DNA of 64,000 nucleotides. Origin: Actinomycetota bacterium (lineage in GTDB: Bacteria; Actinomycetota; UBA4738; HRBIN12). The notes under the pieces are model-generated. The model was not told the DNA's origin, did no database searches, and saw only the letters and a list, made by a program, of their open reading frames with translations. Below, in pieces: positions 1 through 64,000 of the stretch (positions are counted from its first letter, which is position 1; every line of letters starts with the position of its first letter). Both the position numbers and the translations under genes were made by a program. The stretch lies in NCBI GenBank assembly GCA_036265325.1, contig DATAPH010000023.1, forward strand, positions 32,264 through 96,263, read 5' to 3'.

Positions 1-4
1 CGCC

Positions 5-2239
5 GTGGCTCGGCGAGGACGGGTTTGGCTCGTCGTTCGCGGCGACGGCCGCGCGTGTGGGAGCACCCGTATGAACCTCCGGCTCGCTGGCGCCAAGGCG
101 CTTCCCGAGGACGGCCTCGGGATGCGGGTCGCGGTCGCCGCCGCGGTCGAGATCGGGTTGCTCGCCGTCATGGTCCAGGACGTGCTGAGCGACCGCACGG
201 CGTTCCTCGCGCTCGTCCTCGCGCCGATCGGCTACGTCGTGTCCTATCGCCGCCGGCGGTCGAACAACGTCGCGATCAAGGTCGCGCTCGCGTGCGGGCT
301 GTTCATCGCTACCGCCCGGTTCCTCGGACAGATCGGGTATGTGACGTCGCCCGATGCGGCCCGCGCGCCGCTGGCCGCGTTGTTCCTGTGGGTCCAGGTG
401 CTGCACGCGTTCGACGTGCCGCGCAGGCGCGACCTTGCGTTCTCGATGGTGTCGAGCACCACGATGATCGCGGTCGGGGGGGCGCTCGCGCTGTCGACGT
501 CCTATCTGTGGTGGCTCCTCGCGTGGGCCGTCGCCTCGGGCGCGTGGCTGTGGATGTCATCGCGGCCGCTCGCCGGGGACGTGACGGCCGCCAGCATCGC
601 GCGCACGCGGACGCGTCCCGTCCGCGCGGCGACCTCGCGATCGGTGGTCGCGATCACGGTCGCGGCGCTCGTGGTAGCCATCGCAGTGTTCTCGATGTTG
701 CCGCGGGTGCCCGTGACGATGGTGCGCTCCCTCCCGTTCCGGATGGCGCCGGGGGCGCAGCCCGCACCGACCGATCGCGTGCAGAATCCGGCGCTTCCGC
801 AGGCGACGACCGACGGTCAGGTCGTGGACTTCTCGTCGGACGGCTACCCGGGGTTCAGCGATGTGATGGACCTGCGGGCGAGAGGTCAGCTTTCGAACGA
901 CATCGTCTTCCGGGTGCGCGCGCCGTTCGCGCAGCTTTGGCGCGCGGAGGTGTTCGACACCTACGACGGCAGCCTGTGGACGGAGTCACGCACACACACG
1001 GCGCCGCTCGTCAGCAACGACAGCGGCGGGTACGACGTGCCGGGATCGCAGAGCTTCAACGGCCCGACGAAACCGCTCGTCCAGACGTTCTTCATCCAGC
1101 AATCGCAGCCGAACGTCTTGTTCGGCGCCGCCCAACCGCAGACGGTGTACTTCCCGAGCGGCGCGCTGCAGGCGAACGCCGACCTGTCGATCCGCGCACC
1201 GATCTTCCTCGACCAGGGCCTTGTGTACTCGGTCGAGTCCGCTGTGCCCGCGATGTCGGGCGGCGACCTGGCGCGTCTGCCACCGATGCCGGTCGTGCCG
1301 ACGCACGGCCCTGACGCGCGCTACCTCCAGCTGCCGGCCGAGCTTCCGCAGCGCGATCGTGACCTGGCCGCGCAGATCACGGCAGGCACGCGGAACGAGT
1401 ACGGCGCCGTCATGGCGGTCCAGTCGTGGCTGCAGACCGAAACGCGATACGACCTCACGGTGCCGCGAGAGCCGCCGGGCGTCGACGCGGTGGATCATTT
1501 CCTGTTCGACACCCGCCGGGGGTTCTGCGAGCACATCGCGTCGGCGATGGCGGTGCTGTTGCGCGCCGAGGGGATCCCGACGCGCATCGTGACCGGCTAC
1601 GGACCGGGGGAGCGGAACCCGTTCACCGGCTACTACGACGTGCGCTACTCCGACGCGCATGCGTGGGTCGAGGTCCTGTACCCGCACATCGGATGGATCC
1701 CGTATGACCCCACGTTCGAGGTGCCGCCGGTGCCCGGGGGATGGGGATCGCCGATGGGCGCCGGGCTCGTCTCGTGGCTCACCGGGCAGATCGGCGCCGC
1801 GGTACCGGTCGGCGTCCGGACGTCGGTCGGTGCGGCAGCCCATCGGTTCACGGCCGCCGTCGCCGCCGGGCGCGCGGCGACGCCCGTCGCGATCGCGGTG
1901 GTCTCGATGGCGCTCGTCGGGGCGGTGCTGCGCCGCCGTCGCCGGCGGGCGAAGCCGCCGCCCGCGCGAGACGCCTTCGACCTCGCGTATGCGCAGTTGT
2001 TGGCGGGTCTGTCCGGTGCCGGGCATCCGGCTGAGCCGAGCTGCACGCCCGACGAGGTGCTTGCGTCCGTGCGGGCCGATCCGCGATTCGATGACGAGTT
2101 CACCGCGCACGCCGCGAACGTGGTGACGTCCGTGCGCCGCGCGCGGTTCGCGCGGCCCGAAGACCGGCCCAGTGACGCGGACGGGGTGCGCGCGGTTACG
2201 TCGGCGGCCCGCGTGCGCGAGCTTGCCCGCCACGTCTAA
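5..2239 (+). CDS. Transglutaminase-like (TgpA-type) polytopic membrane protein; the frame is open from window position 5, so the true start may lie upstream or at an internal Met (MNLRLAG, ~71)
   Basis: N-terminal multi-TM region followed by a transglutaminase core (FCEHIASAMAVLLRAEGIPTRIVTGY...DAHAWVEV). The antisense 510-aa ORF is Arg-rich junk. Confidence 0.7.
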   Translation: MARRGRVWLVVRGDGRACGSTRMNLRLAGAKALPEDGLGMRVAVAAAVEIGLLAVMVQDVLSDRTAFLALVLAPIGYVVSYRRRRSNNVAIKVALACGLFIATARFLGQIGYVTSPDAARAPLAALFLWVQVLHAFDVPRRRDLAFSMVSSTTMIAVGGALALSTSYLWWLLAWAVASGAWLWMSSRPLAGDVTAASIARTRTRPVRAATSRSVVAITVAALVVAIAVFSMLPRVPVTMVRSLPFRMAPGAQPAPTDRVQNPALPQATTDGQVVDFSSDGYPGFSDVMDLRARGQLSNDIVFRVRAPFAQLWRAEVFDTYDGSLWTESRTHTAPLVSNDSGGYDVPGSQSFNGPTKPLVQTFFIQQSQPNVLFGAAQPQTVYFPSGALQANADLSIRAPIFLDQGLVYSVESAVPAMSGGDLARLPPMPVVPTHGPDARYLQLPAELPQRDRDLAAQITAGTRNEYGAVMAVQSWLQTETRYDLTVPREPPGVDAVDHFLFDTRRGFCEHIASAMAVLLRAEGIPTRIVTGYGPGERNPFTGYYDVRYSDAHAWVEVLYPHIGWIPYDPTFEVPPVPGGWGSPMGAGLVSWLTGQIGAAVPVGVRTSVGAAAHRFTAAVAAGRAATPVAIAVVSMALVGAVLRRRRRRAKPPPARDAFDLAYAQLLAGLSGAGHPAEPSCTPDEVLASVRADPRFDDEFTAHAANVVTSVRRARFARPEDRPSDADGVRAVTSAARVRELARHV

Positions 2240-2263
2240 GGGCGCCCGCGGTAGGGTGCCTGC

Positions 2264-2470
2264 ATGTGCCGAAGCATCAAACGATTGCGTGCGGGCAGCG
2301 AGGTCGTGCCCGACGATGAGATCCGCGAGGCCGCCCTGCAGTACGTCCGAAAGGTGAGCGGGTTCCGCGAGCCCACCGCCCGGCATCGCGAAGCGTTCGA
2401 CCGAGCCGTCGACGAGGTGGCCGACTCTTCCAAGGAACTGCTGGACACGATCGCACGAGCGCTCGCGTGA
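2264..2470 (+). CDS. DUF2277 small protein
   Basis: MCRSIKRLR...ALQYVRKVSGF signature of the DUF2277 family. Its stop overlaps the next start (GTGA). Confidence 0.7.
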   Translation: MCRSIKRLRAGSEVVPDDEIREAALQYVRKVSGFREPTARHREAFDRAVDEVADSSKELLDTIARALA

Positions 2471-3894
2471 GCGTCGAGCCGCTGCCGGTCGCCGGTGGCA
2501 TGGCGCTCGATCCGTCACCGGAGGACATGCGGGCGATGGGGGCCGCGGTCACCGAGGCGCTCATCGCGTGGATCGGCGGGCTCGCCGACGCGCCGGCAGA
2601 GGCGACCGAGGGCGCGCTCGAGGTCGCGAAGCGATTGACGTCTGCGCCCCCCGAACGGGGAACCGATGACCTCACCGGGCTGCTCGACGACGCGCTCGAC
2701 GCCGCTCGGCACACGTTCGAGTACAGCGGACCCGGCTACCTCGCGTACATCCCGGGCGGCGGACTGTATACGGCGGCGCTGGCGGAGTTCCTCGCCCAGG
2801 GATTGAACCGGTACGTGGGGCTGTGGCAACCGAGCCCCGCGGTCGTGCAGCTGGAAGAGAACGTCACGCGATGGCTGTGCAGCCTATTCGAGTTCCCGGC
2901 CGAGACCTCGCAAGGCGTGCTGACCTCCGGTGGATCGCTGGCCAACCTGTCGGCGGTCGTGACGGCGCGGCACGCGAAGCTCGGCCGCGACTTCCTCGAC
3001 GGCACGTACTACGTGACTGACCAGGCGCACGGCTCCAATACCAAGGCGACGACGATCGCGGGGTTCGGTCCGGATGCGCTGCGGATCGTGCCGACGGACG
3101 ACGAGCTTCGGATGGACACCGATGCCCTCGCGCGGATGATCCGTGAGGATCGCGACGCAGGCAGGCGGCCGTTCCTCGTGATCGGGGCGGCCGGGACGAC
3201 GAACACCGGCGCGATCGATCCGCTCGAAGCGATCGCCGACGTCGCGGCACGCGAGGGGCTGTGGTTCCACGTCGACGGGGCGTACGGCGGGTTCTTCGTG
3301 CTGACCGACCGTGGGCGCGAGCGGTTCGCGGGCGCCGAACGGGCAGACAGCATCACGCTCGACCCGCACAAGGGCCTGTTCCTGCCGTACGGGACCGGCG
3401 GGCTGATCGTTCGGGACCGTACGTCGATGCGCGATGCACATTTCGAAGGTGCCGCGTACCTGCAGGATCTGCCGCCGGCGGGCGACCTTCCCAACTACAA
3501 CGAGCTGACGCCGGAGCTCTCGCGCGACATGCGAGGGCTGCGCGTCTGGTGGCCGCTCTCGCTGCATGGCGTCTCGGCGTTCCGCGATGCGCTCGATGAG
3601 AAGCTCGACCTGACGGAGCGCGCGTACGCGGCGCTCGAGGCCGATCCCGCGATCGAGGTCGGCTGGCCTCCGCAGCTGTCGGTCGTTGCGTTCCGGCTCC
3701 GCGGCGGCGACGAGACAGCGACCCGCGAGCTGCTCGAGCGGATCAACGCGTCGAAACGGGTGTTCCTGTCGTCGACCTTGATCGGCGACGAGTACTGGCT
3801 GCGGATCTGCATCGTGTCGCACCGCACGCACGCGGACCGTATCGACGAGTGCACGGCGATCGTGCGCGAGGCGGCCGCCGGCATCGGCGGATGA
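2467..3894 (+). CDS. PLP-dependent amino-acid decarboxylase, group II (aromatic/glutamate/DABA decarboxylase fold)
   Basis: [16 protein letters not shown] and [13 protein letters not shown] (PLP-binding lysine) motifs. Confidence 0.8.
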
Positions 3895-3898
3895 GCGG

Positions 3899-4735
3899 AT
3901 GCCTGAGTTCCCCGAGATCCGGGCGCTCGCGGAACGGCTGAACGAGGTCGCGGCCGGCGGCACGCTTCGCGGCGCCGATGTGCTGCAGTTCTCGTCGCTG
4001 AAGACGGTCACACCGCGGGCGACCGACTTGCCCAACGCGGTGATCGAGCGTGTGTCGAGCCTCGGCAAGTACGTCGTGATGGAGCTCGACGACGGACGCC
4101 GTGTCCTGGTGCACCTGTCGCAGGGCGGCCGCGTCGACGTCGAAGCGCCGCCGAAGGCGACGAAGCCGCGCGGCGCGGTCGTACGGTTCCGGATCGACGA
4201 ACGGCCCTCGATCCTGGTGAAGGAGTTCGGGAAGCAACGCAAGGCCGGTTGGTGGGTGCTGGCGCCCGGCGACGACGGGCCGCTGACGAAGCTGGGCCCG
4301 GAGGTGCTGACGCCGGAGGCCGACGCGATGCTCGGAACGGCGGCCGACAATCGGCGTGTGCACACGATCCTTCGCGATCAGCGGACGATCGCCGGCGTGG
4401 GGCGCGGATACAGCGACGACATCTTGCACGGTGCGCAGCTGTCGCCGACCGCCCAGCTCGCCAAGCTCGACGCCGCGCAACGAACGGCGTTGATCGCCGC
4501 GGTGCATGACGTCCTGAGCGACGCGATCGAGGCGGAGCGACGGCGGTCCGGCGGCTTACCCACGAAGATCGGCGACCACTTCGTTGTGCACAATCGCGCA
4601 GGCCAGCCGTGCCCTCGCTGCGGCGCCGATCTCCGTCGCGTCAGTTACGAGGACTTCGAGGTCACGTACTGTCCCGATTGCCAGACCGACGGCAAGGTGC
4701 TCGCCGACCGCCGCCTGTCGCGCCTGCTGCGCTGA
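3899..4735 (+). CDS. Fpg/Nei family DNA glycosylase (formamidopyrimidine-DNA glycosylase / endonuclease VIII)
   Basis: N-terminal MPEFPEI (catalytic Pro2, Glu3). C-terminal zinc finger CPRCG...CPDCQ. Confidence 0.8.
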
Positions 4736-4736
4736 C

Positions 4737-5867
4737 TCATCCGGTCTCGGTGAGCGCCGGTGGATCGTGCGTCGGCGCCGGGCCCGCGACGTAGGGCGTG
4801 CCGTCGGGCCGGTACCAGCGAAGATCGCCTTGCGCGCTTCCTTTGATCCACCAACCGTATTCGTGGACGAGCTTGTGGTGCCAGGAGCACAGGGTGGCGA
4901 GGTTGTCGAGGTCGGTCGCACCGCCCTCACGCCAGAACACGATGTGGTGCGCCTGCGTGAACGCCTTGGTGCCGCAGCCAGGGAACCGGCACCCGCCGTC
5001 GCGGTACCGGACCTGACGCAAGAGCCATGGCGGGGGCACGCGGGTGATGCGACCCATGCCGATCACCCGTCCGTCTGATGCCTCGTGCACCGTTTCGACA
5101 CGCGCGGCGCACAGCAGACGTTCGAGCGTCGACGGCTGCGCGATGCCGCCGCCCTCGACCTCAGCGCTCGTCGCTGCATCGGACGTGCCGACTCGGGCGT
5201 GGATCACGATCGTCGCGCGGTCGGGGTCCGGGTCGGCCGAGAGCCGCGCCGAGCACAACCCGACGAACGCGTCGGCCCGGCGGGCCGGCGCGTGCCGGGA
5301 GCCCTTCTCGTGCGGCATCTCCGGGACCGACGCCGCCACCCGATCGATCGCGGTCGCGACGACGGCGCCCTGCGCCGCGGGCAGGTCGGCGTGGAGCTCG
5401 AACCGACGTCCCTCGTCGCGGAACGCCCACGTGACCGAGCGCATCGCGTCGTCGTCGGCCGCTTCGTCCGGCTCGCCGCGGCGCGCGACGTCGCCTTCGT
5501 TGCGGATGCGGGCGGCCGACACCTTCTGCGCCCAGGGCACAAGCCCGTCTTCGGTGTCCGGCTGCGCGAAGCGCGCGAGCTCGACCACCTTGTCCACGCC
5601 CAGGTCGCCCCGGTCGAGCGCCTGTGAGATCGCGGGCAGGTGGGGAAGCGCGGCCGCCGCTTCGATCACCCGACGAGCCTTCCAATCGGACATTCCATAG
5701 CGCATCCACAACCACTGCGCGAGGTCGCGCGCGCCGTCGTTGGCCCAGGCGCATGTTCGATCCACTTCACGCACCGCGCTGAAGAACTCCTTGTTCGCGT
5801 GACCCATGCCCACATGGGCCTCATCGCACCGTTGGACGACAGCAGTTCGTCCATCTCTCTCATCCAC
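4737..5867 (-). CDS. DUF222-type HNH endonuclease (actinobacterial 13E12-repeat-like)
   Basis: C-terminal CRFPGCG...AHHIVFW...DLDNLATLCSWHHKLVH HNH motif. DUF222-like N-terminal helical region. Confidence 0.75.
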   Translation of the reverse strand: MDERDGRTAVVQRCDEAHVGMGHANKEFFSAVREVDRTCAWANDGARDLAQWLWMRYGMSDWKARRVIEAAAALPHLPAISQALDRGDLGVDKVVELARFAQPDTEDGLVPWAQKVSAARIRNEGDVARRGEPDEAADDDAMRSVTWAFRDEGRRFELHADLPAAQGAVVATAIDRVAASVPEMPHEKGSRHAPARRADAFVGLCSARLSADPDPDRATIVIHARVGTSDAATSAEVEGGGIAQPSTLERLLCAARVETVHEASDGRVIGMGRITRVPPPWLLRQVRYRDGGCRFPGCGTKAFTQAHHIVFWREGGATDLDNLATLCSWHHKLVHEYGWWIKGSAQGDLRWYRPDGTPYVAGPAPTHDPPALTETG

Positions 5868-5906
5868 CGTGGCATCGCACCGATCCGGGGGAGGAGAGGT
5901 TGCGAG

Positions 5907-7412
5907 ATGTTTGCGCGATGGTATCGAACATACGTTCGAACGTCAACCATGAGCGGACGCGGTGCTAGCCTTCGCGCGATGTTTCGACGTCTGGCCGCCA
6001 CGTTGCCGATCTTCGCGCTGGTCGCGGCCACCGTGCCGAGAGTAGCCGTGGCCGCCGCTCCAACGGTCGTGAACGTCTCGCGCCGCCCCACGAATCAGTC
6101 GGAGGCCGCCGTTGCGGCCAGCCCGCTCAACCCCAACGACGTCGTGATCGTCTCCAACATCGAGCGCGGCTACGGGATCTTCGTCGCCGTGAGCCACGAC
6201 GCGGGGGCGACGTGGTCGCGCGACGTCCTCGGCGACGCCGACACCTTCGGTCGTGCGTGCTGCGACCCGACGATCTCGTGGGACCGGTTCGGGAACCTGT
6301 TCCTGTCCTGGCTCGGCTACGGCAAGCTGCGCTACCCGACGGTCGTGCCGATCCTGCTCAGCACCGATGCCGGCGACAGCTGGTCGCTGCTCACCAGGAT
6401 CACGCCGCCCGCCGCAGTGCCGGCGACGACGATGAACGTGCGGGCGCCGCTCGCGTCCGAGAGCGGGCCCAAGGATGATGCCGAAGATCGTGGCCCCGGC
6501 TTCCTCGACCAGCCGACGATCACGAGCGGCGCGCGCTCATTGTGGGCGACGTGGAACAACGAGGGCGAGATGCAGGCGGTCGGCGCCCGCGTCCACGGCC
6601 TCGGCGACGTCGCGCCCTTGAAGCCGGTGCATGACGTGCCCGGCGGGCACAACTGCACCTTTGGCGATGTGGCGATCGGACCCGGCGGAGCTGTGGCCGA
6701 GGTGTGCCAGAAGGATGAGGACCGGTTCAACCCGGTTCGGTCGGTGCTCCGGTTCACCGTCGACCCCGACGGACTTCGCCCACACCCGTTCCGGAAGGCG
6801 ACCGTCGTGGCGCGCACCGATGTGTCGCTGTTCGAGCCGATCCGGCCGCAGCGACTGCGGACGGTCGACGCGGAAGCTGGGCTGGCGTGGATCCGGACGG
6901 GCGCCCTTCGTGGCAGGCTCGCGCTGATGTTCACCGTCGAGACCCCCGATCAGAGCGACAACACCGACGTCTACGTCAAGACCTCGGGCGATCGCGGCAA
7001 GACGTGGTCCGGCCGCATCCCCGTCACGACGGCGCCGCGGGCGCAGTTCCTCCCGCGGATGGCGATGGACCCAGCGACCGGGCACTTGGTGGTCGGCTGG
7101 CACGACGCGAGCCTCGACAGGGGATCGGGCGCCTACGACACGGACGGCCGACCGAACAGCGACGCGATGTACGCGCTGTCCTTCAGCGCGAACGGCGGGA
7201 CCACGTGGAGCCCCCCCGAGATGATCAGCGACGGCGCATCCAACGCGAAGGCGAGCGCGAACGGCATCGACTTCGGCGACTACACCGGGATGTCGTTCGC
7301 CTTCGGTGTCGCGCACCCGGCCTGGGCCGACAACTCGAACAGCACCAGAGATGATCCGGCCGGCACGCTGCACTCGTTCGACATCTATTCCGCGGCGGTG
7401 CCCGAGCCCTGA
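5907..7412 (+). CDS. Secreted BNR/Asp-box repeat protein (sialidase-like beta-propeller)
   Basis: Four S-x-D-x-G-x-T-W Asp boxes (SHDAGATWS, STDAGDSWS, SGDRGKTWS, SANGGTTWS). Signal-peptide-like N-terminus. GGAGGAGAGG SD 8 nt upstream of the ATG at 5907 (alternative start ATG 5949). Confidence 0.7.
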   Translation: MFARWYRTYVRTSTMSGRGASLRAMFRRLAATLPIFALVAATVPRVAVAAAPTVVNVSRRPTNQSEAAVAASPLNPNDVVIVSNIERGYGIFVAVSHDAGATWSRDVLGDADTFGRACCDPTISWDRFGNLFLSWLGYGKLRYPTVVPILLSTDAGDSWSLLTRITPPAAVPATTMNVRAPLASESGPKDDAEDRGPGFLDQPTITSGARSLWATWNNEGEMQAVGARVHGLGDVAPLKPVHDVPGGHNCTFGDVAIGPGGAVAEVCQKDEDRFNPVRSVLRFTVDPDGLRPHPFRKATVVARTDVSLFEPIRPQRLRTVDAEAGLAWIRTGALRGRLALMFTVETPDQSDNTDVYVKTSGDRGKTWSGRIPVTTAPRAQFLPRMAMDPATGHLVVGWHDASLDRGSGAYDTDGRPNSDAMYALSFSANGGTTWSPPEMISDGASNAKASANGIDFGDYTGMSFAFGVAHPAWADNSNSTRDDPAGTLHSFDIYSAAVPEP

Positions 7413-7428
7413 GCGCGAGGCCCCGCGA

Positions 7429-9018
7429 TCAGTGCGCGGGGATCGGCTCCGCTTCGGGAGCGTCCGCGGCCGCGTGATGCTCCTCGATCGTCTCGCGGCC
7501 GGGGATCAACCGGTTCGACACGATCGCGGCGATCAGTAGCACCGTTCCCGCGAACAGCAGCGCCGGGCGGAACCCCTGCATGAACGCGTCGCGGAACGCG
7601 GCCGCCACGCCGCTGATCTGTTGAGGGCTGAGGCCGAGCGCCGCCAGGCTTTCAGGCGTCAGGACGCCGTGCTTGGCGCTGTCTTGGATCGCCCCGAGCT
7701 GCGTGGCCGACAGGCCGAGGCTCTGGACGGCGGGCGCGAACGAGCTCTTGAGCTGCGTCGTCAGGATCGCGCCGAGGACCGCGATGCCCAGCACGCCGCC
7801 GACCTCACGGCTCGTGTTCGTCATCGCCGACCCGAGGCCGGCGCGCTCGCGCCCGACGCTGTTCATGACTGCCGCGGTCATCGGCGCCATGGTCGCGCCC
7901 ATCCCGTGGCCCATCGCGAGGAAGATCGGGAACATCACCCAGTACGAGGTCGTCGGCGTCAGCAGCAGACCCAGCAGGAACAGCCCGCCGCCAGCCAGTA
8001 CGAGCCCGTACGTCATCGGCGCCCTCGACCCGTGCCGTGACGCGTAACTCCCGGCGTACGGCGCCGTGACGATGATCATCACGGTCAGCGGCAGGAACGA
8101 GGCACCCGCCTGGAACGGCGAGTACCCCTTGATGTTCTGCATGTAGAGCGTCAGGAAGAAGAACGTTGCGAACATCCCCAGCGCGATCGAGAAGGCGACG
8201 CTGTTGCCCGCCGAGAACGCCGGGATCCTGAAGAAGCGAAGCGGCATCATCGGGTGCTTGGTCCGCAGCTCCCACCACAGGAACGCGACCAGCAACACCG
8301 CGAACAAGACAAGCGACGCGATGATCCGCGTGTTGCCCCAGCCCAACGCGTTGGCCTCGATCAGGCCGTAGGTCACGCAGAACAGAGCCGACGTGCCCAG
8401 GACGAGCCCGACGATGTCGAGCTTGCGCTCCTGCTCGGACCGCGACTCGCGAACGGTGATGGTGGCCACGATGAACGCGACGATGCCGATCGGCACGTTC
8501 AGGAAGAACACCGACGCCCAGCCGAGGTGCTCGACCATGTAACCGCCGAGCGTCGGTCCGAGCGCCAGGGCGATGCCCGACACCCCGGCCCACAACCCGA
8601 GCGCCTTGGCGCGCTCGTGCGGCGGGAACGTCACCGTGATGATCGACAGCGTGCCGGGGATCAGCAGGGCGCCACCGACGCCCTGCAGCGCCCGCGCCAC
8701 GATCAGCTGTTGCGGCGAGCCCGCGAGCCCGCAGGCGAACGAGAACAGCGTGAAGACCGCGAGGCCGCCAAGGAACATCTTCTTGCGGCCGTAGCGATCG
8801 CCGAGGATGCCGCCGGTGAGCAGCAGTGAGGCGAACGCGAGGACGTACGCATCAACGACCCACTGGAGCTCGGAGAAGCCGGCGTTCAGGTCCTGCTGGA
8901 TCCGTGGTAGCGCGACGTTGACGACTGTGTTGTCGAGCATCGCCATCGCGAGCGCGAAGCACATCGTCAGCAAGACGATGACCTTCTCGCGGGCGTTCTC
9001 GCCTTCGAACCCGAGCAT
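7429..9018 (-). CDS. MFS transporter, DHA2 (EmrB/QacA, 14-TMS) family
   Basis: Characteristic MFS motifs (LDNTVVNVALP, GGILGDRYGRKK). 14 predicted TM segments. GAGGAGGG SD just upstream of the ATG at 9018. The longer ORF extension to 9678 is Arg-rich junk. Confidence 0.85.
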   Translation of the reverse strand: MLGFEGENAREKVIVLLTMCFALAMAMLDNTVVNVALPRIQQDLNAGFSELQWVVDAYVLAFASLLLTGGILGDRYGRKKMFLGGLAVFTLFSFACGLAGSPQQLIVARALQGVGGALLIPGTLSIITVTFPPHERAKALGLWAGVSGIALALGPTLGGYMVEHLGWASVFFLNVPIGIVAFIVATITVRESRSEQERKLDIVGLVLGTSALFCVTYGLIEANALGWGNTRIIASLVLFAVLLVAFLWWELRTKHPMMPLRFFRIPAFSAGNSVAFSIALGMFATFFFLTLYMQNIKGYSPFQAGASFLPLTVMIIVTAPYAGSYASRHGSRAPMTYGLVLAGGGLFLLGLLLTPTTSYWVMFPIFLAMGHGMGATMAPMTAAVMNSVGRERAGLGSAMTNTSREVGGVLGIAVLGAILTTQLKSSFAPAVQSLGLSATQLGAIQDSAKHGVLTPESLAALGLSPQQISGVAAAFRDAFMQGFRPALLFAGTVLLIAAIVSNRLIPGRETIEEHHAAADAPEAEPIPAH

Positions 9019-9149
9019 TGACCCTCCTCGTCGGCCGTATCCGCTGCTCAACCCACGCGGGGGCGGCGTTGTTCCCGGTCGGACCAGCCTACCCCGGTCT
9101 CCGGACATGCCCGAGACCGCGCAGGAGGGGCCGTATCCTGACCAGGCCC
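9019..9149. promoter_or_regulatory. Divergent intergenic region between the MFS and ABC genes; presumably holds both promoters
   Basis: About 130 bp between divergent starts. AGGAGGGG on the plus strand at ~9123-9130. Confidence 0.4.
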
Positions 9150-10037
9150 GTGCTTGAGCTCGTCGACCTGTATCGCCGCTTCGGAGACGTCGTTGCGCTC
9201 GACGGCGTCTCGTTCTCGGTTGGCGAAGGCCGCATCGTCGGTTTCGTCGGACGCAACGGCGCCGGCAAAACGACGGCGATGCGGATCGCGCTCGGCGTGC
9301 TGCAGGCCGACGACGGAACGGTGCGCTGGCGCGGCGTGCCGGTCGACACTGCCGCACGCCGCCGCTTCGGGTATATGCCCGAGGAACGCGGCCTGTATCC
9401 GAAGATGCGCGTGCTGGAGCAGCTCGTCTACCTCGCTCGGTTGCGGGGCGTCGCGAAGACTCAGGCGCGAGCGAACGCCGAGGAGCTGCTCGAAACGCTC
9501 GAGGTGGTCGGCGACCCTGGCGCGCGCGTCGAGTCGTTGTCGCTCGGCAATCAACAGCGCGTGCAGCTCGCCGCGGCGCTCGTGCATCGGCCGGAGCTGC
9601 TCGTGCTGGACGAACCCTTCGCCGGGCTCGACCCCGTCGGCGTCGACGTGCTGTCGGGCGTGCTGCGCCGCGCGGCACGCGAGGGCGCGGCGGTCGTGTT
9701 CTCGAGCCACCAGCTCGAGCTCGTCGAGCGGCTCTGCGACGCGGTCGTGTTGATCGACCGGGGGCGGATCGCAGCGCAAGGGACGATCACCGAGCTCCGC
9801 GAGTCTCGTGCGCGGAACCTCTGGCGCGTTCGGCTGCGCGATGTGACGTCGTCTTGGTGGGAGGTCATCCCCGGTGTGACCCCCGTGCAGCGCGACGATG
9901 GCGTGATCGTGCTCGAGCTCGCGTCTTCGACCGATCCACAGCGGCTGCTCGACGTCGCGCGCGCCGCGGGCGATGTTCTGTCGTTCGGTTCGGTGCAGCC
10001 CTCGCTGCAAGAGCTCTTCCGCGAGGTTGTCTCGTGA
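9150..10037 (+). CDS. ABC transporter ATP-binding protein (ABC-2 subfamily type)
   Basis: Walker A GRNGAGKTT, signature LSLGNQQRV, Walker B LLVLDEPFAGLD. No in-frame ATG; GTG at 9150 chosen (CTG 9138 is the alternative). Start uncertain. Confidence 0.75.
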   Translation: MLELVDLYRRFGDVVALDGVSFSVGEGRIVGFVGRNGAGKTTAMRIALGVLQADDGTVRWRGVPVDTAARRRFGYMPEERGLYPKMRVLEQLVYLARLRGVAKTQARANAEELLETLEVVGDPGARVESLSLGNQQRVQLAAALVHRPELLVLDEPFAGLDPVGVDVLSGVLRRAAREGAAVVFSSHQLELVERLCDAVVLIDRGRIAAQGTITELRESRARNLWRVRLRDVTSSWWEVIPGVTPVQRDDGVIVLELASSTDPQRLLDVARAAGDVLSFGSVQPSLQELFREVVS

Positions 10038-11221
10038 ATGACGCGGCAGATCGGGGCACCTGGCGGCTGATCGCTGCCCGCGACTTCTGGGTGCGGCTGC
10101 GCGAGCGGAGTTTCCTGATCTCGACGCTGCTGAACGTCGGGGTTATCTCGGTGTTGGTGCTGGTTCGCGCGAGCGGTGGGTTCGGCGGCCCGCCCTCGTT
10201 CGATCTTGGCGTCGTCGGCGGCCCCGACGTGTTGGCTGTGGCCAACGCGGCCGCGTCCCTCGGCCACGACGGCGGCGTGAGCGTCCGTGTCCGTCCGTAC
10301 CCGGATCGAGCCGCCGCCGATGCCGCGCTGCGCGATGGTTCGGTCGACGCGGTCGTAACCGCCACGGAGCTCTACGGCCTCGAGTCCGTGGATGGCCGGT
10401 TGCAGGCGCTCGTCCAAACGAGCGCGCACCAGGCGGCGGTCGACGCGGTGTTCGCGAAGCACCATGTTCCCGAGGCTCAGCGCGAGGCCGCGAGCAAGAC
10501 GGACCCGCTGCAACTTGGCGCGTTGCAACCCGCGCCGCCCGATAGGCAGAGCGATGCCGGGGTCGCGTTCATCGGGGTGCTCCTCTTGTACGGCCAGCTG
10601 TTCGGCTACGGCTTGTGGGTCGCGACCGGGGTGATCGAGGAGAAGGCCTCGCGGATCGTCGAGATGCTCTTGTCGGCGGTCCGGCCCCGGCAGCTGCTGG
10701 CCGGCAAGATCATCGGTATCGGCGTGCTCGGCCTTGCGCAGCTGATCACCATCGCCGGGTTCGCCATCGTGCTCGCGCTCGCGACCCACGCACAGACGGT
10801 CCCGAGCACGGCCATCTGGACGGCGCTGCTCGTGATCGGCTGGTTCATCCTCGGCTACGCGTTCTACGCCTCGCTGTTCGCGGCGGCGGGGTCCCTCGTC
10901 TCGCGCATGGAAGAGTTGCAGAACGTGATCGTGCCGATAAACCTCACGATCCTCGTGTCGTTCATCATCTCGATCGGCTCGTTGCAGGATCCGAACTCGA
11001 CGCTCGCGATCGTGGCGTCGATCCTGCCGGTGAGCTCGGCGCTCGCGATGCCCGTCCGGATCGTGCTCGGCGCCGCGAGCGGGTGGCAGATCGCGCTGTC
11101 GCTGGCGCTCTTGATCGGCAGCGCCGTTGCGCTCGTGCCGGTCGGCGCGCGGCTGTACGCCGGGGCGGTGCTCCGTACAGGGTCGCGCGTCAAGCTCCGG
11201 GACGCCTGGCGCGCCACCTGA
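10034..11221 (+). CDS. ABC-2 family transporter permease
   Basis: Six hydrophobic helices (FIGVLLLYGQLFGYGLWVATGVIEEKASRIVEMLL typical ABC-2 segment). GTG start overlaps the ATPase stop (GTGA). Confidence 0.65.
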   Translation: MNDAADRGTWRLIAARDFWVRLRERSFLISTLLNVGVISVLVLVRASGGFGGPPSFDLGVVGGPDVLAVANAAASLGHDGGVSVRVRPYPDRAAADAALRDGSVDAVVTATELYGLESVDGRLQALVQTSAHQAAVDAVFAKHHVPEAQREAASKTDPLQLGALQPAPPDRQSDAGVAFIGVLLLYGQLFGYGLWVATGVIEEKASRIVEMLLSAVRPRQLLAGKIIGIGVLGLAQLITIAGFAIVLALATHAQTVPSTAIWTALLVIGWFILGYAFYASLFAAAGSLVSRMEELQNVIVPINLTILVSFIISIGSLQDPNSTLAIVASILPVSSALAMPVRIVLGAASGWQIALSLALLIGSAVALVPVGARLYAGAVLRTGSRVKLRDAWRAT

Positions 11222-11259
11222 CCGACACTGGAACGCTCCGCGCGGGTACCGTGCACGGC

Positions 11260-12123
11260 ATGGGCGGCGGCGTGACCACGGCGAACCTTCGGCACGCGGC
11301 CGGCATGCTCCGGTTCGGCCGCAACCCTGCGGCCACCGTGTATGACTCGATCGGCCCGGACTTCTTCCTCGCGCTGGACGATGGGTGGCTGAACCTCGGG
11401 CTGTGGGAAGGCGACGGCAGCGACCCGAGCGAGGCGGCGACCGCCGTCCGCCGGCTGGTCACACGCATGGCGCACGACCTCCCGACCGGCGGCGACGTGC
11501 TCGACGTCGGCAACGGCCTCGCCGCGCAGGACCCGCTTATCGCGACCGTGTCGCAGGCGCGCAGCCTGACCGCGCTCAACATCACACTGTCGCAACTCCG
11601 CGCCGGTCGTGCACGTCTGGCCTCCGTGCTGGCGAACCCGGTCAACGGGGACGCGAGCCGCATGCCCTTCGCCGCCGAGACCTTCGACGGCGTGATCAGC
11701 GTCGAGGCCGCGTTCCACTTCCCGTCGCGACCGCGGTTCTTCGCCGAGGCGTTCCGCGTGCTGCGGCCCGGCGGCGTGCTGACCTTCAGCGACGTGCCGG
11801 TGTTGCGGTTCCCGGCGACGCCGCGCGAGATGTTCGCGGGCATCGCGATGCTCCGACTGTGGGGGATCCGTGCCCACGCCGCCGCGACGCCGTTGGAGAT
11901 CGAGCGGCAGGTGTCGGCGGCCGGGTTCGACGACGTGCGGACCTCGCTCGACGGCGCGCACGTGATCGCCCCGGCGTTCCGGTCAGTGCATGAACGGCTG
12001 AACGAGCCCAGCGCCGCAAGCCTGCCGGAGCGCCTCGCAGCCCGGACGATGCTGCGCGAGGCCGAGGTGCTGTGGGACCACGGCGTGCTCGAGTACCTGT
12101 TCCTCGCGGCGCGCAAGCGGTAA
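11260..12123 (+). CDS. Class I SAM-dependent methyltransferase
   Basis: VLDVGNGLAAQ (motif I variant), GGVLTFSDV (post-I) motifs. Follows the ABC permease on the same strand. Confidence 0.65.
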   Translation: MGGGVTTANLRHAAGMLRFGRNPAATVYDSIGPDFFLALDDGWLNLGLWEGDGSDPSEAATAVRRLVTRMAHDLPTGGDVLDVGNGLAAQDPLIATVSQARSLTALNITLSQLRAGRARLASVLANPVNGDASRMPFAAETFDGVISVEAAFHFPSRPRFFAEAFRVLRPGGVLTFSDVPVLRFPATPREMFAGIAMLRLWGIRAHAAATPLEIERQVSAAGFDDVRTSLDGAHVIAPAFRSVHERLNEPSAASLPERLAARTMLREAEVLWDHGVLEYLFLAARKR

Positions 12124-12151
12124 CGCGCGATGCGCCCGCTGCCGGACGGCG

Positions 12152-13798
12152 TCAGTCGGTCGCGAAAACCCGGCGGAACGACGGCAACGGGATCTCGCCG
12201 AGCTCGAGGACCCGATCGTGGAAATCGCGCAGTGAGAAGTCGGCCCCCAGGCGCGCTGATTCTGACTCCCGAGCCCGCTGGATCTCGATCATCCCTGTCA
12301 TGTAGCAAAGCGCCTGGCCGGGCATGCCGATGTACCGGTCGATCTCGATGCCGGCGTCCGTCCGCATCTGACCGCTCTCGATCAACGTCGCCACGGCCTG
12401 CTCGCGGGTCCAGCCGAGCGCGTGGATCCCCGAGTCGGTCACGAGCCGCGCGGCGCGCAGCGCTTGGTTCTCGAGCATCCCCATCCGCTCCCAGCCGTCG
12501 AGGTAGAGGCCCATCTCATCGGCGAGGCGTTCGGCATAGAGCCCCCATCCCTCGGCGAACGCCGCGGCAGCCAGCGTCGCGCCGAACCGGCGGAGCGGCG
12601 GCCGCTCCGGCATCTCCTGTTGGAGCGCGAGCTGGAAGTGATGGCCGGGGTTCGCCTCGTGGTACGTGACGCTCGCGACGTGGTGCAGCGCCCGGTCGGC
12701 GAGGTCGTAACAGTTGATGTAGTAGATGCCGGCGCGAGAGCCGTCGTCGGTCGGGGGGTAGTAGAACGCCATCGGCTCGTCGGCCTCGCGGAACTCCTCC
12801 ACGCGGCGGACCTCGCAGTTGGCGGAGGGAAGCCGGCCGAAGTACATCGGCGCGAGGTCCCAGCTGCGTTGCACCTGGTCCTCGGCGAGCGCGACGAGCT
12901 GCTCGGGCGTGGTCGCCGTATTGGCACCCGACGCCACATGGGCGGCGACCGCGCTGGCCGCATCGTCGAAGCCGAGCTCCGCCGCGAGCGCCCTGCGCTC
13001 TTCATTGATCGCGTTGAGCCTGTCGACGCCGAGCTGGTGAACCTCACGTGGATCGAGGGGGAGCGACGTCCACCCGAGGACCTCGGCGGCGTACATGCCG
13101 TCGCCGCCGGGGAGCGCGGAGATCCCGATGCTCTCCGTCGCCGCGGGCAGGTAGTCGTCGAGGAGCACCCGACGGAACGCGGCGAGCGACGGCTGGACCG
13201 CGTCGGCGACCGCGGTCGCGATCGTCTCGCGCGCGTCGCCCTCTGCACCGACGGCGACGGGGGACTGGTCCGGCGGCAGCTCCAACAGACGATCGACCTG
13301 TCCGAGGGTGCGCTCCGCGACGACGCGCGGCGCCGTGACCTGCTTGGCGACGCCCTCGCGCAAGAGGTCGATCGATGCGTCGAGGTACGCCGGGAACGCG
13401 CGCAGGCGCGCGTCGAGCCGGGCGACACGCTCGGGCGTGTCGGCGCGCTGCAGCGTCGCGATCTGCCCGAGCGTCGACACGGCGCCGTTCATGTGGTTGG
13501 CGACGTCGAGGAGGTCGAGGCGATGCTCGAGGCGCGCCAGCACGCGGCTGCAGATCGCTTCGTAGATGTCGGCGGTGAGCTGCCGTGCCTCATCGAGTTC
13601 GGCACGATCGAGGTCGGCCAGCTGCTGGAGCCCGGCGCGCGCGGCGGTTTCCTCGGCCGATCGCCCGGCCTCGGACGGGTCGCCCAGCCGGTCGTCGTAC
13701 CGTTCGTCGCCCACGAAGGTTCCGATCAGCGGCTCCCGCTCGAGCAAGCCCTCCCACGCCTCGTTGGTCAGCTGATCGAACCGCTCTTCCGTCTGCAC
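12152..13798 (-). CDS. DUF885 family protein
   Basis: HEANPGHHFQ and WGLYAERL motifs characteristic of DUF885. Confidence 0.7.
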   Translation of the reverse strand: MQTEERFDQLTNEAWEGLLEREPLIGTFVGDERYDDRLGDPSEAGRSAEETAARAGLQQLADLDRAELDEARQLTADIYEAICSRVLARLEHRLDLLDVANHMNGAVSTLGQIATLQRADTPERVARLDARLRAFPAYLDASIDLLREGVAKQVTAPRVVAERTLGQVDRLLELPPDQSPVAVGAEGDARETIATAVADAVQPSLAAFRRVLLDDYLPAATESIGISALPGGDGMYAAEVLGWTSLPLDPREVHQLGVDRLNAINEERRALAAELGFDDAASAVAAHVASGANTATTPEQLVALAEDQVQRSWDLAPMYFGRLPSANCEVRRVEEFREADEPMAFYYPPTDDGSRAGIYYINCYDLADRALHHVASVTYHEANPGHHFQLALQQEMPERPPLRRFGATLAAAAFAEGWGLYAERLADEMGLYLDGWERMGMLENQALRAARLVTDSGIHALGWTREQAVATLIESGQMRTDAGIEIDRYIGMPGQALCYMTGMIEIQRARESESARLGADFSLRDFHDRVLELGEIPLPSFRRVFATD

Positions 13799-13873
13799 GA
13801 TCGGCGTCCTTTCGTCCGTGGCCTGTCCCGCGGTCAGCCGGCCGGCCGGATCAGTTGTGCCCCGACCGGGGGT

Positions 13874-14596
13874 TCACAAGAGCCCAAGCGTACCGGCGCC
13901 GTCGACCTGAAGCGCGACACCCGACAGGAACCCCGTGTGCACCGAGCACAGGAACGCCGCGATCCTGCCGAAGTCTGCCGGATCGCCCGTCGGCCCGGTG
14001 TGACCGAGGGCACGCACGCGGTCGGTGTCGTGCAGACCGGGGGCGAGGACGTTCAGCGTGATGCCGTCGGCGATCAGGTCGCGCGCGGCGCTCTTGGCCC
14101 ACGCCCATAGGCCGGTCCTGGCGGCGCTCGACGCTGCCAGGTCCGGGATCGGCTCCTTGATCGCCACCGAGGTGAGCAGGACGATCCTGCCCCAGCCCCC
14201 GTCTCGCATGTGCGGAACCGCCGCCCGCACGAGTCTCACGGACGTGAGGAGGTTCTCTTCGACCGCGTCGAGCAGGGCGTCGTCGGTCACCTCGAGGGCG
14301 CGTGCACGCGGCGGCCCGGGGGCGTTAGCGACCAGGATGTCGATCCGACCGAACCGCTCGACCGTCGATGCGACGAGCGCAGCGGGCGGCTCGGCGCCGG
14401 TGACGTCGGCTGGCAACGACAGGACGTCGCCGCCGATCGCCGCCGCGGCCTCGTCGAGCCGTGCCGGGTCGTGGCTGTTGATCGCGACGTGACAGCCTTC
14501 GTCCGACAGCGCCTTCGCGCACGCGAACCCGAGGCCGGCCGACGCAGCCGTGACGAGCGCGACCCTTCCCTCGATCCCGAGATCCATCGCTCGCAT
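13874..14596 (-). CDS. SDR family oxidoreductase
   Basis: GRVALVTAASAGLG Rossmann motif. NAPG. Catalytic tetrad region. Confidence 0.8.
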   Translation of the reverse strand: MRAMDLGIEGRVALVTAASAGLGFACAKALSDEGCHVAINSHDPARLDEAAAAIGGDVLSLPADVTGAEPPAALVASTVERFGRIDILVANAPGPPRARALEVTDDALLDAVEENLLTSVRLVRAAVPHMRDGGWGRIVLLTSVAIKEPIPDLAASSAARTGLWAWAKSAARDLIADGITLNVLAPGLHDTDRVRALGHTGPTGDPADFGRIAAFLCSVHTGFLSGVALQVDGAGTLGLL

Positions 14597-14648
14597 GCTA
14601 GTCCGGCGTCGTTGCGGCCCCTTTCAGCCGAGGCTAGGCTGCCCGACC

Positions 14649-15437
14649 ATGTTGCTCGACGGCAAGAAGCTCCTGATCACCGGCGTGCTGACCCCGCAGT
14701 CGATCGCGTTCGCAGCGGCCACGTCCGCACAGGAGCACGGCGCCGAGATCGTCCTGACCAACTTCGGCCGCGCCGTCAGCCTCACCCAGAAGGTCGCGAA
14801 GCGGCTCCCGCAACCGTGCGACGTGTTGGAGATGGACGTGAACGACGAGACGCAGATCGACGCGGTCCAGGAGGAGCTGGCGTCGCGATGGGGCCGCGTC
14901 GACGGGATCTTGCACGCGATCGCGTTCGCGCCGCAGGACGCGCTCGGCGGCAACTTCCTCAACACGCCGTGGGATTCCGTCGCCACCGCGGTGCAGACGA
15001 GCGCGTTTTCGCTGAAGGCGGTCGCCGTCGGACTGCTGCCGTTGATGCGGGAGCACGGCGGCTCGGTCGTGTCGCTCGACTTCGACGGGCAGGTGGCGTG
15101 GCCGGTCTACGACTGGATGGGCGTCGCGAAGGCCGGCCTGGAGGCCGTGACGAGGTACCTCGCGCGCGACCTCGGCTCGATGGGCATCCGCGTGAACACG
15201 GTGAGCGCGGGACCGATCAGAACGATGGCCGGCAAAGGGATCCCTGGCTTCGACGAGATCACCGGGTCGTGGGGTGACCGCGCGCCGCTCGGCTGGGACG
15301 CGCAGGATCCTAGGCCCGTCGGCGACACCGTCACATTCCTGTTCTCCGACCTCGCGCGGGGGATCACCGGCGAGCTGATCCACGTCGACGGCGGGTTCCA
15401 TGCGATCGGCACGACGCCGGTCGAGGCGCGGAACTAG
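14649..15437 (+). CDS. fabI: Enoyl-[acyl-carrier-protein] reductase (NADH), InhA/FabI type
   Basis: MLLDGKKLLITGVLTPQSIAF start is nearly identical to the InhA N-terminus. 263 aa. Divergent from the SDR gene. Confidence 0.8.
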   Translation: MLLDGKKLLITGVLTPQSIAFAAATSAQEHGAEIVLTNFGRAVSLTQKVAKRLPQPCDVLEMDVNDETQIDAVQEELASRWGRVDGILHAIAFAPQDALGGNFLNTPWDSVATAVQTSAFSLKAVAVGLLPLMREHGGSVVSLDFDGQVAWPVYDWMGVAKAGLEAVTRYLARDLGSMGIRVNTVSAGPIRTMAGKGIPGFDEITGSWGDRAPLGWDAQDPRPVGDTVTFLFSDLARGITGELIHVDGGFHAIGTTPVEARN

Positions 15438-17263
15438 CGGGCGTCGACCTCAACGGCGAGCGCCTGCTGCTCGCGACGGATCGCCCGGAACGCCTCGCGC
15501 AGGCCGCTGCGCTCGATCGACCCGAGGTCGTGCGGATCGACGAAGTCGTCGACGGTCACGTCGGCCCGAACCTGCGCCGCCTGATGCCGGAGGCGCAGAT
15601 CGAGCAGGAACCGGAACGCTTCGTCGAGCTCCGTGGCCGACAACGGGTCGAGCGTGCCGCCGCGGGCGGCGGCAGCGAGCCGCCCGAGCGTGTCCTTCGC
15701 CGTCGCTCCGGCGGCGACGGCGCGCGCGCGAGCGATCGACGTGATGATCGTGACGCCGCCGTGCTTGAGGTCGAGCGTGCCTCGATGCTCGCCTTTGGAC
15801 GCCACGACGAGATGCCGCACGAACCCGGTCGGCGGCTCGTGGCGAAGCGCTCCCTTGGTGAGTAGACGCGCGAACCCGGGGTTCGTCCGCGCCTCGGCCA
15901 CGGCCGCGTCGAGCGCGTCGTCCGCCGGCAGCGATCCCGCGACCGTGCGGAAGTCGAAGCCGATGGAGGACAGGATCATCCCGTCCGCGTCGGGTTGCCG
16001 GATCCACGTCCGGAACCGCTCCTGCCACGTGGTCAGCGGCGCTCGCATCGCCGAGTGGACCGCCATGGCATCGCCGTGGCATCGCGGGAACCCGATCGCC
16101 TCGAGTCCGGCCGTCACGCGCTCGGCGAGGGCCCTGAAGTACGCGTCGTGTTCGTCCGGATCGAATCCTGGGCCGAGCGCGAGCGCGTGATCTTGGTCAG
16201 CGTCGAGCGCGGGTTCGCGTCGGGCGGCGCTGCCCAGGGCAACCCACCCGAACGCGCACGGCGCGTCACCGAGCTCATCGCACGCGAGCTTCACGAGCCG
16301 CTCGGTGGCCGCCTCGATGATGATCGCGACGATCCGGCAGACGTCGATCGGATCCGTCCCCGCATCGACCAAGGCCGCGACAACACGTGGGTACGTTCGC
16401 GTCGCGTCGATGACCGCGTCGACCGTTGCTGCCCGGTCGATCGCGCCGCGCATCGAGAATGCGTTGCCGTCCTCGAGGCCCATCAGATCGGTGTCCGTGA
16501 CGACGCCGATCAAGCGGCCATCCTCGTCGACGGGGAGGTGGTGGATCCCCTTCGCGAGCATCATCAGGATCGCTTCGCCCGCCGGCATCGATGCCGGCGC
16601 GCGCAGGACCGGCTGCGTCGCAACGCCGAGAGCGGCACCGTCGAATGAACCGCGGGCGGCCACGACCTTGCTGCGGAGATCTCGGTCGGTGACGATCGCT
16701 TCGGTGGCGCCGCCCTGCAGCACCAGGCTGGACACGCGCGCGTCACGCATCACCGTCGCCGCCTCGGCGACCGTGATGCTCGGGTCGGCGGTGACGAGCG
16801 GCCGGCGGACCAGGGAGCCGATCCGCGCGAAGCGCGGATCGGCGGCGCGCGCCGACCGCGCGACCGCGTCGGCAGCGCGGATGCGCTGCCGCGCGATGGC
16901 CCAGACCGTGGCCACCCCGCTGGGGCCGCCGAAGACCCGGCGCGCCACGTCCGCGGGGATCAGGTAGCTCAACGTGTCTTCGACCGCGCGCACCGTCATC
17001 GAGGGTGGTTGCTTCGACATCGCGGAGAGGAATCCGAAGGTGTCACCGGGCTCGAGCTGGTCCACGAGGACGTCCCCGGTGACGAGCTCCAACGCGCCCT
17101 TGCGGATCACGCCGACCGCGTCGGCGACCGCGCCCCCTTCGGTCAGGACCGTCTCGCCCGCGGGTGTGAAGACGATCTCGAGCGACCCACCGACGCGCTC
17201 GAGCGCGTCGGCTTCGAGCTCAGAGAACGGGTGATACTGACGCAGGAACTCGAGCGGTTGCAC
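15434..17263 (-). CDS. Signal-transduction protein with cNMP-binding domain, CBS pair and DUF294 nucleotidyltransferase / DUF294_C domains
   Basis: N-terminal cNMP-binding fold (GDTFGFLSAM), two CBS modules, C-terminal DUF294-like region. 4-bp convergent overlap with fabI. Confidence 0.8.
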   Translation of the reverse strand: MQPLEFLRQYHPFSELEADALERVGGSLEIVFTPAGETVLTEGGAVADAVGVIRKGALELVTGDVLVDQLEPGDTFGFLSAMSKQPPSMTVRAVEDTLSYLIPADVARRVFGGPSGVATVWAIARQRIRAADAVARSARAADPRFARIGSLVRRPLVTADPSITVAEAATVMRDARVSSLVLQGGATEAIVTDRDLRSKVVAARGSFDGAALGVATQPVLRAPASMPAGEAILMMLAKGIHHLPVDEDGRLIGVVTDTDLMGLEDGNAFSMRGAIDRAATVDAVIDATRTYPRVVAALVDAGTDPIDVCRIVAIIIEAATERLVKLACDELGDAPCAFGWVALGSAARREPALDADQDHALALGPGFDPDEHDAYFRALAERVTAGLEAIGFPRCHGDAMAVHSAMRAPLTTWQERFRTWIRQPDADGMILSSIGFDFRTVAGSLPADDALDAAVAEARTNPGFARLLTKGALRHEPPTGFVRHLVVASKGEHRGTLDLKHGGVTIITSIARARAVAAGATAKDTLGRLAAAARGGTLDPLSATELDEAFRFLLDLRLRHQAAQVRADVTVDDFVDPHDLGSIERSGLREAFRAIRREQQALAVEVDAR

Positions 17264-17308
17264 CGGCAGCAGTATCGCCCGCTGCGGCTACACTCGCGCG
17301 CGTCTCCC

Positions 17309-17911
17309 ATGCCGCGAACCCGTTCGTTCCTGCCTTGCTTGCTGCTGGTCGTGGCGGCGTGCACCGGCACGACGACCAGCACGGCCGCACCCTCGACGAC
17401 CACTCCAACGTCATCGGGATCCGGTGTCGATCCGCTCGTGCCGTATTCACCCTCGCCGACGCCCGACGCGGCGGCCACGTCCGGCTTCATCCCGGACACG
17501 CTGACCGCGACCACCGACGGTGGCGGGTCTATGCGGCTGACGCCGGTTACGACCACGATGACGATGGCGTACGTGCACGAGAGCCGCGCCTTCACCGTCT
17601 ATCTCACGGCGACGAACCCCGGCACGAACCCCTGGCGCGGCGCGATCGGCGCCGACGCGCAGATCGCCGACCTGAACGGCGCGGTGTTCCCGTCGACGAG
17701 GCCCGCGCCCGGCGACCTGCATCCGGATCCCGGCCGGTACGGTGGTTCGAACAGGTCGTTCGAACGGCCGGTCTCGATCGCGCCCGGCGCGTCGGCCAAG
17801 GGCGCGCTGGTGTTCCACGTGACCGGAGCCAACCGCCCGGTCACGCTGCGGATCAGCTTGGACGGCGGCACGACGTGGGTCGAGTGGGCGACCAACCTTG
17901 GCGTGTTCTGA
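17309..17911 (+). CDS. Putative lipoprotein (DUF4352-like)
   Basis: Lipobox LLLVVAAC. Thr/Ser-rich linker, then a beta-rich domain. Confidence 0.55.
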   Translation: MPRTRSFLPCLLLVVAACTGTTTSTAAPSTTTPTSSGSGVDPLVPYSPSPTPDAAATSGFIPDTLTATTDGGGSMRLTPVTTTMTMAYVHESRAFTVYLTATNPGTNPWRGAIGADAQIADLNGAVFPSTRPAPGDLHPDPGRYGGSNRSFERPVSIAPGASAKGALVFHVTGANRPVTLRISLDGGTTWVEWATNLGVF

Positions 17912-17925
17912 GGGGGTGTTCTGAG

Positions 17926-18972
17926 ATGGCGGTTGCGGATCCGATCCGGCTCACCAGCCTGAGCCACGGCGCCGGGTGCGCCTGCAAGCTCGGGCCGAGC
18001 CAATTGCACGACGTGCTCGAGCTCCTCGGTCCGTCGGTGCCGACCGACGACGTCATCGTGTCCGAGGCGAGCGGCGACGATGCGGCGGTCTATCGCCTGT
18101 CCGACGGCCGCGGGGCGATCGTCACCCTGGACTTCTTCACGCCACTCGTCGACGACCCGTTCGATTGGGGCCGGATCGCCGCCGCGAACGCGTTGAGCGA
18201 CGTCTACGCGATGGGCGGGATTCCCGCGCTCGCGCTGAACGTCGCCGGATGGCCCGTCGACGTGCTGCCGCTCGAAACGCTCGCCGACGTGCTTCGAGGC
18301 GGCCGGGCGATCGCCGACGCGGCGGGGATCGCGGTCGTCGGGGGCCACACGATCACGACCGAGAAGGAACCGCTGTACGGCATGGTCGGCGTGGGGTTCG
18401 CGCCGCTCGACGCGCTGATCCGCAACACCGAGGCACGCCCGGGCATGTCGCTCGTCCTCACCAAGCCGATCGGCGTGGGGATGATCTCGACCGCCGCCAA
18501 GCGCGGGGTCGCGACCGACGCGCAGCTCGCCGACGCGGTCGCCACGATGACGACACTGAACGATCGCGCCTCGCGCGCGGCCGTCGCGTCGCGCGTCCGC
18601 GCGGGCACCGACGTGACGGGGTTCGGGCTGCTCGGCCATCTGCGGAAGTTGCTCGAGGCGAGCGGCTGCGCCGCGACCGTCGACGCGAGCGCCGTTCCCC
18701 TATTGGACGGGGCGCTCGACCATGCGCGGCGCGACGTCGTGGCGGGCGGCACCAAACGGAACCACGCGTGGCTGCAACCCACCACGGACTGGGGCGCGTG
18801 TACGGCGCCGGAGCAACTCCTGCTCGCCGACGCGCAGACCAGCGGGGGGCTGCTGCTCGTGACTGCGGATGCCGACGCGTTGGTCGCTGCCGGCATCGGC
18901 GCGCATGTGATCGGCGTCACGAGCGAGGGCACACCAGGCGCGATCCACGTCACGGGCCGCCTGGCGACCTGA
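17926..18972 (+). CDS. selD: Selenide, water dikinase (selenophosphate synthetase), Cys-type
   Basis: LSHGAGCACKLGP N-terminal catalytic motif (Cys, not Sec; no in-frame TGA). PurM-like fold motifs (DVYAMGG, GGHT). Confidence 0.85.
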   Translation: MAVADPIRLTSLSHGAGCACKLGPSQLHDVLELLGPSVPTDDVIVSEASGDDAAVYRLSDGRGAIVTLDFFTPLVDDPFDWGRIAAANALSDVYAMGGIPALALNVAGWPVDVLPLETLADVLRGGRAIADAAGIAVVGGHTITTEKEPLYGMVGVGFAPLDALIRNTEARPGMSLVLTKPIGVGMISTAAKRGVATDAQLADAVATMTTLNDRASRAAVASRVRAGTDVTGFGLLGHLRKLLEASGCAATVDASAVPLLDGALDHARRDVVAGGTKRNHAWLQPTTDWGACTAPEQLLLADAQTSGGLLLVTADADALVAAGIGAHVIGVTSEGTPGAIHVTGRLAT

Positions 18973-19087
18973 CAGGCTCGCCGTGCGGTGCGTGCGGGTT
19001 CGTACGGGAATAGACGACCCCACTGGTAGCATTTGCACCTGCAACAGGCGCGACGCGCCTGGACCGCGACCCCTTCGGAGCGCAGGT

Positions 19088-19486
19088 GTGACCGAGCTGG
19101 ACGGCGTCTATCGCAAGGAGATCGTGGAGCACGGGCTCCGCGAGTTCCCCAACGAGTGCTGCGGCCTCATCGCCGCGCAGGATGGTGTGCCCGCCAAGGT
19201 CTTCACCATGCGGAACGCCGACGCGAGCCCCGTCACCTACCGACTGGACGGCGTGGAGCAGCTCCGCGTGTTCGACCAGATGGACGACGAGGGGCTCGAG
19301 CTGTGGGCGATCTACCACTCGCACACACACTCCGAGGCGTATCCGAGCGACACCGACGTGAAGCTCGCGTTCTACCCCGACGCCCGATACATCTTGGTGT
19401 CGCTCGCCGACCGCGCCGATCCGGTTCTGCGCTCGTTCTTCATCGTCGACGGCGAGGTCTCCGAGGAGGAGCTGACGATCACATGA
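19088..19486 (+). CDS. mec: JAMM/MPN+ metallopeptidase, Mec (CysO-cleaving) type
   Basis: E(x)nHSHTHSEAYPSDTD JAMM motif. GTG start with GGAG 7 nt upstream. Stop overlaps the moeB start (ATGA). Confidence 0.75.
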   Translation: MTELDGVYRKEIVEHGLREFPNECCGLIAAQDGVPAKVFTMRNADASPVTYRLDGVEQLRVFDQMDDEGLELWAIYHSHTHSEAYPSDTDVKLAFYPDARYILVSLADRADPVLRSFFIVDGEVSEEELTIT

Positions 19487-20304
19487 CGAAGCCGTTCACC
19501 GAGGAGCAGGTCCAGCGATACGCGCGGCACATCATCCTGCCCAACATCGGCGGGGCCGGACAGCGCAAGCTCCTGGACGCGAGCGTCCTCGTGATCGGCG
19601 CCGGCGGCCTCGGCTCGCCGATCGCGATGTATCTCGCCGCCGCCGGGATCGGGAAGCTCGGCGTCGTCGACTTTGACCGCGTCGACGTGTCGAACCTGCA
19701 GCGTCAGATCCTGCACACCGACGCCGACGTCGGCCGGTCGAAAGTCGGATCGGCGGTCGAGCACCTGCGCGCGATCAACCCGACCATCGACGTCGTCGGC
19801 CACGACACGTTGCTGTTCTCGACCAACGTGTTCGATATCTTCGACGGCTACGACGTGATCGTCGACGGCACCGACAACTTCCCCGTCCGCTACCTGGTGA
19901 ACGACGCGTGCCAGTTCATGGGCAAGCCACTCGTGTACGGCTCGATCTATCAGTTCGAAGGGCAGGCGACGATCTTCATGCCGGGACAGGAGACGCCGTG
20001 CTACCGGTGCTTGTTCCCGTCCCCGCCGCCGCCCGGGACCGTACCGAGCTGCGCCGAAGGTGGCGTGTTCGGTGTGCTGCCCGGCGTGATCGGCTCGATC
20101 CAGGCGACCGAGGCGATCAAGCTGATCACGGGGGAGGGGGAGACCCTCGAGGGGCGGCTCCTTCTCTACGACGCTCTGCACATGGACTTCCAGGAAGTGA
20201 AGATCCGCTGGGACGCGGACTGCCCGGTGTGCGGCAAGGAACCGACGATCACCGAGTTGATCGACTACGAGCAGTTCTGCGGCGTGCCCGCCCGACCCGA
20301 GTGA
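19483..20304 (+). CDS. MoeB/ThiF/HesA family E1-like adenylyltransferase (no rhodanese domain)
   Basis: GAGGLGSP nucleotide-binding motif. Two CxxC pairs (CYRC...CPVC). 273 aa. Confidence 0.85.
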   Translation: MTKPFTEEQVQRYARHIILPNIGGAGQRKLLDASVLVIGAGGLGSPIAMYLAAAGIGKLGVVDFDRVDVSNLQRQILHTDADVGRSKVGSAVEHLRAINPTIDVVGHDTLLFSTNVFDIFDGYDVIVDGTDNFPVRYLVNDACQFMGKPLVYGSIYQFEGQATIFMPGQETPCYRCLFPSPPPPGTVPSCAEGGVFGVLPGVIGSIQATEAIKLITGEGETLEGRLLLYDALHMDFQEVKIRWDADCPVCGKEPTITELIDYEQFCGVPARPE

Positions 20305-20318
20305 GAGGTGCTGAACCG

Positions 20319-20594
20319 ATGGCCGTGACCGTGAAGCTCCCGACGATCTTGCGCAAGCACGCGGGCAACGAGGCGAAGGTGAGCGCCGAGGGATCGACGC
20401 TGATCGAGGTGCTGAAGGACCTCGAGTCGCGGTACCCCGGCATCACCAAGAATGTGATCGCCGACGACGGCGGCCTGCACCGGTTCATCAACGTCTATCT
20501 GAACGACGAGGACGTCCGGTACCTCGGCTCGCTCGAGACGCCGGTCGCCGACGGGGACACGATCTCGATCCTGCCTGCGGTGGCCGGCGGCTAA
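20319..20594 (+). CDS. cysO: MoaD/ThiS/CysO-type sulfur-carrier protein (C-terminal Gly-Gly)
   Basis: 91 aa, ubiquitin-like. Ends ...LPAVAGG*. Follows mec and moeB. GAGAGGTG SD. Confidence 0.7.
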   Translation: MAVTVKLPTILRKHAGNEAKVSAEGSTLIEVLKDLESRYPGITKNVIADDGGLHRFINVYLNDEDVRYLGSLETPVADGDTISILPAVAGG

Positions 20595-20602
20595 CACAGC
20601 TC

Positions 20603-21799
20603 CTAGCCTGGCGACGCTGCCGCTGCGGGCAGCTCGATCGAAACGGTCAGGCCGCCACCGGGCGTCTCCGACAGGCCGACGTGGCCGTGTTGCGCCTCGA
20701 CCCACGCTTGCGTGAGCGCAAGACCGAGGCCTGCCCCGCCGGTCTCACGAGCGCGGGACGGGTCCGCCCGGAAGAACCGATCGAACGCGCGCCCGTGGAG
20801 ATCTGTCGGCAGCCCAGGGCCGGCGTCCGCGACGTCGATCACGATCTCGCTGCCCTCGCGATGCGCGCTCACGTCCGCAGACCCGCCACCGTGGCGGGCG
20901 ACGTTCTCGAACACCGCGTCGAGCGCGATCTCCAACGCGGTTGTGTCGGCCATCGCGGTCAGGCCGTCGACCCCGTCGATGTGCAGCCGCAATCCGAGCG
21001 CGCGCTCGCTGCGCTCGGCAGCTTGGCCGATCGGCGCGGCAACGCGGACGGGTTTGAGGTCCAGCGCCGGGCCGCCCTCGGCGCGTGCGAGCAGGAGCAG
21101 GCGCTGCGACAGACCGGCCATGTAGTCGACCTCGCCTAGCACCTGGTCGCCGAGAGCCGGGTCGTTGGTCGCCAACACCTCGACCCCTTGCCGGATGAAG
21201 GTGAGCGGCGTCCGGAGCTCGTGGGACGCGTCGGCGGCGAAGGCGGCGCGCGCCTCATACGCTCGCTCCACCGGCCGGACGGCTCGGCCGGCGAGCCACC
21301 ATCCCGCGGCGAGGCTCGCGACCACTGCCAGGAGCGAGCCCGCGAGCAGCAGCATCCGGACGCGGTGCATGAGGTCGTCCTCTGCCAGCATCGAACGGCC
21401 CGCGACGACGACCACTTGGCTGTTGTCGCTGAGGGTCACCGGGACGGTGACGACGCGCACCCGCTCGCCGCTGACCGCGAGGTCGGTGACGGGCTGGGTG
21501 CCGGGTCTGAGCCACGAGGGCGTCTCCTTGGGCTCGCCGACCAGCGCACCGCTCCGCTTGTAGACGGCGAGCTGTGTTGCGGCGTTCGACGGCACGTCCG
21601 AGTCTGGCGGCGGCACCGGCCTCTCGGCTTCGTCGATCCGCGTCGCGACGCCCCCGGCCGACGCGCGCAGCTGGCTGGTGACCGATGCGTCGAGCGTGCG
21701 GGCGAGGACGTACTGCAGCGTCACGCCCAGGAGCACGAGGATCACGAACAACACGAGCGCGTGCGACAGCGCGATCCGAACGCGGAGCGATCGGAACAT
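20603..21799 (-). CDS. Two-component sensor histidine kinase
   Basis: H-box ASHELRTPL. N, G1 (DAGPG), G2 (GGAGLGL) boxes. Two TM segments with a periplasmic loop. Its start overlaps the response-regulator stop (TGATG). Confidence 0.8.
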   Translation of the reverse strand: MFRSLRVRIALSHALVLFVILVLLGVTLQYVLARTLDASVTSQLRASAGGVATRIDEAERPVPPPDSDVPSNAATQLAVYKRSGALVGEPKETPSWLRPGTQPVTDLAVSGERVRVVTVPVTLSDNSQVVVVAGRSMLAEDDLMHRVRMLLLAGSLLAVVASLAAGWWLAGRAVRPVERAYEARAAFAADASHELRTPLTFIRQGVEVLATNDPALGDQVLGEVDYMAGLSQRLLLLARAEGGPALDLKPVRVAAPIGQAAERSERALGLRLHIDGVDGLTAMADTTALEIALDAVFENVARHGGGSADVSAHREGSEIVIDVADAGPGLPTDLHGRAFDRFFRADPSRARETGGAGLGLALTQAWVEAQHGHVGLSETPGGGLTVSIELPAAAASPG

Positions 21800-22473
21800 C
21801 AGCGACCGACCACGTACCCGACGCCCCGGACCGTCTCGATGATGTCGCCCGCGTCGCCGAGCTTGCGCCGGAGATAGTGGACGTAGAGGTCCACCACCTT
21901 CGTCTGCGCGTCGAACGAGAAGTCCCAGACGAGCTCCTTCAGCTCCACGCGCGACAGGACGCGACCGCGGTGCTCCATCAGACACGCGAGCAGATCGAAC
22001 TCCTTGGCGGTGAGGTCGACCGTGCTGCCGTCGACCGTCACGAGGCGTGCGCGGGGATCGAGCCGGACCGCGCCGACGGTCATCGCACCGTCCTCGTCGG
22101 CGCGCGGCGCACGTCGGGCGAGCGCGTCGATCCGGGCGACGAGCTCCTTGAACGCGAACGGCTTGACGAGGTAGTCATCTGCGCCTGCGCGGAGTCCCGC
22201 GACGCGGTCGTCGACCGTGTCCCGCGCCGTGAGCATCAAGATCGGCGTCGTTACGCCACGCTCCCGAAGCGTGCTCGCGACGTGGAGCCCGTCCAGGCCC
22301 GGCAACATCACGTCGACGACCGCGAGGTCGAATCGGCCCGAGCTCGCCAGCCGGAGGCCCTCGTCGCCATCCGCGGCGGTCTCGGCGGAATGGCCTTCGC
22401 CACGCAGGCGGTCCGCCACCAGCGCCGACAGCCGGGTGTCGTCTTCGATCAGCAGGATCTGCACGGTCCACAT
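21799..22473 (-). CDS. OmpR-family response regulator
   Basis: ILLIEDD...DLAVVDVMLPGLDG receiver domain. Winged-helix C-terminal (VHYLRRKL...GVGY). Confidence 0.85.
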   Translation of the reverse strand: MWTVQILLIEDDTRLSALVADRLRGEGHSAETAADGDEGLRLASSGRFDLAVVDVMLPGLDGLHVASTLRERGVTTPILMLTARDTVDDRVAGLRAGADDYLVKPFAFKELVARIDALARRAPRADEDGAMTVGAVRLDPRARLVTVDGSTVDLTAKEFDLLACLMEHRGRVLSRVELKELVWDFSFDAQTKVVDLYVHYLRRKLGDAGDIIETVRGVGYVVGR

Positions 22474-22567
22474 CGTCCCAGGTCACGCTGGGTGTGCCGT
22501 GCATCCTTACCGATCTCAAATCGGAGACCGAACCGCATCCAATCGCTGGCACCGAACATCTTCGGAT

Positions 22568-23650
22568 ATGCAACGAACCCCCTTGCGACAGACACCGCAA
22601 CGTCCCGATCCGTACGGCATGCCATCGCGCGTGATGGCGCCGGTCTCGTTCGAGACCTCCTGGCGCGAGATGCCGTGGTCCCTGCGGATCCTCCGCGCGT
22701 TCCTCGGCGTGACGTTCGTCTACGCGGGACTCCAGAAGTTCCTCGATCCTGGGTTCCTTCACGCGGGCAGCCCGACGTACATCGGGACACAGCTGGCGGG
22801 GTTCGCGCGTGGAACACCGGCGGCGCCGTTGATGCGCGTGCTCGAACACGTGCCGTGGCTCGTTGGGGTCGGCGTTGCGATCACCGAGCTCGCCGTCGGC
22901 ATCGCGGTGCTCGCCGGGATCGGCCTGATCACGGCCTCCGTCATCGGGCTGTCGATCAACCTCGTCCTGTGGTTGTCGGCAACCTGGCATGTCCATCCGT
23001 ATTTCCTCGGCTCGGACTCGATCTATGCCGTGGCGTGGTTGGCGCTGATCGTCGGTTCGTGGCAGGTCGCGAAGGCGCGGCCCACGCCGCATCTGTCGCG
23101 TCGGTTCCAAGACCCGGACGCGATCGCGCGACGCGCGATGCTGCGCGGCGGTCTCGTGGCCGGCCTCGCGATCGCGCTCGGCGGTGTCGCGAGCGCGCTC
23201 GCCGGACCGCCGAACGCCGCGTCGTCGGGGATCACAGCCGCCGGCGGGACGGGCGCGCAGCGCGATCCATCACGGGCCGCCGAGCCGCCGCCCGCGACCG
23301 GATCCCCGTCGCCCAAGCCGACACCCGCGACCCCGGGCCGGACGATCACGAACCTCGATTCCCTTCGGGTCGGGCAGGCGCTCGGCTTCACCGCCCCCGG
23401 GGTCGGGCCGGCGGCGGTCGTTCGGCTCGCGAACGGCAGCGTCGTCGCGTACAGCCGCGTCTGCACCCACGCGGGGTGCATCGTCGGGTACGACACCGGC
23501 TCCCAACTGTTCGTCTGCCCCTGCCACGGCGCGGAGTTCAACCCCGCCCAGCATGCCGACCCAACCCCCGGGAGCCCGACCTCGACACCGCTGCAGATGA
23601 TCCGCGTCGTCGTCGACCAGTCGACGGGCGACGTGATCCTGCCGTCCTGA
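22568..23650 (+). CDS. DoxX-like membrane domain fused through a Pro-rich linker to a C-terminal Rieske [2Fe-2S] domain
   Basis: N-terminal four TM helices (LRAFLGVTFVYAGLQKF). C-terminal CTHAGC...CPCHGAEF Rieske motifs. Start uncertain (alternatives 22619 and 22634). Confidence 0.65.
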   Translation: MQRTPLRQTPQRPDPYGMPSRVMAPVSFETSWREMPWSLRILRAFLGVTFVYAGLQKFLDPGFLHAGSPTYIGTQLAGFARGTPAAPLMRVLEHVPWLVGVGVAITELAVGIAVLAGIGLITASVIGLSINLVLWLSATWHVHPYFLGSDSIYAVAWLALIVGSWQVAKARPTPHLSRRFQDPDAIARRAMLRGGLVAGLAIALGGVASALAGPPNAASSGITAAGGTGAQRDPSRAAEPPPATGSPSPKPTPATPGRTITNLDSLRVGQALGFTAPGVGPAAVVRLANGSVVAYSRVCTHAGCIVGYDTGSQLFVCPCHGAEFNPAQHADPTPGSPTSTPLQMIRVVVDQSTGDVILPS

Positions 23651-23705
23651 GCCACGCGGCCCGTCGCCGCGAGGCCGGTCGCGCGCCTGGGATGATGCTC
23701 GGACC

Positions 23706-24638
23706 GTGCGCTACGACTCGATCCTCGACGCGATCGGCGACACGCCGCTCGTCGGCATCCCACGCATGTCGCCGCGCCCGGACGTGCGCCTGTGGGCCAA
23801 GCTCGAAGGGCAGAACCCGACCGGGTCGACGAAGGACCGGATCGCGCTCGCGATGATCGAGGCGGCGGAGGCGAGCGGCGTGCTCACCCCCGACCGGACC
23901 ATCCTAGAGCCGACCAGCGGCAACACCGGCATCGCCCTGGCGATGGTCGCCCGCAGGAAGGGCTACGAGCTCACCGTCGTGATCCCGGACAACGCGAGCG
24001 AGGAACGGATCGGCTTGCTCCGGCTGTTCGGCGCCGAGATCGTGTACTCGGACGGCGCCAAGGGCACGAACGGCTCGATCGAGGTCGCCCGGGCGCTCGC
24101 GCAAGACGAGCGCTACTTCATGCCGTTCCAATACGGCAATGCGGCCAACCCCGAAGCGCACGAGCGTGGCACCGCGCAGGAGATCATCCGCGATCTGCCC
24201 GAGGTGACGCACTTCGTTGCGGGCATGGGCACGGGCGGCACGCTCACCGGCACGGGACGCGGACTGCATGCCTACCGGTCCGACATCCAGGTGATCGCCG
24301 CGGAACCCGAGCTCGGCGACCTCGTGTACGGGCTCCGGTCGCTCGACGAAGGGTTCATCCCGCCGATCTTCGATCCGGCGCAGATAGACCGGAAGTTCCT
24401 GGTGAACGCGGTCGACTCGTTGCGCGCGACCCGAGCGTTGACAGAGAAAGAGGGCATCTTCGCTGGCGTTTCGAGCGGCGCCGTGATCCACGTCGGCCAG
24501 CGCGTCGCGCAGGACCTCGACGCCGGTGACATCGTGTGCCTGCTGCCCGACGGCGGGTGGAAGTATCTGTCCACCGACGCGTGGCACGAGGACGCGACGG
24601 CGGCGGAGAAGGGGATCGAGGGGTCGCTGTGGTGGTAG
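23706..24638 (+). CDS. Cysteine synthase (CysK/CysM family; likely the CysO-dependent CysM partner)
   Basis: PTGSTKDR (PLP lysine), SGNTG, GxGTGGT motifs. Confidence 0.85.
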   Translation: MRYDSILDAIGDTPLVGIPRMSPRPDVRLWAKLEGQNPTGSTKDRIALAMIEAAEASGVLTPDRTILEPTSGNTGIALAMVARRKGYELTVVIPDNASEERIGLLRLFGAEIVYSDGAKGTNGSIEVARALAQDERYFMPFQYGNAANPEAHERGTAQEIIRDLPEVTHFVAGMGTGGTLTGTGRGLHAYRSDIQVIAAEPELGDLVYGLRSLDEGFIPPIFDPAQIDRKFLVNAVDSLRATRALTEKEGIFAGVSSGAVIHVGQRVAQDLDAGDIVCLLPDGGWKYLSTDAWHEDATAAEKGIEGSLWW

Positions 24639-24641
24639 CGC

Positions 24642-25448
24642 GTGGGGGATGACCGTCCGATCGGCGTCTTCGACTCCGGCGTCGGGGGGCTGACGGTCGC
24701 GCGGGCGATCTGGGAGCTGCTGCCCAACGAGTCCGTCGCCTATGTCGGCGACGGGGCGCATTTCCCCTACGGGCCGCGGCCTATCGAGGAGATCCGTCGG
24801 TTCGCGATGGGGATCGCCGGGCACCTCGTCGCCCGTGGCGTGAAGCTCCTCGTCGTGGCCTGCAACTCCATCGAGGTGTCCGCGATCGGCGACATCGCGG
24901 CGGCGGCCGACGTTCCGGTCGTCGGGGTGATCGCACCGGGTGTGCGAGCCGCCCTCCGTGCCACGCGCAACGGAAAGGTCGGCGTGATCGGGACGGAGGC
25001 GACGATCCGGACGGGCGGCTATCAGCGCGCCGTGGGTTCGGGCGCGACGCTGGTCGCCGCCGCGTGTCCCGTCTTCGTCGAGCACGTCGAGCGGGGCGAT
25101 ACGACGAGCGCCGCGCTGCGGTCGGCCGCGGCAGGGTATCTTGCACCGCTGGAACAGGAGGGTGTGGACACGGTGATCATGGGCTGCACGCACTATCCGC
25201 TGTTGTCGGGGTTGCTCCAGCTCGAACTGGGTCCCGACGTGGTTCTGGTGTCCTCCGCGGAAGAGACCGCCAAGGACGTCTACGCCGAACTCGTGCGGGG
25301 CGACGCGCTGCGCGATGCGGCAGGGCCGCCGACCCACACGTTCGCGACGACCGGCGACGCGGACGCCTTCCGCGATCTCGCCGAACGGGTGCTCGGCCTC
25401 GAGATCGCCCGCGTCGACGCCGCCGCGATCGGAGAGGACGCCGCGTGA
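24642..25448 (+). CDS. murI: Glutamate racemase
   Basis: PIGVFDSGVGGLTV and VACNS/GCTHYP catalytic cysteine motifs. GTG start. Confidence 0.85.
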   Translation: MGDDRPIGVFDSGVGGLTVARAIWELLPNESVAYVGDGAHFPYGPRPIEEIRRFAMGIAGHLVARGVKLLVVACNSIEVSAIGDIAAAADVPVVGVIAPGVRAALRATRNGKVGVIGTEATIRTGGYQRAVGSGATLVAAACPVFVEHVERGDTTSAALRSAAAGYLAPLEQEGVDTVIMGCTHYPLLSGLLQLELGPDVVLVSSAEETAKDVYAELVRGDALRDAAGPPTHTFATTGDADAFRDLAERVLGLEIARVDAAAIGEDAA

Positions 25449-26197
25449 GGCTGACCGTGCTCGGTTCGCAAGGCACGTGGCCGGGGGCCGCGCGGGAGTG
25501 CTGCGGCTATCTGCTCACCGCCGACGGCTTCAACCTCTGGCTCGACGCGGGGACTGGGACCTTCGCGCGGCTGCAAGAGCATCTGTCCGTCGGCGATCTC
25601 GGCGGCCTGTTGATCTCCCACGGCCACGCCGACCATTTCCTCGACATCATCCCCGCGTTCTACGCGCGCCACTACGGCGGCATGGGCACGCCGGGGCTTC
25701 CGTTCCATTCGCCACCCGGGTTCACCGACCTCGCGGCGTTGCTCGTATCGGAGGCCGGTCGCAACGTCATGGGCGAGACGTATGACTTCACCAAGGCGAT
25801 TCCCGGCGGCGTGTTCGAGGTCGGCCCGTTCCGCGTGATGCCGTACGAGATGACGCACATCGGCGTTCCGTCGCTCGGCTACCGGATCGAGGCCGACGGC
25901 AAGACGCTCGCGTACACCGGCGATACCGGACCGTGCGACGAGGCGGTCAAGCTCGCGCAGGACGCCGACCTTTTCTTGTGCGAGGCGACGTACCAGAACG
26001 ACTCGGAGCTTTCGTTCTTCCATCTGAGCGCGCTGCAGGCAGCGGAGCACGCGGCCGCCGCCGGCGCGTCGCGGCTGGTGCTGACGCACATCACGCCGAA
26101 CCTCGACCCCGGCGTTTCGCTCGAACAGGCGGCGGTGGGCTACGGCGGCTCGATCGACGTCGCCGTGCCCGACATGGTGATCGAGGTCGGCGCATGA
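25445..26197 (+). CDS. MBL-fold metallo-hydrolase (Rv1339-like, cyclic-nucleotide phosphodiesterase/RNase-Z-like)
   Basis: HGHADH metal motif. GTGA overlap with the murI stop. Confidence 0.75.
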
Positions 26198-26901
26198 CGC
26201 GTCCCGACGGACGCGACGCCGCCACGCTGCGTCCGGTCGCCTACGAGCTCGGGTATCAGGAGTGGGCGGCCGGATCCATCCTGTTCTCGATGGGCAAGAC
26301 GCGCGTGCTCTGCGCGGCATCGGTCTCCGACGACACGCCCCGCTGGCTCCGCGGCACGGGGAAGGGTTGGGTGACGGGGGAGTACTCGATGTTGCCGGCG
26401 GCCACGTCGGAGCGCTCGGCGCGTGAGGTGACGCGCGGGCGGCCGGGCGGCCGCACCCAGGAGATCCAGCGGCTGATCGGTCGGGCGCTCCGCAGCGTCA
26501 CCGACCTGCGCGCGATCGGCGAGCGGATGGTGACGATCGATTGCGACGTGCTGCAGGCCGATGCGGGGACGCGCACGGCGTCGATCACCGGCGGGTATGT
26601 CGCGCTCGCGATGGCGCTCCGCGGCGCGGGCGTCGAGAACGCGCTCCGCGACTCGGTCGCCGCGGTCAGCGTCGGCCTGGTCGAGGGCGAGGCGCGGTTG
26701 GACCTGTGTTACGAGGAAGACGCCGGCGCCGAGGTCGACTGCAACGTCGTCATGACCGGCGACGGCCGGCTCGTCGAGGTGCAGGGCACGGCCGAGGGCG
26801 CGCCGTTCGACCGGGCGCAGCTCGACGCGTTGCTCGACCTGGCCGCGACGGGGATCGGCGAGCTCACCGAGATCCAGCGCACGGCGCTCGCGAGCGCGTG
26901 A
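26194..26901 (+). CDS. rph: Ribonuclease PH
   Basis: RPDGR...TRVLCAASV and [15 protein letters not shown] motifs. ATGA overlap with the upstream gene. Confidence 0.85.
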
Positions 26902-27503
26902 CCGGCCTGCCGCCGAGGATCGCCCTCGCGACCCACAACCCCCACAAGCTCCGCGAGCTCGCACGGATCTGTGCGGATTGGTCGACCGAGTGGGTGAGCG
27001 TCGAGAACCACGACGCGTCGGCGTTCCCGGATGTCGAGGAGACGGGCGCGACATACCTCGACAACGCGCGGTTGAAGGCCGAGGCGGTCGCGGCGGCGTC
27101 GGGTTTGCCGGCCCTGGCCGACGACTCCGGCATCGAGGTCGACGCGCTCGGCGGGGCGCCCGGCCCGCGGAGCGCCCGCTACGCGGGCGAGCACGCGTCC
27201 GACGAGGAGAACCTCCGGGCGCTGATCCAGGCGATCCGCGGGATCCCCGCCTCCGGCCGGTCGGCCCGATACCGGTGCGTCGCGGCGTTGGCCTGGCCCG
27301 ACGGCCGGTTCGCGCACGCCGACGGTGCTTGCGAGGGAACGCTTCGCACGACGCCGGCCGGCTCGGGCGGGTTCGGCTATGACCCGATCGTCGTGCCCGT
27401 CGGATGGGACGTCACGATGGCCGAGCTGACCGACGAACAGAAGGACCGGATCAGCCACCGGGGCCGGGCGTGCCGGGCGCTCCGCGAGCTGCTCGACGGC
27501 TGA
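26898..27503 (+). CDS. rdgB: RdgB/HAM1 non-canonical purine NTP pyrophosphatase
   Basis: [13 protein letters not shown] and FGYDPIVVP motifs. GTG start overlapping the rph stop. Confidence 0.8.
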
Positions 27504-27504
27504 G

Positions 27505-27540
27505 CCCTTCGGAGGGCTACCGAACTCAAGGTAGCCCTTC
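27505..27540 (+). terminator. Hairpin(s) immediately after the rdgB stop, probable transcription terminator
   Basis: GCCCT-tcgg-AGGGC and GGGCTACC-gaactcaa-GGTAGCCC inverted repeats followed by a CTTCCC stretch (coordinates +/-2). Confidence 0.45.
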
Positions 27541-27561
27541 CCACAGCCGACGTTCCATCCC

Positions 27562-28698
27562 ATGAAGGCGCAGACCGCCGGGCCCAGCCGTGCCGCGGAA
27601 CCAGCGTTGTCGCGGTTCCTCGGCGTCGCGCCCGGATGGTTCGGCATCATCCTCAGCATCGTGTTCGTGCTCGCGGTCGGCGCAGTCGACTACTCGACCG
27701 GAACGGGCGTCTCGCTCGCGCCGTTCTACGTGATGCCGGTGGTGCTCGCGACGCGTACCGGCGGACGCGCGTGGGGCCTCGCGATCGCGGGCCTCGCCGC
27801 CCTCGCGACCCGGCTCGCCGATCCCCTCGACGCCTCCAACGTGTTCGTGCATTCCTGGAACGCGCTGGTGTGGTTCATCGTGTTCGGCGCGATCGTGTGG
27901 CTCGTCGACGCGCTCGACACGACCGTGCGGAGTCAGGGCCGGCAGCTCGCACGCGAGACCGAGCGCGTCGACGACCTGCGGCAGCAGAATGCGGTCCAGA
28001 ACACGTTGCTGCACGCCGTGTCGCACGACCTGAAGGGGCCGCTCGCCGGCGTGCTCGGCGCCATGCAGACGATCCGCCGCGCTGAGAAGCTCCACCTCAC
28101 CGAGAAGGAACTGAACGACCTCTACGGCGTGATCGAGCAGGCGGGCGCCAAGGCTGCGCGGCTCGTCGAAGACCTCTTGGATCTCGACCGGCTCGACCGC
28201 GGCCAGCTCGAGCCGCAGCGTGAGCCGACCGATGTCGTGCTGATCGCCGACAAGCTGGCCGCAGAGCTGCCAACCCTCGCCGGCCACCCGGTTCGCGTTG
28301 ACGGCCCGCGGGTCTTCGTCGACGTCGATCCGACGATGACCGAGCGGATCATCGAGAACCTCATGAACAATGCGGCGCGGCACACGTCGCCGGGAACGCC
28401 GATCCACGTCGAGCTCGTCGAGCAGAAGGGCGGCGTCATCATCGTCGTGGAGGACGAGGGGCCGGGCGTCGAGGATGTGCTGAAGCCCACGATCTTCGAG
28501 CCGTTCCAGCAGGGCGAGAACGCGCGCGGCGGGGTCGGCATCGGCTTGTCGCTCGTCGGACGGTTCGCCGAGCTGCACGGCGGGTCGGCGCACGTCGAAG
28601 ACCGAGACGGCGGCGGCGCGCGGTTCGTCGTCGTGTTGCCCGGTCGGATCTCGGCGGCGCCGCCCCTCGAGTCGCCGGCCGACCTCCAGGCCGTCTGA
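27562..28698 (+). CDS. Sensor histidine kinase with N-terminal DUF4118-like membrane domain (KdpD-C-terminal type), orphan
   Basis: Four TM helices. H-box VSHDLKGPL. N-box NLMNNAARHT. G boxes DEGPG, GIGLSL. No response regulator adjacent. Confidence 0.75.
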   Translation: MKAQTAGPSRAAEPALSRFLGVAPGWFGIILSIVFVLAVGAVDYSTGTGVSLAPFYVMPVVLATRTGGRAWGLAIAGLAALATRLADPLDASNVFVHSWNALVWFIVFGAIVWLVDALDTTVRSQGRQLARETERVDDLRQQNAVQNTLLHAVSHDLKGPLAGVLGAMQTIRRAEKLHLTEKELNDLYGVIEQAGAKAARLVEDLLDLDRLDRGQLEPQREPTDVVLIADKLAAELPTLAGHPVRVDGPRVFVDVDPTMTERIIENLMNNAARHTSPGTPIHVELVEQKGGVIIVVEDEGPGVEDVLKPTIFEPFQQGENARGGVGIGLSLVGRFAELHGGSAHVEDRDGGGARFVVVLPGRISAAPPLESPADLQAV

Positions 28699-28702
28699 GC
28701 GG

Positions 28703-29950
28703 CTAGCGCTCCGGCGGCGCGACGCGTTCGCGGAACGACACCACGTCGGCCGGCGGCCGAAGGCAGTGGTTGCTCGCCATCGAGAGGTTGTAGGCGCCGA
28801 CGTTCGGGATCGCGAGCACGTCACCCTCGTGCACCTCGGGCAGCGCGATGTCGGTCGCCCAGAGGTCGTCGCCCTCGTTGATGTGTCCCGCGATCGTGTA
28901 TGTGTGATCCGCCTCGGCGTCCGCGGCGCGGCAGACGATCGGGTGGTAGGGGATCTCGTACACGAACGACTCGTTCGCGGTGCTCCAGCCGGCGTCGAGC
29001 CCGACGAACACCGCGCCGGCCCCGCGTTCTTCAACCGTCACGACCTCGGCGAGCAACGTCGCCACCTGCTTCGCGATGAATTCGCCGGGCTCGGTGGCGA
29101 CGACGACGTCGAGGCCGTCGAAGGCGCGCGCGAGCGCCTGCGACCACGCGACCACATCAAGACCCGTGGCCGATTCCCGGAACCGCACCCCGAGCCCTCC
29201 GCCGGTGTTGACCTCTCGGATCGGGCACCCGCGGTCACGAAGGTCGCGCACGATCGAGGCGACGCGCGTCGCCGCCTGCTCGACGATCGGGATCGACTCG
29301 GTCATGTAGAGGTAGCCGGTGTGGTAATGGACGGTGTCGATCGTCAGGTCGTGCGCCGCCGCGATCGCGACCGCTTCGTCCAGCCGCTCGGGCAGGATGC
29401 CGAACTTGGTCGGCTTGGTTCCCGCGTATTTCGTCTCGGCGCCACCGTGGATCGAGGCGCCGATCCCCGGGTTCACGCGGATCCCGACGGCGCTCCCCGG
29501 TGCCGCACGGCCGATCCGCTCGAGCTGGGACAGCAGATCGACGTTCACGTGCACTCTGGTCGGCAAGATCGTGGCGAGGTCGCTGTCGGAGACGTTCGTG
29601 CCCGTGTAGCTGATCTCCTCGGGTCTCCAGCCGTGCTCCAGCGCCCAGGTCACCTCGCCCGGTGAGCAGACGTCCATCCCGACGAACGGCGCCTCGGTGC
29701 GCAAGAACCGGAGGAACTCGGGGTCGCGTTGTGCCTTGAGCGCGAACCGGATGCGGTACGTGAGGCCCGCGGCGGCCATCGCGTCGCGGAGCGCCAGCGC
29801 CTGCTCGCGCGCCGACGCGAGATCGTGCGCGAAGATCGGCGTGCCCTTGGTGCGAGCGATCCGTTCGGCGTCGCGGCCGGCCACCTGCAGCCGCCCGTCG
29901 CGCACCGCCAATCCGGGTCGCTCCCACCACGTCCGGCGCTCGGTCTGCAT
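28703..29950 (-). CDS. Orn/DAP/Arg decarboxylase-family PLP enzyme (LysA-like fold III)
   Basis: FALKAQ (PLP lysine), GGGLGV and EPGEFI motifs. The C-terminal motif differs from canonical LysA (HINEGDD instead of CESGD). Confidence 0.75.
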   Translation of the reverse strand: MQTERRTWWERPGLAVRDGRLQVAGRDAERIARTKGTPIFAHDLASAREQALALRDAMAAAGLTYRIRFALKAQRDPEFLRFLRTEAPFVGMDVCSPGEVTWALEHGWRPEEISYTGTNVSDSDLATILPTRVHVNVDLLSQLERIGRAAPGSAVGIRVNPGIGASIHGGAETKYAGTKPTKFGILPERLDEAVAIAAAHDLTIDTVHYHTGYLYMTESIPIVEQAATRVASIVRDLRDRGCPIREVNTGGGLGVRFRESATGLDVVAWSQALARAFDGLDVVVATEPGEFIAKQVATLLAEVVTVEERGAGAVFVGLDAGWSTANESFVYEIPYHPIVCRAADAEADHTYTIAGHINEGDDLWATDIALPEVHEGDVLAIPNVGAYNLSMASNHCLRPPADVVSFRERVAPPER

Positions 29951-29996
29951 CGGCCGCGAGCGTAGCAGCGGGCGGTTCACCGCCGGGCCGGGGTCC

Positions 29997-31004
29997 TTGC
30001 TACGCTCCGGCGACCGACCGGAGGGATGCCCGATCGACCCGTTCCGCACCGATGGGGAGTGGCTCAAGGCGCAGTTCCACGCGCACTCGCTTCGCTCCGA
30101 CGGTGAGCTCGAGCCCGAGGCGATGGCGGTGCGCTACCGGGATCTCGGCTATGACATCCTGACCATCTCCGATCACTGGACGCTGACGAAGATCGACGCG
30201 CCCGATGGGCTGTTGCTCGTTCCCGGCGCGGAGCTGATGGTCGATCCGGTCGCGGGCCCGATGTGCCCGGAGTTCCTCGCGATCGGGATCGACGACGTGC
30301 CCGAGAGCCCCAGCGGCGACCCCGCGAACTGGTACGCGTACGAGCACTCGACCATCCGTACGTTCGCGACGTTCGGCGACGGGATCGCGTTCGTCGAGGG
30401 GTTCGGCGGGGCGACGATCCTCTGCCACCCTGCGTGGAGCGGTCTGCCCGAAGCGACGGTCGCCGCGGCGCGAGCGATGCACGGCATCGAGGTCTGGAAC
30501 GCGTCGGCGCACCGCGAGAACGACCGGGGCGACAGCGCCTACATGTGGGACCGGCAGCTCGACGAGGGCGCGTCCCTCGCGCCGTTCGCGACCGACGACG
30601 CGCACTACGCCGCGACGGACCTCGGAGACGCGTGGACGATGGTGCATGCCGCCGACCGGTCGCGCGAGGCCGTCGTCGCGGCCCTCCGGGCCGGGCATGT
30701 CTACGCGTCGAACGGTCCCGCGATCCTCGACGTGCAGCGCGACGGTGACGTCGTCGAGGTCCTCTGCTCGCCGGCGCGCGACGTGTGGCTCCACGGCTCA
30801 TGGGAGAGCGGCCTCGGCGTGTCGACGGGCGAGCGCGCCCCGGGCGATGGCGGGGAGATCTTGGAGCGTGACGACGCCGACGCGATCACTCGGGCGCGGT
30901 TCTCGCCCGAGCCCGACGAGTGGCCCGCGAAGCGCGACCGCCGGTGGTGGCGGGTGGTCGTCGAGGACGCTGCGGGCAAGCGCGCCTGGAGCGCGACCGT
31001 CTAG
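29997..31004 (+). CDS. PHP-domain (polymerase/histidinol-phosphatase-like) metal-dependent phosphoesterase
   Basis: FHAHSLRSDGE PHP motif I and further His/Asp motifs. No in-frame ATG; TTG at 29997 assumed. Start uncertain. Confidence 0.6.
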   Translation: MLRSGDRPEGCPIDPFRTDGEWLKAQFHAHSLRSDGELEPEAMAVRYRDLGYDILTISDHWTLTKIDAPDGLLLVPGAELMVDPVAGPMCPEFLAIGIDDVPESPSGDPANWYAYEHSTIRTFATFGDGIAFVEGFGGATILCHPAWSGLPEATVAAARAMHGIEVWNASAHRENDRGDSAYMWDRQLDEGASLAPFATDDAHYAATDLGDAWTMVHAADRSREAVVAALRAGHVYASNGPAILDVQRDGDVVEVLCSPARDVWLHGSWESGLGVSTGERAPGDGGEILERDDADAITRARFSPEPDEWPAKRDRRWWRVVVEDAAGKRAWSATV

Positions 31005-31023
31005 TTCGTGTCCCGGCGGGCCG

Positions 31024-31410
31024 CTACGCGGGAGGCGGGGGAGGCGGCGGTGGCGGGTTCAGCGGCTGCCCGCCCGCATACATCGGCGGGCTCTTCCGCT
31101 TCATCACCAAGATGATGATCAGCGGGATCAACCCGAACAGCAATCCGAGGACGCCCCACAGCACGGGGCTCCGGCCCTTCGAGTTCGCGATCAACGCGCA
31201 CGCGACGGCGAAGATCACGCCGAACACCAAGAAGAGGGCGGGGTTGAAGCTCGACGACGTGGTTGTGGTGGTTTGCGCCGAGGCGGCGAGCGGGGTCGCA
31301 AGCACGCTCACGCCGACGACGACGGCGACCGCGCTCAGCTTCCGGACGAACGACACGCACCCCTCCTTGGTCTGCTGACGTTCGCGACGATACGCGCTCG
31401 CGGGTGCCAT
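31024..31410 (-). CDS. Small membrane protein with C-terminal poly-Pro tail
   Basis: Signal/TM segments. Tail PPPPPPPPPA. Lies downstream of the flippase-like gene on the same strand (alternative GTG start at 31356). Confidence 0.4.
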   Translation of the reverse strand: MAPASAYRRERQQTKEGCVSFVRKLSAVAVVVGVSVLATPLAASAQTTTTTSSSFNPALFLVFGVIFAVACALIANSKGRSPVLWGVLGLLFGLIPLIIILVMKRKSPPMYAGGQPLNPPPPPPPPPA

Positions 31411-31438
31411 TTCGAGTCTCGTTCGCGTCGATGCGATG

Positions 31439-32545
31439 TCAGGCGGGCTGCGCCTCGAGCTCGGCGGCGATCGATCCCGGCGGCGGGTCCTCGCGCATCC
31501 AGCTCTTCTTCCGGCGCCAGATCACGTAGGTGAACGCGCCGAGCGGGATCTGGATCCCGTACGTCAGCAACCGGAAGATCAGGACCGCCGCGACGATCTG
31601 TGCCTTCTCCGCGCTATCGAACGCGGTCAGGCCGGCGATGTAGCCGAGGTCGATCACGCCGACGCCACCGGGCGTGATCGGGACCGCCGACAGCAGCCGG
31701 CTGAACGCGTACACCGCGAAGATCTCGACGGCGGGAAGCTCCGCCTCCGACACCCCCATGTGGCGGAGCGACAGGATCAGGACGACGCACAGCGCGATCT
31801 GGCTGAGCAGCGTGGTCCACGTCAGCATGAACCAGCGCCGGCTCGCGAGGATGATCGTCTCGCGCCGGAACTTCACCAGCTTGTCGCCGACGCCCTCTGC
31901 GGGCCGTTTGCGGACGAGCTTCCGGAACCACGAGATGATCCGTCCGAAGAAGTCGCCGATCCGGCGCGCCATGGCTTCGCTACGGAACACCAGCACGAGG
32001 ATCGCGACCGCGATCACCAGCGTGATGACCCCGATGATCGCCGCCGTCACCAACTTGGGGTCGACGTGTCCGGTCAGCACCAACAGCGCCAGCGCGATCA
32101 CCGGAAGGCCGAGCTTCGCGAAGATGTTCCAGATCCCCGTGACGCCCACGAACAGCGTGATCTCACCCGCGGTGAACCCCCACGAGTTGAGCATCGCGGC
32201 GGTGACGCCGATCCCGAGCGCGCCGCCGGCGGGGAGCGTGTTGGCGACCGACGTGCTCGTCTGGGTGACCACCGCCGATTGCCAGATGCCCATGCCGATC
32301 AGACCGGCCTCGTTCGCGATCCAGTACGTCCAGAGGTTGAACACCATCACGGCGATCAACGACCAGAACTCGAGTGGCGTGAGCGTTCGCATGGCGTCCC
32401 AGATCGCCCCGTAGTCGGCGAACTTGGGGATCGCGAACACGAAGATCCCAACCACCAAGAGGATGCCGAACACGAACATGATGATCTGTCCCGCGCTGAC
32501 GTGATGCTTGCGCCGTATCTCTTCCGTTGTCGGAGCCGCCATCAA
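31439..32545 (-). CDS. Flippase-like / lysylphosphatidylglycerol-synthase transmembrane-domain protein (UPF0104, TIGR00374 type)
   Basis: About 8 TM helices with the typical AVYAFSRLLSAVPITPGGVGVIDLG segment. Confidence 0.7.
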   Translation of the reverse strand: MMAAPTTEEIRRKHHVSAGQIIMFVFGILLVVGIFVFAIPKFADYGAIWDAMRTLTPLEFWSLIAVMVFNLWTYWIANEAGLIGMGIWQSAVVTQTSTSVANTLPAGGALGIGVTAAMLNSWGFTAGEITLFVGVTGIWNIFAKLGLPVIALALLVLTGHVDPKLVTAAIIGVITLVIAVAILVLVFRSEAMARRIGDFFGRIISWFRKLVRKRPAEGVGDKLVKFRRETIILASRRWFMLTWTTLLSQIALCVVLILSLRHMGVSEAELPAVEIFAVYAFSRLLSAVPITPGGVGVIDLGYIAGLTAFDSAEKAQIVAAVLIFRLLTYGIQIPLGAFTYVIWRRKKSWMREDPPPGSIAAELEAQPA

Positions 32546-32581
32546 CCCCTCCCTGGAGGCCGCTCGCCGCGTTGTACCACC

Positions 32582-33094
32582 CTAGTGCGAGGGCGCCGCC
32601 TCCAACCGGCGGACACGCGCGGCGAGCTCGGCCATGATGCCTCGCGCGATGTCGGGGTTGTCGTCGAGGGCCTTGGAGAACTCCCTGCGCATCAGCCGAA
32701 CCGTGACGAGCGGCGCCGTCGCCACGACGCTCGCCGACCGCGGTTGTCCGTCGAGCAAGGCCATCTCACCGAAGAAGTCGCCGGGCCCGAGCGTCCCGAT
32801 GGTTCGGGTTCCTTTCTTCACGGCCGCGGTGCCGTCCGCGATCACGAAGAAGGAATCGCCGCGCGCTTCCTGGCGCACGATCGTGCGGTTGGTCGGATAC
32901 CGCACCACCTCGCACAGAGACGCGAGCTTGCGGAGGTGGCGCGCAGACAGGTTCGCGAACAACGGCACCCGCTTGAGCAGCTCCGGGCCGCTCCGGCCGA
33001 GCCCGCGTCGGCGCGCTGGTGAAACCTCCGCGACGGTCTCGCCGACGATGCTCGTGAGCGTGGGCCTGCCAGACGTCTTCGCCATGGGGGCCAT
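32582..33094 (-). CDS. Stand-alone cyclic-nucleotide-binding domain protein
   Basis: GDSFFVIADGTAAV...GPGDFFGEMALL cNMP-binding signature. No DNA-binding domain. Confidence 0.7.
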   Translation of the reverse strand: MAPMAKTSGRPTLTSIVGETVAEVSPARRRGLGRSGPELLKRVPLFANLSARHLRKLASLCEVVRYPTNRTIVRQEARGDSFFVIADGTAAVKKGTRTIGTLGPGDFFGEMALLDGQPRSASVVATAPLVTVRLMRREFSKALDDNPDIARGIMAELAARVRRLEAAPSH

Positions 33095-33173
33095 CGTTCC
33101 ACACCGCGGTCGATGCTGTCGCCTCGACGGGCCTCGAAGGTCGCACCGCAAGGCCCGGTGATACGGTCGGTCG

Positions 33174-33680
33174 ATGCCGACCTCACTGATGCGCGACGCG
33201 TTCGATCATCACGTCTGGGCCTCGCTCCGAACGATAGACGTCTGCCTCGGCCTCACGCCGGAGCAGCTCGAGACCTCCGTGCCCGGCACGTACGGCTCGA
33301 TCCTCGACACCGTCCGCCATCTCGTCGGCGCGGACGCCTCGTACTTGTTCGTCCTCAGCGGCACCGACTTCCCTCGGATCGACGAAGACTCGATGTCGTT
33401 GCCGGAGCTGCGTGCGCAGATGGCGACACACGGCGCGGCATGGAACCAGGTGCTCGACGCCGACCCGGATCCCGGCACGGTGCTGACCCGTCATCGAGAT
33501 GACGGCACGTCGACCAACGCGCCGGTCGGCATCCGGCTCGGGCAGGTCGTGCATCACGGGACCGACCATCGCAGCCAGATCTGCACGGCTCTCACCACGC
33601 TCGGGATCGAGCCCCCGTACATCGACGTCTGGGATTACGGCGTCGAGGCCGGCACCGTCGTTGATCACGACGCCTCGTAG
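33174..33680 (+). CDS. DinB/YfiT-like (DinB_2) metal-dependent protein
   Basis: HHVWASLRTID...VRHLV...HHGTDHRSQI His-triad pattern. Confidence 0.65.
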   Translation: MPTSLMRDAFDHHVWASLRTIDVCLGLTPEQLETSVPGTYGSILDTVRHLVGADASYLFVLSGTDFPRIDEDSMSLPELRAQMATHGAAWNQVLDADPDPGTVLTRHRDDGTSTNAPVGIRLGQVVHHGTDHRSQICTALTTLGIEPPYIDVWDYGVEAGTVVDHDAS

Positions 33681-33799
33681 AGGGCTGCCGGGTCGAAGCG
33701 ACGGTCGAGGCTGCGTCCTGGCCGGTTGACCCCTCCCGGGTCGTTGTGTGACGGTGGGCCCTCAGCCCCGTCGTGGGGGCGCATGGCGAAGGAGGGAGC

Positions 33800-34408
33800 A
33801 TGCGTCGCGTTCTCATCGCGAGCCTCGCGCTCGGACTGGCATCCTTCATGGCGATCGTGGTGTCGGCTTCCGGCGCCGAGGCGAAGGTCCCGTGCACGAT
33901 CACCGGAACACCGCATCACGACGTCTTGACGGGTACCGGTGGGCGCGACGTGATCTGCGGTCTCGGCGGCAACGACACGATCCGCGGCCTCGGTGCGAAC
34001 GACATCCTGCGGGGAGGCGGCGGCAATGACCGCCTGTGGGCCGGAAACGGCCGCGATCAGCTGTTCGGCGGAGCCGGTACCGACCGGCTCTACGGCGGCT
34101 CCGGCAACGACGTCGTGCTCGGCGACAACGGCAACGACATCGTGCGTGGTGGCCCCGACATGGACCTCGTGAACGGCGGGCGCGGCGACGATCGTGCGTT
34201 CGGCGGCCGCGGGAGCGACATCGTCACGGGGATCATCGGCAGCGACGTCATCCACGGCGGCGCCGGCAGCGATCGATGCCTCGACGCGCTCGATGGCATT
34301 CGCGGCAACGACATGGTGTTCGGCGGCCCCGGCATCGACCATTACCAAGCCGACCCCGGCGACTTCCATCACTCCGCGGAGGTGCGCGGGCCCTGCATCC
34401 CTGAATAA
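33800..34408 (+). CDS. Secreted calcium-binding protein with hemolysin-type (RTX-like GGxGxD) repeats
   Basis: Signal peptide MRRVLIASLALGLASFMAIVVSASGAEA. At least 10 tandem GGxGNDxL/GGxGxD nonapeptide-like repeats. Confidence 0.7.
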   Translation: MRRVLIASLALGLASFMAIVVSASGAEAKVPCTITGTPHHDVLTGTGGRDVICGLGGNDTIRGLGANDILRGGGGNDRLWAGNGRDQLFGGAGTDRLYGGSGNDVVLGDNGNDIVRGGPDMDLVNGGRGDDRAFGGRGSDIVTGIIGSDVIHGGAGSDRCLDALDGIRGNDMVFGGPGIDHYQADPGDFHHSAEVRGPCIPE

Positions 34409-34532
34409 CGTCCGCTCGCCGTTGTTCGCGATCTCTTCGACAGATGTCTGGACCGTCGGCACTACTCCAACGGCTCCGGGGATCACACCTTTATCGAACA
34501 CTTCGCGTAAGCCCGACCTGACGGACGGGCTG

Positions 34533-35522
34533 CTACGCGTGGGACGTGATGGTCCCGTTCGTGATGGCGCCTTGTGCGTCGGGCTCGGCCCATGACGCCG
34601 AGATGAATCGCTTCGTCTGATCCGGCATCGTGCAGTTCGCATCGAACGACGTGGCGTGGACGTTCGTGACGGTGCCGGTGCACATGGCGCCGCTGGGCAG
34701 GTACTCCATCTGGAACGTGGTCGACGCGAGTTTGGTCGGCGTGACGAGCAGGTCCACACGCACCAGCACGTGCTGCGCGCCGTCGCCCGTGCCTGCCATC
34801 GAGACGATGCCGCGTGTCACGCCCATGTTGCTGAGGATCTTGCCGGAGAGCGAATCCTGGAACTCCGCCGGGTTCCACGGCTTCGGTTGGAAGCGGAGGG
34901 GACCTAGGGCGAGCGCGCTCACGATCGCGATGCTGCCCACGCCCGCAAGCACCGGAACCGCCACGCGGGTGAGGACGGCGCGGCTCTCGGACCGGCGGAG
35001 GATCCGCCAGGTCGTCAGCCCGCAGACCGTCCCGACCGCGACGGCGTCGATCGCCAGCAGCCACGTCGTGCTTCGGTCGGTGCCGCTCCCGAGGCTGTGG
35101 AAGGTCGCCGCCGTCCACACGGCGAAGTTCACGTAGTGCCATCGGCGCCACGAGGCGTAGCTGAGCTTCGTGTTCCGGTAATGGTTCGTGATCGCGAGCG
35201 CCAGCAACAGCTCCGCTGCGACGATGCCGAGCCCGATCCAGATCGGCCGGTACGTCGAGATGAACGGCACGGCGAGCGACAGCGGTGAGAACGGCAGGTA
35301 CGAATCGATCGCGACCGTCGTGATGTGCAGGACGACGAAGGTGCCGGTGAGGATCCCGGTGAACCGGTGCACGTCCTCGAGGGCGAAGCGAGGCCAGTGC
35401 TTCATCCGCTTCTTGCCCGTCATCAACAGCCCGATCGAAACGTTGAGCGTGAGCAAGACGTACGCGGCGACCCCGCCGGCTCGCGCGGCGTACCAATCGA
35501 TCGGGCTCGAGGTCAGGTGCAT
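34533..35522 (-). CDS. Ferric-reductase-like transmembrane domain protein with C-terminal extracytoplasmic domain
   Basis: FRD-type TM core with paired His (HRFTGILTGTFVVLHITT ... HYRNTKLSYASWRRWHYVNF). Its start overlaps the ApbE stop (TGATG). Confidence 0.65.
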   Translation of the reverse strand: MHLTSSPIDWYAARAGGVAAYVLLTLNVSIGLLMTGKKRMKHWPRFALEDVHRFTGILTGTFVVLHITTVAIDSYLPFSPLSLAVPFISTYRPIWIGLGIVAAELLLALAITNHYRNTKLSYASWRRWHYVNFAVWTAATFHSLGSGTDRSTTWLLAIDAVAVGTVCGLTTWRILRRSESRAVLTRVAVPVLAGVGSIAIVSALALGPLRFQPKPWNPAEFQDSLSGKILSNMGVTRGIVSMAGTGDGAQHVLVRVDLLVTPTKLASTTFQMEYLPSGAMCTGTVTNVHATSFDANCTMPDQTKRFISASWAEPDAQGAITNGTITSHA

Positions 35523-36361
35523 CAGGCGGCCTCGCGCAGATCCCGGTCCCAGGCAGATGTCGTACGGATCGAGCCGTCCTCGCCGAGGAAGCGAGCCGGG
35601 ATCCCACGAGCGCCGAGCCACGCGGGGCCGTCGTCGCCGAGCAGGAAGCCCGCTTTCGCGGCGATGTCTGCAGCCACGCACGTCGCACCGCACGCCGTGA
35701 CCTCGGTCCACGGAGAACGCGACGGGAGTCCCGTCCGTGGGTCGATCAGGTGATGCTGGATCTCGCCCCCGCGGAGCCATCGGCGCTTCGTGCGGCCCGA
35801 TGTGGCCAATGCTCCCTTCCGGAGCTCAACCGCGTCGCCTCCTGGAAGAGCGACCGTCAGCGGGCCGCGCGCCGCGAGATCGCCGCCCGCCGACACCGAC
35901 GCGTCGCCCGAGAGCAGTGCGAGCGCATCATCGACGGCAAGCGACTTCACCACACCGTTCAGATCGAGGATCGCGCCCTCGGGCATACGGACGACCCTGC
36001 CGGTCATGGTCACGGGCTCCGGACCCCTGGGGGGTCCGGCCGCGCGGGGATCCGCCGCGAGCTCTGAGAAGTCGCATGTGTACCCGGCGCCGGCCAGCGC
36101 CCCGCCCAGCGTCGGATCTACGAGCCCATCTGTTTCGCGCGCCGCTTGGATCGCGATCGCAAGGGTGTCGGCGAACAGAGTCGATACGAGCGTCGGCCGT
36201 CCGCTCGCCTCGTTCACGCGGTTGAGTTCGCTTCCCGCGATGAACCGACTGAACGTGCGATCGCGATCGCGGAACAGATGCTCGATCTCGACGTGCTCAT
36301 CCATGCGGCCGCCGCGCACGACGACCTCGCATCCCATCGCCTCAAAACGTTGCTCGATCAT
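35522..36361 (-). CDS. apbE: FAD:protein FMN transferase (ApbE family)
   Basis: RFEAMGCEVVV start. ApbE core motifs (DLNGVVKS, GGD). ATGA overlap with the upstream small ORF. Confidence 0.85.
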   Translation of the reverse strand: MIEQRFEAMGCEVVVRGGRMDEHVEIEHLFRDRDRTFSRFIAGSELNRVNEASGRPTLVSTLFADTLAIAIQAARETDGLVDPTLGGALAGAGYTCDFSELAADPRAAGPPRGPEPVTMTGRVVRMPEGAILDLNGVVKSLAVDDALALLSGDASVSAGGDLAARGPLTVALPGGDAVELRKGALATSGRTKRRWLRGGEIQHHLIDPRTGLPSRSPWTEVTACGATCVAADIAAKAGFLLGDDGPAWLGARGIPARFLGEDGSIRTTSAWDRDLREAA

Positions 36362-36678
36362 GACGGCGCGCTCGCTGCACCGGGAGGAGCCTGCGCGGGG
36401 GCGACGACCCCGGCCTGAAGCAGGTTCTTCTTGACGATCTGTTCATATCGCCCCGGCGCCGCGAGCGGTACGACGGGCGCCTTGGCGTGCCCGGCGTACG
36501 CGTTCCGTGCGAGGCTCATCCCGCCGACGAACAGGACGGCCACCGCCGCCACGAACCCCACCTTCGTGGCGTTCGCGCGACGCCGTGCGGCGGCCAGTTC
36601 TTGCTGCCGGTCGGCGCGAACCTGTCGGTCCGGTCGCGGCGGCTGGGCACGGGGTCTCTTCTTGGCTTGTTGACCCAT
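36358..36678 (-). CDS. Small single-TM protein (hypothetical), first gene before apbE
   Basis: Basic N-terminus, one TM (VGFVAAVAVLFVGGMSLA), Pro/Ala-rich C-terminus. Translationally coupled to apbE. Confidence 0.35.
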   Translation of the reverse strand: MGQQAKKRPRAQPPRPDRQVRADRQQELAAARRRANATKVGFVAAVAVLFVGGMSLARNAYAGHAKAPVVPLAAPGRYEQIVKKNLLQAGVVAPAQAPPGAASAPS

Positions 36679-36794
36679 CGATCCTCCAGATCGGGCGTTC
36701 GCAACGAGTATGCGTCGGAGGTTCGTCGGGCATGCCGAGAAATGTCGGTGCAAACGGTTAGAAGTCGATTCGAACGGTCCAGCTTGAGGGCGAT

Positions 36795-38153
36795 CTAGGG
36801 TGGCCCGTTCGCCGCCCGGTAGATACGCCACGGCTCCGGAACACCTTTCAGGTCGTGCTCGCCGAGGTCCTCGAAGACGAGGCCAGAACCGGCGACGAGA
36901 TCCTTGACCGTGGAGGACACGAGCACCTCCGACGGCCCGGCGAGCGCGCTCACCCGTGCCCCGATGTGCACGGCGATCCCACGGATGTCGTCGCCGACGA
37001 GCTCGATCTCCCCGGTGTGGCACCCGGCCCGGATCTCAAGGCCGGCCTGACGGACGGACGACACGATCGCCTGGGCGCAGTGCACGGCTCTGGCCGGCCC
37101 GTCGAACGTCGCGAGGAACCCGTCGCCCGCCGTATCGATCTCGCGCCCACGGAACCGGTCGAGCTCTTTGCGTATGGCCGAGTGATGGACGTCCAGGACG
37201 TCGCGCCACCGCGCGTCGCCGATCTCCGCAGCCTTCTTCGTTGAGCCGACGATGTCGGTGAACAGCACGGTTGCCAGCACGCGATCGGCATCGGGCGCAC
37301 GGCGTGAGCCGGTGAGGAACTCTTCGATCTCGTCCGCGATATCCTCCGCGCCCGCGAAGAGGTTGTGCTTGTCGCCGGGAAGCTCGACGAGGCGACCTTC
37401 CGGGATCGCCGCTGCCGCGCCGTTCGCATGTTCGATCGACATCAGCCTGTCGCCCGTCCGGTGCACGACGATCGTCGGGACGCGGACGGAACGGAAGACG
37501 GGCCACGGATCGATCTGATGCCAGATGCGGAGCATCTCCTTGGCCGATGTTGGGCTCGCCGCGAGCTGGAGCAGCACCTCGTACCAGGCCAGGAACGCCT
37601 CGTCGTTGATGAGCGATGGATCGGACATCTGGATGTCCCAGCGCGCGTACGCGCGGGTGCCCCAGTGTTCTTCCACTTGTCGCATCAGCCCATCGAGGAA
37701 TGCAGCTCGCTCCGGTGACGGATGTGCAAGATCGACGCCCGGCGCATCGGGATCCATCCCGTACAGAACGAGCGATCGCGTTCGATCGGGATGCGTTGCC
37801 GCAAACATGGAGCACACGAAGCAGCCGTCTTCAGAGCCGAGCAGGGCGACCTGCTCGGACCCGACCGCGTCCATCACCGTCAGGATGTCGTCGGCAAGTT
37901 CCTCCAGGGCAGGGAGATCCTGCGGGGAGAAGCGGTCGGACAGCCCGGTGCCGCGCCGGTCGATGATGATCAAACGTGAGAACGACGCGAGCCGCCTCAG
38001 GAACCGCGCGTAGGACGGCAACTCCCACTGCCACCGAAGGTTCGACGCGTAGCCGGGGAGGTAGACGAGATCGATCGGACCGTCGCCGACGACCTGATAC
38101 GCGATCGAGATCCCGCCGGCGGTCTTGGCGTATCTGGTCTCAGGGATATCCAT
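36795..38153 (-). CDS. Alpha/beta-hydrolase domain fused to class III adenylyl/guanylyl cyclase domain
   Basis: N-terminal alpha/beta-hydrolase fold. C-terminal cyclase motifs (VLFTDIVGST, DTAGDGFLATF, GCHTGE). Confidence 0.8.
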   Translation of the reverse strand: MDIPETRYAKTAGGISIAYQVVGDGPIDLVYLPGYASNLRWQWELPSYARFLRRLASFSRLIIIDRRGTGLSDRFSPQDLPALEELADDILTVMDAVGSEQVALLGSEDGCFVCSMFAATHPDRTRSLVLYGMDPDAPGVDLAHPSPERAAFLDGLMRQVEEHWGTRAYARWDIQMSDPSLINDEAFLAWYEVLLQLAASPTSAKEMLRIWHQIDPWPVFRSVRVPTIVVHRTGDRLMSIEHANGAAAAIPEGRLVELPGDKHNLFAGAEDIADEIEEFLTGSRRAPDADRVLATVLFTDIVGSTKKAAEIGDARWRDVLDVHHSAIRKELDRFRGREIDTAGDGFLATFDGPARAVHCAQAIVSSVRQAGLEIRAGCHTGEIELVGDDIRGIAVHIGARVSALAGPSEVLVSSTVKDLVAGSGLVFEDLGEHDLKGVPEPWRIYRAANGPP

Positions 38154-38309
38154 ACGGAGACTCGCTCGTCATGACGTGCTGACGTGGGCTCGGTTCGTAC
38201 TTGGTTTCGAGACGCTGAACGAGCAGCATCTTGCGGCTCAAGCCATATCCGTCGCAAACCCAAGCACCACCTCCCCGTCGTTACGACCGTGGATAGGATC
38301 GAGGGCATC

Positions 38310-38720
38310 ATGCCGCGACGCAGCCATGACGAAGACGTCTCTGCCGAGATCGACGAGATCATCGCGGGCATCGGCGGTTGGCGGAGCGCCACCTTGGCGG
38401 AACTGCGCGCGACGATCCAGAAGGCCGACGGGTCGATCGTCGAAGAGGTGAAGTGGAAGAAGCCCTCCCGGCCTTCGGGGGTGCCCGTGTGGTCAAGCGC
38501 CGGGATCCTCTGTGTCGGCGAACCGCTCAAGGCCGCGGTCCGCCTGACATTCCCGCACGGTGCATCGTTGAAGGACACGAACAAGCTCTTCAACACGCGG
38601 CTCGACAGCAAGACGGTTCGCGCCATCGACGTGTACGAGGGCGACAAGATCGACAAGGCCGCCCTGAAGGGCTTGATAGCAGAAGCGATCGCGCTGAACA
38701 CAGCGAAGAAGGCCAAGTAG
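38310..38720 (+). CDS. DUF1801 domain protein
   Basis: IDEIIAGIGGWRSATLAELRATI...VKWKKPS motif pattern of DUF1801. Confidence 0.65.
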   Translation: MPRRSHDEDVSAEIDEIIAGIGGWRSATLAELRATIQKADGSIVEEVKWKKPSRPSGVPVWSSAGILCVGEPLKAAVRLTFPHGASLKDTNKLFNTRLDSKTVRAIDVYEGDKIDKAALKGLIAEAIALNTAKKAK

Positions 38721-38828
38721 CCTGTCGTCCGCCCGAAGATCCTTGGTTCGCTCTTAACCGTTCGTTCGCGGTCCCTTGGACCGCGCCCCTCTAGCGTCAC
38801 CCTTCGGAGATCCACGAAGGAGTGCGCG

Positions 38829-39194
38829 ATGAAGAACAAGCGATCGGCAGTGCTCACGGCGGGCGGCCTGGCAGCCTCCTTCATGGCCGGCGCGGCGGCG
38901 GTGACCTTCCATTGGGGGATGGGCACGTCCTCGGCGTCGACCGTGGCGGCAGCCCCGAGCCGGGCCGCGGCACCCAAGCCGCTGAAGCCCATCGTGAAGC
39001 ACCGCACGATCGTGGTGCACCGCAAGGCGCCGGCGCCTCCGGCGACCACGACGGCCCCGGCCCCGGCCCCGGCCGCGCAGACCGTCGTGGTCCCAGCGCC
39101 GGCGCCGACGAGCACGACCTCGAAGTCGGTCACCACGACGGGCGGTAGCCCAACTGCCGCGGGCGAGAACGAGCACGAGGGATCGGACGACTGA
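38829..39194 (+). CDS. Small secreted Pro/Ala/Thr-rich protein
   Basis: GAAGGAG SD. Signal peptide. Low-complexity PAPAPAP region. Confidence 0.45.
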   Translation: MKNKRSAVLTAGGLAASFMAGAAAVTFHWGMGTSSASTVAAAPSRAAAPKPLKPIVKHRTIVVHRKAPAPPATTTAPAPAPAAQTVVVPAPAPTSTTSKSVTTTGGSPTAAGENEHEGSDD

Positions 39195-39538
39195 TGCCCG
39201 AGACGCGGCCGCCCACGAAGCGGCGAGCGAGCCGGGGCACGGTCCGAGCGTGGGCCTGGATCCTCGGCACGTTCAGCTTCCTCGCGCCTTGGATGATCCT
39301 CGGCCTCTCGCCGAAGCCGTCGGCTGACGCCGCTCCCACGCCGGCGGCGCCCAAGGCGTCGACGACCGCGCGGCGGCCGGTCGTGATGGTGATCACCAAG
39401 AAGATCATCGTGACGGCTCCCACGGCGGCATCGGTGCCCGCACGGACCGTAAGCGGTTCGGCACCGATCAACTACGTCTACGCACCCGCACCAGCAGCGG
39501 CGCCCGTCACGGTTTCGTGCGGCACCCACCCCTGTTAG
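39194..39538 (+). CDS. Small membrane-anchored Pro/Ala-rich protein
   Basis: ATGA overlap with the previous gene. One TM (WAWILGTFSFLAPWMILGL). Confidence 0.4.
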   Translation: MPETRPPTKRRASRGTVRAWAWILGTFSFLAPWMILGLSPKPSADAAPTPAAPKASTTARRPVVMVITKKIIVTAPTAASVPARTVSGSAPINYVYAPAPAAAPVTVSCGTHPC

Positions 39539-39553
39539 CGCGAAGGAGATCCG

Positions 39554-40498
39554 ATGAAGCCTCCGTTGCGGCACTCGTTCACGACGATGGGGACCGTCGT
39601 CACCGTGATCGCACCTGGCAAAACCGGCGGCCGGACGTTCCGGAGCGCCGTCGCGACGGTGGAACATGTCTTCCACAGGGAGGATCGCCGGTTCTCCCGG
39701 TTCCGGCCGGACAGCGAGCTGTCCCGCGTCAACGCCGCCGCGGGACAGTGGGTGGAGGTTTCCCGTCCGTTCGCGGTCTTGACCGAACGGTCGCTCCGAG
39801 CCGCGGCGGAGACCGATGGGTTGTTCGACCCGACCGTGCTCCCGGCGCTCGCGGCCGCCGGCTACGACCGGGACTGGGCCGACGTGGAAGCCCGCGGTGA
39901 TGAGGAGGACGAGGAGCTCGCGGCGATCCGTCGTGAGTTCGCCGCGCTGATGATCAAGCACAGCACCGCGTGCGGTGCGTGGCGCGAGATCGAGCTCGAC
40001 GGCACGAACCTGCGCATCCCCGAAGGAGCGGCGCTCGACTTCGGCGGGATCGCGAAGGGGTGGACCGTCGATCGAGCGGCCGACAAGCTGCCCGATCTGC
40101 GCTGGGCGATCGTGAACGCGGGAGGCGACCTCCGCGTCGTGGGCACGCCGCCTCGGGGGGGTCTCGACGTCGGCGTCGAGGACCCACACGACGCTACCCT
40201 CGAGGCGCTCCGGTTGGGATTGTCTTCAGGCGCCCTCGCGACCACGTCCGTCACCGTTCGCGCGTGGGGCGACGGCAACCATCACGTCATCGACCCCCGA
40301 ACCTCGTTGCCCGCGATGACCGAGGTCGTCCAGGCAACCGTGTGGGGTGAGACGTGCGCCGACGCGGAGGTGTGGTCGAAGGCTGCGTTGCTTCGCGGAC
40401 AAGACATCTTGGAGCGGATCTCGGCGAGCCTCGTGCTTGCATCCGGCCAGGTGGTCACGAACATGGCGGACGCCGACGATGCGCAGGTGCCCGCATGA
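39554..40498 (+). CDS. apbE: FAD:protein FMN transferase (ApbE family), second copy
   Basis: SFTTMGTVVTV start motif. GGIAKGW. GAAGGAGA SD. Confidence 0.85.
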   Translation: MKPPLRHSFTTMGTVVTVIAPGKTGGRTFRSAVATVEHVFHREDRRFSRFRPDSELSRVNAAAGQWVEVSRPFAVLTERSLRAAAETDGLFDPTVLPALAAAGYDRDWADVEARGDEEDEELAAIRREFAALMIKHSTACGAWREIELDGTNLRIPEGAALDFGGIAKGWTVDRAADKLPDLRWAIVNAGGDLRVVGTPPRGGLDVGVEDPHDATLEALRLGLSSGALATTSVTVRAWGDGNHHVIDPRTSLPAMTEVVQATVWGETCADAEVWSKAALLRGQDILERISASLVLASGQVVTNMADADDAQVPA

Positions 40499-41091
40499 TC
40501 ATGTGGAACATCATCCGGGCGGCCGGGATCGGCGCCTACTTGATGCTCTGGGCGTCCGTCACGTGGGGGCTTGTCGCGACGACGTCGCTGTTCGGCAAGC
40601 GCGTGCCGAAGGCGACGAGTGTGGCCCTGCACCAGGCGTTCTCAACGCTGGGGCTGTTGTTGCTCGTCACGCACCTCGGCGTGCTCCTCGTCGACAGCTT
40701 CATGCCGTTCGCATGGCTCGACCTGCTGATCCCGCTGCGCGCGACCTATCGACCTGTGGGGGTGGCCTTCGGGATCGGGGCGATGATGCTGATGGCCGTC
40801 GTGCTGCTCACCTCATGGTTCCGCAAACAGGTCAAGCCGACGTGGTGGCGTCGGTTCCACGCGCTGTCCGTGCCGGCGTTCTCGCTTGCGCTCGCGCACG
40901 GGTTCATGACCGGAACCGATTCGCCGCGGCCAACGATGTTCTGGTTCTACCTCGCAACGACGGGGGTCCTGTTGTTCGTCGTGCTCGTCCGTGCGATGAC
41001 CGTCGGGCTGCGAGCCGTCCGGCGCACCCCAACGCCCGCGGCGGTGCCGCTCCGTGCGGTCGGCGACCTCGCCGATCAACGATCCGCATAG
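40495..41091 (+). CDS. Small ferric-reductase-like / MsrQ-like heme-binding membrane protein
   Basis: ATGA-coupled to apbE. 5-6 TM. Conserved His in TM helices (ALHQAFS, VTHLGVL, LALAHGF). Confidence 0.6.
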   Translation: MIMWNIIRAAGIGAYLMLWASVTWGLVATTSLFGKRVPKATSVALHQAFSTLGLLLLVTHLGVLLVDSFMPFAWLDLLIPLRATYRPVGVAFGIGAMMLMAVVLLTSWFRKQVKPTWWRRFHALSVPAFSLALAHGFMTGTDSPRPTMFWFYLATTGVLLFVVLVRAMTVGLRAVRRTPTPAAVPLRAVGDLADQRSA

Positions 41092-41182
41092 CCGCGACGT
41101 CTCGGAAACGAGGCGGGCGTGCCTGGTCGCTACGTCCCGCGAAGCGCACGAACCGGCTCGCGCAGGGATCACACGAAAGACT

Positions 41183-41273
<91 letters not shown>

Positions 41274-41400
41274 GCTTCCGGAATCGTACGCGGCTAGAGC
41301 GGCTGCGCGGGGCCGCCCTTGCACGTTTATGAGGTCCCGGCGCGGTCAACCCTCTGTGGAGCGAGTTCAGCCCGGACTCGCGTTCCGGAGGGAGGCGCAG

Positions 41401-41556
41401 ATGGAGGAGCAGCAGGTCACGTGTTCGCAGTGCGGACGGGTGTTCGGCTCGCAAGGAGAGCTCGACCGTCACATGGAGCAGGAGCACGGCGCGATGGGCG
41501 GCGACGGCATCGGCGGTGGCATGGGCGACGAGGAGCCTGACGCGGTCGGTGAGTAG
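41401..41556 (+). CDS. Small C2H2-type zinc-finger protein (51 aa)
   Basis: CSQCGRVFGSQGELDRHMEQEH (C-x2-C-x12-H-x4-H). GGAGGGAGG SD 6 nt upstream of the ATG. Gly/acidic tail. Confidence 0.5.
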   Translation: MEEQQVTCSQCGRVFGSQGELDRHMEQEHGAMGGDGIGGGMGDEEPDAVGE

Positions 41557-41561
41557 TCGCT

Positions 41562-42299
41562 CTACCGCACCCGGCGTCCGATGATCGTGTGCAAGCCGGC
41601 GGGAAGCTGTTCGCTGCCGAACGCCGTTCCGAGCCGTGCGTCCACACCATGTTCGGCCAAGAACGCAGGCACGCGACCGGTGTCGATCAGGATGTTGTCG
41701 TGGCGTTCGTCGTCGCGGCGCCACGACCCGTCGTCGTTCCGGGTGAACATCGCCATCTGACGAACGAACCGATCCGGCGTCGGCGACGAGCGCTGCGTGA
41801 TCAACGCCCAGTCGTCTTCGACCCACGCCTTGACGTCGGGGACGTGCTGGGCCTCGACGTACGTCAGGTCGCAGAGGTCGATCGCGAAGATGCCGCCGGG
41901 TCGGAGCGCCTCTGCGGCGGCGACCAGCGCGCGGTCGATGGCGTCGGCGCTCGGCAGATAGCTCATCGCGTGCCCGATCGAAACGATCGCGTCGGCTTCG
42001 GGGATCGGGTCGTCGGGCAGGACGACCTGCCGTACCTCCAGAGCGCCGCTCGCGTAGTCACGAGCCAGGTTGAGCATCGCCGGCGATGCGTCGGTCGCGA
42101 TCACGCGGTGGCCCGCTTCGACGAGGTAGCGCGTGAGGAGTCCGCTCCCACAGCCGAGCTCGACGACGAGCCCCTCGCGCTCCCGGACGTTCTCGAGCAA
42201 CGCGAGGATGCCCGGCGCGCACCCATCTGCGTGGAAGCCGAAGCCGAGGTGGTGGATCCGCGCGAGATCGGCACGGTAGTAGGGCTCCTGGGGGGCCAT
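41562..42299 (-). CDS. Class I SAM-dependent methyltransferase
   Basis: VVELGCGSGLLTRYL motif I. DASPAML. Confidence 0.75.
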   Translation of the reverse strand: MAPQEPYYRADLARIHHLGFGFHADGCAPGILALLENVREREGLVVELGCGSGLLTRYLVEAGHRVIATDASPAMLNLARDYASGALEVRQVVLPDDPIPEADAIVSIGHAMSYLPSADAIDRALVAAAEALRPGGIFAIDLCDLTYVEAQHVPDVKAWVEDDWALITQRSSPTPDRFVRQMAMFTRNDDGSWRRDDERHDNILIDTGRVPAFLAEHGVDARLGTAFGSEQLPAGLHTIIGRRVR

Positions 42300-42316
42300 C
42301 GTTGGAGCATCTTGTC

Positions 42317-44566
42317 ATGCGTCGGACACGGGACGGGCGTGGCTACGATGCGCCGGTGTCCGACGTCGAGCTGGCCTCCGAGCCCGTGACTGCGCCCGGG
42401 CGGCGGTCGGTCGTCGATCGACTCCGCAACGTTCGACCCTCGCTGAAGGGACTCGGGGCGTTCCTCCTCTACCTGGCGCTCACGTGCGTCATCTACCTGC
42501 CGCCGATCGGCGCGGCGATCGGCACTCGCTACGTCGGCGACGGCTGGGCGGATGCGCGGCTCTATCGGTGGGGGCTCGCGTGGACGCCGTGGGCGCTGTT
42601 GCACGGGCATTCGCCGCTGTTCGCATCCGACGTGTTCGCGCCGACGGGTGTGAACCTCACGTGGATCACGTTCGTGCCGAGCTTGGGGATCGTCTCGTAT
42701 CCGCTGCAGCGTCTCTTCGGGTCGCTCGTCACGCTCAACCTCCTGATGCTGCTCGCGCCGGCCCTCGCGGCGTGGGCCACGTACCTGGTGTGCGTCCGGG
42801 TCACGAAGCGCTTCTGGCCGTCGGTGCTCGGCGGCCTCTTCTTCGGGTTCTCGAGCTACATCGCCGGACACATGGTCGACCACCTCAACCTGGTCATGAT
42901 CTTCACGGCGCCGCTCGCCGTGTACCTGGTGATCCGAAAGATCGAGGGGTCGCTCGGACCCATCTGGTTCGTGGTGCTGCTCGCGCTCGACCTGGTGTTC
43001 GCGTTCGGTGTGTCGACCGAGCTGTTCGCGACGACGACGTTCTTCGGGGCGATCGCGTTCCTCATCGCGCTGATCTTCGCGGGACGCGACTTCGGGCGTG
43101 TGCTGCGCGCCGGACTGCTGGTCGCGCTGAGCTACGCGCTCGCGGGACTCCTCGTATCGCCCTTCCTGACGAACGCGCTCAACAACGAACCGACCCAGGT
43201 CTTGCGGCCCGTCGACAAGACATCGATCGACCTCGGGAGCTGGGTGGTGCCGCGACAGCACACCCGCATCGGTGGCGAGTCGTTCACCGAGATCACGTCG
43301 AAGTTCACCGCCTCGGCGCAGGAGGACGCCGGCTACGTCGGCATCGCCGCGCTCGTGATGCTCGTCGGGTTCGCGATCACCGAGTGGAAGCGACGCAGCA
43401 CGTGGGCCCTGCTCGCGTTCCTGGCTATCGTCGCGGTGCTCGCCTCGGGACCGGTCCTGCACATCGTCGGGCGACCGACGATCGCGCTGCCGGGGCAGTG
43501 GCTGACGCACGTGCCGCTGCTGCAGCACGCCACGCCGCAGCGGTTCCCGGCCTACGCGGCGCTGGCCTTGGGTGTGGTCGCCGCGCTCTGGGTCGCGCAC
43601 GGAACCGGTCGGAGCGCGTGGATCCGATGGGTCGTTGCCGGGCTCGCGGCGGTAGCGATCTTGCCGGCTCCGGATCCGAGCGCGTTCCACGCGTACGGTC
43701 AGACGCCGGCGTTCTTCACCAACGGCGATGTGCAGCAGCAGATCAGGCAGGACGAGATGGTCTTCTCGGTGACCGAGCGGCCGGCCTCGGAGCTGCAATG
43801 GCTTGCAGCGTCAGGTTTCTGGTACCGCATCCCGCAGGCGTACATCGGCCCGATCCCACCGGAGTACGAGGGGCAGCCGATCTATCGCGGCCTCGCGATC
43901 AATCAGCTGAACCCCTACATCCCGGCGCCCGACGACTTCGCGACGTTCCTCACGGATCACGACGTCACCGCCGTGTTGATGGACGACGACGCCACCTGGA
44001 AGTTCCAGCCGCTACTCGAGTCCGTCGGGCTCCAGCAGGTCCATCAGGGAGACGGCGTCAGCGTGTGGCGTCCCGGCCCGAACGGCTACACCGTCCACGA
44101 TCCGGCGGCGGTCGTCGTGAACGGCGACATCGACCACGTCGGCGGTGAGCTCCGCTCGTTCTCCTTCCCAGCCTTGGAAGGGGCCAACCGGATCACGGGT
44201 CCCGACCATCGGACGAACCTGTTCACGTTCTTCGGCCCGGCGTGCGACCCGAGCTGCCTCGCGAACCTGACGGCGCTCGACACGTGGGCGGCCGCGCACC
44301 CCGACATCCGCGTGATCGCGGCGTCGTCGTGGGACCCGTCCGGCCAGAACACCGACGCCGTTCGGTCGCTCGGCCTCGGATACGAGGTCGCGTTCGATCC
44401 GCTTGGACGGATGGCGACCGCGGCCTACGGCGTCGTGCTGCCGAACCTCGACCCGCCGACGCCGTTCTCGATCGTGGTCGGGCCGGACGGGATCGTGCAG
44501 GGGTTCTATCCGGGACCGTGGACCGGGCACAACGCGGCGACGCTACCCTCCTACACCGGCCCATGA
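42317..44566 (+). CDS. Large polytopic membrane protein (GT-C-like fold suspected) with periplasmic domain and C-terminal TlpA-like thioredoxin-fold domain
   Basis: About 12 TM helices. Paralog of 45716..47416. C-terminal FTFFGPACDPSC...VIAASSWD...PTPFSIVVGPDGIV resembles TlpA/ResA. Start ambiguous (TTG 42302 / ATG 42317). Confidence 0.6.
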   Translation: MRRTRDGRGYDAPVSDVELASEPVTAPGRRSVVDRLRNVRPSLKGLGAFLLYLALTCVIYLPPIGAAIGTRYVGDGWADARLYRWGLAWTPWALLHGHSPLFASDVFAPTGVNLTWITFVPSLGIVSYPLQRLFGSLVTLNLLMLLAPALAAWATYLVCVRVTKRFWPSVLGGLFFGFSSYIAGHMVDHLNLVMIFTAPLAVYLVIRKIEGSLGPIWFVVLLALDLVFAFGVSTELFATTTFFGAIAFLIALIFAGRDFGRVLRAGLLVALSYALAGLLVSPFLTNALNNEPTQVLRPVDKTSIDLGSWVVPRQHTRIGGESFTEITSKFTASAQEDAGYVGIAALVMLVGFAITEWKRRSTWALLAFLAIVAVLASGPVLHIVGRPTIALPGQWLTHVPLLQHATPQRFPAYAALALGVVAALWVAHGTGRSAWIRWVVAGLAAVAILPAPDPSAFHAYGQTPAFFTNGDVQQQIRQDEMVFSVTERPASELQWLAASGFWYRIPQAYIGPIPPEYEGQPIYRGLAINQLNPYIPAPDDFATFLTDHDVTAVLMDDDATWKFQPLLESVGLQQVHQGDGVSVWRPGPNGYTVHDPAAVVVNGDIDHVGGELRSFSFPALEGANRITGPDHRTNLFTFFGPACDPSCLANLTALDTWAAAHPDIRVIAASSWDPSGQNTDAVRSLGLGYEVAFDPLGRMATAAYGVVLPNLDPPTPFSIVVGPDGIVQGFYPGPWTGHNAATLPSYTGP

Positions 44567-45672
44567 CGGTGAAGAAGGCTTGGCTGCTCGGCGCGCTGGT
44601 TCTGGCGGTCGTGCTGCCCGCGACCGCCGGAACGACGACGAGCGCCTCGGCGTCCTGCACCGCGACGATCGCCGGCGCGTCCGTCACGGGCGACCTGCTC
44701 CTGGCCGTCACGGGGCCGCCGGATCACGCCACCGCGGTCGGCATCCACTACATCGGTGGGGACGGCGCGCCGTTGGTGACGCGGTGGACGGGCGATGGAT
44801 GGAGTCCCATCAAGGTGCCGGGGACGCCCGGCGCAGTGTTGATCCAGTTCCAGGCGGCAACCACGGCCGGCGCCCGCACGTGGGCGGTGGGCGCGTTCCG
44901 TAACGACCGGCCGGAAGCCGGGTTCGTGCTCGAAGGGCGCTGGCACTGGACGCATCCGATCGATCCCGGTCTCGAGGAGGATCAGTTCCTCGGCGTCGCG
45001 GCCGCGCCGGACGCCACGATCTGGGCCGTCGGCAAGCAGCAGGTCGGCGCGAACTATCAGCCGCTGATCGAGCGCTGGAACGCGTCGGGATGGAGCGTTG
45101 TTCCGTCGCCGACCGTGCAAGGCAGCTCGGTGCTGAACGGTGTTGCGGTCGCGCCCGACGGGTCGATCTACGCGGTCGGGTGGAGCGTCCTTGCAGGGGG
45201 AAAGACGGTGCCGCTCGTCGAGCGGTTCCGCAACAACGCGTGGGCCGTCCAGGGCACGGGCGGCGTGGGGCTCCTGAGCGCCGTCGCGATCCAGCCGGAC
45301 GGGTCGCCCCTCGCCGTTGGCTGGCAGCCCGCCGATGACGGGGACCGCATCCTGACGATGCAGCCCAGCGGGACGAGGTGGACGCCCGTCGCCGACGCGA
45401 CCGGCGATCCCGGCCGCCTCGCGTCGATCGCGGTGGGCGAGGCCACCGTCGCGGTCGGTCTGACCTTCAGCGACGGCATCCCGCAGCCGCTGGTCGTGCG
45501 GCTCGATCAAGGCTGGAGACCCGTAGATCTTTCGGGTGAAGCGTCACCCGCGTCCGGCGGCGATCAGCTCCTAGGCGTGACCGGCGAGTTCGGCCGGTTC
45601 AGCGCCGTCGGGGTGCGCGACGACGTCGACGCGTTCGCATCGTTGGCGGCCAGCGGCGCGTGCCCGAGCTAG
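44563..45672 (+). CDS. Secreted beta-propeller-like repeat protein
   Basis: ATGA-coupled to the upstream gene. Signal peptide. Repeated ~45-aa units (...WAVG... PLxERWNGxxW...). Confidence 0.55.
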   Translation: MTVKKAWLLGALVLAVVLPATAGTTTSASASCTATIAGASVTGDLLLAVTGPPDHATAVGIHYIGGDGAPLVTRWTGDGWSPIKVPGTPGAVLIQFQAATTAGARTWAVGAFRNDRPEAGFVLEGRWHWTHPIDPGLEEDQFLGVAAAPDATIWAVGKQQVGANYQPLIERWNASGWSVVPSPTVQGSSVLNGVAVAPDGSIYAVGWSVLAGGKTVPLVERFRNNAWAVQGTGGVGLLSAVAIQPDGSPLAVGWQPADDGDRILTMQPSGTRWTPVADATGDPGRLASIAVGEATVAVGLTFSDGIPQPLVVRLDQGWRPVDLSGEASPASGGDQLLGVTGEFGRFSAVGVRDDVDAFASLAASGACPS

Positions 45673-45715
45673 TTCGGTCCCGCGGGGCGGCCGAAGCTCT
45701 CGGCGTTCGAACCGA

Positions 45716-47416
45716 TCACGCCGGTCTCCAGACCGAGACGCCGTCCGCCTCGCTCGTCGGGACGTAGCCGAGGTCGCGAAGGGAGGGCTCGAACCAGGAG
45801 CGAACAGGATCCATCACGACGACCGCCGTGACCCCGTGCTGGGAGAGCCACGCACCGAGCGCGTTGGTCGGCGGGGGCACGTCTCGGGGATACAGCCCGT
45901 TCGAGAATTGGCTGTCGCTCGTCGGGATGGCACCGAGGTAGCCGTCGGGCAACACGAACCCCATCTTCGTGTCGGCTTGCCACGCCATGTCCTGGCCCTT
46001 CTTCTCGGCCATGATCGCGACCGTCTCGCCCGGCGAAAGCGCGGACGACCATGACCCGTCCGTGAAGAACCCCGGCGTGACATCAGGGACGTGCCACGGC
46101 GGCGACTCGACGTGCGGGATCATCAGGAGCAGACCGACACCGACGACCGCCCATCGGATGGAGGCGGCGCGGCCCGTCGCTCTGCTCAACCACAGCGCCA
46201 CGATGACGCCGAGCGCCAGCGTCGCGAAGATCATGAACCGGCCGGGCAAGGCGTACTTCACGAGCGGCAGACGCGCGACGATCGACTCGGGCATCGGGAT
46301 CGTCCGGTGGTTGGCCACATAGAGCCGAGGTCCGAGCGCGAGGATCGCCGCTGCGATCACGAAGATCACGATCGGCCAGGTTTCCCTGCGGCGTCGTTCC
46401 GTGATCGCGTAGCCGATCACGGCCGCGATCATGCCGACGCCGATGAACCCGACGCCGCTCGCGGTGGGGTCGGCGAGCCGTGCGGAGAACGATTCGAGCC
46501 ACCCGCCGCCGACGAGCTGTCTGTCGCGGGGCAGGACGAAGCGAAGCAGGTCGTTGTGCTTCTTCTCGAGATCGATCGAGAACGTCCCCGGCGCCTGGCG
46601 GATCGCCGGCAGGAGATACGGGATGAAGACGACGGCGATCGTGATCGCGAACGCGAGTCCGAGCCATGGGAGGACGCCCGCGAGCCGACGGCGATCGGGC
46701 CCGGCTGCGATCAACGCGATCAGGTAGGCCAGCGACCCGAACAAGGTCGTCGTCGCGAACAGCTCGATCGAGATCGACCACAGCGCGAGCAACGTGATCG
46801 CCGCCAGGACGACGAAGGTCGGCCGCCCGAGCGAGCCCTCGAGCCGTCGCACCACGAAGTACACGAGGAGCGGGATCGGGAATGCCAGCGCAAGGTTCGG
46901 ATGGTTGAGCTGGATCGCCATGTACGCGCTGAAACCGAACGTCGCGCCACCCGCGACGGACGGCCAGAAGCGGTCACTCAGCCGGCGACACAGCAGGTAC
47001 GCCGCCCAGCCGGCGAGCACGGGGCACAGCAGCACCAAGACGTTGTAGGAGACGAGCGGTCCGAACGCGGCGGTCACTGGCCACATGGCGAGCGCAGGGC
47101 CGGGAACCGCGGTGGTCCAGACGAGGCTGGATCCCTCCGGCGCGCGCAGGACGTGCGTGAACAGCGGGTTCTGGCCGTGTGTCACCGCCCATGGCGTCCA
47201 CGCGAGCATCCACCGGAAGAACTCCGAATCAGACGCGTCTTGTCTCGGGATGTACTCGGTGCCGAGGTGCGCGAGATTGGACCCGCCGAAGATGACCAGC
47301 GAGGCGACGAGGTAGATCGCGGAGGCGCACACGCCGCCGAGCCACCCGCCGGGCGCGAACCGTTCCGTGTGCGCCGCCGTCTTTCGTGGCGGTGCGACCG
47401 CGTCCGCGTCGACCAT
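45716..47416 (-). CDS. Polytopic membrane protein, paralog of 42317..44566 (lacks the thioredoxin-like C-terminus)
   Basis: Collinear similarity (FFRWMLAWTPWAVTHGQNPLF vs LYRWGLAWTPWALLHGHSPLF; RFWPSVAGG...RRLEGSLG; C-terminal ...GVSVWRP). Confidence 0.6.
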   Translation of the reverse strand: MVDADAVAPPRKTAAHTERFAPGGWLGGVCASAIYLVASLVIFGGSNLAHLGTEYIPRQDASDSEFFRWMLAWTPWAVTHGQNPLFTHVLRAPEGSSLVWTTAVPGPALAMWPVTAAFGPLVSYNVLVLLCPVLAGWAAYLLCRRLSDRFWPSVAGGATFGFSAYMAIQLNHPNLALAFPIPLLVYFVVRRLEGSLGRPTFVVLAAITLLALWSISIELFATTTLFGSLAYLIALIAAGPDRRRLAGVLPWLGLAFAITIAVVFIPYLLPAIRQAPGTFSIDLEKKHNDLLRFVLPRDRQLVGGGWLESFSARLADPTASGVGFIGVGMIAAVIGYAITERRRRETWPIVIFVIAAAILALGPRLYVANHRTIPMPESIVARLPLVKYALPGRFMIFATLALGVIVALWLSRATGRAASIRWAVVGVGLLLMIPHVESPPWHVPDVTPGFFTDGSWSSALSPGETVAIMAEKKGQDMAWQADTKMGFVLPDGYLGAIPTSDSQFSNGLYPRDVPPPTNALGAWLSQHGVTAVVVMDPVRSWFEPSLRDLGYVPTSEADGVSVWRPA

Positions 47417-47425
47417 CCGCTGTGC

Positions 47426-48850
47426 CTACCCGCCGGTGCTGGTGCCGCTCGGCGGCGGCGGACCCAACGCACGGATCGGTCCGCACTTCTCCTGCGGCAG
47501 GATCAACGGCGGGAGTGGCTTCTGCGAGAAGTTGAATGCATCGAGCATGTCGCTCGCGTTGGCGTCCCGGCTGGTGAGCGGCGGCACGTTGAACACGGTC
47601 TCGATGAAGCGCAGCACCGACGCGAACTCGAACGCCGTGTGATCGATGTAGCCGGGCTTCGCGTACGGGGAGATGATCAGCGCCGGGACCCGAGGCCCCA
47701 GACCGTACATGTCGACGTGCGGCGGGGGGACATGGTCGTAGAAGCCGCCGAAGTCATCCCAGGTCAGCACGATCGCGGTCGACCGCCAATCCGGGCTCTG
47801 CATGAGCGTGTTCACGAGATGGACCGTCCAGTTCTCCCCGTCGCACACGCTGTGTGGCGGGTGCTCCGAAAGCGCGAACGGCGGCGTCACCCACGACACT
47901 TGCGGAAGATCGTTCGCCGCGACGTCGCGGTAGATCTGCTCGGGCGGGACGACGTGTTTCCACATGGTGCTGAACCGAACGTGGCGGATCATCCGCAGCG
48001 GTTGGACCCACTCATTCTGACCGTGATACGCCTTCCAGCTGACCCCGGCCGTCTGCAGGTTGTCCGGGAGGACGCGGATATCGGTGCACGGCCACCGCTG
48101 GGTCCAGTACGACGTCACCTGTGCCGCGCCCTGGCTCCCTTGCGTTTCGAGGTCGTACACCTGCTGCTGTTGCGCGCGCGACAGTTTGCGGAAGGAGAAC
48201 GCGGTCTCGAGCGGGTCGTCGCAGAATTGGCGCCGGCCGATCCCCATCTGCCCGGGGCGTTCATGGTCCACGAACCGGTCCGACTGCGCCGCGTACGTCC
48301 ACAGGTGCTCGATGCCCGTCGGACCGAAGACCGAGCTGAAGAAGTGGTCGGCAAGCGTGAATGTCTGTGCGTACTTCCAGTAGTCCGGGATCTGCTGCTG
48401 TGAGAACTGGACGTACCCGACCGGGTTGAAGCAGTCCATCTTGCCGCCGTCGACGGCGGTGATGCCGTCCGTGAAGCTATGGCCGGCCGCGAACCCGCGA
48501 TCGGGTGCCGGCGCGAGCGGGATCGTCTGCCCGTCACATGTGCGACCCGTCGTTGCCCCGTCCGCTCCGGGGAACTGCCCGAAGTAGTTGTCGAACGTCC
48601 GGTTCTCTTTGATCACGAACACGATGTGCTTGATCTTGGTTCGTGCGGCGGCGATGGTCGCCGCATCGCTCGATGGCGCCGGCGTCACGCTGCCGGACTC
48701 CGCGGGTTCGAGGATCGACGGATAGGACGACGTTGGCGTCCTCGTGCAGGCGATGAGGACGACGCCGCCGATCAAGATGATGAGCGCAGCGGTGCGCCAG
48801 CGGCGATCGAGCACCGGCCGAGGGTAGCGAACCGACCTGTGGCCGACCAT
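47426..48850 (-). CDS. Phosphoesterase-family (PLC / AcpA-type) lipoprotein
   Basis: [17 protein letters not shown] signature of the phospholipase C/acid phosphatase phosphoesterase family. Lipobox VLIAC. Confidence 0.8.
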
Positions 48851-48891
48851 CGTTGACGGCGGTGCGACGGCTTCCCTAGCCTGACCGCCCG

Positions 48892-50043
48892 ATGAGGCCG
48901 ATGCGCGTCCGCATGATCGGCGCGGTGGCCGTGGCCGCGCTCGCGCTCGTGGTTCCCGTCACCCGTGTCGACGCCGTGAGCGACCTCGCCGCGTGCTCGC
49001 TTCGTCCGTCCGAGGGCACGGGTCCAGACAACGTCGGCGCGTTGCTCGAGTCGGTCGATGTGCTCGCGCCCAACGACGTGTGGGCCGTCGGCTCACACAT
49101 GGCGGGCTCCGCGGGAACGCCGTTCGCCGAACATTGGGACGGCGCCGCATGGCGAACGACCAAGCTTCAACTCCCCAAAGGCTCGCTGTTCATGACGGCG
49201 CTCTACGACGTGAAGGCGTTCGCACCCGACGACGTCTGGGCGGTCGGTACGTTCACCGGGGACTTCCCGCTCGTGGAGCATTGGGACGGAACCGCGTGGT
49301 CGCTGGTGCAGGCGCCCGCGATGGCCGGCACCGAACAGATCCTCACATCCGTCGACGGCTCCGGCCCGGACGATCTCTGGGTCGTGGGCGAGATCCGCGG
49401 CGACGACCAGCAGATGCACGGGGTCGTGCTGCACCGCACGTCCGATAGCTGGCACATCGTGGCCGCGCCGGCGGGCTCCGCCGTGCTCCAAGGCGTGACG
49501 ATGGTCGACGGTCTGCCCGCCGTGGCCGGCTGGTCGATCGATGCGGACGGCTACGCCCGAGGCCTGGTTGCGCGGGGGATCCCAGACGGCGGGTGGTCGA
49601 ACGCCGACCTCGGCCCGTCCGGTCGAGAGAACACGTTCATCCTGTCGGTGAGCGTCGATCCGTCGGGCGCGCTCTGGGCGGCCGGGTTCTCGAACACCTC
49701 ACCGGACGACGACGCGGCGCGGACGTTCCGCTTCGACGGCTCGTCCTGGACGGCCGTCCAGATCCCGCAACAGCCCGGACCCGCTCGGCTCCTCGATGTG
49801 GCGAGTGACAACGCCGGGACGGTCGCCGTCGGCCAGACCGTGACCGACGGCGCGACCCACGCGTTGGTGCTGCGCTTCGACGGTGGCGCGTGGTCCCCGA
49901 TGTCGAGCGAAAGCGGGAGCAGCGCGCCCGACACGCTGTCCGGGGTCGCGGTGTGGAACGCCGACGTCTGGGCAGTCGGCCGGACGGTCGTGACCGGAGC
50001 CACGTACGGCGTCCCGGCGGCTCGCGTCTACTCCTGCGGCTGA
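48892..50043 (+). CDS. Secreted beta-propeller-like repeat protein, paralog of 44563..45672
   Basis: Signal peptide. Repeats DVWAVG...EHWDGxAW. Confidence 0.55.
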
Positions 50044-51440
50044 GGCGCCGGCCCGGTCGGGCACGACCGCTGATGCAAGATCAAGGGCGGCAACGGCGTC
50101 TGGCTGAAATCGAACGCTTCGAGCATGTCATCGGCGTTCGCATCGCGGCTCGTCAGCGGCGGCACGTTGAAGATCGTCTCGATGAACCGGAGCACCGATG
50201 CGAACTCGAGCGTGGTGCTGTCGATCGAACCGGGTTTCGCGTAGGGCGAGATCACGATGGCGGGAACCCGCGGCCCGTCGCCGTACAGGTCGACGTGCGG
50301 CGGCGGCACGTGATCGTAGAAGCCGCCGAAGTCGTCCCACGTCAGCACCACCGCGGTCGATCTCCAGTACTTGCTCTGCATCAGCGCGTTCAGGTACTGG
50401 ACCGTCCAGTTCTCGCCCTGGCACATGCTGGTCGGCGGGTGATCGGACTGCGCGAACGGCGGCGTGAGCCACGACACCGACGGCAGCGTCCCCGCCTTGA
50501 GGTCGTGCAGGTAATCCTCCGGCGTGACGACGTTGTTGTACATGTTGCTGAAACGCACGTGCTTGACCATGCGCAGCGGTTGCACCCATTCGTTCGCGCC
50601 GCGGTACTCCTTCCATGACACGCCGGCGGCATCGAGCCGGTCGGGCAGCACGGCGACGTTCGTGCACGGCCAGCGAGGCCGGTAGTAGGTCTGGATCTCG
50701 TCGGCGCCCGCCGCGCCCTGGTTCTCCAGTTGATAGAGGTGCTCCTGATCGGTGCGGTCCAGGACCGGCAGCGAGAACGCGAGCTCCTGCGGGTCGTCGC
50801 AGAACTCCCGGCGTCCGGTTCCGAACTGGCCGGGCCGCTCGTGATCGACGAAGCGATCGGATTGCGACGCGAACGTCCACAGGTGCTCGACGCCGGTCGG
50901 CCCGTAGATAGAGGAGAAGAAGTGATCGGCTAGCGTGAAATGCGACGCGTACCGCCAGTAGTTCGGGATGTCGGCGCGGTGGTACTGGACGTATCCCTCC
51001 GGTGCGAAGCAGTTCATCGCGCCGCCGTTGATCACCGTGATGCCGTCCGCGAAGCTGTGGCCGGCGTCGGGCGTCCGGTCTTTCGCTCGGGCGAGCGGGA
51101 CCGTCCCGCCATCGCACGTTTGTCCGGTCGTTGCGCCGTCTGCGCCGGGGAACGTCCCGAACATCGTGTCGAAGGTGCGGTTCTCCTTGACCAGGAACAC
51201 GATGTGCTTGATCTTCGCCCGCGCGGCCGCCACGAGCGCCGGGTCGCTCTGCGTCGTGAACCCGGTCGGCTGCGCGGCGCCCGGGTCGAGGGTCGCGGGG
51301 AACGTGCCGCTTCGATCGCCACCGCCGATACACGCCACGGCCACGACCGTGAGCACGGCGGCGGCGCTCAGGAACCGGACGGGGCGCGACACCGGCCGAG
51401 GGTAGCCGACACACCTGCGCGTCGGGCAGGATGGAGGCAT
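50028..51440 (-). CDS. Phosphoesterase-family (PLC / AcpA-type) lipoprotein, paralog of 47426..48850
   Basis: [17 protein letters not shown]. Lipobox VAVAC. ATG start 51440 (alternative GTG 51392). Confidence 0.75.
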
Positions 51441-52200
51441 GCGCCGGTGGCTCCCCCTGTTCCTCGCGCTCGCGCTCGCCGCGTGCTCGCATCCGAGCGC
51501 GCCCACATCCACCGCCGCGTCGGAGTCCCCGGCGCGGCCGTCGCCGTCCGTGCACGCCGCGGCCGCCGACGCGCCGGTCCTTGCGAACGGCGGCACCACC
51601 GTCGTGCGCGCGGACGGTTCGCGATTCCTGTTGTATGCGCGTCCCGGACCGGGCGCGCGACAAGTCGGGTCCCTGGCGGCGACCAACGATTGGCGGCAGC
51701 CGCTCTGGCTCCCGGCGCTGTCCGGATTCGTCGATGAAGCAGGGACGACGTGGTTCCACGTCCGGCTGCCCATCCGTCCGAACGGGTCGACCGGCTGGGT
51801 GCAAGGCGACCAGGTTCGGACCGAGGTGCGGCATGATTCGATCGTGGTCGACCTCTCGGCGCACCGGCTCCGGCGCCTCGACGACGGACACGCGGTCGAC
51901 GACCTCTCGGTCGCGGTCGGCGCGCCCTCGACGCCGACCGCGCCGGGACGGTTCTTCGTGTGGGCGCGCGTGCCGACCGGCGACCCGAGGGGCCCGTACG
52001 GCGTGTTCGTGCTCGGGCTTTCCGGCTTCTCGAACGTGATCACCAGGTGGGTGGGCGGCGGGCGGATGGCGATCCACGGCACCGCCGACCCGGCCGATCG
52101 TGGCCACGACGTGTCCCACGGCTGCGTCCGCGTCTACAACCCGCAGATGGAGCAGCTCACCGACGTGCCGCTGGGCACTCCGGTGTGGATCCACGCGTAG
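51439..52200 (+). CDS. L,D-transpeptidase (YkuD domain) lipoprotein
   Basis: Lipobox LALAACS. Catalytic HGT...SHGCVRV motif. Confidence 0.8.
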
Positions 52201-52252
52201 CTTGCGCGGCACCTGCGATGATGGAAGCGCCGAGGCCGACCGGGGGGCGCCG

Positions 52253-53479
52253 ATGAGCACCGAGCAAGCAGCGGGCACGCGAGCCGAAGAGCTTCTGGAG
52301 CTCGCCGAGCGCTACGCCGCGCACAACTATCATCCGCTGCCGGTGGTCATCGCGGAGGGTGACGGCGCCTGGGTCACCGACGTCGAGGGGGAGCGGTACC
52401 TCGACATGCTTGCGGCGTACAGCGCGCTCAACTTCGGCCACCGCCATCCCCGGCTCGTCGACGCTGCGCACCGCCAGCTCGACCGGCTGACGCTGACGTC
52501 CCGGGCATTCCACAACGACATGTTCCCTCTGTTCTGCCGCGATCTGGCCGAGCTCGCCGGCAAGGACATGGTCCTCACGATGAACACCGGCGCCGAGGCC
52601 GTCGAGACCGCGATCAAGACGGCGCGGCGGTGGGGGTACGACGTGAAGGGCGTCGAGCCGAACCGCGCGAAGATCGTCGTCGCCGATGGGAACTTCCACG
52701 GCCGGACCGTGACGATCGTGAGCTTCTCGACCGACCCGACCGCGCAGGAGGGGTTCGGTCCGTTCACCCCGGGATTCGAGGTCGTGCCGTACGGCGATGT
52801 GGATGCGCTCCGTACGGCGATCGATGGCGACACCGTCGCGTTCCTCGTCGAACCGATCCAGGGCGAGGCCGGCGTGATCGTCCCGCCCGAGGGCTACCTG
52901 CGGGCGGCGCGCGAGATCTGCACCGAGCGCGGCGTCCTGATGATGGCCGACGAGATCCAGTCAGGACTCGGCCGCACGGGTACGACGTTCGCCGTGGAGC
53001 ACGAGGGCGTCGTTCCCGATGTGTACATCCTGGGCAAGGCGCTCGGCGGAGGGATCATGCCGCTGTCGGCGGTCGTCGCCGACCGAGCCATCCTCGGCGT
53101 ATTCAAGCCGGGTGAGCACGGTTCGACGTTCGGGGGGAACCCCCTCGCGAGCGCGATCGGCATCGAGGTCATCGACATGCTCCGCGAGGGCACGTACCAA
53201 CGCGCGTCGGCGGAGCTCGGCGCGTGGCTCCTGCAGGCGCTCCGTGACGCCTCCTTGCCGCAGGTGACCGAGGTGCGTGGGCGCGGCCTGTGGATCGGCG
53301 TCGACCTCGATCCCGCCGTCGGAACGGCCCGCGAGATCTGCGAGCGGCTGATGGCGCGCGGGATCTTGGCGAAGGACACGCACGAGTCGACCGTGCGGCT
53401 CGCGCCACCACTGTGTGTGTCGCGCGAGGACCTCGGCTGGGCGGTCGAGCGCATCGTCGACGTGATCGGCAGCGCCTGA
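52253..53479 (+). CDS. rocD: Ornithine--oxo-acid aminotransferase (class III aminotransferase)
   Basis: AHNYHPLPVV N-terminal OAT signature. DEIQSGLGRTG. PLP lysine in GKALGGG. Confidence 0.8.
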   Translation: MSTEQAAGTRAEELLELAERYAAHNYHPLPVVIAEGDGAWVTDVEGERYLDMLAAYSALNFGHRHPRLVDAAHRQLDRLTLTSRAFHNDMFPLFCRDLAELAGKDMVLTMNTGAEAVETAIKTARRWGYDVKGVEPNRAKIVVADGNFHGRTVTIVSFSTDPTAQEGFGPFTPGFEVVPYGDVDALRTAIDGDTVAFLVEPIQGEAGVIVPPEGYLRAAREICTERGVLMMADEIQSGLGRTGTTFAVEHEGVVPDVYILGKALGGGIMPLSAVVADRAILGVFKPGEHGSTFGGNPLASAIGIEVIDMLREGTYQRASAELGAWLLQALRDASLPQVTEVRGRGLWIGVDLDPAVGTAREICERLMARGILAKDTHESTVRLAPPLCVSREDLGWAVERIVDVIGSA

Positions 53480-53521
53480 CGGTTCGCGGCGCCCTCCATC
53501 CATCGCCTAGGCTTCGCTCCC

Positions 53522-54874
53522 GTGACGCCTCCCGAGCGCGGGCCTGCGCCCGCCGAGCGTATGACGGTTGCGATCGTCGGTGACCTGATCTCCACACGGC
53601 CGATCGCGCCGATGCTTGCGAATGACGCCCGGTTCGCGGCCGCCATCGAACGGCTCAATACAGTCGATGTCGCCGTCGGCAACCTCGAGTTCGCCGCTGC
53701 GGACCCGGACGACCCGGAGGCGTGGATCTGGTCGATGCCCAACGACTGGTCCATCGCGTCCGATCCGGCCGCCGTGGGCGACCTCCGTGACCTGGGGTTC
53801 GGTGCGGTTGGGCGGGCCAACAACCACACGATGGACCGCGGCCCCGCGGGCATGCGCACGACCACTCTGCTGCTCGACGAGGCCGGCATCGACCACGCTG
53901 GCGCCGGCGAGGATCTCGCACGTGCCGGCGCACCGCGGTATCACGAGACGGCGCGCGGCAGGCTCGGGATCGTCAGCGTGACCACGAGCCCGTCGCCGCC
54001 CGACACCGCCGGAGCGCTCGATGCATTCGCCGGCCTCGCGCCGCGCCCCGGTGTGCATGCGCTCGCGGTTGAACCCGTCGTCACGGTTCCCGGCCCGGCA
54101 CACGAGGCGCTCCGCGCGGTGCACGACCTCGTCCCGGATGCGATGGGCGAATGGATGAACGGCGATCCGGGGCTGCGCGTGTTCACCGCGCGGTTCGAGC
54201 GGGGCGACGACGTGTCCGTGCGCTACGAGGTCGACCCCGAGGGACGCGCTCGGCTCCTTCGCTCGGTTCGCCAGGCGGCGAAGCACGCCGACGTCGTGAT
54301 CATGACGGTGCACGCCCATCAGGGGGACGCGGACCCGGCGACGCCGCCCGCGTTCCTCCGGGAGCTGGGCCGCGACGCGATCGCGGCGGGCGCAGACGCG
54401 GTGGCGGTAAGCGGCCCGCACACGCTCGCGCCCGTCGAGCTCGTCGACGGGCGTCCCGTGTTCTTCGGCCTCGGTGACTTCATCTGGAGCGACCTCGGCG
54501 GTCCGCTTCCGGCATCGTTCTGGCCCAGGACGCGGGCGGTGCTTGGGTCGGACATCGACCCGGCGACGATGACGGAAGCGGAGCTGGTCGAGCGGCTCAA
54601 CGACGACGGGTTCACCGACCCGTGGGTGTTCCGGGCGGTCCAGGCCGAGCTGGTCATCGGGCCGACGGGCGTCGAACAGGTGCAGGTCCACCCCGTGGAC
54701 CTCGGTCAGCACGAGCCGATCACGCGGCGCGGTGTGCCGCGCGTCGCCGAACCGTCGGTTGCGGCTGAGATCCTCGAGCGGCTCGCAACCATGTCGGCGC
54801 CCTTCGGCGTGACCGTCGACGTCGCCGACGGTGTCGGCACGGTGAGGCCTCGGGAGACCGCGCCCGCCGGCTGA
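53522..54874 (+). CDS. CapA/PgsA-family metallophosphatase-like protein
   Basis: VAVGNLE and GRANNHTMDRG motifs of the CapA family. Confidence 0.7.
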   Translation: MTPPERGPAPAERMTVAIVGDLISTRPIAPMLANDARFAAAIERLNTVDVAVGNLEFAAADPDDPEAWIWSMPNDWSIASDPAAVGDLRDLGFGAVGRANNHTMDRGPAGMRTTTLLLDEAGIDHAGAGEDLARAGAPRYHETARGRLGIVSVTTSPSPPDTAGALDAFAGLAPRPGVHALAVEPVVTVPGPAHEALRAVHDLVPDAMGEWMNGDPGLRVFTARFERGDDVSVRYEVDPEGRARLLRSVRQAAKHADVVIMTVHAHQGDADPATPPAFLRELGRDAIAAGADAVAVSGPHTLAPVELVDGRPVFFGLGDFIWSDLGGPLPASFWPRTRAVLGSDIDPATMTEAELVERLNDDGFTDPWVFRAVQAELVIGPTGVEQVQVHPVDLGQHEPITRRGVPRVAEPSVAAEILERLATMSAPFGVTVDVADGVGTVRPRETAPAG

Positions 54875-54897
54875 CCTGCGGGTGATAGAACTCCGAT

Positions 54898-55416
54898 ATG
54901 CCGGCCACCTGCCCACACTGCGGCCACGCGATCGACGACGGCGTGACGACATGTCCGCACTGCGGTCGCGACATCGCACAGGCGGCAACGGCGCCGATGG
55001 CAACCGCTGCGCCCACGACCGCGCCGATCGCCCCGATCGCGCCGGCGCCCGTGCCACCGGTGATGCCCGCCGCCCCACTCGCCGCCCCGGCGACGGGCGG
55101 GCTTGCCGTCGCCGCGCTGGTGATCGGCATCATCGCCATCGTCTTGTCGTTCACGGTGGTGTTCGGGTTCGTGCTCGGCGCCCTCGCGATCGTCTTCGGT
55201 GCGATCGCGGTCGCCCGGGCTCGCACACCGGGAACCGGCGGCAAGGGAATGGGCCTCGCGGGCCTTGTCCTCGGGATCGTCGCGATCGCCTTCGCGGTGC
55301 TCATGATCGTGTTCGTGTTCAACATCGGGAACGCGGTCAACGACAACTTCTCGAACATCCAGTTCTGCATCGACCACCCGCACAACCCATCCTGCCGCGA
55401 CCCGCGCGTGCCGTGA
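54898..55416 (+). CDS. DUF4190 protein (N-terminal zinc ribbon, Pro-rich linker, TM domain)
   Basis: CPHCG...CPHCG zinc ribbon. Two TM helices. Confidence 0.65.
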   Translation: MPATCPHCGHAIDDGVTTCPHCGRDIAQAATAPMATAAPTTAPIAPIAPAPVPPVMPAAPLAAPATGGLAVAALVIGIIAIVLSFTVVFGFVLGALAIVFGAIAVARARTPGTGGKGMGLAGLVLGIVAIAFAVLMIVFVFNIGNAVNDNFSNIQFCIDHPHNPSCRDPRVP

Positions 55417-55417
55417 G

Positions 55418-56461
55418 GTGGTCTTCCGCGCCGTCCGGGCGCAGGATGGAACGGTGTCGCTTCACCGATCGACCCTGCTCTCGCTCGAAGAGGTCGAGGG
55501 ATGGCGCGCGTGGAGCGTCGTCGAACGCGATGGCGAATACGTCCTCTCGTCGTTGACCCGCGCGGAAGCGTGGGAGCCCCGCCGGCCGTTCGCCGCGACG
55601 TGCACCCGTAAGCAGCACGCCGCGCCCGGCGCTCGATGCTCGTGCGGCGTCTACGCGGCGGCCGAGCCCACCGAGCTCGCCCGCCTCGGTCGGATCGCCG
55701 GCGCCGCCATCGGGCAGGTGTCGCTGTGGGGGCGGCTCGTCGAGCACAGCCGCGGGTATCGAGCGGAAGCGGCCTACCCGACGCGCATCCGTCTCGTCTG
55801 CGTCTCCTGCCTGAGCGAGGGACGCGGCGAGCCCGCGACCGCGGTCGAACCGGACGCATCGGGCGACCGCGTGCGGCTGCGGCCCGTCTGTGACCTCCAC
55901 GCCGACGGTGCGTCGTTGCCCGCGGCTCGTCCGGTCGAGGCGGCGCTGCTCGCCACGTATCAGGTGGACCTGTTGCCCGACGGATCTGTTCGCCGGATCC
56001 AGCGTGCGCGCGACCCTCGCCGCGTGCGTCGCGCCGTGGCCTTCGCCGCAGCTGCGGCGGTCGCTCTGTCGGTCGCCATCGGCGCCGTCGCGTTGCTCCG
56101 AGCGCGCGAGGCCGTCGCGAGCCCGGCCGCGGTTCTGCCGCCGCCCGGGCTTGTTGCGCATGCCGGCCGCCAGAACGGACCGATCCCGCGAACGGGAGAC
56201 GGCTTGCGCACGGTGAGCCATGCCAAGCTCGCGGCGTTGTCGCCCTTCCCGACGCTGCACTGCGGGACGATGACCCCGACCGGCGTCGTCGCGACCCTGT
56301 CATGCGCAGACCCGGCGTCGAACGTGTTCGTCGAGAACTACGGGCCGGCGGGCGAGCACCGCTTCGGCACGTGCGACAAGCGAACGGTCGCCAAGTCGGT
56401 CAAGGGGGATCGGATCCTGTGCTGGCGTCCGATGTCGCCTGAGCCCGCGGGCACTCCCTAG
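55418..56461 (+). CDS. Hypothetical protein with one TM segment, translationally coupled to the DUF4190 gene
   Basis: GTG start directly after the DUF4190 stop. Non-Arg-biased composition. Cys-containing N-terminal region. No family recognised. Confidence 0.35.
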
Positions 56462-57291
56462 ATCGACCCGCTGAACGTGTCGCACGCGCCTGCGTCGCCG
56501 GACTGATATCCGGTCGAGAACCAGTGCTGCCGTTCCTCGGACGACCCATGCGTCCAAGTCTCGGGGTTGACCTTCCCCTGGAACTCCTGTTGGAGCCGGT
56601 CGTCGCCGACCGCTGCCGCAGCCGACAAGGCGTCCGCGACGTCGCTCTGCGTGATCCGCGTGATGAAGCCCGTCTGCACGGCGTTCGCGGCCCAAACCCC
56701 GGCGTAGCAGTCGGCCTGCAGTTCCAGCCGCACCGATGCGCTCTGCGGCCCCTCGCTGTTGGCGCCACCGCGGTCGATCGTTCCCTGGAGATCCTGGACG
56801 TGATGACCGTATTCGTGCGCAAGCACGTAGGCCTGCGCGAGCGGACCACCGGACGCGCCGAACCGGCTCGTGAGTTCCTGGAAGAACCCGAGGTCGATGT
56901 ACACGTGCTGGTCGGCGGGGCAGTAGAAGGGACCGATCGCCGTCGTTGCCGTACCGCAGCCGGTCTGCGTTCGATCGGTGAAGAGCACGGTGGTCGCGTC
57001 GGTGTACCCCGACAATGTGTGCGACCAGTAGTCCTGGATGCTGTTGACGTACGCGACCACGGTGCAGTCCTGGCTCTGCTGCGCATCGGCTCCCGTGCGG
57101 CACGACGAGAGGTCGCTCGACGGTGCTGTGCCACTCGACGATCCGCCGCCGATGCCGCCGTTCAGCAGCAACAGGACGATCGCGACGACGAGCCCGACGG
57201 CGCCGCCGCCGAGGGCGATGGGGGAGCCGGACATGCCGCGACGGTCGCTGACCTGCGACGGGTCGAGGCGGGCGCGCCTACGGATACGCAT
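56458..57291 (-). CDS. YpfJ-family neutral zinc metallopeptidase
   Basis: N-terminal ...VSDRRG...GGG segment and HEYGHHVQ zinc motif typical of YpfJ/Zn_peptidase. Confidence 0.8.
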
Positions 57292-57407
57292 GGCGCCAGC
57301 TCTACCCGAAGCGCCCGCTCGTCAAGCGTCGCTCACGTCACCGAACGATCAAGCAGACGTGCGCCGAGGGCGGGCATCCGAAGCGCATGCCCACCCTCGA
57401 CGTCCGA

Positions 57408-57692
57408 TCAGCGGATGGCCCCCGCTCGGAGCTCCACGGAACGCTGATGGTCCGTGAGGTTCTCCTCGACGTGCAGCCATCCGAAGTAATAGTGAAAGCC
57501 CAACCCGATCAACATCCCGCCGACGGCGAACGCCGACCACGGGAATCCGGGTGCAACGAACACGTTGACGAGGATCAAAGCGACGGACACGACCGCGGTG
57601 ATGATGCCGTGCACGACGATTCCCCGACGTCCTTCGACCCTCGCGAGCCTTCGCTCAGCCTCTTCGTATGCATCCAGCGAGATGGTCGTCAT
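57408..57692 (-). CDS. Small 2-TM membrane protein
   Basis: Two hydrophobic helices. Follows the upstream membrane gene on the same strand. Confidence 0.45.
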   Translation of the reverse strand: MTTISLDAYEEAERRLARVEGRRGIVVHGIITAVVSVALILVNVFVAPGFPWSAFAVGGMLIGLGFHYYFGWLHVEENLTDHQRSVELRAGAIR

Positions 57693-57705
57693 CGGTCGTC
57701 CCTCC

Positions 57706-58419
57706 TCAACCGTGGTGTGGATCAACCGCCATCGCGGGCGGCAGTTCCGCGCCCCGAACCGTGAGCTCCATGTGCAGCGCGATGTGCGCGACGATCGGAG
57801 CGACGAGCGCTCCGGTGAGCAGGAATGCGAGCGCTTGCAGTCCGCACGTCACGAGGGCACCGAGCAGTTTCGGGCGAGCGCCGCGCGTCCGGAACTCCGC
57901 GTATCCGAGGTGATGGACCAAGATCACGAGCAGCGATCCCGCGATCGCGAGACCACCTGCGACGGCCTTGCCGCTGTCGGTATCGGTCCATCCCGCGGCG
58001 ACCGTCGCCTGCCATATCGTCAGAACGGGGTACACCGCGAGGAGCAACGCCTCCGCGATGCCGTACACAACGTCCTCCCACGCGAAGAGCTCGGCGCGCC
58101 TGAGCCCGTCCGTTCGCTGGCCTCGCGGCAGCCGGCGGATCAACGGCGTCACCGCGCCCGCGACGGCAAGTCCGGCCACCAAACCCCAGGCGAGGTTCGA
58201 TCCCGCGATATCCGTGAACGAGGTGCCCGACCACGCCAGGTACCAGCCGCCGATGCCGGCGACGACGAACGCCAAGACGCCGATGTATGGGGTCCTTCGA
58301 ACACCGAGTACATCTGTCACGAGCCAGGTGACGGCGAAGGCTGCAACCAGCACGACCAGGTATGCGGCGATCGCTTCCTGCCAACTGAACGAAGGATCTG
58401 CGACAGGCACCGTGCTCAC
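57706..58419 (-). CDS. Hypothetical polytopic membrane protein
   Basis: About 6 TM helices. No motif recognised. Confidence 0.4.
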   Translation of the reverse strand: MSTVPVADPSFSWQEAIAAYLVVLVAAFAVTWLVTDVLGVRRTPYIGVLAFVVAGIGGWYLAWSGTSFTDIAGSNLAWGLVAGLAVAGAVTPLIRRLPRGQRTDGLRRAELFAWEDVVYGIAEALLLAVYPVLTIWQATVAAGWTDTDSGKAVAGGLAIAGSLLVILVHHLGYAEFRTRGARPKLLGALVTCGLQALAFLLTGALVAPIVAHIALHMELTVRGAELPPAMAVDPHHG

Positions 58420-58695
58420 CTCCTTCGGTCCTCTGAACCAATCACATCACCGATGGTGCGTCGCGCGCCAGGACGACGGTCCTGCTGTCGGCGGGACCCT
58501 CGTTCGCCGCCGACCCTACGAGGCGTGCGTTTCAAAAAGCGACGTCGAGAGTCACTCGAGCTGTCGTTCACCCCAGCGCAGACTATTGATCGCGCATGAG
58601 TCGTCCCGGGTCCTGCGCGTCATGGGCCGTCTGCCCTTCATCGCCTCCTCGTGCGTCGACGACACTGAGGTTTGGAGAAGGGAGGAGGACCTGCG

Positions 58696-58896
58696 ATGAC
58701 GACAGGAGCGGAACGAAACGTCGGACTCGGGTCCGTCGCCGCCGGTCTGGGCGCGATGGCATTCGCCGTCACATCCGGCTTGACGACTGCCGATGGCGGC
58801 CCCGACTGGGTGGGCATCATCACGGTTGCGGCGGGAGTGATCCTTGTCGCGACCGGGCTGTTCAATATGTTCCACCATGGCACAGCCGAGTCGTGA
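58696..58896 (+). CDS. Small membrane protein (66 aa)
   Basis: GGGAGGAGGA SD 6 nt upstream of the ATG. Two Gly/Ala-rich hydrophobic segments. Confidence 0.4.
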   Translation: MTTGAERNVGLGSVAAGLGAMAFAVTSGLTTADGGPDWVGIITVAAGVILVATGLFNMFHHGTAES

Positions 58897-58975
58897 GCAT
58901 CGACAACTCTCCCGACCGGTTGGCGGACGAGGTCGCACGAAAGGGAACGCGCCGGCCGATCCGATGACAGAAGGG

Positions 58976-59049
58976 TGGGCCCCCGGGGATTCGAACCCCG
59001 AACCTGCGGATTAAGAGTCCGTTGCTCTGCCGGATTGAGCTAGAGGCCC
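58976..59049 (-). tRNA. tRNA-Lys(CTT): tRNA-Lys (anticodon CTT)
   Basis: Manual fold: acceptor GGGCCTC/GGGGCCC; anticodon loop CTCTTAA; T-loop TTCGAAT; discriminator A; no encoded CCA. Confidence 0.85.
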
Positions 59050-59094
59050 GACGAACCTTACCGAGCGCGGGCCCCCGATGACTCAGTCAGCGAC

Positions 59095-59673
59095 TCAGCC
59101 GCGCAGGTGATCGTCGCCGTAGACGACCTTGCTGAGGTACGTGTCGACGTCCTCGAATGCGGTCCACATCTTCTGGAACCACTTGGGACCGGTCGGCTCG
59201 GGCGCGTCCGCGTCGTGCTCGGCCTCGCTCATGTCCGGGTCCTCGTCGACGTGCGCGAGCGCTGCGAGGTGGGCGGCACCCATGAGATCGCCGGAGGCCC
59301 GCTTCAGCTCCATCAGGTCGGCCGTCGACGCCACGCGGGCGACCACGCCGTTCCCAAGATCCTCCGTCGTCGCCCGCTCCGCGAGGCCGTCGTAGGCCTC
59401 GCCGAGCTCGATCACGTCGAGCTGCCCGGCGGCCGTCAGATAGGAGCTTCGATGCGCGTCGTCCTCGCCGATCGGCTCCGCGCCGAGTTGCACGAGCGCA
59501 AGTCCCAAGTTCCCGAGGTTCTCCTCGTCGGCCGGCGGGATCACGATGTCGACGTCATCGAGCGTAATCGTGGACCCTCGGGCGGCCGAGGCGAGGCCCC
59601 CGACCAGAACGTAGGAAACCCCGTGCGAACGGAGCCCGGCGAGCAGGCGCAGCGGATCGAACTCGTCTTCCAT
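59095..59673 (-). CDS. Nucleotidyltransferase-fold protein (Pol-beta superfamily GS...DxD motif) with acidic C-terminal tail
   Basis: VGGLASAARGSTITLDDVDIVI matches the G[GS]-x(9-13)-DxD NTase signature. The start at 59673 is constrained by the tRNA-His gene. Confidence 0.5.
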   Translation of the reverse strand: MEDEFDPLRLLAGLRSHGVSYVLVGGLASAARGSTITLDDVDIVIPPADEENLGNLGLALVQLGAEPIGEDDAHRSSYLTAAGQLDVIELGEAYDGLAERATTEDLGNGVVARVASTADLMELKRASGDLMGAAHLAALAHVDEDPDMSEAEHDADAPEPTGPKWFQKMWTAFEDVDTYLSKVVYGDDHLRG

Positions 59674-59738
59674 CCCGATACCCCCTCGGTGCGTGTACCT
59701 GGAGATAGGTATCGGCCGCGAGGCCAGGAACGTTGAAG

Positions 59739-59813
59739 GGCGACCGACGGGGCTCGAACCCGCGACCTTCTGGACCACAACCAGACGCTCTAACCACCTG
59801 AGCTACGGCCGCC
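59739..59813 (-). tRNA. tRNA-His(GTG): tRNA-His (anticodon GTG) with encoded G-1
   Basis: Manual fold: G-1 pairs with discriminator C73; acceptor GCGGCCG/CGGTCGC; anticodon loop TTGTGGT; T-loop TTCGAGC. Confidence 0.85.
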
Positions 59814-59974
59814 ATACGCACGATCGCGTCGTGCCTGCTCACGATACCAACGGCGACCTTCCTGACCGCCCTTCAACGGCCGGGACTTGCCTTCCGCCGG
59901 CTTCATCGGCGAGAATCTTGAACGGCCGTTCAAACTCTCATCGACCCAGAGCGGCCGCAGGAGGCAGAACCCCT

Positions 59975-61342
59975 ATGGCAACGACCGAGTTCGACCTCGG
60001 CAAGATCGACGAGCTGATCGCCAAAGAAGAGGCGATCCTCGAGCCGCGGCACAAGGAGTCGATCGCGTACCGCGAGATCGCAGACCGTCATGTCGCGGGG
60101 GGTGTCGCTTCGAGCTGGCAGGACTCGCCGCCACACGCGATCTTCATCGACCGCGGCAAGGGGTCCCGTATCTGGGACATCGACGGAAACGAGTACATCG
60201 ACTTCCACCTCGGCTACGGCGCGATGGTGGTGGGACACGCGAACCCAACGATCATCGACGCGATCAAGAAGGCCGCCGACCGTGGCACGCATTTCGCGCA
60301 GCCGACCAGGGATCTCGACGTGATCGGCGAGAATCTGACCGACCGGTTCAAGCTCCCGCTGTGGCGCTTCGCCAACTCCGGGACCGAGGCGACGCTCGAG
60401 GCGCTCCGTTTGATGCGCGCCAACACCGGCCGCGACATGCTCATCAAGATCGAGGGCTCGTATCACGGACACCACGACTCGATCATGTTCAGCGTCGCGC
60501 CCGACCGCTCCGAGATCGGGCCGCGCGAGCACCCGGTCACGGTTCCGCAGGCGATGGGCATCCCGCAGGCGTTCGCCGACCTGGTTCGTGTCGTGCCGTT
60601 CAACGATCTGGTCGAAGCGAAGCGCGCGTTCGACGAGAACCCCGGCAAGATCGCCGGCATGATCGTCGAGCCGGCGATGATGAACTGCGGCGTGATCTTG
60701 CCGGAGCCCGGCTACCTACAGGGCCTGAAGGACCTTTGCCACGAGAACGGCGCGTACCTCGCATTCGACGAGGTCAAGACCGGCGCGACGCTCGCGTACG
60801 GGGGGGCCGTTGAGTCGTTCGGCGTGGTGCCCGACGTGATCTGTCTCGCGAAGGCGATTGGCGGCGGCACGCCGTGCGGCGCCATCGGGTCGACCGAGGA
60901 TCTGTACGGCCCGGTGATCCGCGGCGAGTACGACATGGCCGGCACGTTCAACGGCAACCCGCTCACGATGGCCGCCTCGCGCGCCACGCTCACCGAGGTG
61001 CTCGTGCCCGAGGTGTACGAGCACTTCACCCGGATCGACAAGGTGATGAAGGACGGTCTCAACTCGGTGGTCGAGAAGTACGAGCTGCCGTGCTACGTGA
61101 CCGGCCTCGGCGCGAAGGGTTCGGTGATCTACTCGAACCAGCCGGTGCGCGAGTACCGCGACGCGGTCGGCATCGATGAGCGGATCAGCTACCTCGCGTG
61201 GCTCTTCCAGCAGAACCGCGGCGTGTTCAAGTCTCCCTGGACCAAGCAGGAGACCTGGACGACATCGGTCGCGCACACCGAGGACGACGCGTCTCGATAC
61301 ATCGCGAACTTCGAGGAGTTCGCGTCGGCCGTCACGTCCTGA
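59975..61342 (+). CDS. Class III (GSA-aminomutase-like) PLP-dependent aminotransferase
   Basis: GNEYIDFHLGYGAMVVGH, DEVKTG and LAKAIGGG (PLP lysine) motifs. GCAGGAGGCAG SD. Confidence 0.8.
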   Translation: MATTEFDLGKIDELIAKEEAILEPRHKESIAYREIADRHVAGGVASSWQDSPPHAIFIDRGKGSRIWDIDGNEYIDFHLGYGAMVVGHANPTIIDAIKKAADRGTHFAQPTRDLDVIGENLTDRFKLPLWRFANSGTEATLEALRLMRANTGRDMLIKIEGSYHGHHDSIMFSVAPDRSEIGPREHPVTVPQAMGIPQAFADLVRVVPFNDLVEAKRAFDENPGKIAGMIVEPAMMNCGVILPEPGYLQGLKDLCHENGAYLAFDEVKTGATLAYGGAVESFGVVPDVICLAKAIGGGTPCGAIGSTEDLYGPVIRGEYDMAGTFNGNPLTMAASRATLTEVLVPEVYEHFTRIDKVMKDGLNSVVEKYELPCYVTGLGAKGSVIYSNQPVREYRDAVGIDERISYLAWLFQQNRGVFKSPWTKQETWTTSVAHTEDDASRYIANFEEFASAVTS

Positions 61343-61382
61343 GCGCGTTGCCGCCGGTCGCGCGGACGGGGAGACTGCCCGC

Positions 61383-62279
61383 ATGACGCCCGAACCGACG
61401 CCGGTCGAGCTGCCCGACGGGCGCTCCGTCGACGTCTACGTCGACGGGCCGCCTGACGGTGTGCCGCTCGTCTCGCATCACGGCACGCCCGGCGCCGGGC
61501 TGCCGTACGGTCCGTTCGTCCGGGCGGCGGCCGAACGAGGCATGCGATGGGTCTCGTACTCGCGGCCCGGCTACGCCTCGTCGACCCGCGTCGAGGGGCG
61601 ATCGGTTGCCGACTGCGTCGCCGACGTCGTTGCGATCGTCGATAGCCTCGGCGCCGGTCGCTTCTACACGACCGGCGGCTCGGGCGGCGGCCCGCATACC
61701 CTCGCGTGCGCCGCGCTGCTGCCAGACCGGGTGCTCGCATGCGCGGCGATCGCCTCGGTGGCGCCGCGCGACGCATCGGGCTTGGACTGGACCGACGGCA
61801 TGGGCCCCGAGAACATCGAAGAGTTCGGCGCCGCCGAGGAGGGTCCCAACGCGCTCGAGCGTTTCCTCGAGCCAGAGGCGCAGGGTTTGCGAGAAGCGAA
61901 CTCTGCGCAGGAGCTGATCGACACGATGGCCGGGCTGTTGCCGCCGGTCGATCGCGGCGCGCTGAGCGGCGCCTACGCCGAGGCGACGATCGAGTCGATG
62001 CATCGCTCGGTCCGGAGCGGCATCTGGGGTTGGTTCGACGACGACATGGCGTTCCTCAAGGACTGGGGCTTCTCGGTCGACGCGATCGAGGTTCCCGTCG
62101 CGGTGTGGCAGGGCCGACATGACCAGATGGTTCCGTTCGGGCACGGTGCGTGGCTCGCGGAGCACACGGCCGGCGCACGCCCGCACCTGCTGGTCGACCA
62201 CGGGCATCTTTCGATCGCGGTCTCGTCGTACGACCGGGTGCTCGACGACCTGCTCGAGATGGAGAAGGAGCGCGCATGA
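61383..62279 (+). CDS. Alpha/beta-hydrolase fold protein
   Basis: Nucleophile-elbow-like GGSGGG. Catalytic His near the C-terminus (DHGHLS). Confidence 0.7.
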   Translation: MTPEPTPVELPDGRSVDVYVDGPPDGVPLVSHHGTPGAGLPYGPFVRAAAERGMRWVSYSRPGYASSTRVEGRSVADCVADVVAIVDSLGAGRFYTTGGSGGGPHTLACAALLPDRVLACAAIASVAPRDASGLDWTDGMGPENIEEFGAAEEGPNALERFLEPEAQGLREANSAQELIDTMAGLLPPVDRGALSGAYAEATIESMHRSVRSGIWGWFDDDMAFLKDWGFSVDAIEVPVAVWQGRHDQMVPFGHGAWLAEHTAGARPHLLVDHGHLSIAVSSYDRVLDDLLEMEKERA

Positions 62280-63643
62280 CCGACACCGTCCAGATCGATC
62301 TCGGACTCGTCGAAGAGCTGACCAAGCGTGAGACGGCTGCGCTCGACGAGAAGCACACGAAGAGCCTCAGCTACCGCGAGACCGCGAAGGCGCACCTACC
62401 CGGTGGCGTGTCGTCGTCGTGGCAGAGCTGGCCGCCGCACCCGATCTACGTCGACCGCGGTGCGGGCTCGCGGGTGTGGGACATCGACGGCAACGAGTAC
62501 GTCGACTTCCACAACGGGTACGGCGTGATGTTGATGGGCCACGCCCATCCGAAGATCGTCGAGGCGGTGCGGAAGCGGGTCGCGCTCGGGACGCATTTCG
62601 CGCAGCCGACGGAGGACGCGCTACCGGTCGCGGAGCAGCTGACCGAGCGCACCGGCCTGCCGTTCTGGCGGTTCGGCAATTCGGGAACCGAAGCGACGCT
62701 CGACGCGGTGCGGATCATGCGCGCGACCACCGGGCGCGACCTGTTGGTCAAGATCGAGGGCACGTACCACGGCCATCACGACGCGCTGATGGTGAGCGTG
62801 TTCCCGGCCGAATCCGACGCCGGACCACGGACGCGGCCGCATTCCGTCCCGCAGACCGCGGGCATGATCCCCGGCACCACCGACTGGACGGTCAACGTGC
62901 CGTTCAACGATCTCGAGGCCGCGCAGAAGCTGTTCGCGGAGCGCAGTGACGAGATCGCCGGCATGATCATCGAGCCGATCATGACCAACTGCGGCGTCGT
63001 GATCCCCGACCACGGCTATCTCGAAGGGCTCAAGGAGCTCTGCCACACGCACGGCGCGATGTTCGCGTTCGACGAGGTCAAGACGGGGTTCACGGTGGCG
63101 TGGGGCGGCGCGATCGAGGCCTTCGGTGTGCAGCCAGACCTGGTCGCGTTCGCCAAGGCGCTCGGCGCCGGCTTGCCGTGTGGCGCGATCGGCGGCACCG
63201 AGGACGCGATGCGCAAGGTGATCGCCGGCGAGCTCGACCAGGTCGGCACCTTCAACGGGAACCCGCTCACGATGGCCGCCGCCAAGGTGAACCTCGAAGA
63301 GGTCTTGACGAAGGACGCGTACACGCGCCTCGACGAGATCAACGCGATCCTTCGGCGCTGCGACGACGTGATGGTCCGGTACCACCTGCCCGCGTCGATG
63401 AAGACGCTCGGCGCGAAGGGCTCCATCGACTGGAGCGAGACGCCGATCCACGAATACCGCGATCTGTGGAAGATCGACGACCGCATCCCGCAGCTCGCGT
63501 GGCTCTGGCAGCTCAACCGCGGCGTGTTCAAGAGCCCCGGCTCGAAGTGGGAGAGCTGGACGACGTCGATCGTGATGAGCGACGCCGACGTGGAACGCTA
63601 CGTCGAGAACTTCGAGGAGATGGCCGAGGCCATCACGCGGTAG
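62276..63643 (+). CDS. Class III (GSA-aminomutase-like) PLP-dependent aminotransferase, paralog of 59975..61342
   Basis: Collinear with the first copy (GNEYVDFHNGYGVMLMGH, FAKALGAG). ATGA-coupled to the hydrolase gene. Confidence 0.8.
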   Translation: MTDTVQIDLGLVEELTKRETAALDEKHTKSLSYRETAKAHLPGGVSSSWQSWPPHPIYVDRGAGSRVWDIDGNEYVDFHNGYGVMLMGHAHPKIVEAVRKRVALGTHFAQPTEDALPVAEQLTERTGLPFWRFGNSGTEATLDAVRIMRATTGRDLLVKIEGTYHGHHDALMVSVFPAESDAGPRTRPHSVPQTAGMIPGTTDWTVNVPFNDLEAAQKLFAERSDEIAGMIIEPIMTNCGVVIPDHGYLEGLKELCHTHGAMFAFDEVKTGFTVAWGGAIEAFGVQPDLVAFAKALGAGLPCGAIGGTEDAMRKVIAGELDQVGTFNGNPLTMAAAKVNLEEVLTKDAYTRLDEINAILRRCDDVMVRYHLPASMKTLGAKGSIDWSETPIHEYRDLWKIDDRIPQLAWLWQLNRGVFKSPGSKWESWTTSIVMSDADVERYVENFEEMAEAITR

Positions 63644-63695
63644 TCATCGCGAACAGGTACGTGTGTTGCACCGAGAGGCGGGGTAGCCTCCGGCG

Positions 63696-64000
63696 GTGAG
63701 CGACTCCCCGTCGGACTCCGAGTCGCCGCGGCCGCCTTGGCTCCCAGAGGTTCTCAAGCTCGGCGGCCGACGGCTGTTCTTCGTGCTGGTCGCGGCCTTC
63801 CTCGCGGTGCTCGTGATCCGCTGGCTGACACACGAGCTGTCGAGCTTCCTCACGATCATCTTCATGTCGCTGTTCCTGTCGTTCGCGCTCGAGCCCGCCG
63901 TCCAATGGTTGGTGAACAAGGGATGGAAGCGAGGGGCTGCGACCGGGTTGATGCTCGGCCTCGTGTTCCTCGCGGGCGTCTTCTTGCTCGCGTTGATCAT
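63696..64000 (+). CDS. AI-2E family (UPF0118/PerM-like) transporter, 5' part only (runs off the window)
   Basis: GTG start. TM1 followed by the characteristic FLSFALEPAVQWL segment. No stop before the window end. Confidence 0.55.
   Translation, partial: MSDSPSDSESPRPPWLPEVLKLGGRRLFFVLVAAFLAVLVIRWLTHELSSFLTIIFMSLFLSFALEPAVQWLVNKGWKRGAATGLMLGLVFLAGVFLLALI

Follow-up and report, generated by a model that had tools for sequence, protein, structure and literature searches.

Why should a gene for selenophosphate synthetase stand directly before an operon that builds cysteine on a carrier protein? The question is raised by a 64,000-nucleotide stretch of DNA from an Actinomycetota bacterium (the window), in which a Cys-type selD ends 115 bp upstream of mec-moeB-cysO, just as the initial annotation had described. 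That annotation speculated that the E1-like enzyme and its carrier might handle selenium, and gave as the conventional reading that the CysO thiocarboxylate feeds CysM while selD sits beside the operon by coincidence.

The genes of the locus

selD (17,926-18,972; forward strand, as are all features below unless stated otherwise) encodes a 348-residue selenide, water dikinase that scores 360.1 bits against TIGR00476 (cut-off 125) and 344.6 bits against NF002098 (cut-off 299) and matches both the AIRS and the AIRS_C domains of Pfam. The protein is 42% identical to E. coli SelD and keeps SHGAGC(17)xC(19)K(20) together with the Asp ligands; the motif SHGAGCACK occupies residues 13-21, and its catalytic Cys is encoded by TGC at 17,977-17,979. 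Across an alignment of 78 SelDs, E. coli included, 78 columns are invariant, and the ligands for Mg-ATP (D51, D69, D92 and D229) do not vary. By these sequence criteria selD encodes a canonical selenophosphate synthetase. An altered function of SelD was considered and rejected, a single column separating mec-linked from unlinked SelDs at a level of at least 90%. SelDs of the moeB-containing clade are monophyletic in a neighbour-joining tree, consistent with vertical inheritance. A putative lipoprotein-like gene (17,309-17,911) ends 14 nt before the selD start, which makes co-transcription with selD probable in this genome; it has no Pfam or NCBIfam match, and its homologues (cluster c28) lie upstream of selD in the closest relatives only. 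Around unlinked SelDs of the Acidimicrobiia type we noted by eye an NlpC/P60 protein, an esterase-thioredoxin fusion and an MBL-fold protein, and no obvious selenium gene.

The operon itself begins with mec (19,088-19,486), which encodes a JAMM/MPN+ metalloprotease (Pfam Prok-JAB, 75 bits) whose HSHx7Sx2D motif reads H77-S-H79-x7-S87-x2-D90 (residues 77-90, HSHTHSEAYPSDTD) and which is predicted to hydrolyse CysO-Cys. The mec stop codon overlaps the start of moeB (ATGA), and moeB (19,483-20,304) encodes a 273-residue E1-like adenylyltransferase with a GAGGLG motif, two CxxC motifs and Cys190; its nearest NCBIfam models are MoeB, MoeZ and UbaA, all of them falling under cut-off except the PRK05690 subfamily. 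cysO (20,319-20,594) encodes a 91-residue carrier of the ThiS/MoaD fold (Pfam ThiS) that ends in Gly-Gly (AVAGG), with 4N6E_B (E 4e-31) and M. tuberculosis CysO (3DWG_C, E 4e-29) as its top PDB matches. Located 3.1 kb downstream of cysO, cysM (23,706-24,638) encodes a PLP-dependent cysteine synthase, predicted to be of the O-phosphoserine/CysO-thiocarboxylate type: it scores 338 bits against M. tuberculosis CysM (3DWG, 3DKI), with the next family at 240 bits.

Between cysO and cysM lies a lineage-specific insertion of three genes (20,603-23,650), namely a histidine kinase (20,603-21,799) and a response regulator (21,799-22,473), both on the reverse strand, and a DoxX-Rieske membrane protein (22,631-23,650). 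The same three genes are found upstream of selD in three related loci (L013, L019 and L040) and are missing from the block in many others, and the inserts that separate selD from mec or cysO from cysM are unrelated from locus to locus. Such inserts include, as judged by sequence, a TetR-type regulator, a cupin, an aldo-keto reductase and a protease, with no hint of sulfur or selenium metabolism. Downstream of cysM, murI, an MBL-fold gene, rph and rdgB (24,642-27,503) form the rest of a deeply conserved syntenic block, and the order cysM-murI-MBL-rph-rdgB recurs, by Pfam labels, in L169-L172.

What sets this operon apart is its E1. Pfam finds ThiF only and no rhodanese domain over the 273 residues of MoeB, which agrees with the initial annotation. 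Within the selD-linked clade MoeB measures 270-290 residues, and all 57 of the nearest homologues outside it carry a C-terminal extension of about 110 residues (two are truncated by the contig); both outside homologues given a Pfam scan (n=2) have a rhodanese in that extension. The domain is missing from all 23 MoeBs inside the clade and appears to be retained by all 57 outside, so that the rhodanese-less form, as read from these alignments, is specific to the clade. Because the operon E1 has no C-terminal rhodanese of the MoeZ type, the CysO cysteine system here is a variant of the canonical arrangement. A stand-alone rhodanese was not found within 10 kb of the cluster, and we infer that the sulfur donor for CysO acts in trans.

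Could mec-moeB-cysO also, or instead, serve ubiquitin-like protein conjugation of the archaeal SAMP/UbaA/JAMM1 type, with selD unrelated to it? The archaeal make-up is shared (a rhodanese-less E1, a GG-ended ubiquitin-like protein and a JAMM protease), and CysO passes the NCBIfam SAMP1 model at 64.1 bits (cut-off 60); however, MoeB misses the UbaA cut-off (360.8 bits against 450) and Mec that of desampylase (67.2 bits against 130), CysO is nearest to the M. tuberculosis and Amycolatopsis CysO proteins, and 17 relatives have cysO and cysM side by side. We therefore regard a role in conjugation as very unlikely.

Conservation of the selD-mec adjacency

In 47 species-level metagenome-assembled genomes mec is preceded by selD, as its immediate neighbour in 41 of them; the arrangement is also seen in 16 of the 18 metagenome contigs that are informative. 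Coincidence in the literal sense is thus the wrong half of the conventional reading, and the absence from related genomes that the initial annotation envisaged gives way to conservation. Its other half, that CysO thiocarboxylate goes to CysM, is the best-supported account of the operon, given that CysM and CysO are nearest to the M. tuberculosis pair and that SelD is canonical. The loci belong to two clades of uncultured Actinomycetota: in one the operon includes moeB, and selD-mec-moeB-cysO-cysM is contiguous in many relatives; in the other the order is selD-mec-cysO-cysM.

How much does such conservation say about function? Direct adjacency among the related loci holds for cysM-murI in 32 of 32 cases, for selD-mec in 41 of 47 and for cysO-cysM in 17 of 38. 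Since cysM and murI are functionally unrelated and yet never parted, adjacency within this block is by itself no sign of shared function. The selD-mec pair does outlast much rearrangement upstream of selD, and it has been conserved more often than cysO-cysM, whose products work together, but these two observations and the loss of the MoeB rhodanese are about equally compatible with a functional tie and with synteny.

Comparison of the selD-mec intergenic regions in relatives revealed a promoter/operator-like element before mec (19,006-19,044), consisting of GGGAATA (19,006-19,012), an extended -10 sequence TGGTAGCAT (19,024-19,032) and the perfect palindrome TTGCAccTGCAA (19,033-19,044). The element follows the pattern TGnTAnnnT, in which T-A-n-n-n-T is typical of a -10 box, and this pattern is kept in relatives. 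Within the window the palindrome is unique and precedes neither selD nor cysM, and both it and the rest of the element stay with mec where selD is displaced. We infer that mec would be transcribed from a promoter/operator of its own. A different promoter (TATCCT, leaderless type) precedes selD in many relatives, and neither a terminator nor a sigma-70 consensus promoter was detected in 17,000-21,000. A search for a riboswitch or similar RNA in the selD-mec gap was negative: no Rfam model reached its gathering threshold anywhere in the window, and at E<=1 the region 17,200-20,700 gave no credible match.

A probable consumer for selenophosphate, and possible couplings

Searches for selenium genes covered the window and about 1.75 Mb of related loci. 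E. coli SelU, SelA, SelB, YqeB and YqeC gave no tblastn match at E<=1e-3 in the window and loci L001-L083, or at E<=1e-5 in metagenome loci L087-L166; YedE and YedF had no tblastn match, and ARAGORN found no tRNA-Sec, in the window or the related loci. No locus has selA, selB or selC within about 10 kb of selD. Neither SenA (EgtB-like) nor SenB (TIGR04348) occurs among the window proteins given domain scans, which took in about 38 of roughly 60 called genes, the flanks of selD included, and inspection of cluster representatives by eye brought up neither a selenocysteine lyase nor a NifS-like gene beside the cluster. The initial annotation was right, then, that the 64 kb hold none of selA, selB, tRNA-Sec, selU, yqeB and yqeC and that SelD has no obvious consumer nearby; any wider reading, that its product goes unused, is undercut by its relatives.

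Eleven related loci (L015, L034, L045, L046, L047, L049, L057, L078, L101, L108 and L172) carry an in-frame TGA at the catalytic SelD codon, with the reading frame conserved on both sides, and in ten of them the mec operon is on the same contig (the contig of L078 stops after selD). All 11 have a SECIS-type hairpin, GGCCCAG-GUN-CUGGGCC, some 30-46 nt after the UGA, with a 7-bp stem, compensatory changes at two pairs and G-U in the apical loop; the hairpin is absent from the Cys-type selD sequences inspected. Judged by codon and hairpin, SelD is a selenoprotein in these 11 loci, and selA, selB and selC are therefore required elsewhere in those genomes. The Sec-insertion machinery is the standard consumer of selenophosphate, and a lineage that has this conventional use for it can account for selD without novel selenium chemistry. 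Cys/TGA pairs were seen in SelD only, with none in Mec, MoeB, CysO, CysM or their neighbours. Sec-type proteins make up 19% of prokaryotic SelDs, and SelA and/or YbbB accompany SelD in 93% of SelD-bearing prokaryotes (PMC4561486); Actinobacteria have the Sec trait but not the SeU trait (PMC5322559). As the window SelD is of the Cys type, its consumer in this genome is deduced from relatives, and the same holds for the standard selenium trait elsewhere in the genome that the initial annotation had proposed to look for.

We consider it probable, if well short of certain, that SelD is a canonical enzyme serving Sec decoding, and that its gene has been passed down at one end of a deeply syntenic mec-(moeB)-cysO-cysM-murI-rph-rdgB block. 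Two ordinary systems would then stand side by side through inheritance. Selenophosphate from SelD would most likely go to selenocysteine-tRNA synthesis by SelA, encoded elsewhere in the genome, and mec-moeB-cysO with cysM would be the actinobacterial carrier-protein route to cysteine: MoeB would adenylate CysO at its C-terminal Gly, sulfur supplied in trans (as free sulfide or by a separate sulfurtransferase) would convert it to the CysO-thiocarboxylate, CysM would condense this with O-phosphoserine, and Mec would release cysteine. In an ancestor of the two uncultured clades selD would have come to lie at the 5' edge of the mec-cysO-cysM-murI-MBL-rph-rdgB block and been retained there, with mec transcribed from its conserved promoter/operator abutting the selD stop codon.

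A more indirect coupling would have CysO, CysM and Mec adventitiously make free selenocysteine, from which a lyase passes selenium to SelD, or would place selD and the operon in a shared thiol- or redox-stress regulon. Cysteine synthases of E. coli make free selenocysteine, from which selenium is mobilised for SelD, and in Mycobacterium and Streptomyces the oxidative-stress regulons of SigH/SigR include mec-cysO-cysM. The conserved adjacency would suit such a coupling, and because the promoter/operator abuts the selD stop with no terminator between the genes, read-through from selD into mec is possible. Cysteine-desulfurase-like genes have, moreover, been reported near orphan selD genes (PMC5029168). 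Set against this are the lack of a lyase or NifS-like gene noted beside the cluster and of YedE/YedF by tblastn, the single palindrome that precedes neither selD nor cysM, and the differing promoter of selD in many relatives, and we judge indirect coupling unlikely.

A forward coupling would be chemically bolder: selenophosphate would attack adenylated CysO to give a CysO-selenocarboxylate, standing in as chalcogen donor for the persulfide of the lost rhodanese, and CysM and Mec would carry the selenium on to free selenocysteine or another acceptor. The contiguity of the five functions in many relatives, the persistence of selD-mec despite a changing upstream context, the confinement of rhodanese-less MoeB to the selD-linked clade and the failure to find a trans sulfur donor within 10 kb all speak for it, as does the role of selenophosphate as the selenium nucleophile in the SelA, SelU and SenB reactions (bioRxiv 10.1101/2022.04.13.486033). 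However, the lineage has an ordinary SelD consumer, the rhodanese was lost in a single evolutionary event, mec has what we take to be its own promoter, SelD shows no clade-specific change beyond the one discriminating column, and the second clade, without moeB in its operon, indicates that the link to selD is not tied to the rhodanese-less MoeB. Furthermore, E1-like enzymes without rhodanese, such as E. coli MoeB and ThiF, use sulfur donors in trans, and free selenocysteine is generally toxic. In the literature searched we found no biological protein selenocarboxylate and no paper joining selD to CysO, to a thiocarboxylate carrier or to a biological selenocarboxylate. Forward coupling thus seems to us decidedly improbable.

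Might SelD instead act on sulfide, its thiophosphate replacing the lost rhodanese as the sulfur donor for CysO? That MoeB has no rhodanese domain would fit, and thiophosphate synthesis is a published hypothesis for distant SelD-like proteins (PMC4210487). The window protein, however, is a high-scoring true SelD equivalog and no member of that 26%-identity family, it lacks clade-specific substitutions beyond the one column, and selenocysteine in the SelD active site of 11 relatives presupposes a selenium-using cell. E. coli SelD, for its part, does not use sulfide. We hold this to be extremely unlikely.

Overall, we give little credence to a mechanistic selenium link with the CysO system, and find it improbable that SelD and the rhodanese-less MoeB, CysO, Mec and CysM form one selenium pathway, be it through a CysO selenocarboxylate loaded by selenophosphate or through a carrier route feeding SelD. 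With the adjacency kept and the selenium trait deduced from relatives, the speculation that the E1-like/carrier pair handles selenium gained no positive support.

Significance and relation to known systems

If synteny alone accounts for the locus, the actinobacterial CysO cysteine operon has here a variant form shared across the clade, with a rhodanese-less E1 inside the operon, in a large uncultured soil lineage that, as its TGA codons suggest, uses selenocysteine and whose SelD switches between Sec and Cys forms. Were the linkage functional, selenium metabolism would gain a branch that runs through a protein carrier; in either direction it would provide the first protein-selenocarboxylate carrier, and Sec decoding would be joined by another trait that depends on SelD. 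To our knowledge, the only dependents of SelD are Sec, selenouridine, the molybdenum-hydroxylase cofactor and selenoneine-type metabolites.

The closest counterpart is mec-cysO-cysM of M. tuberculosis (Rv1334-Rv1336), which shares the JAMM Mec and the GG-ended ThiS-fold CysO, whose solved CysM is the closest to that of the window, and in which the order cysM-murI-MBL-rph-rdgB presumably matches the downstream synteny of the window. The two differ in that the window E1 lies within the operon, between mec and cysO, and lacks rhodanese, whereas MoeZ (Rv3206c) is unlinked and has one; in that selD precedes mec in the window and not in M. tuberculosis; and in the 3.1-kb insertion that parts cysM from cysO. 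The CysO-thiocarboxylate/O-phosphoserine pathway of M. tuberculosis has been described (PMC12910592). The archaeal SAMP/UbaA/HvJAMM1 and Thermus TtuB/TtuC systems are alike in their rhodanese-less E1, GG-ended carrier and JAMM protease, but the context in the window is cysM and not tRNA thiolation or conjugation targets.

With the bacterial Sec trait, as represented by E. coli selD, the window SelD shares all catalytic residues, and relatives have UGA and a hairpin at the known Sec position; by contrast, selA, selB and selC are unlinked to selD in the loci examined, and the window SelD is the Cys form. The senABC selenoneine cluster sets the precedent of a selD homologue (SenC) that, among genes of neither the Sec nor the SeU trait, marked a new selenium pathway; in that survey a gene was counted only where its ORF overlapped selD, so that mec, 115 bp away, would have been missed (bioRxiv 10.1101/2022.04.13.486033). 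Surveys of selD neighbourhoods limited to overlapping ORFs or to annotated isolates will miss such associations. The window differs from senABC in that the neighbours of selD are cysteine genes of primary metabolism, with no SenA or SenB among the scanned proteins. Lastly, the crenarchaeal SelD-like family, a proposed thiophosphate synthase, likewise sets a SelD-type protein amid sulfur-metabolism genes (PMC4210487), but its members are about 26% identical to SelD and their hosts do not use selenium, whereas the window encodes a true SelD in what reads as a Sec-using lineage.

Gene content of the selD-mec-moeB-cysO locus

A GC3-based gene call together with domain searches resolved the genes of the window, which has a G+C content of about 70%, and the initial annotation's description of the locus (gene identities, coordinates, and no selenium-utilisation genes in the window) proved correct as written. 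selD (17926-18972) matches TIGR00476 with 360 bits (cut-off 125) and NF002098 with 344.6 (cut-off 299); its product shares 42% identity with E. coli SelD and keeps the SHGAGCxCK loop. Across a spacer of 115 bp lies mec (19088-19486), a JAMM metalloprotease gene with a Prok-JAB domain and the motif HSHx7Sx2D, whose stop is overlapped by the start of moeB (19483-20304). The E1-like MoeB, of 273 aa, consists of a ThiF domain only, with GAGGLG, two CxxC motifs and Cys190, and has E. coli MoeB, Uba4 and ThiF as its nearest matches. The carrier CysO (20319-20594), of the ThiS/MoaD family, ends in GG and is closest to the CysO proteins of Amycolatopsis and M. tuberculosis. A histidine kinase, a response regulator and a DoxX-Rieske protein (20603-23650) are encoded between cysO and cysM (23706-24638), which is followed by murI, an MBL-fold gene, rph and rdgB; the nearest match of CysM is M. 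tuberculosis CysM (3DWG, 3DKI), at 338 bits versus 240 for the next family. The kinase, regulator and DoxX-Rieske trio sits upstream of selD in three related loci (L013, L019, L040) and behaves as a block moved around the cluster.

Elsewhere in the window, a DUF222 and HNH endonuclease gene (4737-5813, minus strand) lies amid housekeeping genes and resembles a repeat-family element that many actinobacterial genomes carry. An MslH-like protein is encoded at 53561-54874. Two similar 455-aa genes (59975-61342 and 62276-63643, plus strand) flank an ORF at 61383-62279; the first is a class-III (GSA-aminomutase-like) aminotransferase, and the second was judged a probable paralogue because it has the same length and its N-terminal sequence is similar.

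Conservation of the selD-mec adjacency

Does selD stand beside mec by accident? The initial annotation had given coincidence as the conventional reading; in its literal form this no longer holds, and the adjacency is kept among the relatives surveyed. The window's SelD was found only on short metagenome contigs, all with the same layout. When one genome per GTDB species was scanned for SelD, 80 loci came back; every one was from a MAG, and almost all belonged to Actinomycetota. mec follows selD in 47 of them, directly in 41; a further selD-mec case, L028, probably reflects a frameshift artefact. moeB and cysO are also present, in the window's order, in 44 of the 47, over SelD identities from 93% down to 53%. 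In the reverse test, with MoeB as the query against metagenome contigs, every match at 69% identity or more (23/23) had the order mec-moeB-cysO, and selD lay upstream in 16 of the 18 contigs with enough upstream sequence. A PfkB-like kinase gene separates selD from mec in L095, and the same gene stands directly 5' of mec in L094 and L098, whose contigs end before the selD position.

Three loci (L051, L052, L057) read selD-mec-cysO-cysM-murI, without moeB, and a search with the L051 SelD plus four context look-ups recovered selD-mec-cysO-cysM-murI-MBL-rph-rdgB in all four long contigs (L169-L172). A neighbour-joining tree of SelD groups the loci with moeB in one clade and those without it in a small clade of their own, on the branch that also holds the unlinked Acidimicrobiia-type SelDs. 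selD or its neighbours look frameshifted in several MAGs (L028, L033, L042, L066, L171); since long-read assemblies are probably among them, sequencing indels are a likelier cause than pseudogenes.

Synteny runs deep in this region: cysM is directly followed by murI in 32/32 loci, compared with 41/47 for selD-mec and 17/38 for cysO-cysM, although cysM-murI is a pair without a known functional tie and cysO-cysM is a true functional pair. Because cysM-murI is kept better than selD-mec, conserved adjacency here calls for caution in reading shared function.

Sec-type SelDs and the selenium consumer

The window encodes no tRNA-Sec and no homologue of E. coli SelU, SelA, SelB, YqeB or YqeC, as had been noted, and a scan of roughly 38 of its 60 proteins turned up nothing resembling SenA/SenB. 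Nor does any locus encode YedE/YedF, SelA, SelB, SelU, YqeB or YqeC within about 10 kb. The claim that SelD lacks a consumer nearby thus stands for linked genes, but not for the lineage, where Sec-type SelDs in relatives imply a standard one.

A systematic scan of the catalytic SelD codon gave TGC 69 times, TGT 16 times and TGA 10 times, with an additional TGA in L172. TGA occurs in MAGs with selD-mec-moeB-cysO (L015:5282, L034:1041, L045:412, L046:3265, L047:10040, L049:10049), in metagenome contigs with the same order (L101:4540, L108:3548), in the moeB-less clade (L057:239, L172:9920) and in a locus whose contig ends after selD (L078:2357). Five of the Sec-type loci belong to the MAGs DATBIS01 (L015), JBOGWA01 (L034), DASZKM01 (L046), DASQUW01 (L047) and JBOGVS01 (L049), while CAVPJX01, CAVTOC01 and CAVSJR01 are Cys-type members assembled from long reads. 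The frame stays open and the residues stay conserved on either side of the codon (MREEVRL..SHGAG*ACKLGP), and a hairpin, GGCCCAG-GUN-CUGGGCC, beginning about 30 nt past the UGA, is common to all Sec-type sequences; it was not seen in the Cys-type selD sequences inspected, the window's included. RNAalifold recovers the hairpin and shows two pairs with compensatory changes as well as a single G-U wobble; in position, size and G-U apical loop the hairpin agrees with bacterial SECIS elements. A tblastn screen for further Cys/TGA pairs returned none in Mec, MoeB, CysO, CysM or their neighbours. SelD is therefore a selenoprotein in the Sec-type relatives, and its codon pattern shows repeated Sec/Cys switching within these uncultured clades. 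Since UGA-encoded Sec in SelD needs SelA, SelB and tRNA-Sec, the lineage must have the standard consumer of selenophosphate. Sec-type proteins make up 19% of prokaryotic SelDs, and SelA and/or YbbB occur in 93% of SelD-bearing species (PMC4561486); in Actinobacteria the Sec trait occurs and the SeU trait was not found (PMC5322559).

The unlinked Acidimicrobiia-type loci (L050, L053-L083) share another conserved context: by eye, an MBL-fold protein, a thioredoxin-like protein and an NlpC/P60 protein 5' of SelD and, 3' on the opposite strand, an esterase-thioredoxin fusion. No known selenium gene is among these neighbours, so the consumer is unlinked there too.

We think it probable that the locus holds a canonical SelD whose product would serve Sec decoding, the gene having been inherited at the edge of a conserved mec-(moeB)-cysO-cysM block that would make cysteine by the CysO-thiocarboxylate route with a sulfur donor in trans.

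Possible coupling of SelD to the CysO operon

The adjacency is the sole positive evidence for a mechanistic selenium link. One oddity is that the genes upstream of selD have been repeatedly rearranged, among them a lipoprotein-like gene, a PfkB-like kinase, an amidohydrolase-like gene and a response regulator, whereas selD has remained next to mec. One form of such a link, reverse supply or co-regulation of selD and the CysO operon, we regard as unlikely. The spacer between selD and mec contains neither a terminator nor any known RNA element, so transcription may read through. The mec gene has its own conserved promoter/operator-like element (19006-19044), comprising GGGAATA, an extended -10 TGnTAnnnT and the perfect palindrome TTGCAccTGCAA, which occurs once in the window. 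This element recurs in the selD-mec spacers of L004-L049 and L087-L109, remains with mec where selD is displaced, and by its GGAAT...(G/A)TT spacing loosely resembles SigH/SigR-type promoters. A different box, TATCCT, stands about 7 nt before the selD ATG in many relatives (L012, L016-L018, L020, L024-L027, L036, L041, L043-L048) and suggests a leaderless selD transcript there; in the window the box is absent and selD begins 14 nt after a lipoprotein-like gene.

The second oddity is MoeB without a rhodanese domain, and loading of CysO by selenophosphate would give the pair a direct role in selenium handling; we consider this improbable. The domain is indeed missing, as the initial annotation had it, and none of the loci has a rhodanese gene within about 10 kb. 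Operon MoeBs have 270-290 aa in clade members, whereas all 57 of the nearest outside homologues (at most 67% identical) run about 110 aa longer at the C terminus, an extension that is a rhodanese domain by Pfam in the two scanned. The loss is a single evolutionary event, and rhodanese-less E1-like enzymes normally use trans donors. Moreover, the moeB-less clade keeps selD-mec, so the linkage is independent of the rhodanese-less MoeB. SelD itself shows no clade-specific change: a single alignment column tells linked and unlinked SelDs apart, and 78 do not vary at all, E. coli included.

The literature searched gave no link of selD with CysO, a thiocarboxylate carrier or a biological selenocarboxylate, and the selD-mec-(moeB)-cysO arrangement appears unreported so far, probably owing to its restriction to uncultured MAGs. 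Surveys of orphan SelDs included seven Actinobacteria and suggested isochorismatase-like, ABC-ATPase and cysteine-desulfurase-like neighbours (PMC5029168), a selenoneine study counted only ORFs overlapping selD (bioRxiv 10.1101/2022.04.13.486033), and a thiophosphate role has been proposed for distant crenarchaeal SelD-like proteins (PMC4210487). Compared with M. tuberculosis, the moeB-less clade (L051, L052, L057, L169-L172) has a similar gene order, with selD added at the front.

Follow-up and report, generated by a model that had tools for sequence, protein, structure and literature searches.

The window analysed here is a 64,000-nt stretch of DNA from an Actinomycetota bacterium (contig DATAPH010000023.1), in which two genes for ApbE homologues and two for FRD-type di-haem membrane proteins lie within 7 kb. 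All eight open reading frames (ORFs) attributed to two modules were present at the coordinates of the original prediction, and Pfam and hhalign assigned both gene pairs as it had proposed. Module A, on the minus strand, contains small_A (36358..36678), ApbE-A (35522..36361) and FRD-A (34533..35522), with overlaps of ATGA between small_A and ApbE-A and TGATG between ApbE-A and FRD-A. Module B, on the plus strand, contains P5 (38829..39194), P6 (39194..39538), ApbE-B (39554..40498) and FRD-B (40495..41091); P5 and P6 overlap at TGATG, ApbE-B and FRD-B at ATGA, and the 15-nt gap between P6 and ApbE-B includes GAAGGAG. Translational coupling had been proposed for module A as a whole, and it holds for the three overlapping genes but not for the neighbouring upstream fusion of a LipJ-like alpha/beta-hydrolase to an adenylate (class III) cyclase (36795..38153, minus strand; NCBIfam LipJ 432.7 bits, cut-off 800; Pfam Abhydrolase_1 and Guanylate_cyc). 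The stop codon of this gene lies 116 nt from the small_A ATG, so the cyclase is not translationally coupled, and a LipJ-like gene occurs within ~6 kb in only ~10 of 80 related loci; we therefore treat it as a neighbour rather than a member of the module.

FRD-A is a 329-aa membrane protein of ferric-reductase type (Pfam Ferric_reduct 29.0 bits, cut-off 28); it has six TM helices, and its C-terminal domain lies outside the cell. FRD-B, a 198-aa five-TM FRD-type cytochrome b with a short cytoplasmic tail, scored 24.7 bits, under the same cut-off of 28, and is homologous to the FRD-A family by hhalign (probability 99.4%, E=4e-21). The haem-ligating His pairs of FRD-A (35097..35369, minus strand) are H52-x13-H66 (35325..35369) and H129-x12-H142 (35097..35138), and those of FRD-B are H46-x13-H60 and H122-x12-H135 (40630..40674 and 40858..40899, plus strand). 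In 40 homologues of FRD-A, H129 is conserved to at least 90% and the other three His of FRD-A (H52, H66, H142) are invariant; these four residues align with the four His that are invariant in 25 FRD-B homologues. Alignment thus showed both FRDs to own the fold and the four His that two b haems spanning the membrane would require. The TM fold and the bis-haem H-x13-H/H-x12-H arrangement are shared with E. coli MsrQ (YedZ) and the eukaryotic FRD superfamily (STEAP, NOX, Fre), whereas the proteins described here have neither an MsrP partner nor a fused NAD(P)H/FAD dehydrogenase domain, and FRD-A adds a sixth helix and an outside β-barrel. JGI annotates homologues as ‘YedZ/MsrQ’ and NCBIfam MsrQ gives a weak match (E=8e-4), but it is scarcely credible that the FRDs supply the haem subunit for MsrPQ-type repair of methionine sulfoxide: the MsrQ score of 19 bits falls far short of the equivalog cut-off, 130, the operons and the window neighbourhood contain no MsrP (Oxidored_molyb) gene, and the conserved partner is ApbE rather than MsrP. 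In one related locus (L005), an MsrP gene lies ~8 kb off on the opposite strand.

The predicted extracytoplasmic location of the FRD-A C-terminal domain agrees with the distribution of K/R residues across the loops, which is six in residues 37-53, four in 172-181 and none in 74-91, while the span 115-152 has five and includes another basic loop (115-129). This domain (residues 207-329; 34536..34904, minus strand) is an 8-stranded calycin-like (lipocalin/AOC-like) β-barrel, not an FMN-binding domain, and C281 and C297 of FRD-A, both within the barrel, are invariant. A possible parallel is E. coli YceI/YceJ, in which a di-haem cytochrome b of the membrane (cytochrome b561) is encoded with a periplasmic lipocalin-like barrel that is 8-stranded and binds a ligand outside the cytoplasm.

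ApbE-A is a 279-aa ApbE-family FMN transferase homologue (Pfam ApbE E=8.8e-35) and ApbE-B a 314-aa ApbE homologue (E=4.3e-50; phmmer matches to TM1553, E=5.7e-20, and T. pallidum Ftp, E=1.2e-15). In alignments interpreted via PMC4436053 and PMC4767422, F40, K139, a Ser, an Arg and HH(203-204) of ApbE-A align with Ftp_Tp N55Y, K165, S240, R245 and H256, and ApbE-B retains GGIAKGW and HHVIDP with F50 at the N55/Y60 position. By these alignments both were shown to retain the catalytic Lys, Arg and His as well as the aromatic residue that stacks on FAD, and they share the fold family, the N55/Y60 aromatic and the K165/R245/H256 equivalents with V. cholerae ApbE, T. pallidum Ftp and Listeria FmnB. 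They differ from canonical ApbE/Ftp at T288, a Mg ligand replaced by Lys (K236 in ApbE-A, K277 in ApbE-B), and in having no lipoprotein or secretion signal. The Lys is found in all A, B and C type ApbEs, and D284, which corresponds to D232 in ApbE-A, is replaced by Glu in the B and C types (E273 in ApbE-B); the signature ‘AE[VA][LW].K’ is common to FRD-linked ApbEs of Streptomyces, Mycolicibacterium, Alicyclobacillus, Deinococcus and Paenibacillus. As T288A kills Ftp_Tp (PMC4436053), the Lys suggests that the chemistry here may differ.

Neither ApbE-A nor ApbE-B has a signal peptide or lipobox, and upstream ORF extension is impossible for both; the ApbE-A ORF is closed upstream and its N-terminus has no hydrophobic segment. 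For this reason, the proposed flavinylation of an extracytoplasmic FMN-binding protein by ApbE cannot be accepted as it stands. Neither module encodes an FMN_bind, DUF2271 or DUF3570 domain, a search of the FRD-A C-terminal domain, the small proteins and every other module protein for [S/T]GA[T/S] returned no canonical motif, and the recurrent neighbours at 80 related loci contain neither an FMN_bind-type domain nor such a motif. The gene pairing and the bis-haem His pairs of the predicted ApbE/FRD conduit are real. Of the two observations named beforehand as refuting it, a missing target motif and missing His pairs, the first was made and the second was not. In its literal form, in which an exported ApbE flavinylates an FMN-binding C-terminal domain of FRD-A, the model has the canonical arrangement of MsrQ-like clusters in its favour (PMC8238504). 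We regard it as highly improbable, as the sequence tests run here argue strongly against it: there is no FMN_bind match, the domain is a lipocalin/AOC-like barrel whose SG-x-x-C stretch has a hydrophobic residue at the would-be acceptor position, and a signal peptide is absent from ApbE.

The small Pro/Ala-rich proteins are, as predicted, exported or membrane-anchored. Small_A (106 aa) has a basic RR-containing N-terminus (RR in 64 of 72 n-regions), one hydrophobic segment and a ‘YAGHAK’ motif, followed by a Pro/Ala linker and a final GAASAPS-COOH (36361..36381, minus strand); its start codon is the ATG at 36678, which follows GGAGGA, and not one farther upstream. P5 (121 aa), which matched nothing in Pfam or NCBIfam, has a signal-like N-terminus, ‘KPIVKHRTIVVHRK’, a ‘TTTGGS’ stretch (39132..39149, plus strand) and an acidic His-containing tail, GENEHEGSDD. 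P6 is a 114-aa N-in single-span protein with ‘RRPVVMVITKKIIV’ and ‘YVYAPAP’, and ends in CGTHPC-COOH (39518..39535, plus strand), a C-terminus kept as CG[TS][HP]PC in every P6 orthologue seen.

Relatives of the conserved unit A, small_A–ApbE–FRD-barrel, are encoded in MAGs of Thermoleophilia and other Actinomycetota, on 163 stretches of DNA. Among the 80 of these loci that were fetched, on which conservation of the trio was judged, small_A lies directly upstream of ApbE-A/FRD-A in most and still beside FRD-A in the 10 that have no ApbE there. The last residue is S/T in 66 of 66 unique small_A tails, A/S/G occupies the third position from the end in 65 and T/S the fourth in 63, while the penultimate residue varies (V, T, P, A, S, Q; Pro in the window), giving [G/D]-[A/V]-x-[T/S]-[A/S]-x-S-COOH, which matches D-x-x-[S/T]-G-A-[S/T] in register. 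Unit B, P5–P6–ApbE–short FRD, occurs with all four genes, P5 first, in seven loci (L003, L004, L005, L006, L009, L087 and L088). P5 has acid-tailed counterparts in the Thermoleophilia loci L076 and L081 and in Mycolicibacterium (L093), and at the P6 position L076 and L081 encode proteins ending in ITRTS-COOH and ATHTS-COOH. Operons with a small protein, signal-less ApbE and FRD also occur in cultured Actinomycetes, Deinococcus and Paenibacillus, and in nearly all of them the small protein closes with [S/T]-x-x-S-COOH in register with the flavinylation heptad (TRAS in Arthrobacter, SAGS in two Rhodococcus records, TAAS in Gordonia, SHGS in Mycobacterium JS623, TRGS in Deinococcus and TRTS in Paenibacillus); in Nonomuraea, the TRGS end sits on a DUF2271 protein. 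The small proteins were thereby shown to be the most tightly linked partners, with strongly constrained C-termini, and the modules are best explained as paralogous members of a widespread operon family comprising one or more exported mini-proteins, a signal-less ApbE and an FRD-type di-haem cytochrome b.

With somewhat less than even confidence, we infer that both modules are variant ‘MsrQ-like’ flavinylation-associated conduits without FMN_bind, in which the mini-proteins carry FMN on their C-terminal tails. ApbE would move FMN from FAD to the terminal Ser of small_A, and in module B the target may be the P6 tail (T-H-P-C-COOH) and/or the TTGGS site of P5. With ApbE in the cytoplasm, flavinylation would precede export of the ~100-aa peptides, an order for which we know of no precedent. 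Outside the cell, the tethered flavin would lie beside the outer haem, in module A in or next to the fused barrel, and would hand electrons drawn from menaquinol or an unlinked NuoF-like/ferredoxin donor to an external acceptor, most likely an Fe(III) or Cu(II) ion or a partner enzyme. This reading draws on the fold, topology and invariant His of the FRDs, on the active-site residues of the ApbEs, on the tail statistics, on conservation of unit A over 80 loci and of unit B in seven, on like operons with like tails in cultured bacteria, and on the metal-linked genes that adjoin relatives (VIT1/NRAMP transporters, a heavy-metal P-type ATPase and Met-rich secreted proteins). Seven residues suffice as a flavinylation motif, in which the substitutions G→A, A→V and D→A are tolerated, and flavin tags perform best at protein termini (PMC12052999); C-terminal unstructured extensions of FMN_red proteins are flavinylated experimentally (PMC11334425), and orphan ApbEs imply undiscovered substrates (Meheust et al.). 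Against it stand the missing canonical [S/T]GA[S/T] and FMN_bind, the variable residue before the putative acceptor, the Lys at the Mg-ligand position of both ApbEs, and the predicted extracellular location of the tails when ApbE has no export signal. The tails are also S/T-rich and of low complexity, and O-glycosylation or docking could constrain them too; P6 ends in Cys rather than Ser/Thr, the P5 site is internal and known from only ~5 independent sequences, small_A and FRD-A have no adjacent ApbE in 10 of 80 loci, and neither an electron donor nor an acceptor for either module was identified within the window.

The flavin might instead act on the cytoplasmic side, with ApbE at the inner face of FRD holding or loading flavin near the inner haem, as with FAD in STEAP4 and flavin in MsrQ, or flavinylating a cytoplasmic partner such as a NuoF-like protein, and the small proteins serving as structural or metal-binding subunits. 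The cytoplasmic location of the ApbEs by sequence, the Klebsiella precedent, the exposed isoalloxazine ring of ApbE-bound FAD (PMC12052999) and the Thr to Lys change fit this arrangement, as does the FRD TM domain, whose nearest fold is STEAP4, solved with FAD and haem. In cultured relatives, moreover, NuoF-like and ferredoxin or FNR and 2Fe-2S modules immediately follow FRD. We nonetheless consider it rather unlikely, as the cytoplasmic loops of both FRD families have no conserved Ser/Thr, the window's modules have no NuoF-like gene, the terminal Ser of the small proteins, invariant across phyla, is left unexplained, and to our knowledge ApbE-bound FAD has no redox role. Less likely again, ApbE may serve some target encoded at another locus, such as an FMN_bind or DUF2271 protein, and be merely co-regulated with an FRD metal reductase; the small proteins, with their GH.K motif, His/acid tail and CxxxxC, would then bind metal or act as chaperones. 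Loci in which ApbE is missing between small_A and FRD-A, the His, Cys and acidic motifs, the Met/Asp-rich secreted proteins and heavy-metal ATPase near a Streptomyces relative and the VIT1/NRAMP transporters next to others are consistent with such a role, but in most loci, and across three phyla, the ApbE gene sits between those for the small protein and FRD and is translationally coupled to them, and no FMN_bind gene recurs nearby.

The tail-flavin reading places the modules close to the ‘MsrQ-like’ systems, found mainly in Actinobacteria, in which a PF01794 di-haem membrane protein clusters with apbE (Meheust et al. 2021, eLife, PMC8238504) and whose NuoF-like-partner and VIT1 sub-types match the cultured relatives found here. 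That pipeline retained clusters only where ApbE, FMN_bind, DUF2271 or DUF3570 had a predicted signal peptide or lipobox, whereas the ApbEs here have neither signal, and the small proteins and FRD-fused barrel are undescribed there (PMC8238504). Klebsiella pneumoniae likewise has a signal-less ApbE that works inside the cell, but on a soluble cytoplasmic FMN_bind-containing fumarate reductase (PMC12052999); no such target is encoded here, and ApbE is instead paired with a membrane cytochrome and exported peptides. FMN_red extensions and engineered ‘flavin-tags’ (PMC11334425, PMC12052999) also present a short unstructured terminal peptide as ApbE acceptor, but there the motifs are near-canonical and belong to folded flavoproteins or engineered targets, whereas the putative tag here is degenerate ([T/S]-x-x-S-COOH) and on a mini-protein. 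Modules A and B are, as had been suggested, distinct paralogues, and their unlike accessory parts, the barrel in A and the His/acid-tailed P5 and Cys-tailed P6 in B, argue for different acceptors. Their side-by-side arrangement is lineage-specific: they also adjoin in L003 and L009, and lie ~200 kb apart in the MAG chromosome OY969099.1.

Every open reading frame named in the original prediction, which proposed two neighbouring conduits pairing an ApbE-family flavin transferase with a ferric reductase-type di-haem membrane protein (FRD), is present in the window (G+C about 69%) where it was placed. Module A, on the minus strand, comprises the small exported or membrane-anchored protein small_A (36358..36678, 106 aa, with GGAGGA ahead of its ATG), ApbE-A (35522..36361, 279 aa, Pfam ApbE E=8.8e-35) and FRD-A (34533..35522, 329 aa, a marginal 29.0 bits to Ferric_reduct, PF01794, against a gathering score of 28). 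Module B, on the plus strand, begins with two further small proteins, P5 (38829..39194) and P6 (39194..39538), followed by ApbE-B (39554..40498, E=4.3e-50) and FRD-B (40495..41091), which at 24.7 bits falls below the same cut-off of 28. Start and stop codons overlap between small_A and ApbE-A, ApbE-A and FRD-A, P5 and P6, and ApbE-B and FRD-B. The translational coupling proposed for module A thus holds for its three genes but does not extend to the adenylate cyclase fusion that had been placed at its head (36795..38153, minus strand), which stops 116 nt before small_A and is therefore uncoupled from it. This gene matches the bifunctional lipase/adenylate cyclase LipJ over its full length (3–445 of 452) with the same two-domain architecture, scoring 432.7 bits to the equivalog NF058673, below the cut-off of 800; being uncoupled and rarely near related loci (only about 10 of 80, described below), it was ruled out as a module member. 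The DUF1801 gene between the modules (38184..38720) is not co-conserved with either. An RNA search of the window returned tRNAs only, with no FMN riboswitch or other RNA element, and promoter and terminator scans were empty. The observation of two paired modules is thus confirmed; their interpretation as electron conduits to a flavinylated extracytoplasmic acceptor is partly supported.

Relatives of FRD-A occur in 163 stretches from GTDB species-representative genomes, the closest being 92% identical, and their hosts are Thermoleophilia (Gaiellales and Solirubrobacterales) and unclassified Actinomycetota metagenome-assembled genomes. Among 80 of these loci, from which all neighbourhood counts derive, the usual order is small_A, ApbE, FRD-A, and in 10 of the 80 small_A is followed directly by FRD-A, without an intervening ApbE. 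The four-gene unit of module B recurs in seven of the related loci compared (L003, L004, L005, L006, L009, L087 and L088). Modules A and B stand together in the window, L003 and L009, and lie about 200 kb apart in MAG chromosome OY969099.1. A third module type accompanied by a two-component system is found in L003 and L089, and in L003, a close relative, all three types (A, B and C) fall within 11 kb (L003:2758-13941). The L003 and L089 modules are accompanied by an OmpR-type response regulator, a HAMP-HisKA kinase and one more small protein with an acidic tail. Two-component systems likewise border the related operons of Rhodococcus, Mycobacterium, Mycolicibacterium, Streptomyces and Alicyclobacillus.

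Both FRD proteins carry the paired H-x13-H and H-x12-H ligands on two helices of a STEAP/NOX-like fold. In 40 homologues of FRD-A, three of the His (H52, H66 and H142) never vary and the fourth, H129, is conserved to at least 90%, and in 25 homologues of FRD-B four of four His are invariant, so that the haem-ligating pairs that the original prediction had looked to are present in both families on alignment. Profile-profile comparison with hhalign shows the two families to be homologous across a five-helix core (probability 99.4%, E=4e-21), and a di-haem wire through the membrane is well supported. The loop charges of FRD-A place residues 37–53 (six K/R) and 172–181 (four K/R) on the cytoplasmic side, and a basic loop at 115–129 lies inside the 115–152 span (five K/R); assigned to the outside are the loop at 74–91, the GTD turn and also the C-terminal domain. 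Two invariant Cys in this C-terminal domain, C281 and C297, fit an extracytoplasmic site. FRD-B is a five-helix protein whose cytoplasmic tail is short. Some of its homologues (P0174, P0176, P0177, P0182, P0200 and P0209) have Pro/Arg-rich cytoplasmic C-terminal tails of 100–150 aa with the conserved ends GHAPRPRPTTRSPD or HAARPPPTNHGR, which the FRD-B of the window does not carry.

The ApbE assignments are secure by profile (PF02424, 120.9 bits for ApbE-A and 171.1 bits for ApbE-B, cut-off 25.6) and by phmmer matches to the solved structures 1vrm, 4xdt and 6nxi (E=1e-16 to 1e-20). Alignment to ApbE and Ftp structures shows that the equivalents of K165, R245 and the catalytic His (H257 in Vc, H256 in Tp) are kept in both enzymes, with Ser in ApbE-A and Thr in ApbE-B at the S240 position, and HH(L/V)IDP and S-R-F are invariant across eight sequences of the A, B and C types. 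Both have Phe at the N55/Y60 position, where an aromatic residue (Y60 in Ec) stacks FAD and marks FAD-binding, transferase-type ApbEs (PMC12052999, PMC4767422). D284, in the numbering of the T. pallidum enzyme Ftp_Tp, is kept in ApbE-A and replaced by Glu in the B and C types, and in place of the first-sphere Mg2+ ligand T288 all ApbEs of the A, B and C types compared have Lys. Since the T288A substitution abolishes the activity of Ftp_Tp, as does D284A (PMC4436053), the chemistry of these Lys-for-Thr ApbEs may be altered.

A lipoprotein or secretion signal is typical of characterised extracytosolic ApbEs. In ApbE-A and ApbE-B no N-terminal hydrophobic segment was found; the conserved MG[TC] motif comes after only 8–11 residues, and both reading frames are closed upstream. 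The best 120 ApbE homologues are 274–304 aa long throughout, and none is a longer form with a signal or fused anchor. By sequence, ApbE-A and ApbE-B are thus predicted to be cytoplasmic and to lack an export signal. A fusion of small_A with ApbE through a frameshift was dropped because the spacing between the two genes differs between loci. The ApbE-A homologues of three loci (L062, L064 and L074) break up in alignment into two or three pieces that lie in different frames, and are either pseudogenes or products of assembly indel errors.

No canonical flavinylation target was found in the modules. FMN_bind, DUF2271 and DUF3570 are absent from all module proteins, Pfam and NCBIfam scans for known flavinylated domains were negative, and the pattern [ST]G[AS][ST] occurs in no module protein. 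Among 1,970 high-GC3 open reading frames of the 80 related loci, the strict motif has only five sporadic matches and none in recurrent neighbours. The absence of such a motif or domain in the neighbours is one of two findings that the original prediction had itself named as counting against it, the other being the loss of the His pairs. The C-terminal domain of FRD-A was also considered as a divergent FMN-binding domain and rejected on its fold, which is a barrel and not FMN_bind. Foldseek gave only weak matches, to designed fluorogen-binding barrels and lipocalins, and likenesses extend to the Diels-Alderases PloI4, AbnU and PyrI4, pyocyanin demethylase, avidin, and dirigent and allene-oxide-cyclase-like barrels. 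In an exhaustive HMMER search the domain turned up in only 91 representative clusters, and almost all of these are the same FRD fusion or fragments of it; matches of about 150–170 aa that might have been stand-alone barrels are pieces of the fusion that start in TM5 or TM6. A conserved S-G-x-x-C within the domain was rejected as a flavin site, as the acceptor position holds a hydrophobic residue, and flavinylation on a cytoplasmic FRD loop was rejected as those loops contain no conserved Ser/Thr.

The only in-register candidates, all degenerate, lie in the small proteins: GAASAPS-COOH in small_A, TTGGS in P5 and THPC-COOH in P6. In small_A a basic N-region is followed by a single hydrophobic segment, then by the invariant Y-[AP]-G-H-x-[KR] and lastly by a conserved tail. 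Across 66 unique tails, the last residue is S/T in all 66, the third from the end is A, S or G in 65, the fourth is T/S in 63 and the seventh is G, D or S in 57, which brings the tail into register with D-x-x-[S/T]-G-A-[S/T] so that the acceptor would be the very last residue. The seven-residue flavinylation motif still functions with the changes G to A, A to V and D to A and works best at protein termini (PMC12052999), and unstructured C-terminal extensions of FMN_red proteins have been flavinylated experimentally (PMC11334425). Orthologues of P5 keep KPI[IV]KHRTI..H[RK]K, TT[GS]GS and an acidic, His-containing tail, and those of P6 keep a C-terminal CG[TS][HP]PC; the proteins at the P6 position in two Thermoleophilia loci (L076 and L081) end in TRTS and THTS, aligning position for position with the T-H-P-C of P6. 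The N-region of small_A contains RR in 64 of 72 sequences, a hint of Tat export but not a consistent one. The invariant Y-[AP]-G-H-x-[KR] occupies residues 61–66 (window 36481..36498), after the hydrophobic segment, and were signal peptidase to cut after YA, mature small_A would begin with Gly-His, like the Cu(II)-binding peptide GHK; Pro at −1 in about 16 of the 72 sequences argues against this cleavage.

Searching plasmids with ApbE-B (tblastn) and inspecting the annotated regions revealed a common operon type in cultured bacteria, usually made up of a two-component system in divergent orientation, a small hypothetical protein or two, an ApbE without a signal and an FRD, the last followed by NuoF-like and ferredoxin genes or fused to FNR and 2Fe-2S domains. 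The small proteins end in TRAS in Arthrobacter, SAGS in two Rhodococcus records, TAAS in Gordonia (an unannotated reading frame), SHGS in Mycobacterium JS623, TRGS in Deinococcus and TRTS in Paenibacillus, and a DUF2271 protein of Nonomuraea also ends in TRGS. A [T/S]-x-x-S tail is thus common to about five apparently independent families, although the probability of chance sharing is not negligible because the tails are S/T-rich, and three clusters depart from it, those of Streptomyces (Met/Asp-rich secreted proteins), Mycolicibacterium and Alicyclobacillus (a PG-binding protein). Some of the operons lie close to VIT1/NRAMP transporters or a heavy-metal P-type ATPase. The cluster on the plasmid of Streptomyces sp. 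NBC_00637 (L090, 340509..344612) encodes a K-type signal-less ApbE and an FRD-FNR-2Fe2S fusion, preceded by two secreted proteins packed with GMGM/DDGM repeats that resemble Met-rich copper-binding repeats. These repeats and the nearby P-type ATPase suggest a copper-related role for some family members.

From the register, conservation and gene order of the tails, we infer that ApbE may modify the terminal Ser (or Cys) of the small proteins. The main obstacle is topology, because the tails are predicted to lie outside and ApbE inside. Flavinylation in the cytoplasm before export is physically conceivable for peptides of about 100 aa and would spare an FAD exporter; the FRD-A barrel would then be a plausible pocket for a tethered isoalloxazine or a small redox-active ligand. 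We consider it rather unlikely that exported mini-proteins of about 50–150 aa constitute an unrecognised class of ApbE substrate, in which a signal-less Lys-for-Thr ApbE would, before export and inside the cytoplasm, flavinylate the last residue of the [T/S]-x-x-S-COOH tail (Cys in P6) and the tethered FMN would plug onto the di-haem FRD, in Thermoleophilia into the fused lipocalin-like barrel, giving a minimal haem-flavin electron outlet without an FAD exporter, also in the related operons of Actinomycetota, Deinococcota and Bacillota. Neither an electron acceptor nor a donor is encoded within the window; family biology and the neighbours of relatives point to reduction of a metal or a partner enzyme as the likely output. 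A candidate extracytoplasmic redox partner is a Kelch and YNCE double beta-propeller lipoprotein of about 650 aa found near FRD-A in 24 of the 80 loci (for example at L078:6950-8947). In about 14 it is encoded immediately downstream, often overlapping the FRD-A stop, and about 10 others have it within 5 kb; the window has none.

ApbE-dependent flavinylation is a major bacterial route for electrons out of the cell. Among described systems, the nearest is the ‘MsrQ-like’ class of the Meheust et al. census (PMC8238504), in which a PF01794 gene lies within five genes of apbE; in both modules the two genes are adjacent and overlapping. The class also calls for at least one of ApbE, FMN_bind, DUF2271 and DUF3570 to carry a predicted signal peptide or lipobox, and typically for an FMN_bind gene, which the modules lack. 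The MsrQ equivalog NF003831 scores 19 bits, below its cut-off of 130, and there is no MsrP (Oxidored_molyb) gene in either operon or the window neighbourhood. Given these differences and the missing defining ApbE residue, the modules are a variant rather than a member of the class. The same census left some ApbEs as “orphans” for which no substrate is known and excluded clusters in which ApbE lacks an export signal, and its eLife text, as far as it was available, contains no Thermoleophilia entries. Our literature search found no description of the operon variant or of terminal-Ser mini-protein substrates. Both modules belong to this large family that the census excluded, which is found in Thermoleophilia, Actinomycetota abundant in soil, and has cultured relatives in Rhodococcus, Arthrobacter, Mycobacterium, Streptomyces, Deinococcus and Paenibacillus. 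Should the small proteins be substrates, the ApbE repertoire would widen to C-terminal peptide tags, the question of flavinylation before export would arise, and the modules would offer a tractable minimal model of haem-to-flavin extracellular electron transfer, probably linked to the handling of iron or copper; if they are not, the question remains what a cytoplasmic ApbE does for a membrane cytochrome.

Several other features of the window were recorded. A stand-alone cNMP-binding protein (32582..33151, minus strand, Pfam 2e-19) is encoded at a distance of 1.4 kb from module A; a cNMP_binding cluster occurs near FRD-A in 14 of the 80 loci, and similar genes adjoin relatives of module B (L004 and JGI 3300047160). 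Together with the LipJ-like adenylate cyclase by module A, this gene may represent a cAMP regulatory link. Convergent with FRD-A, the reading frame at 33773..34408 (plus strand) encodes a secreted 211-aa protein that is little else but calcium-binding RTX nonapeptide repeats (seven stretches, Pfam HemolysinCabind 2.4e-37). The three tRNA genes are all on the minus strand, one of 84 nt (41185..41268) that lies 94 nt downstream of FRD-B and the others at 58976..59049 and 59739..59812. Three large reading frames with strong coding GC3 and without a Pfam family (42302..44566 and 44563..45672, plus strand; 45716..47425, minus strand) include one 754-aa multi-span membrane protein and one that is repeat-rich and beta-propeller-looking. 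Finally, adjoining an LPG_synthase_TM-family gene (31439..32545), the minus-strand frame at 31024..31410 encodes a 128-aa membrane protein with a C-terminal run of nine prolines (PPPPPPPPPA).
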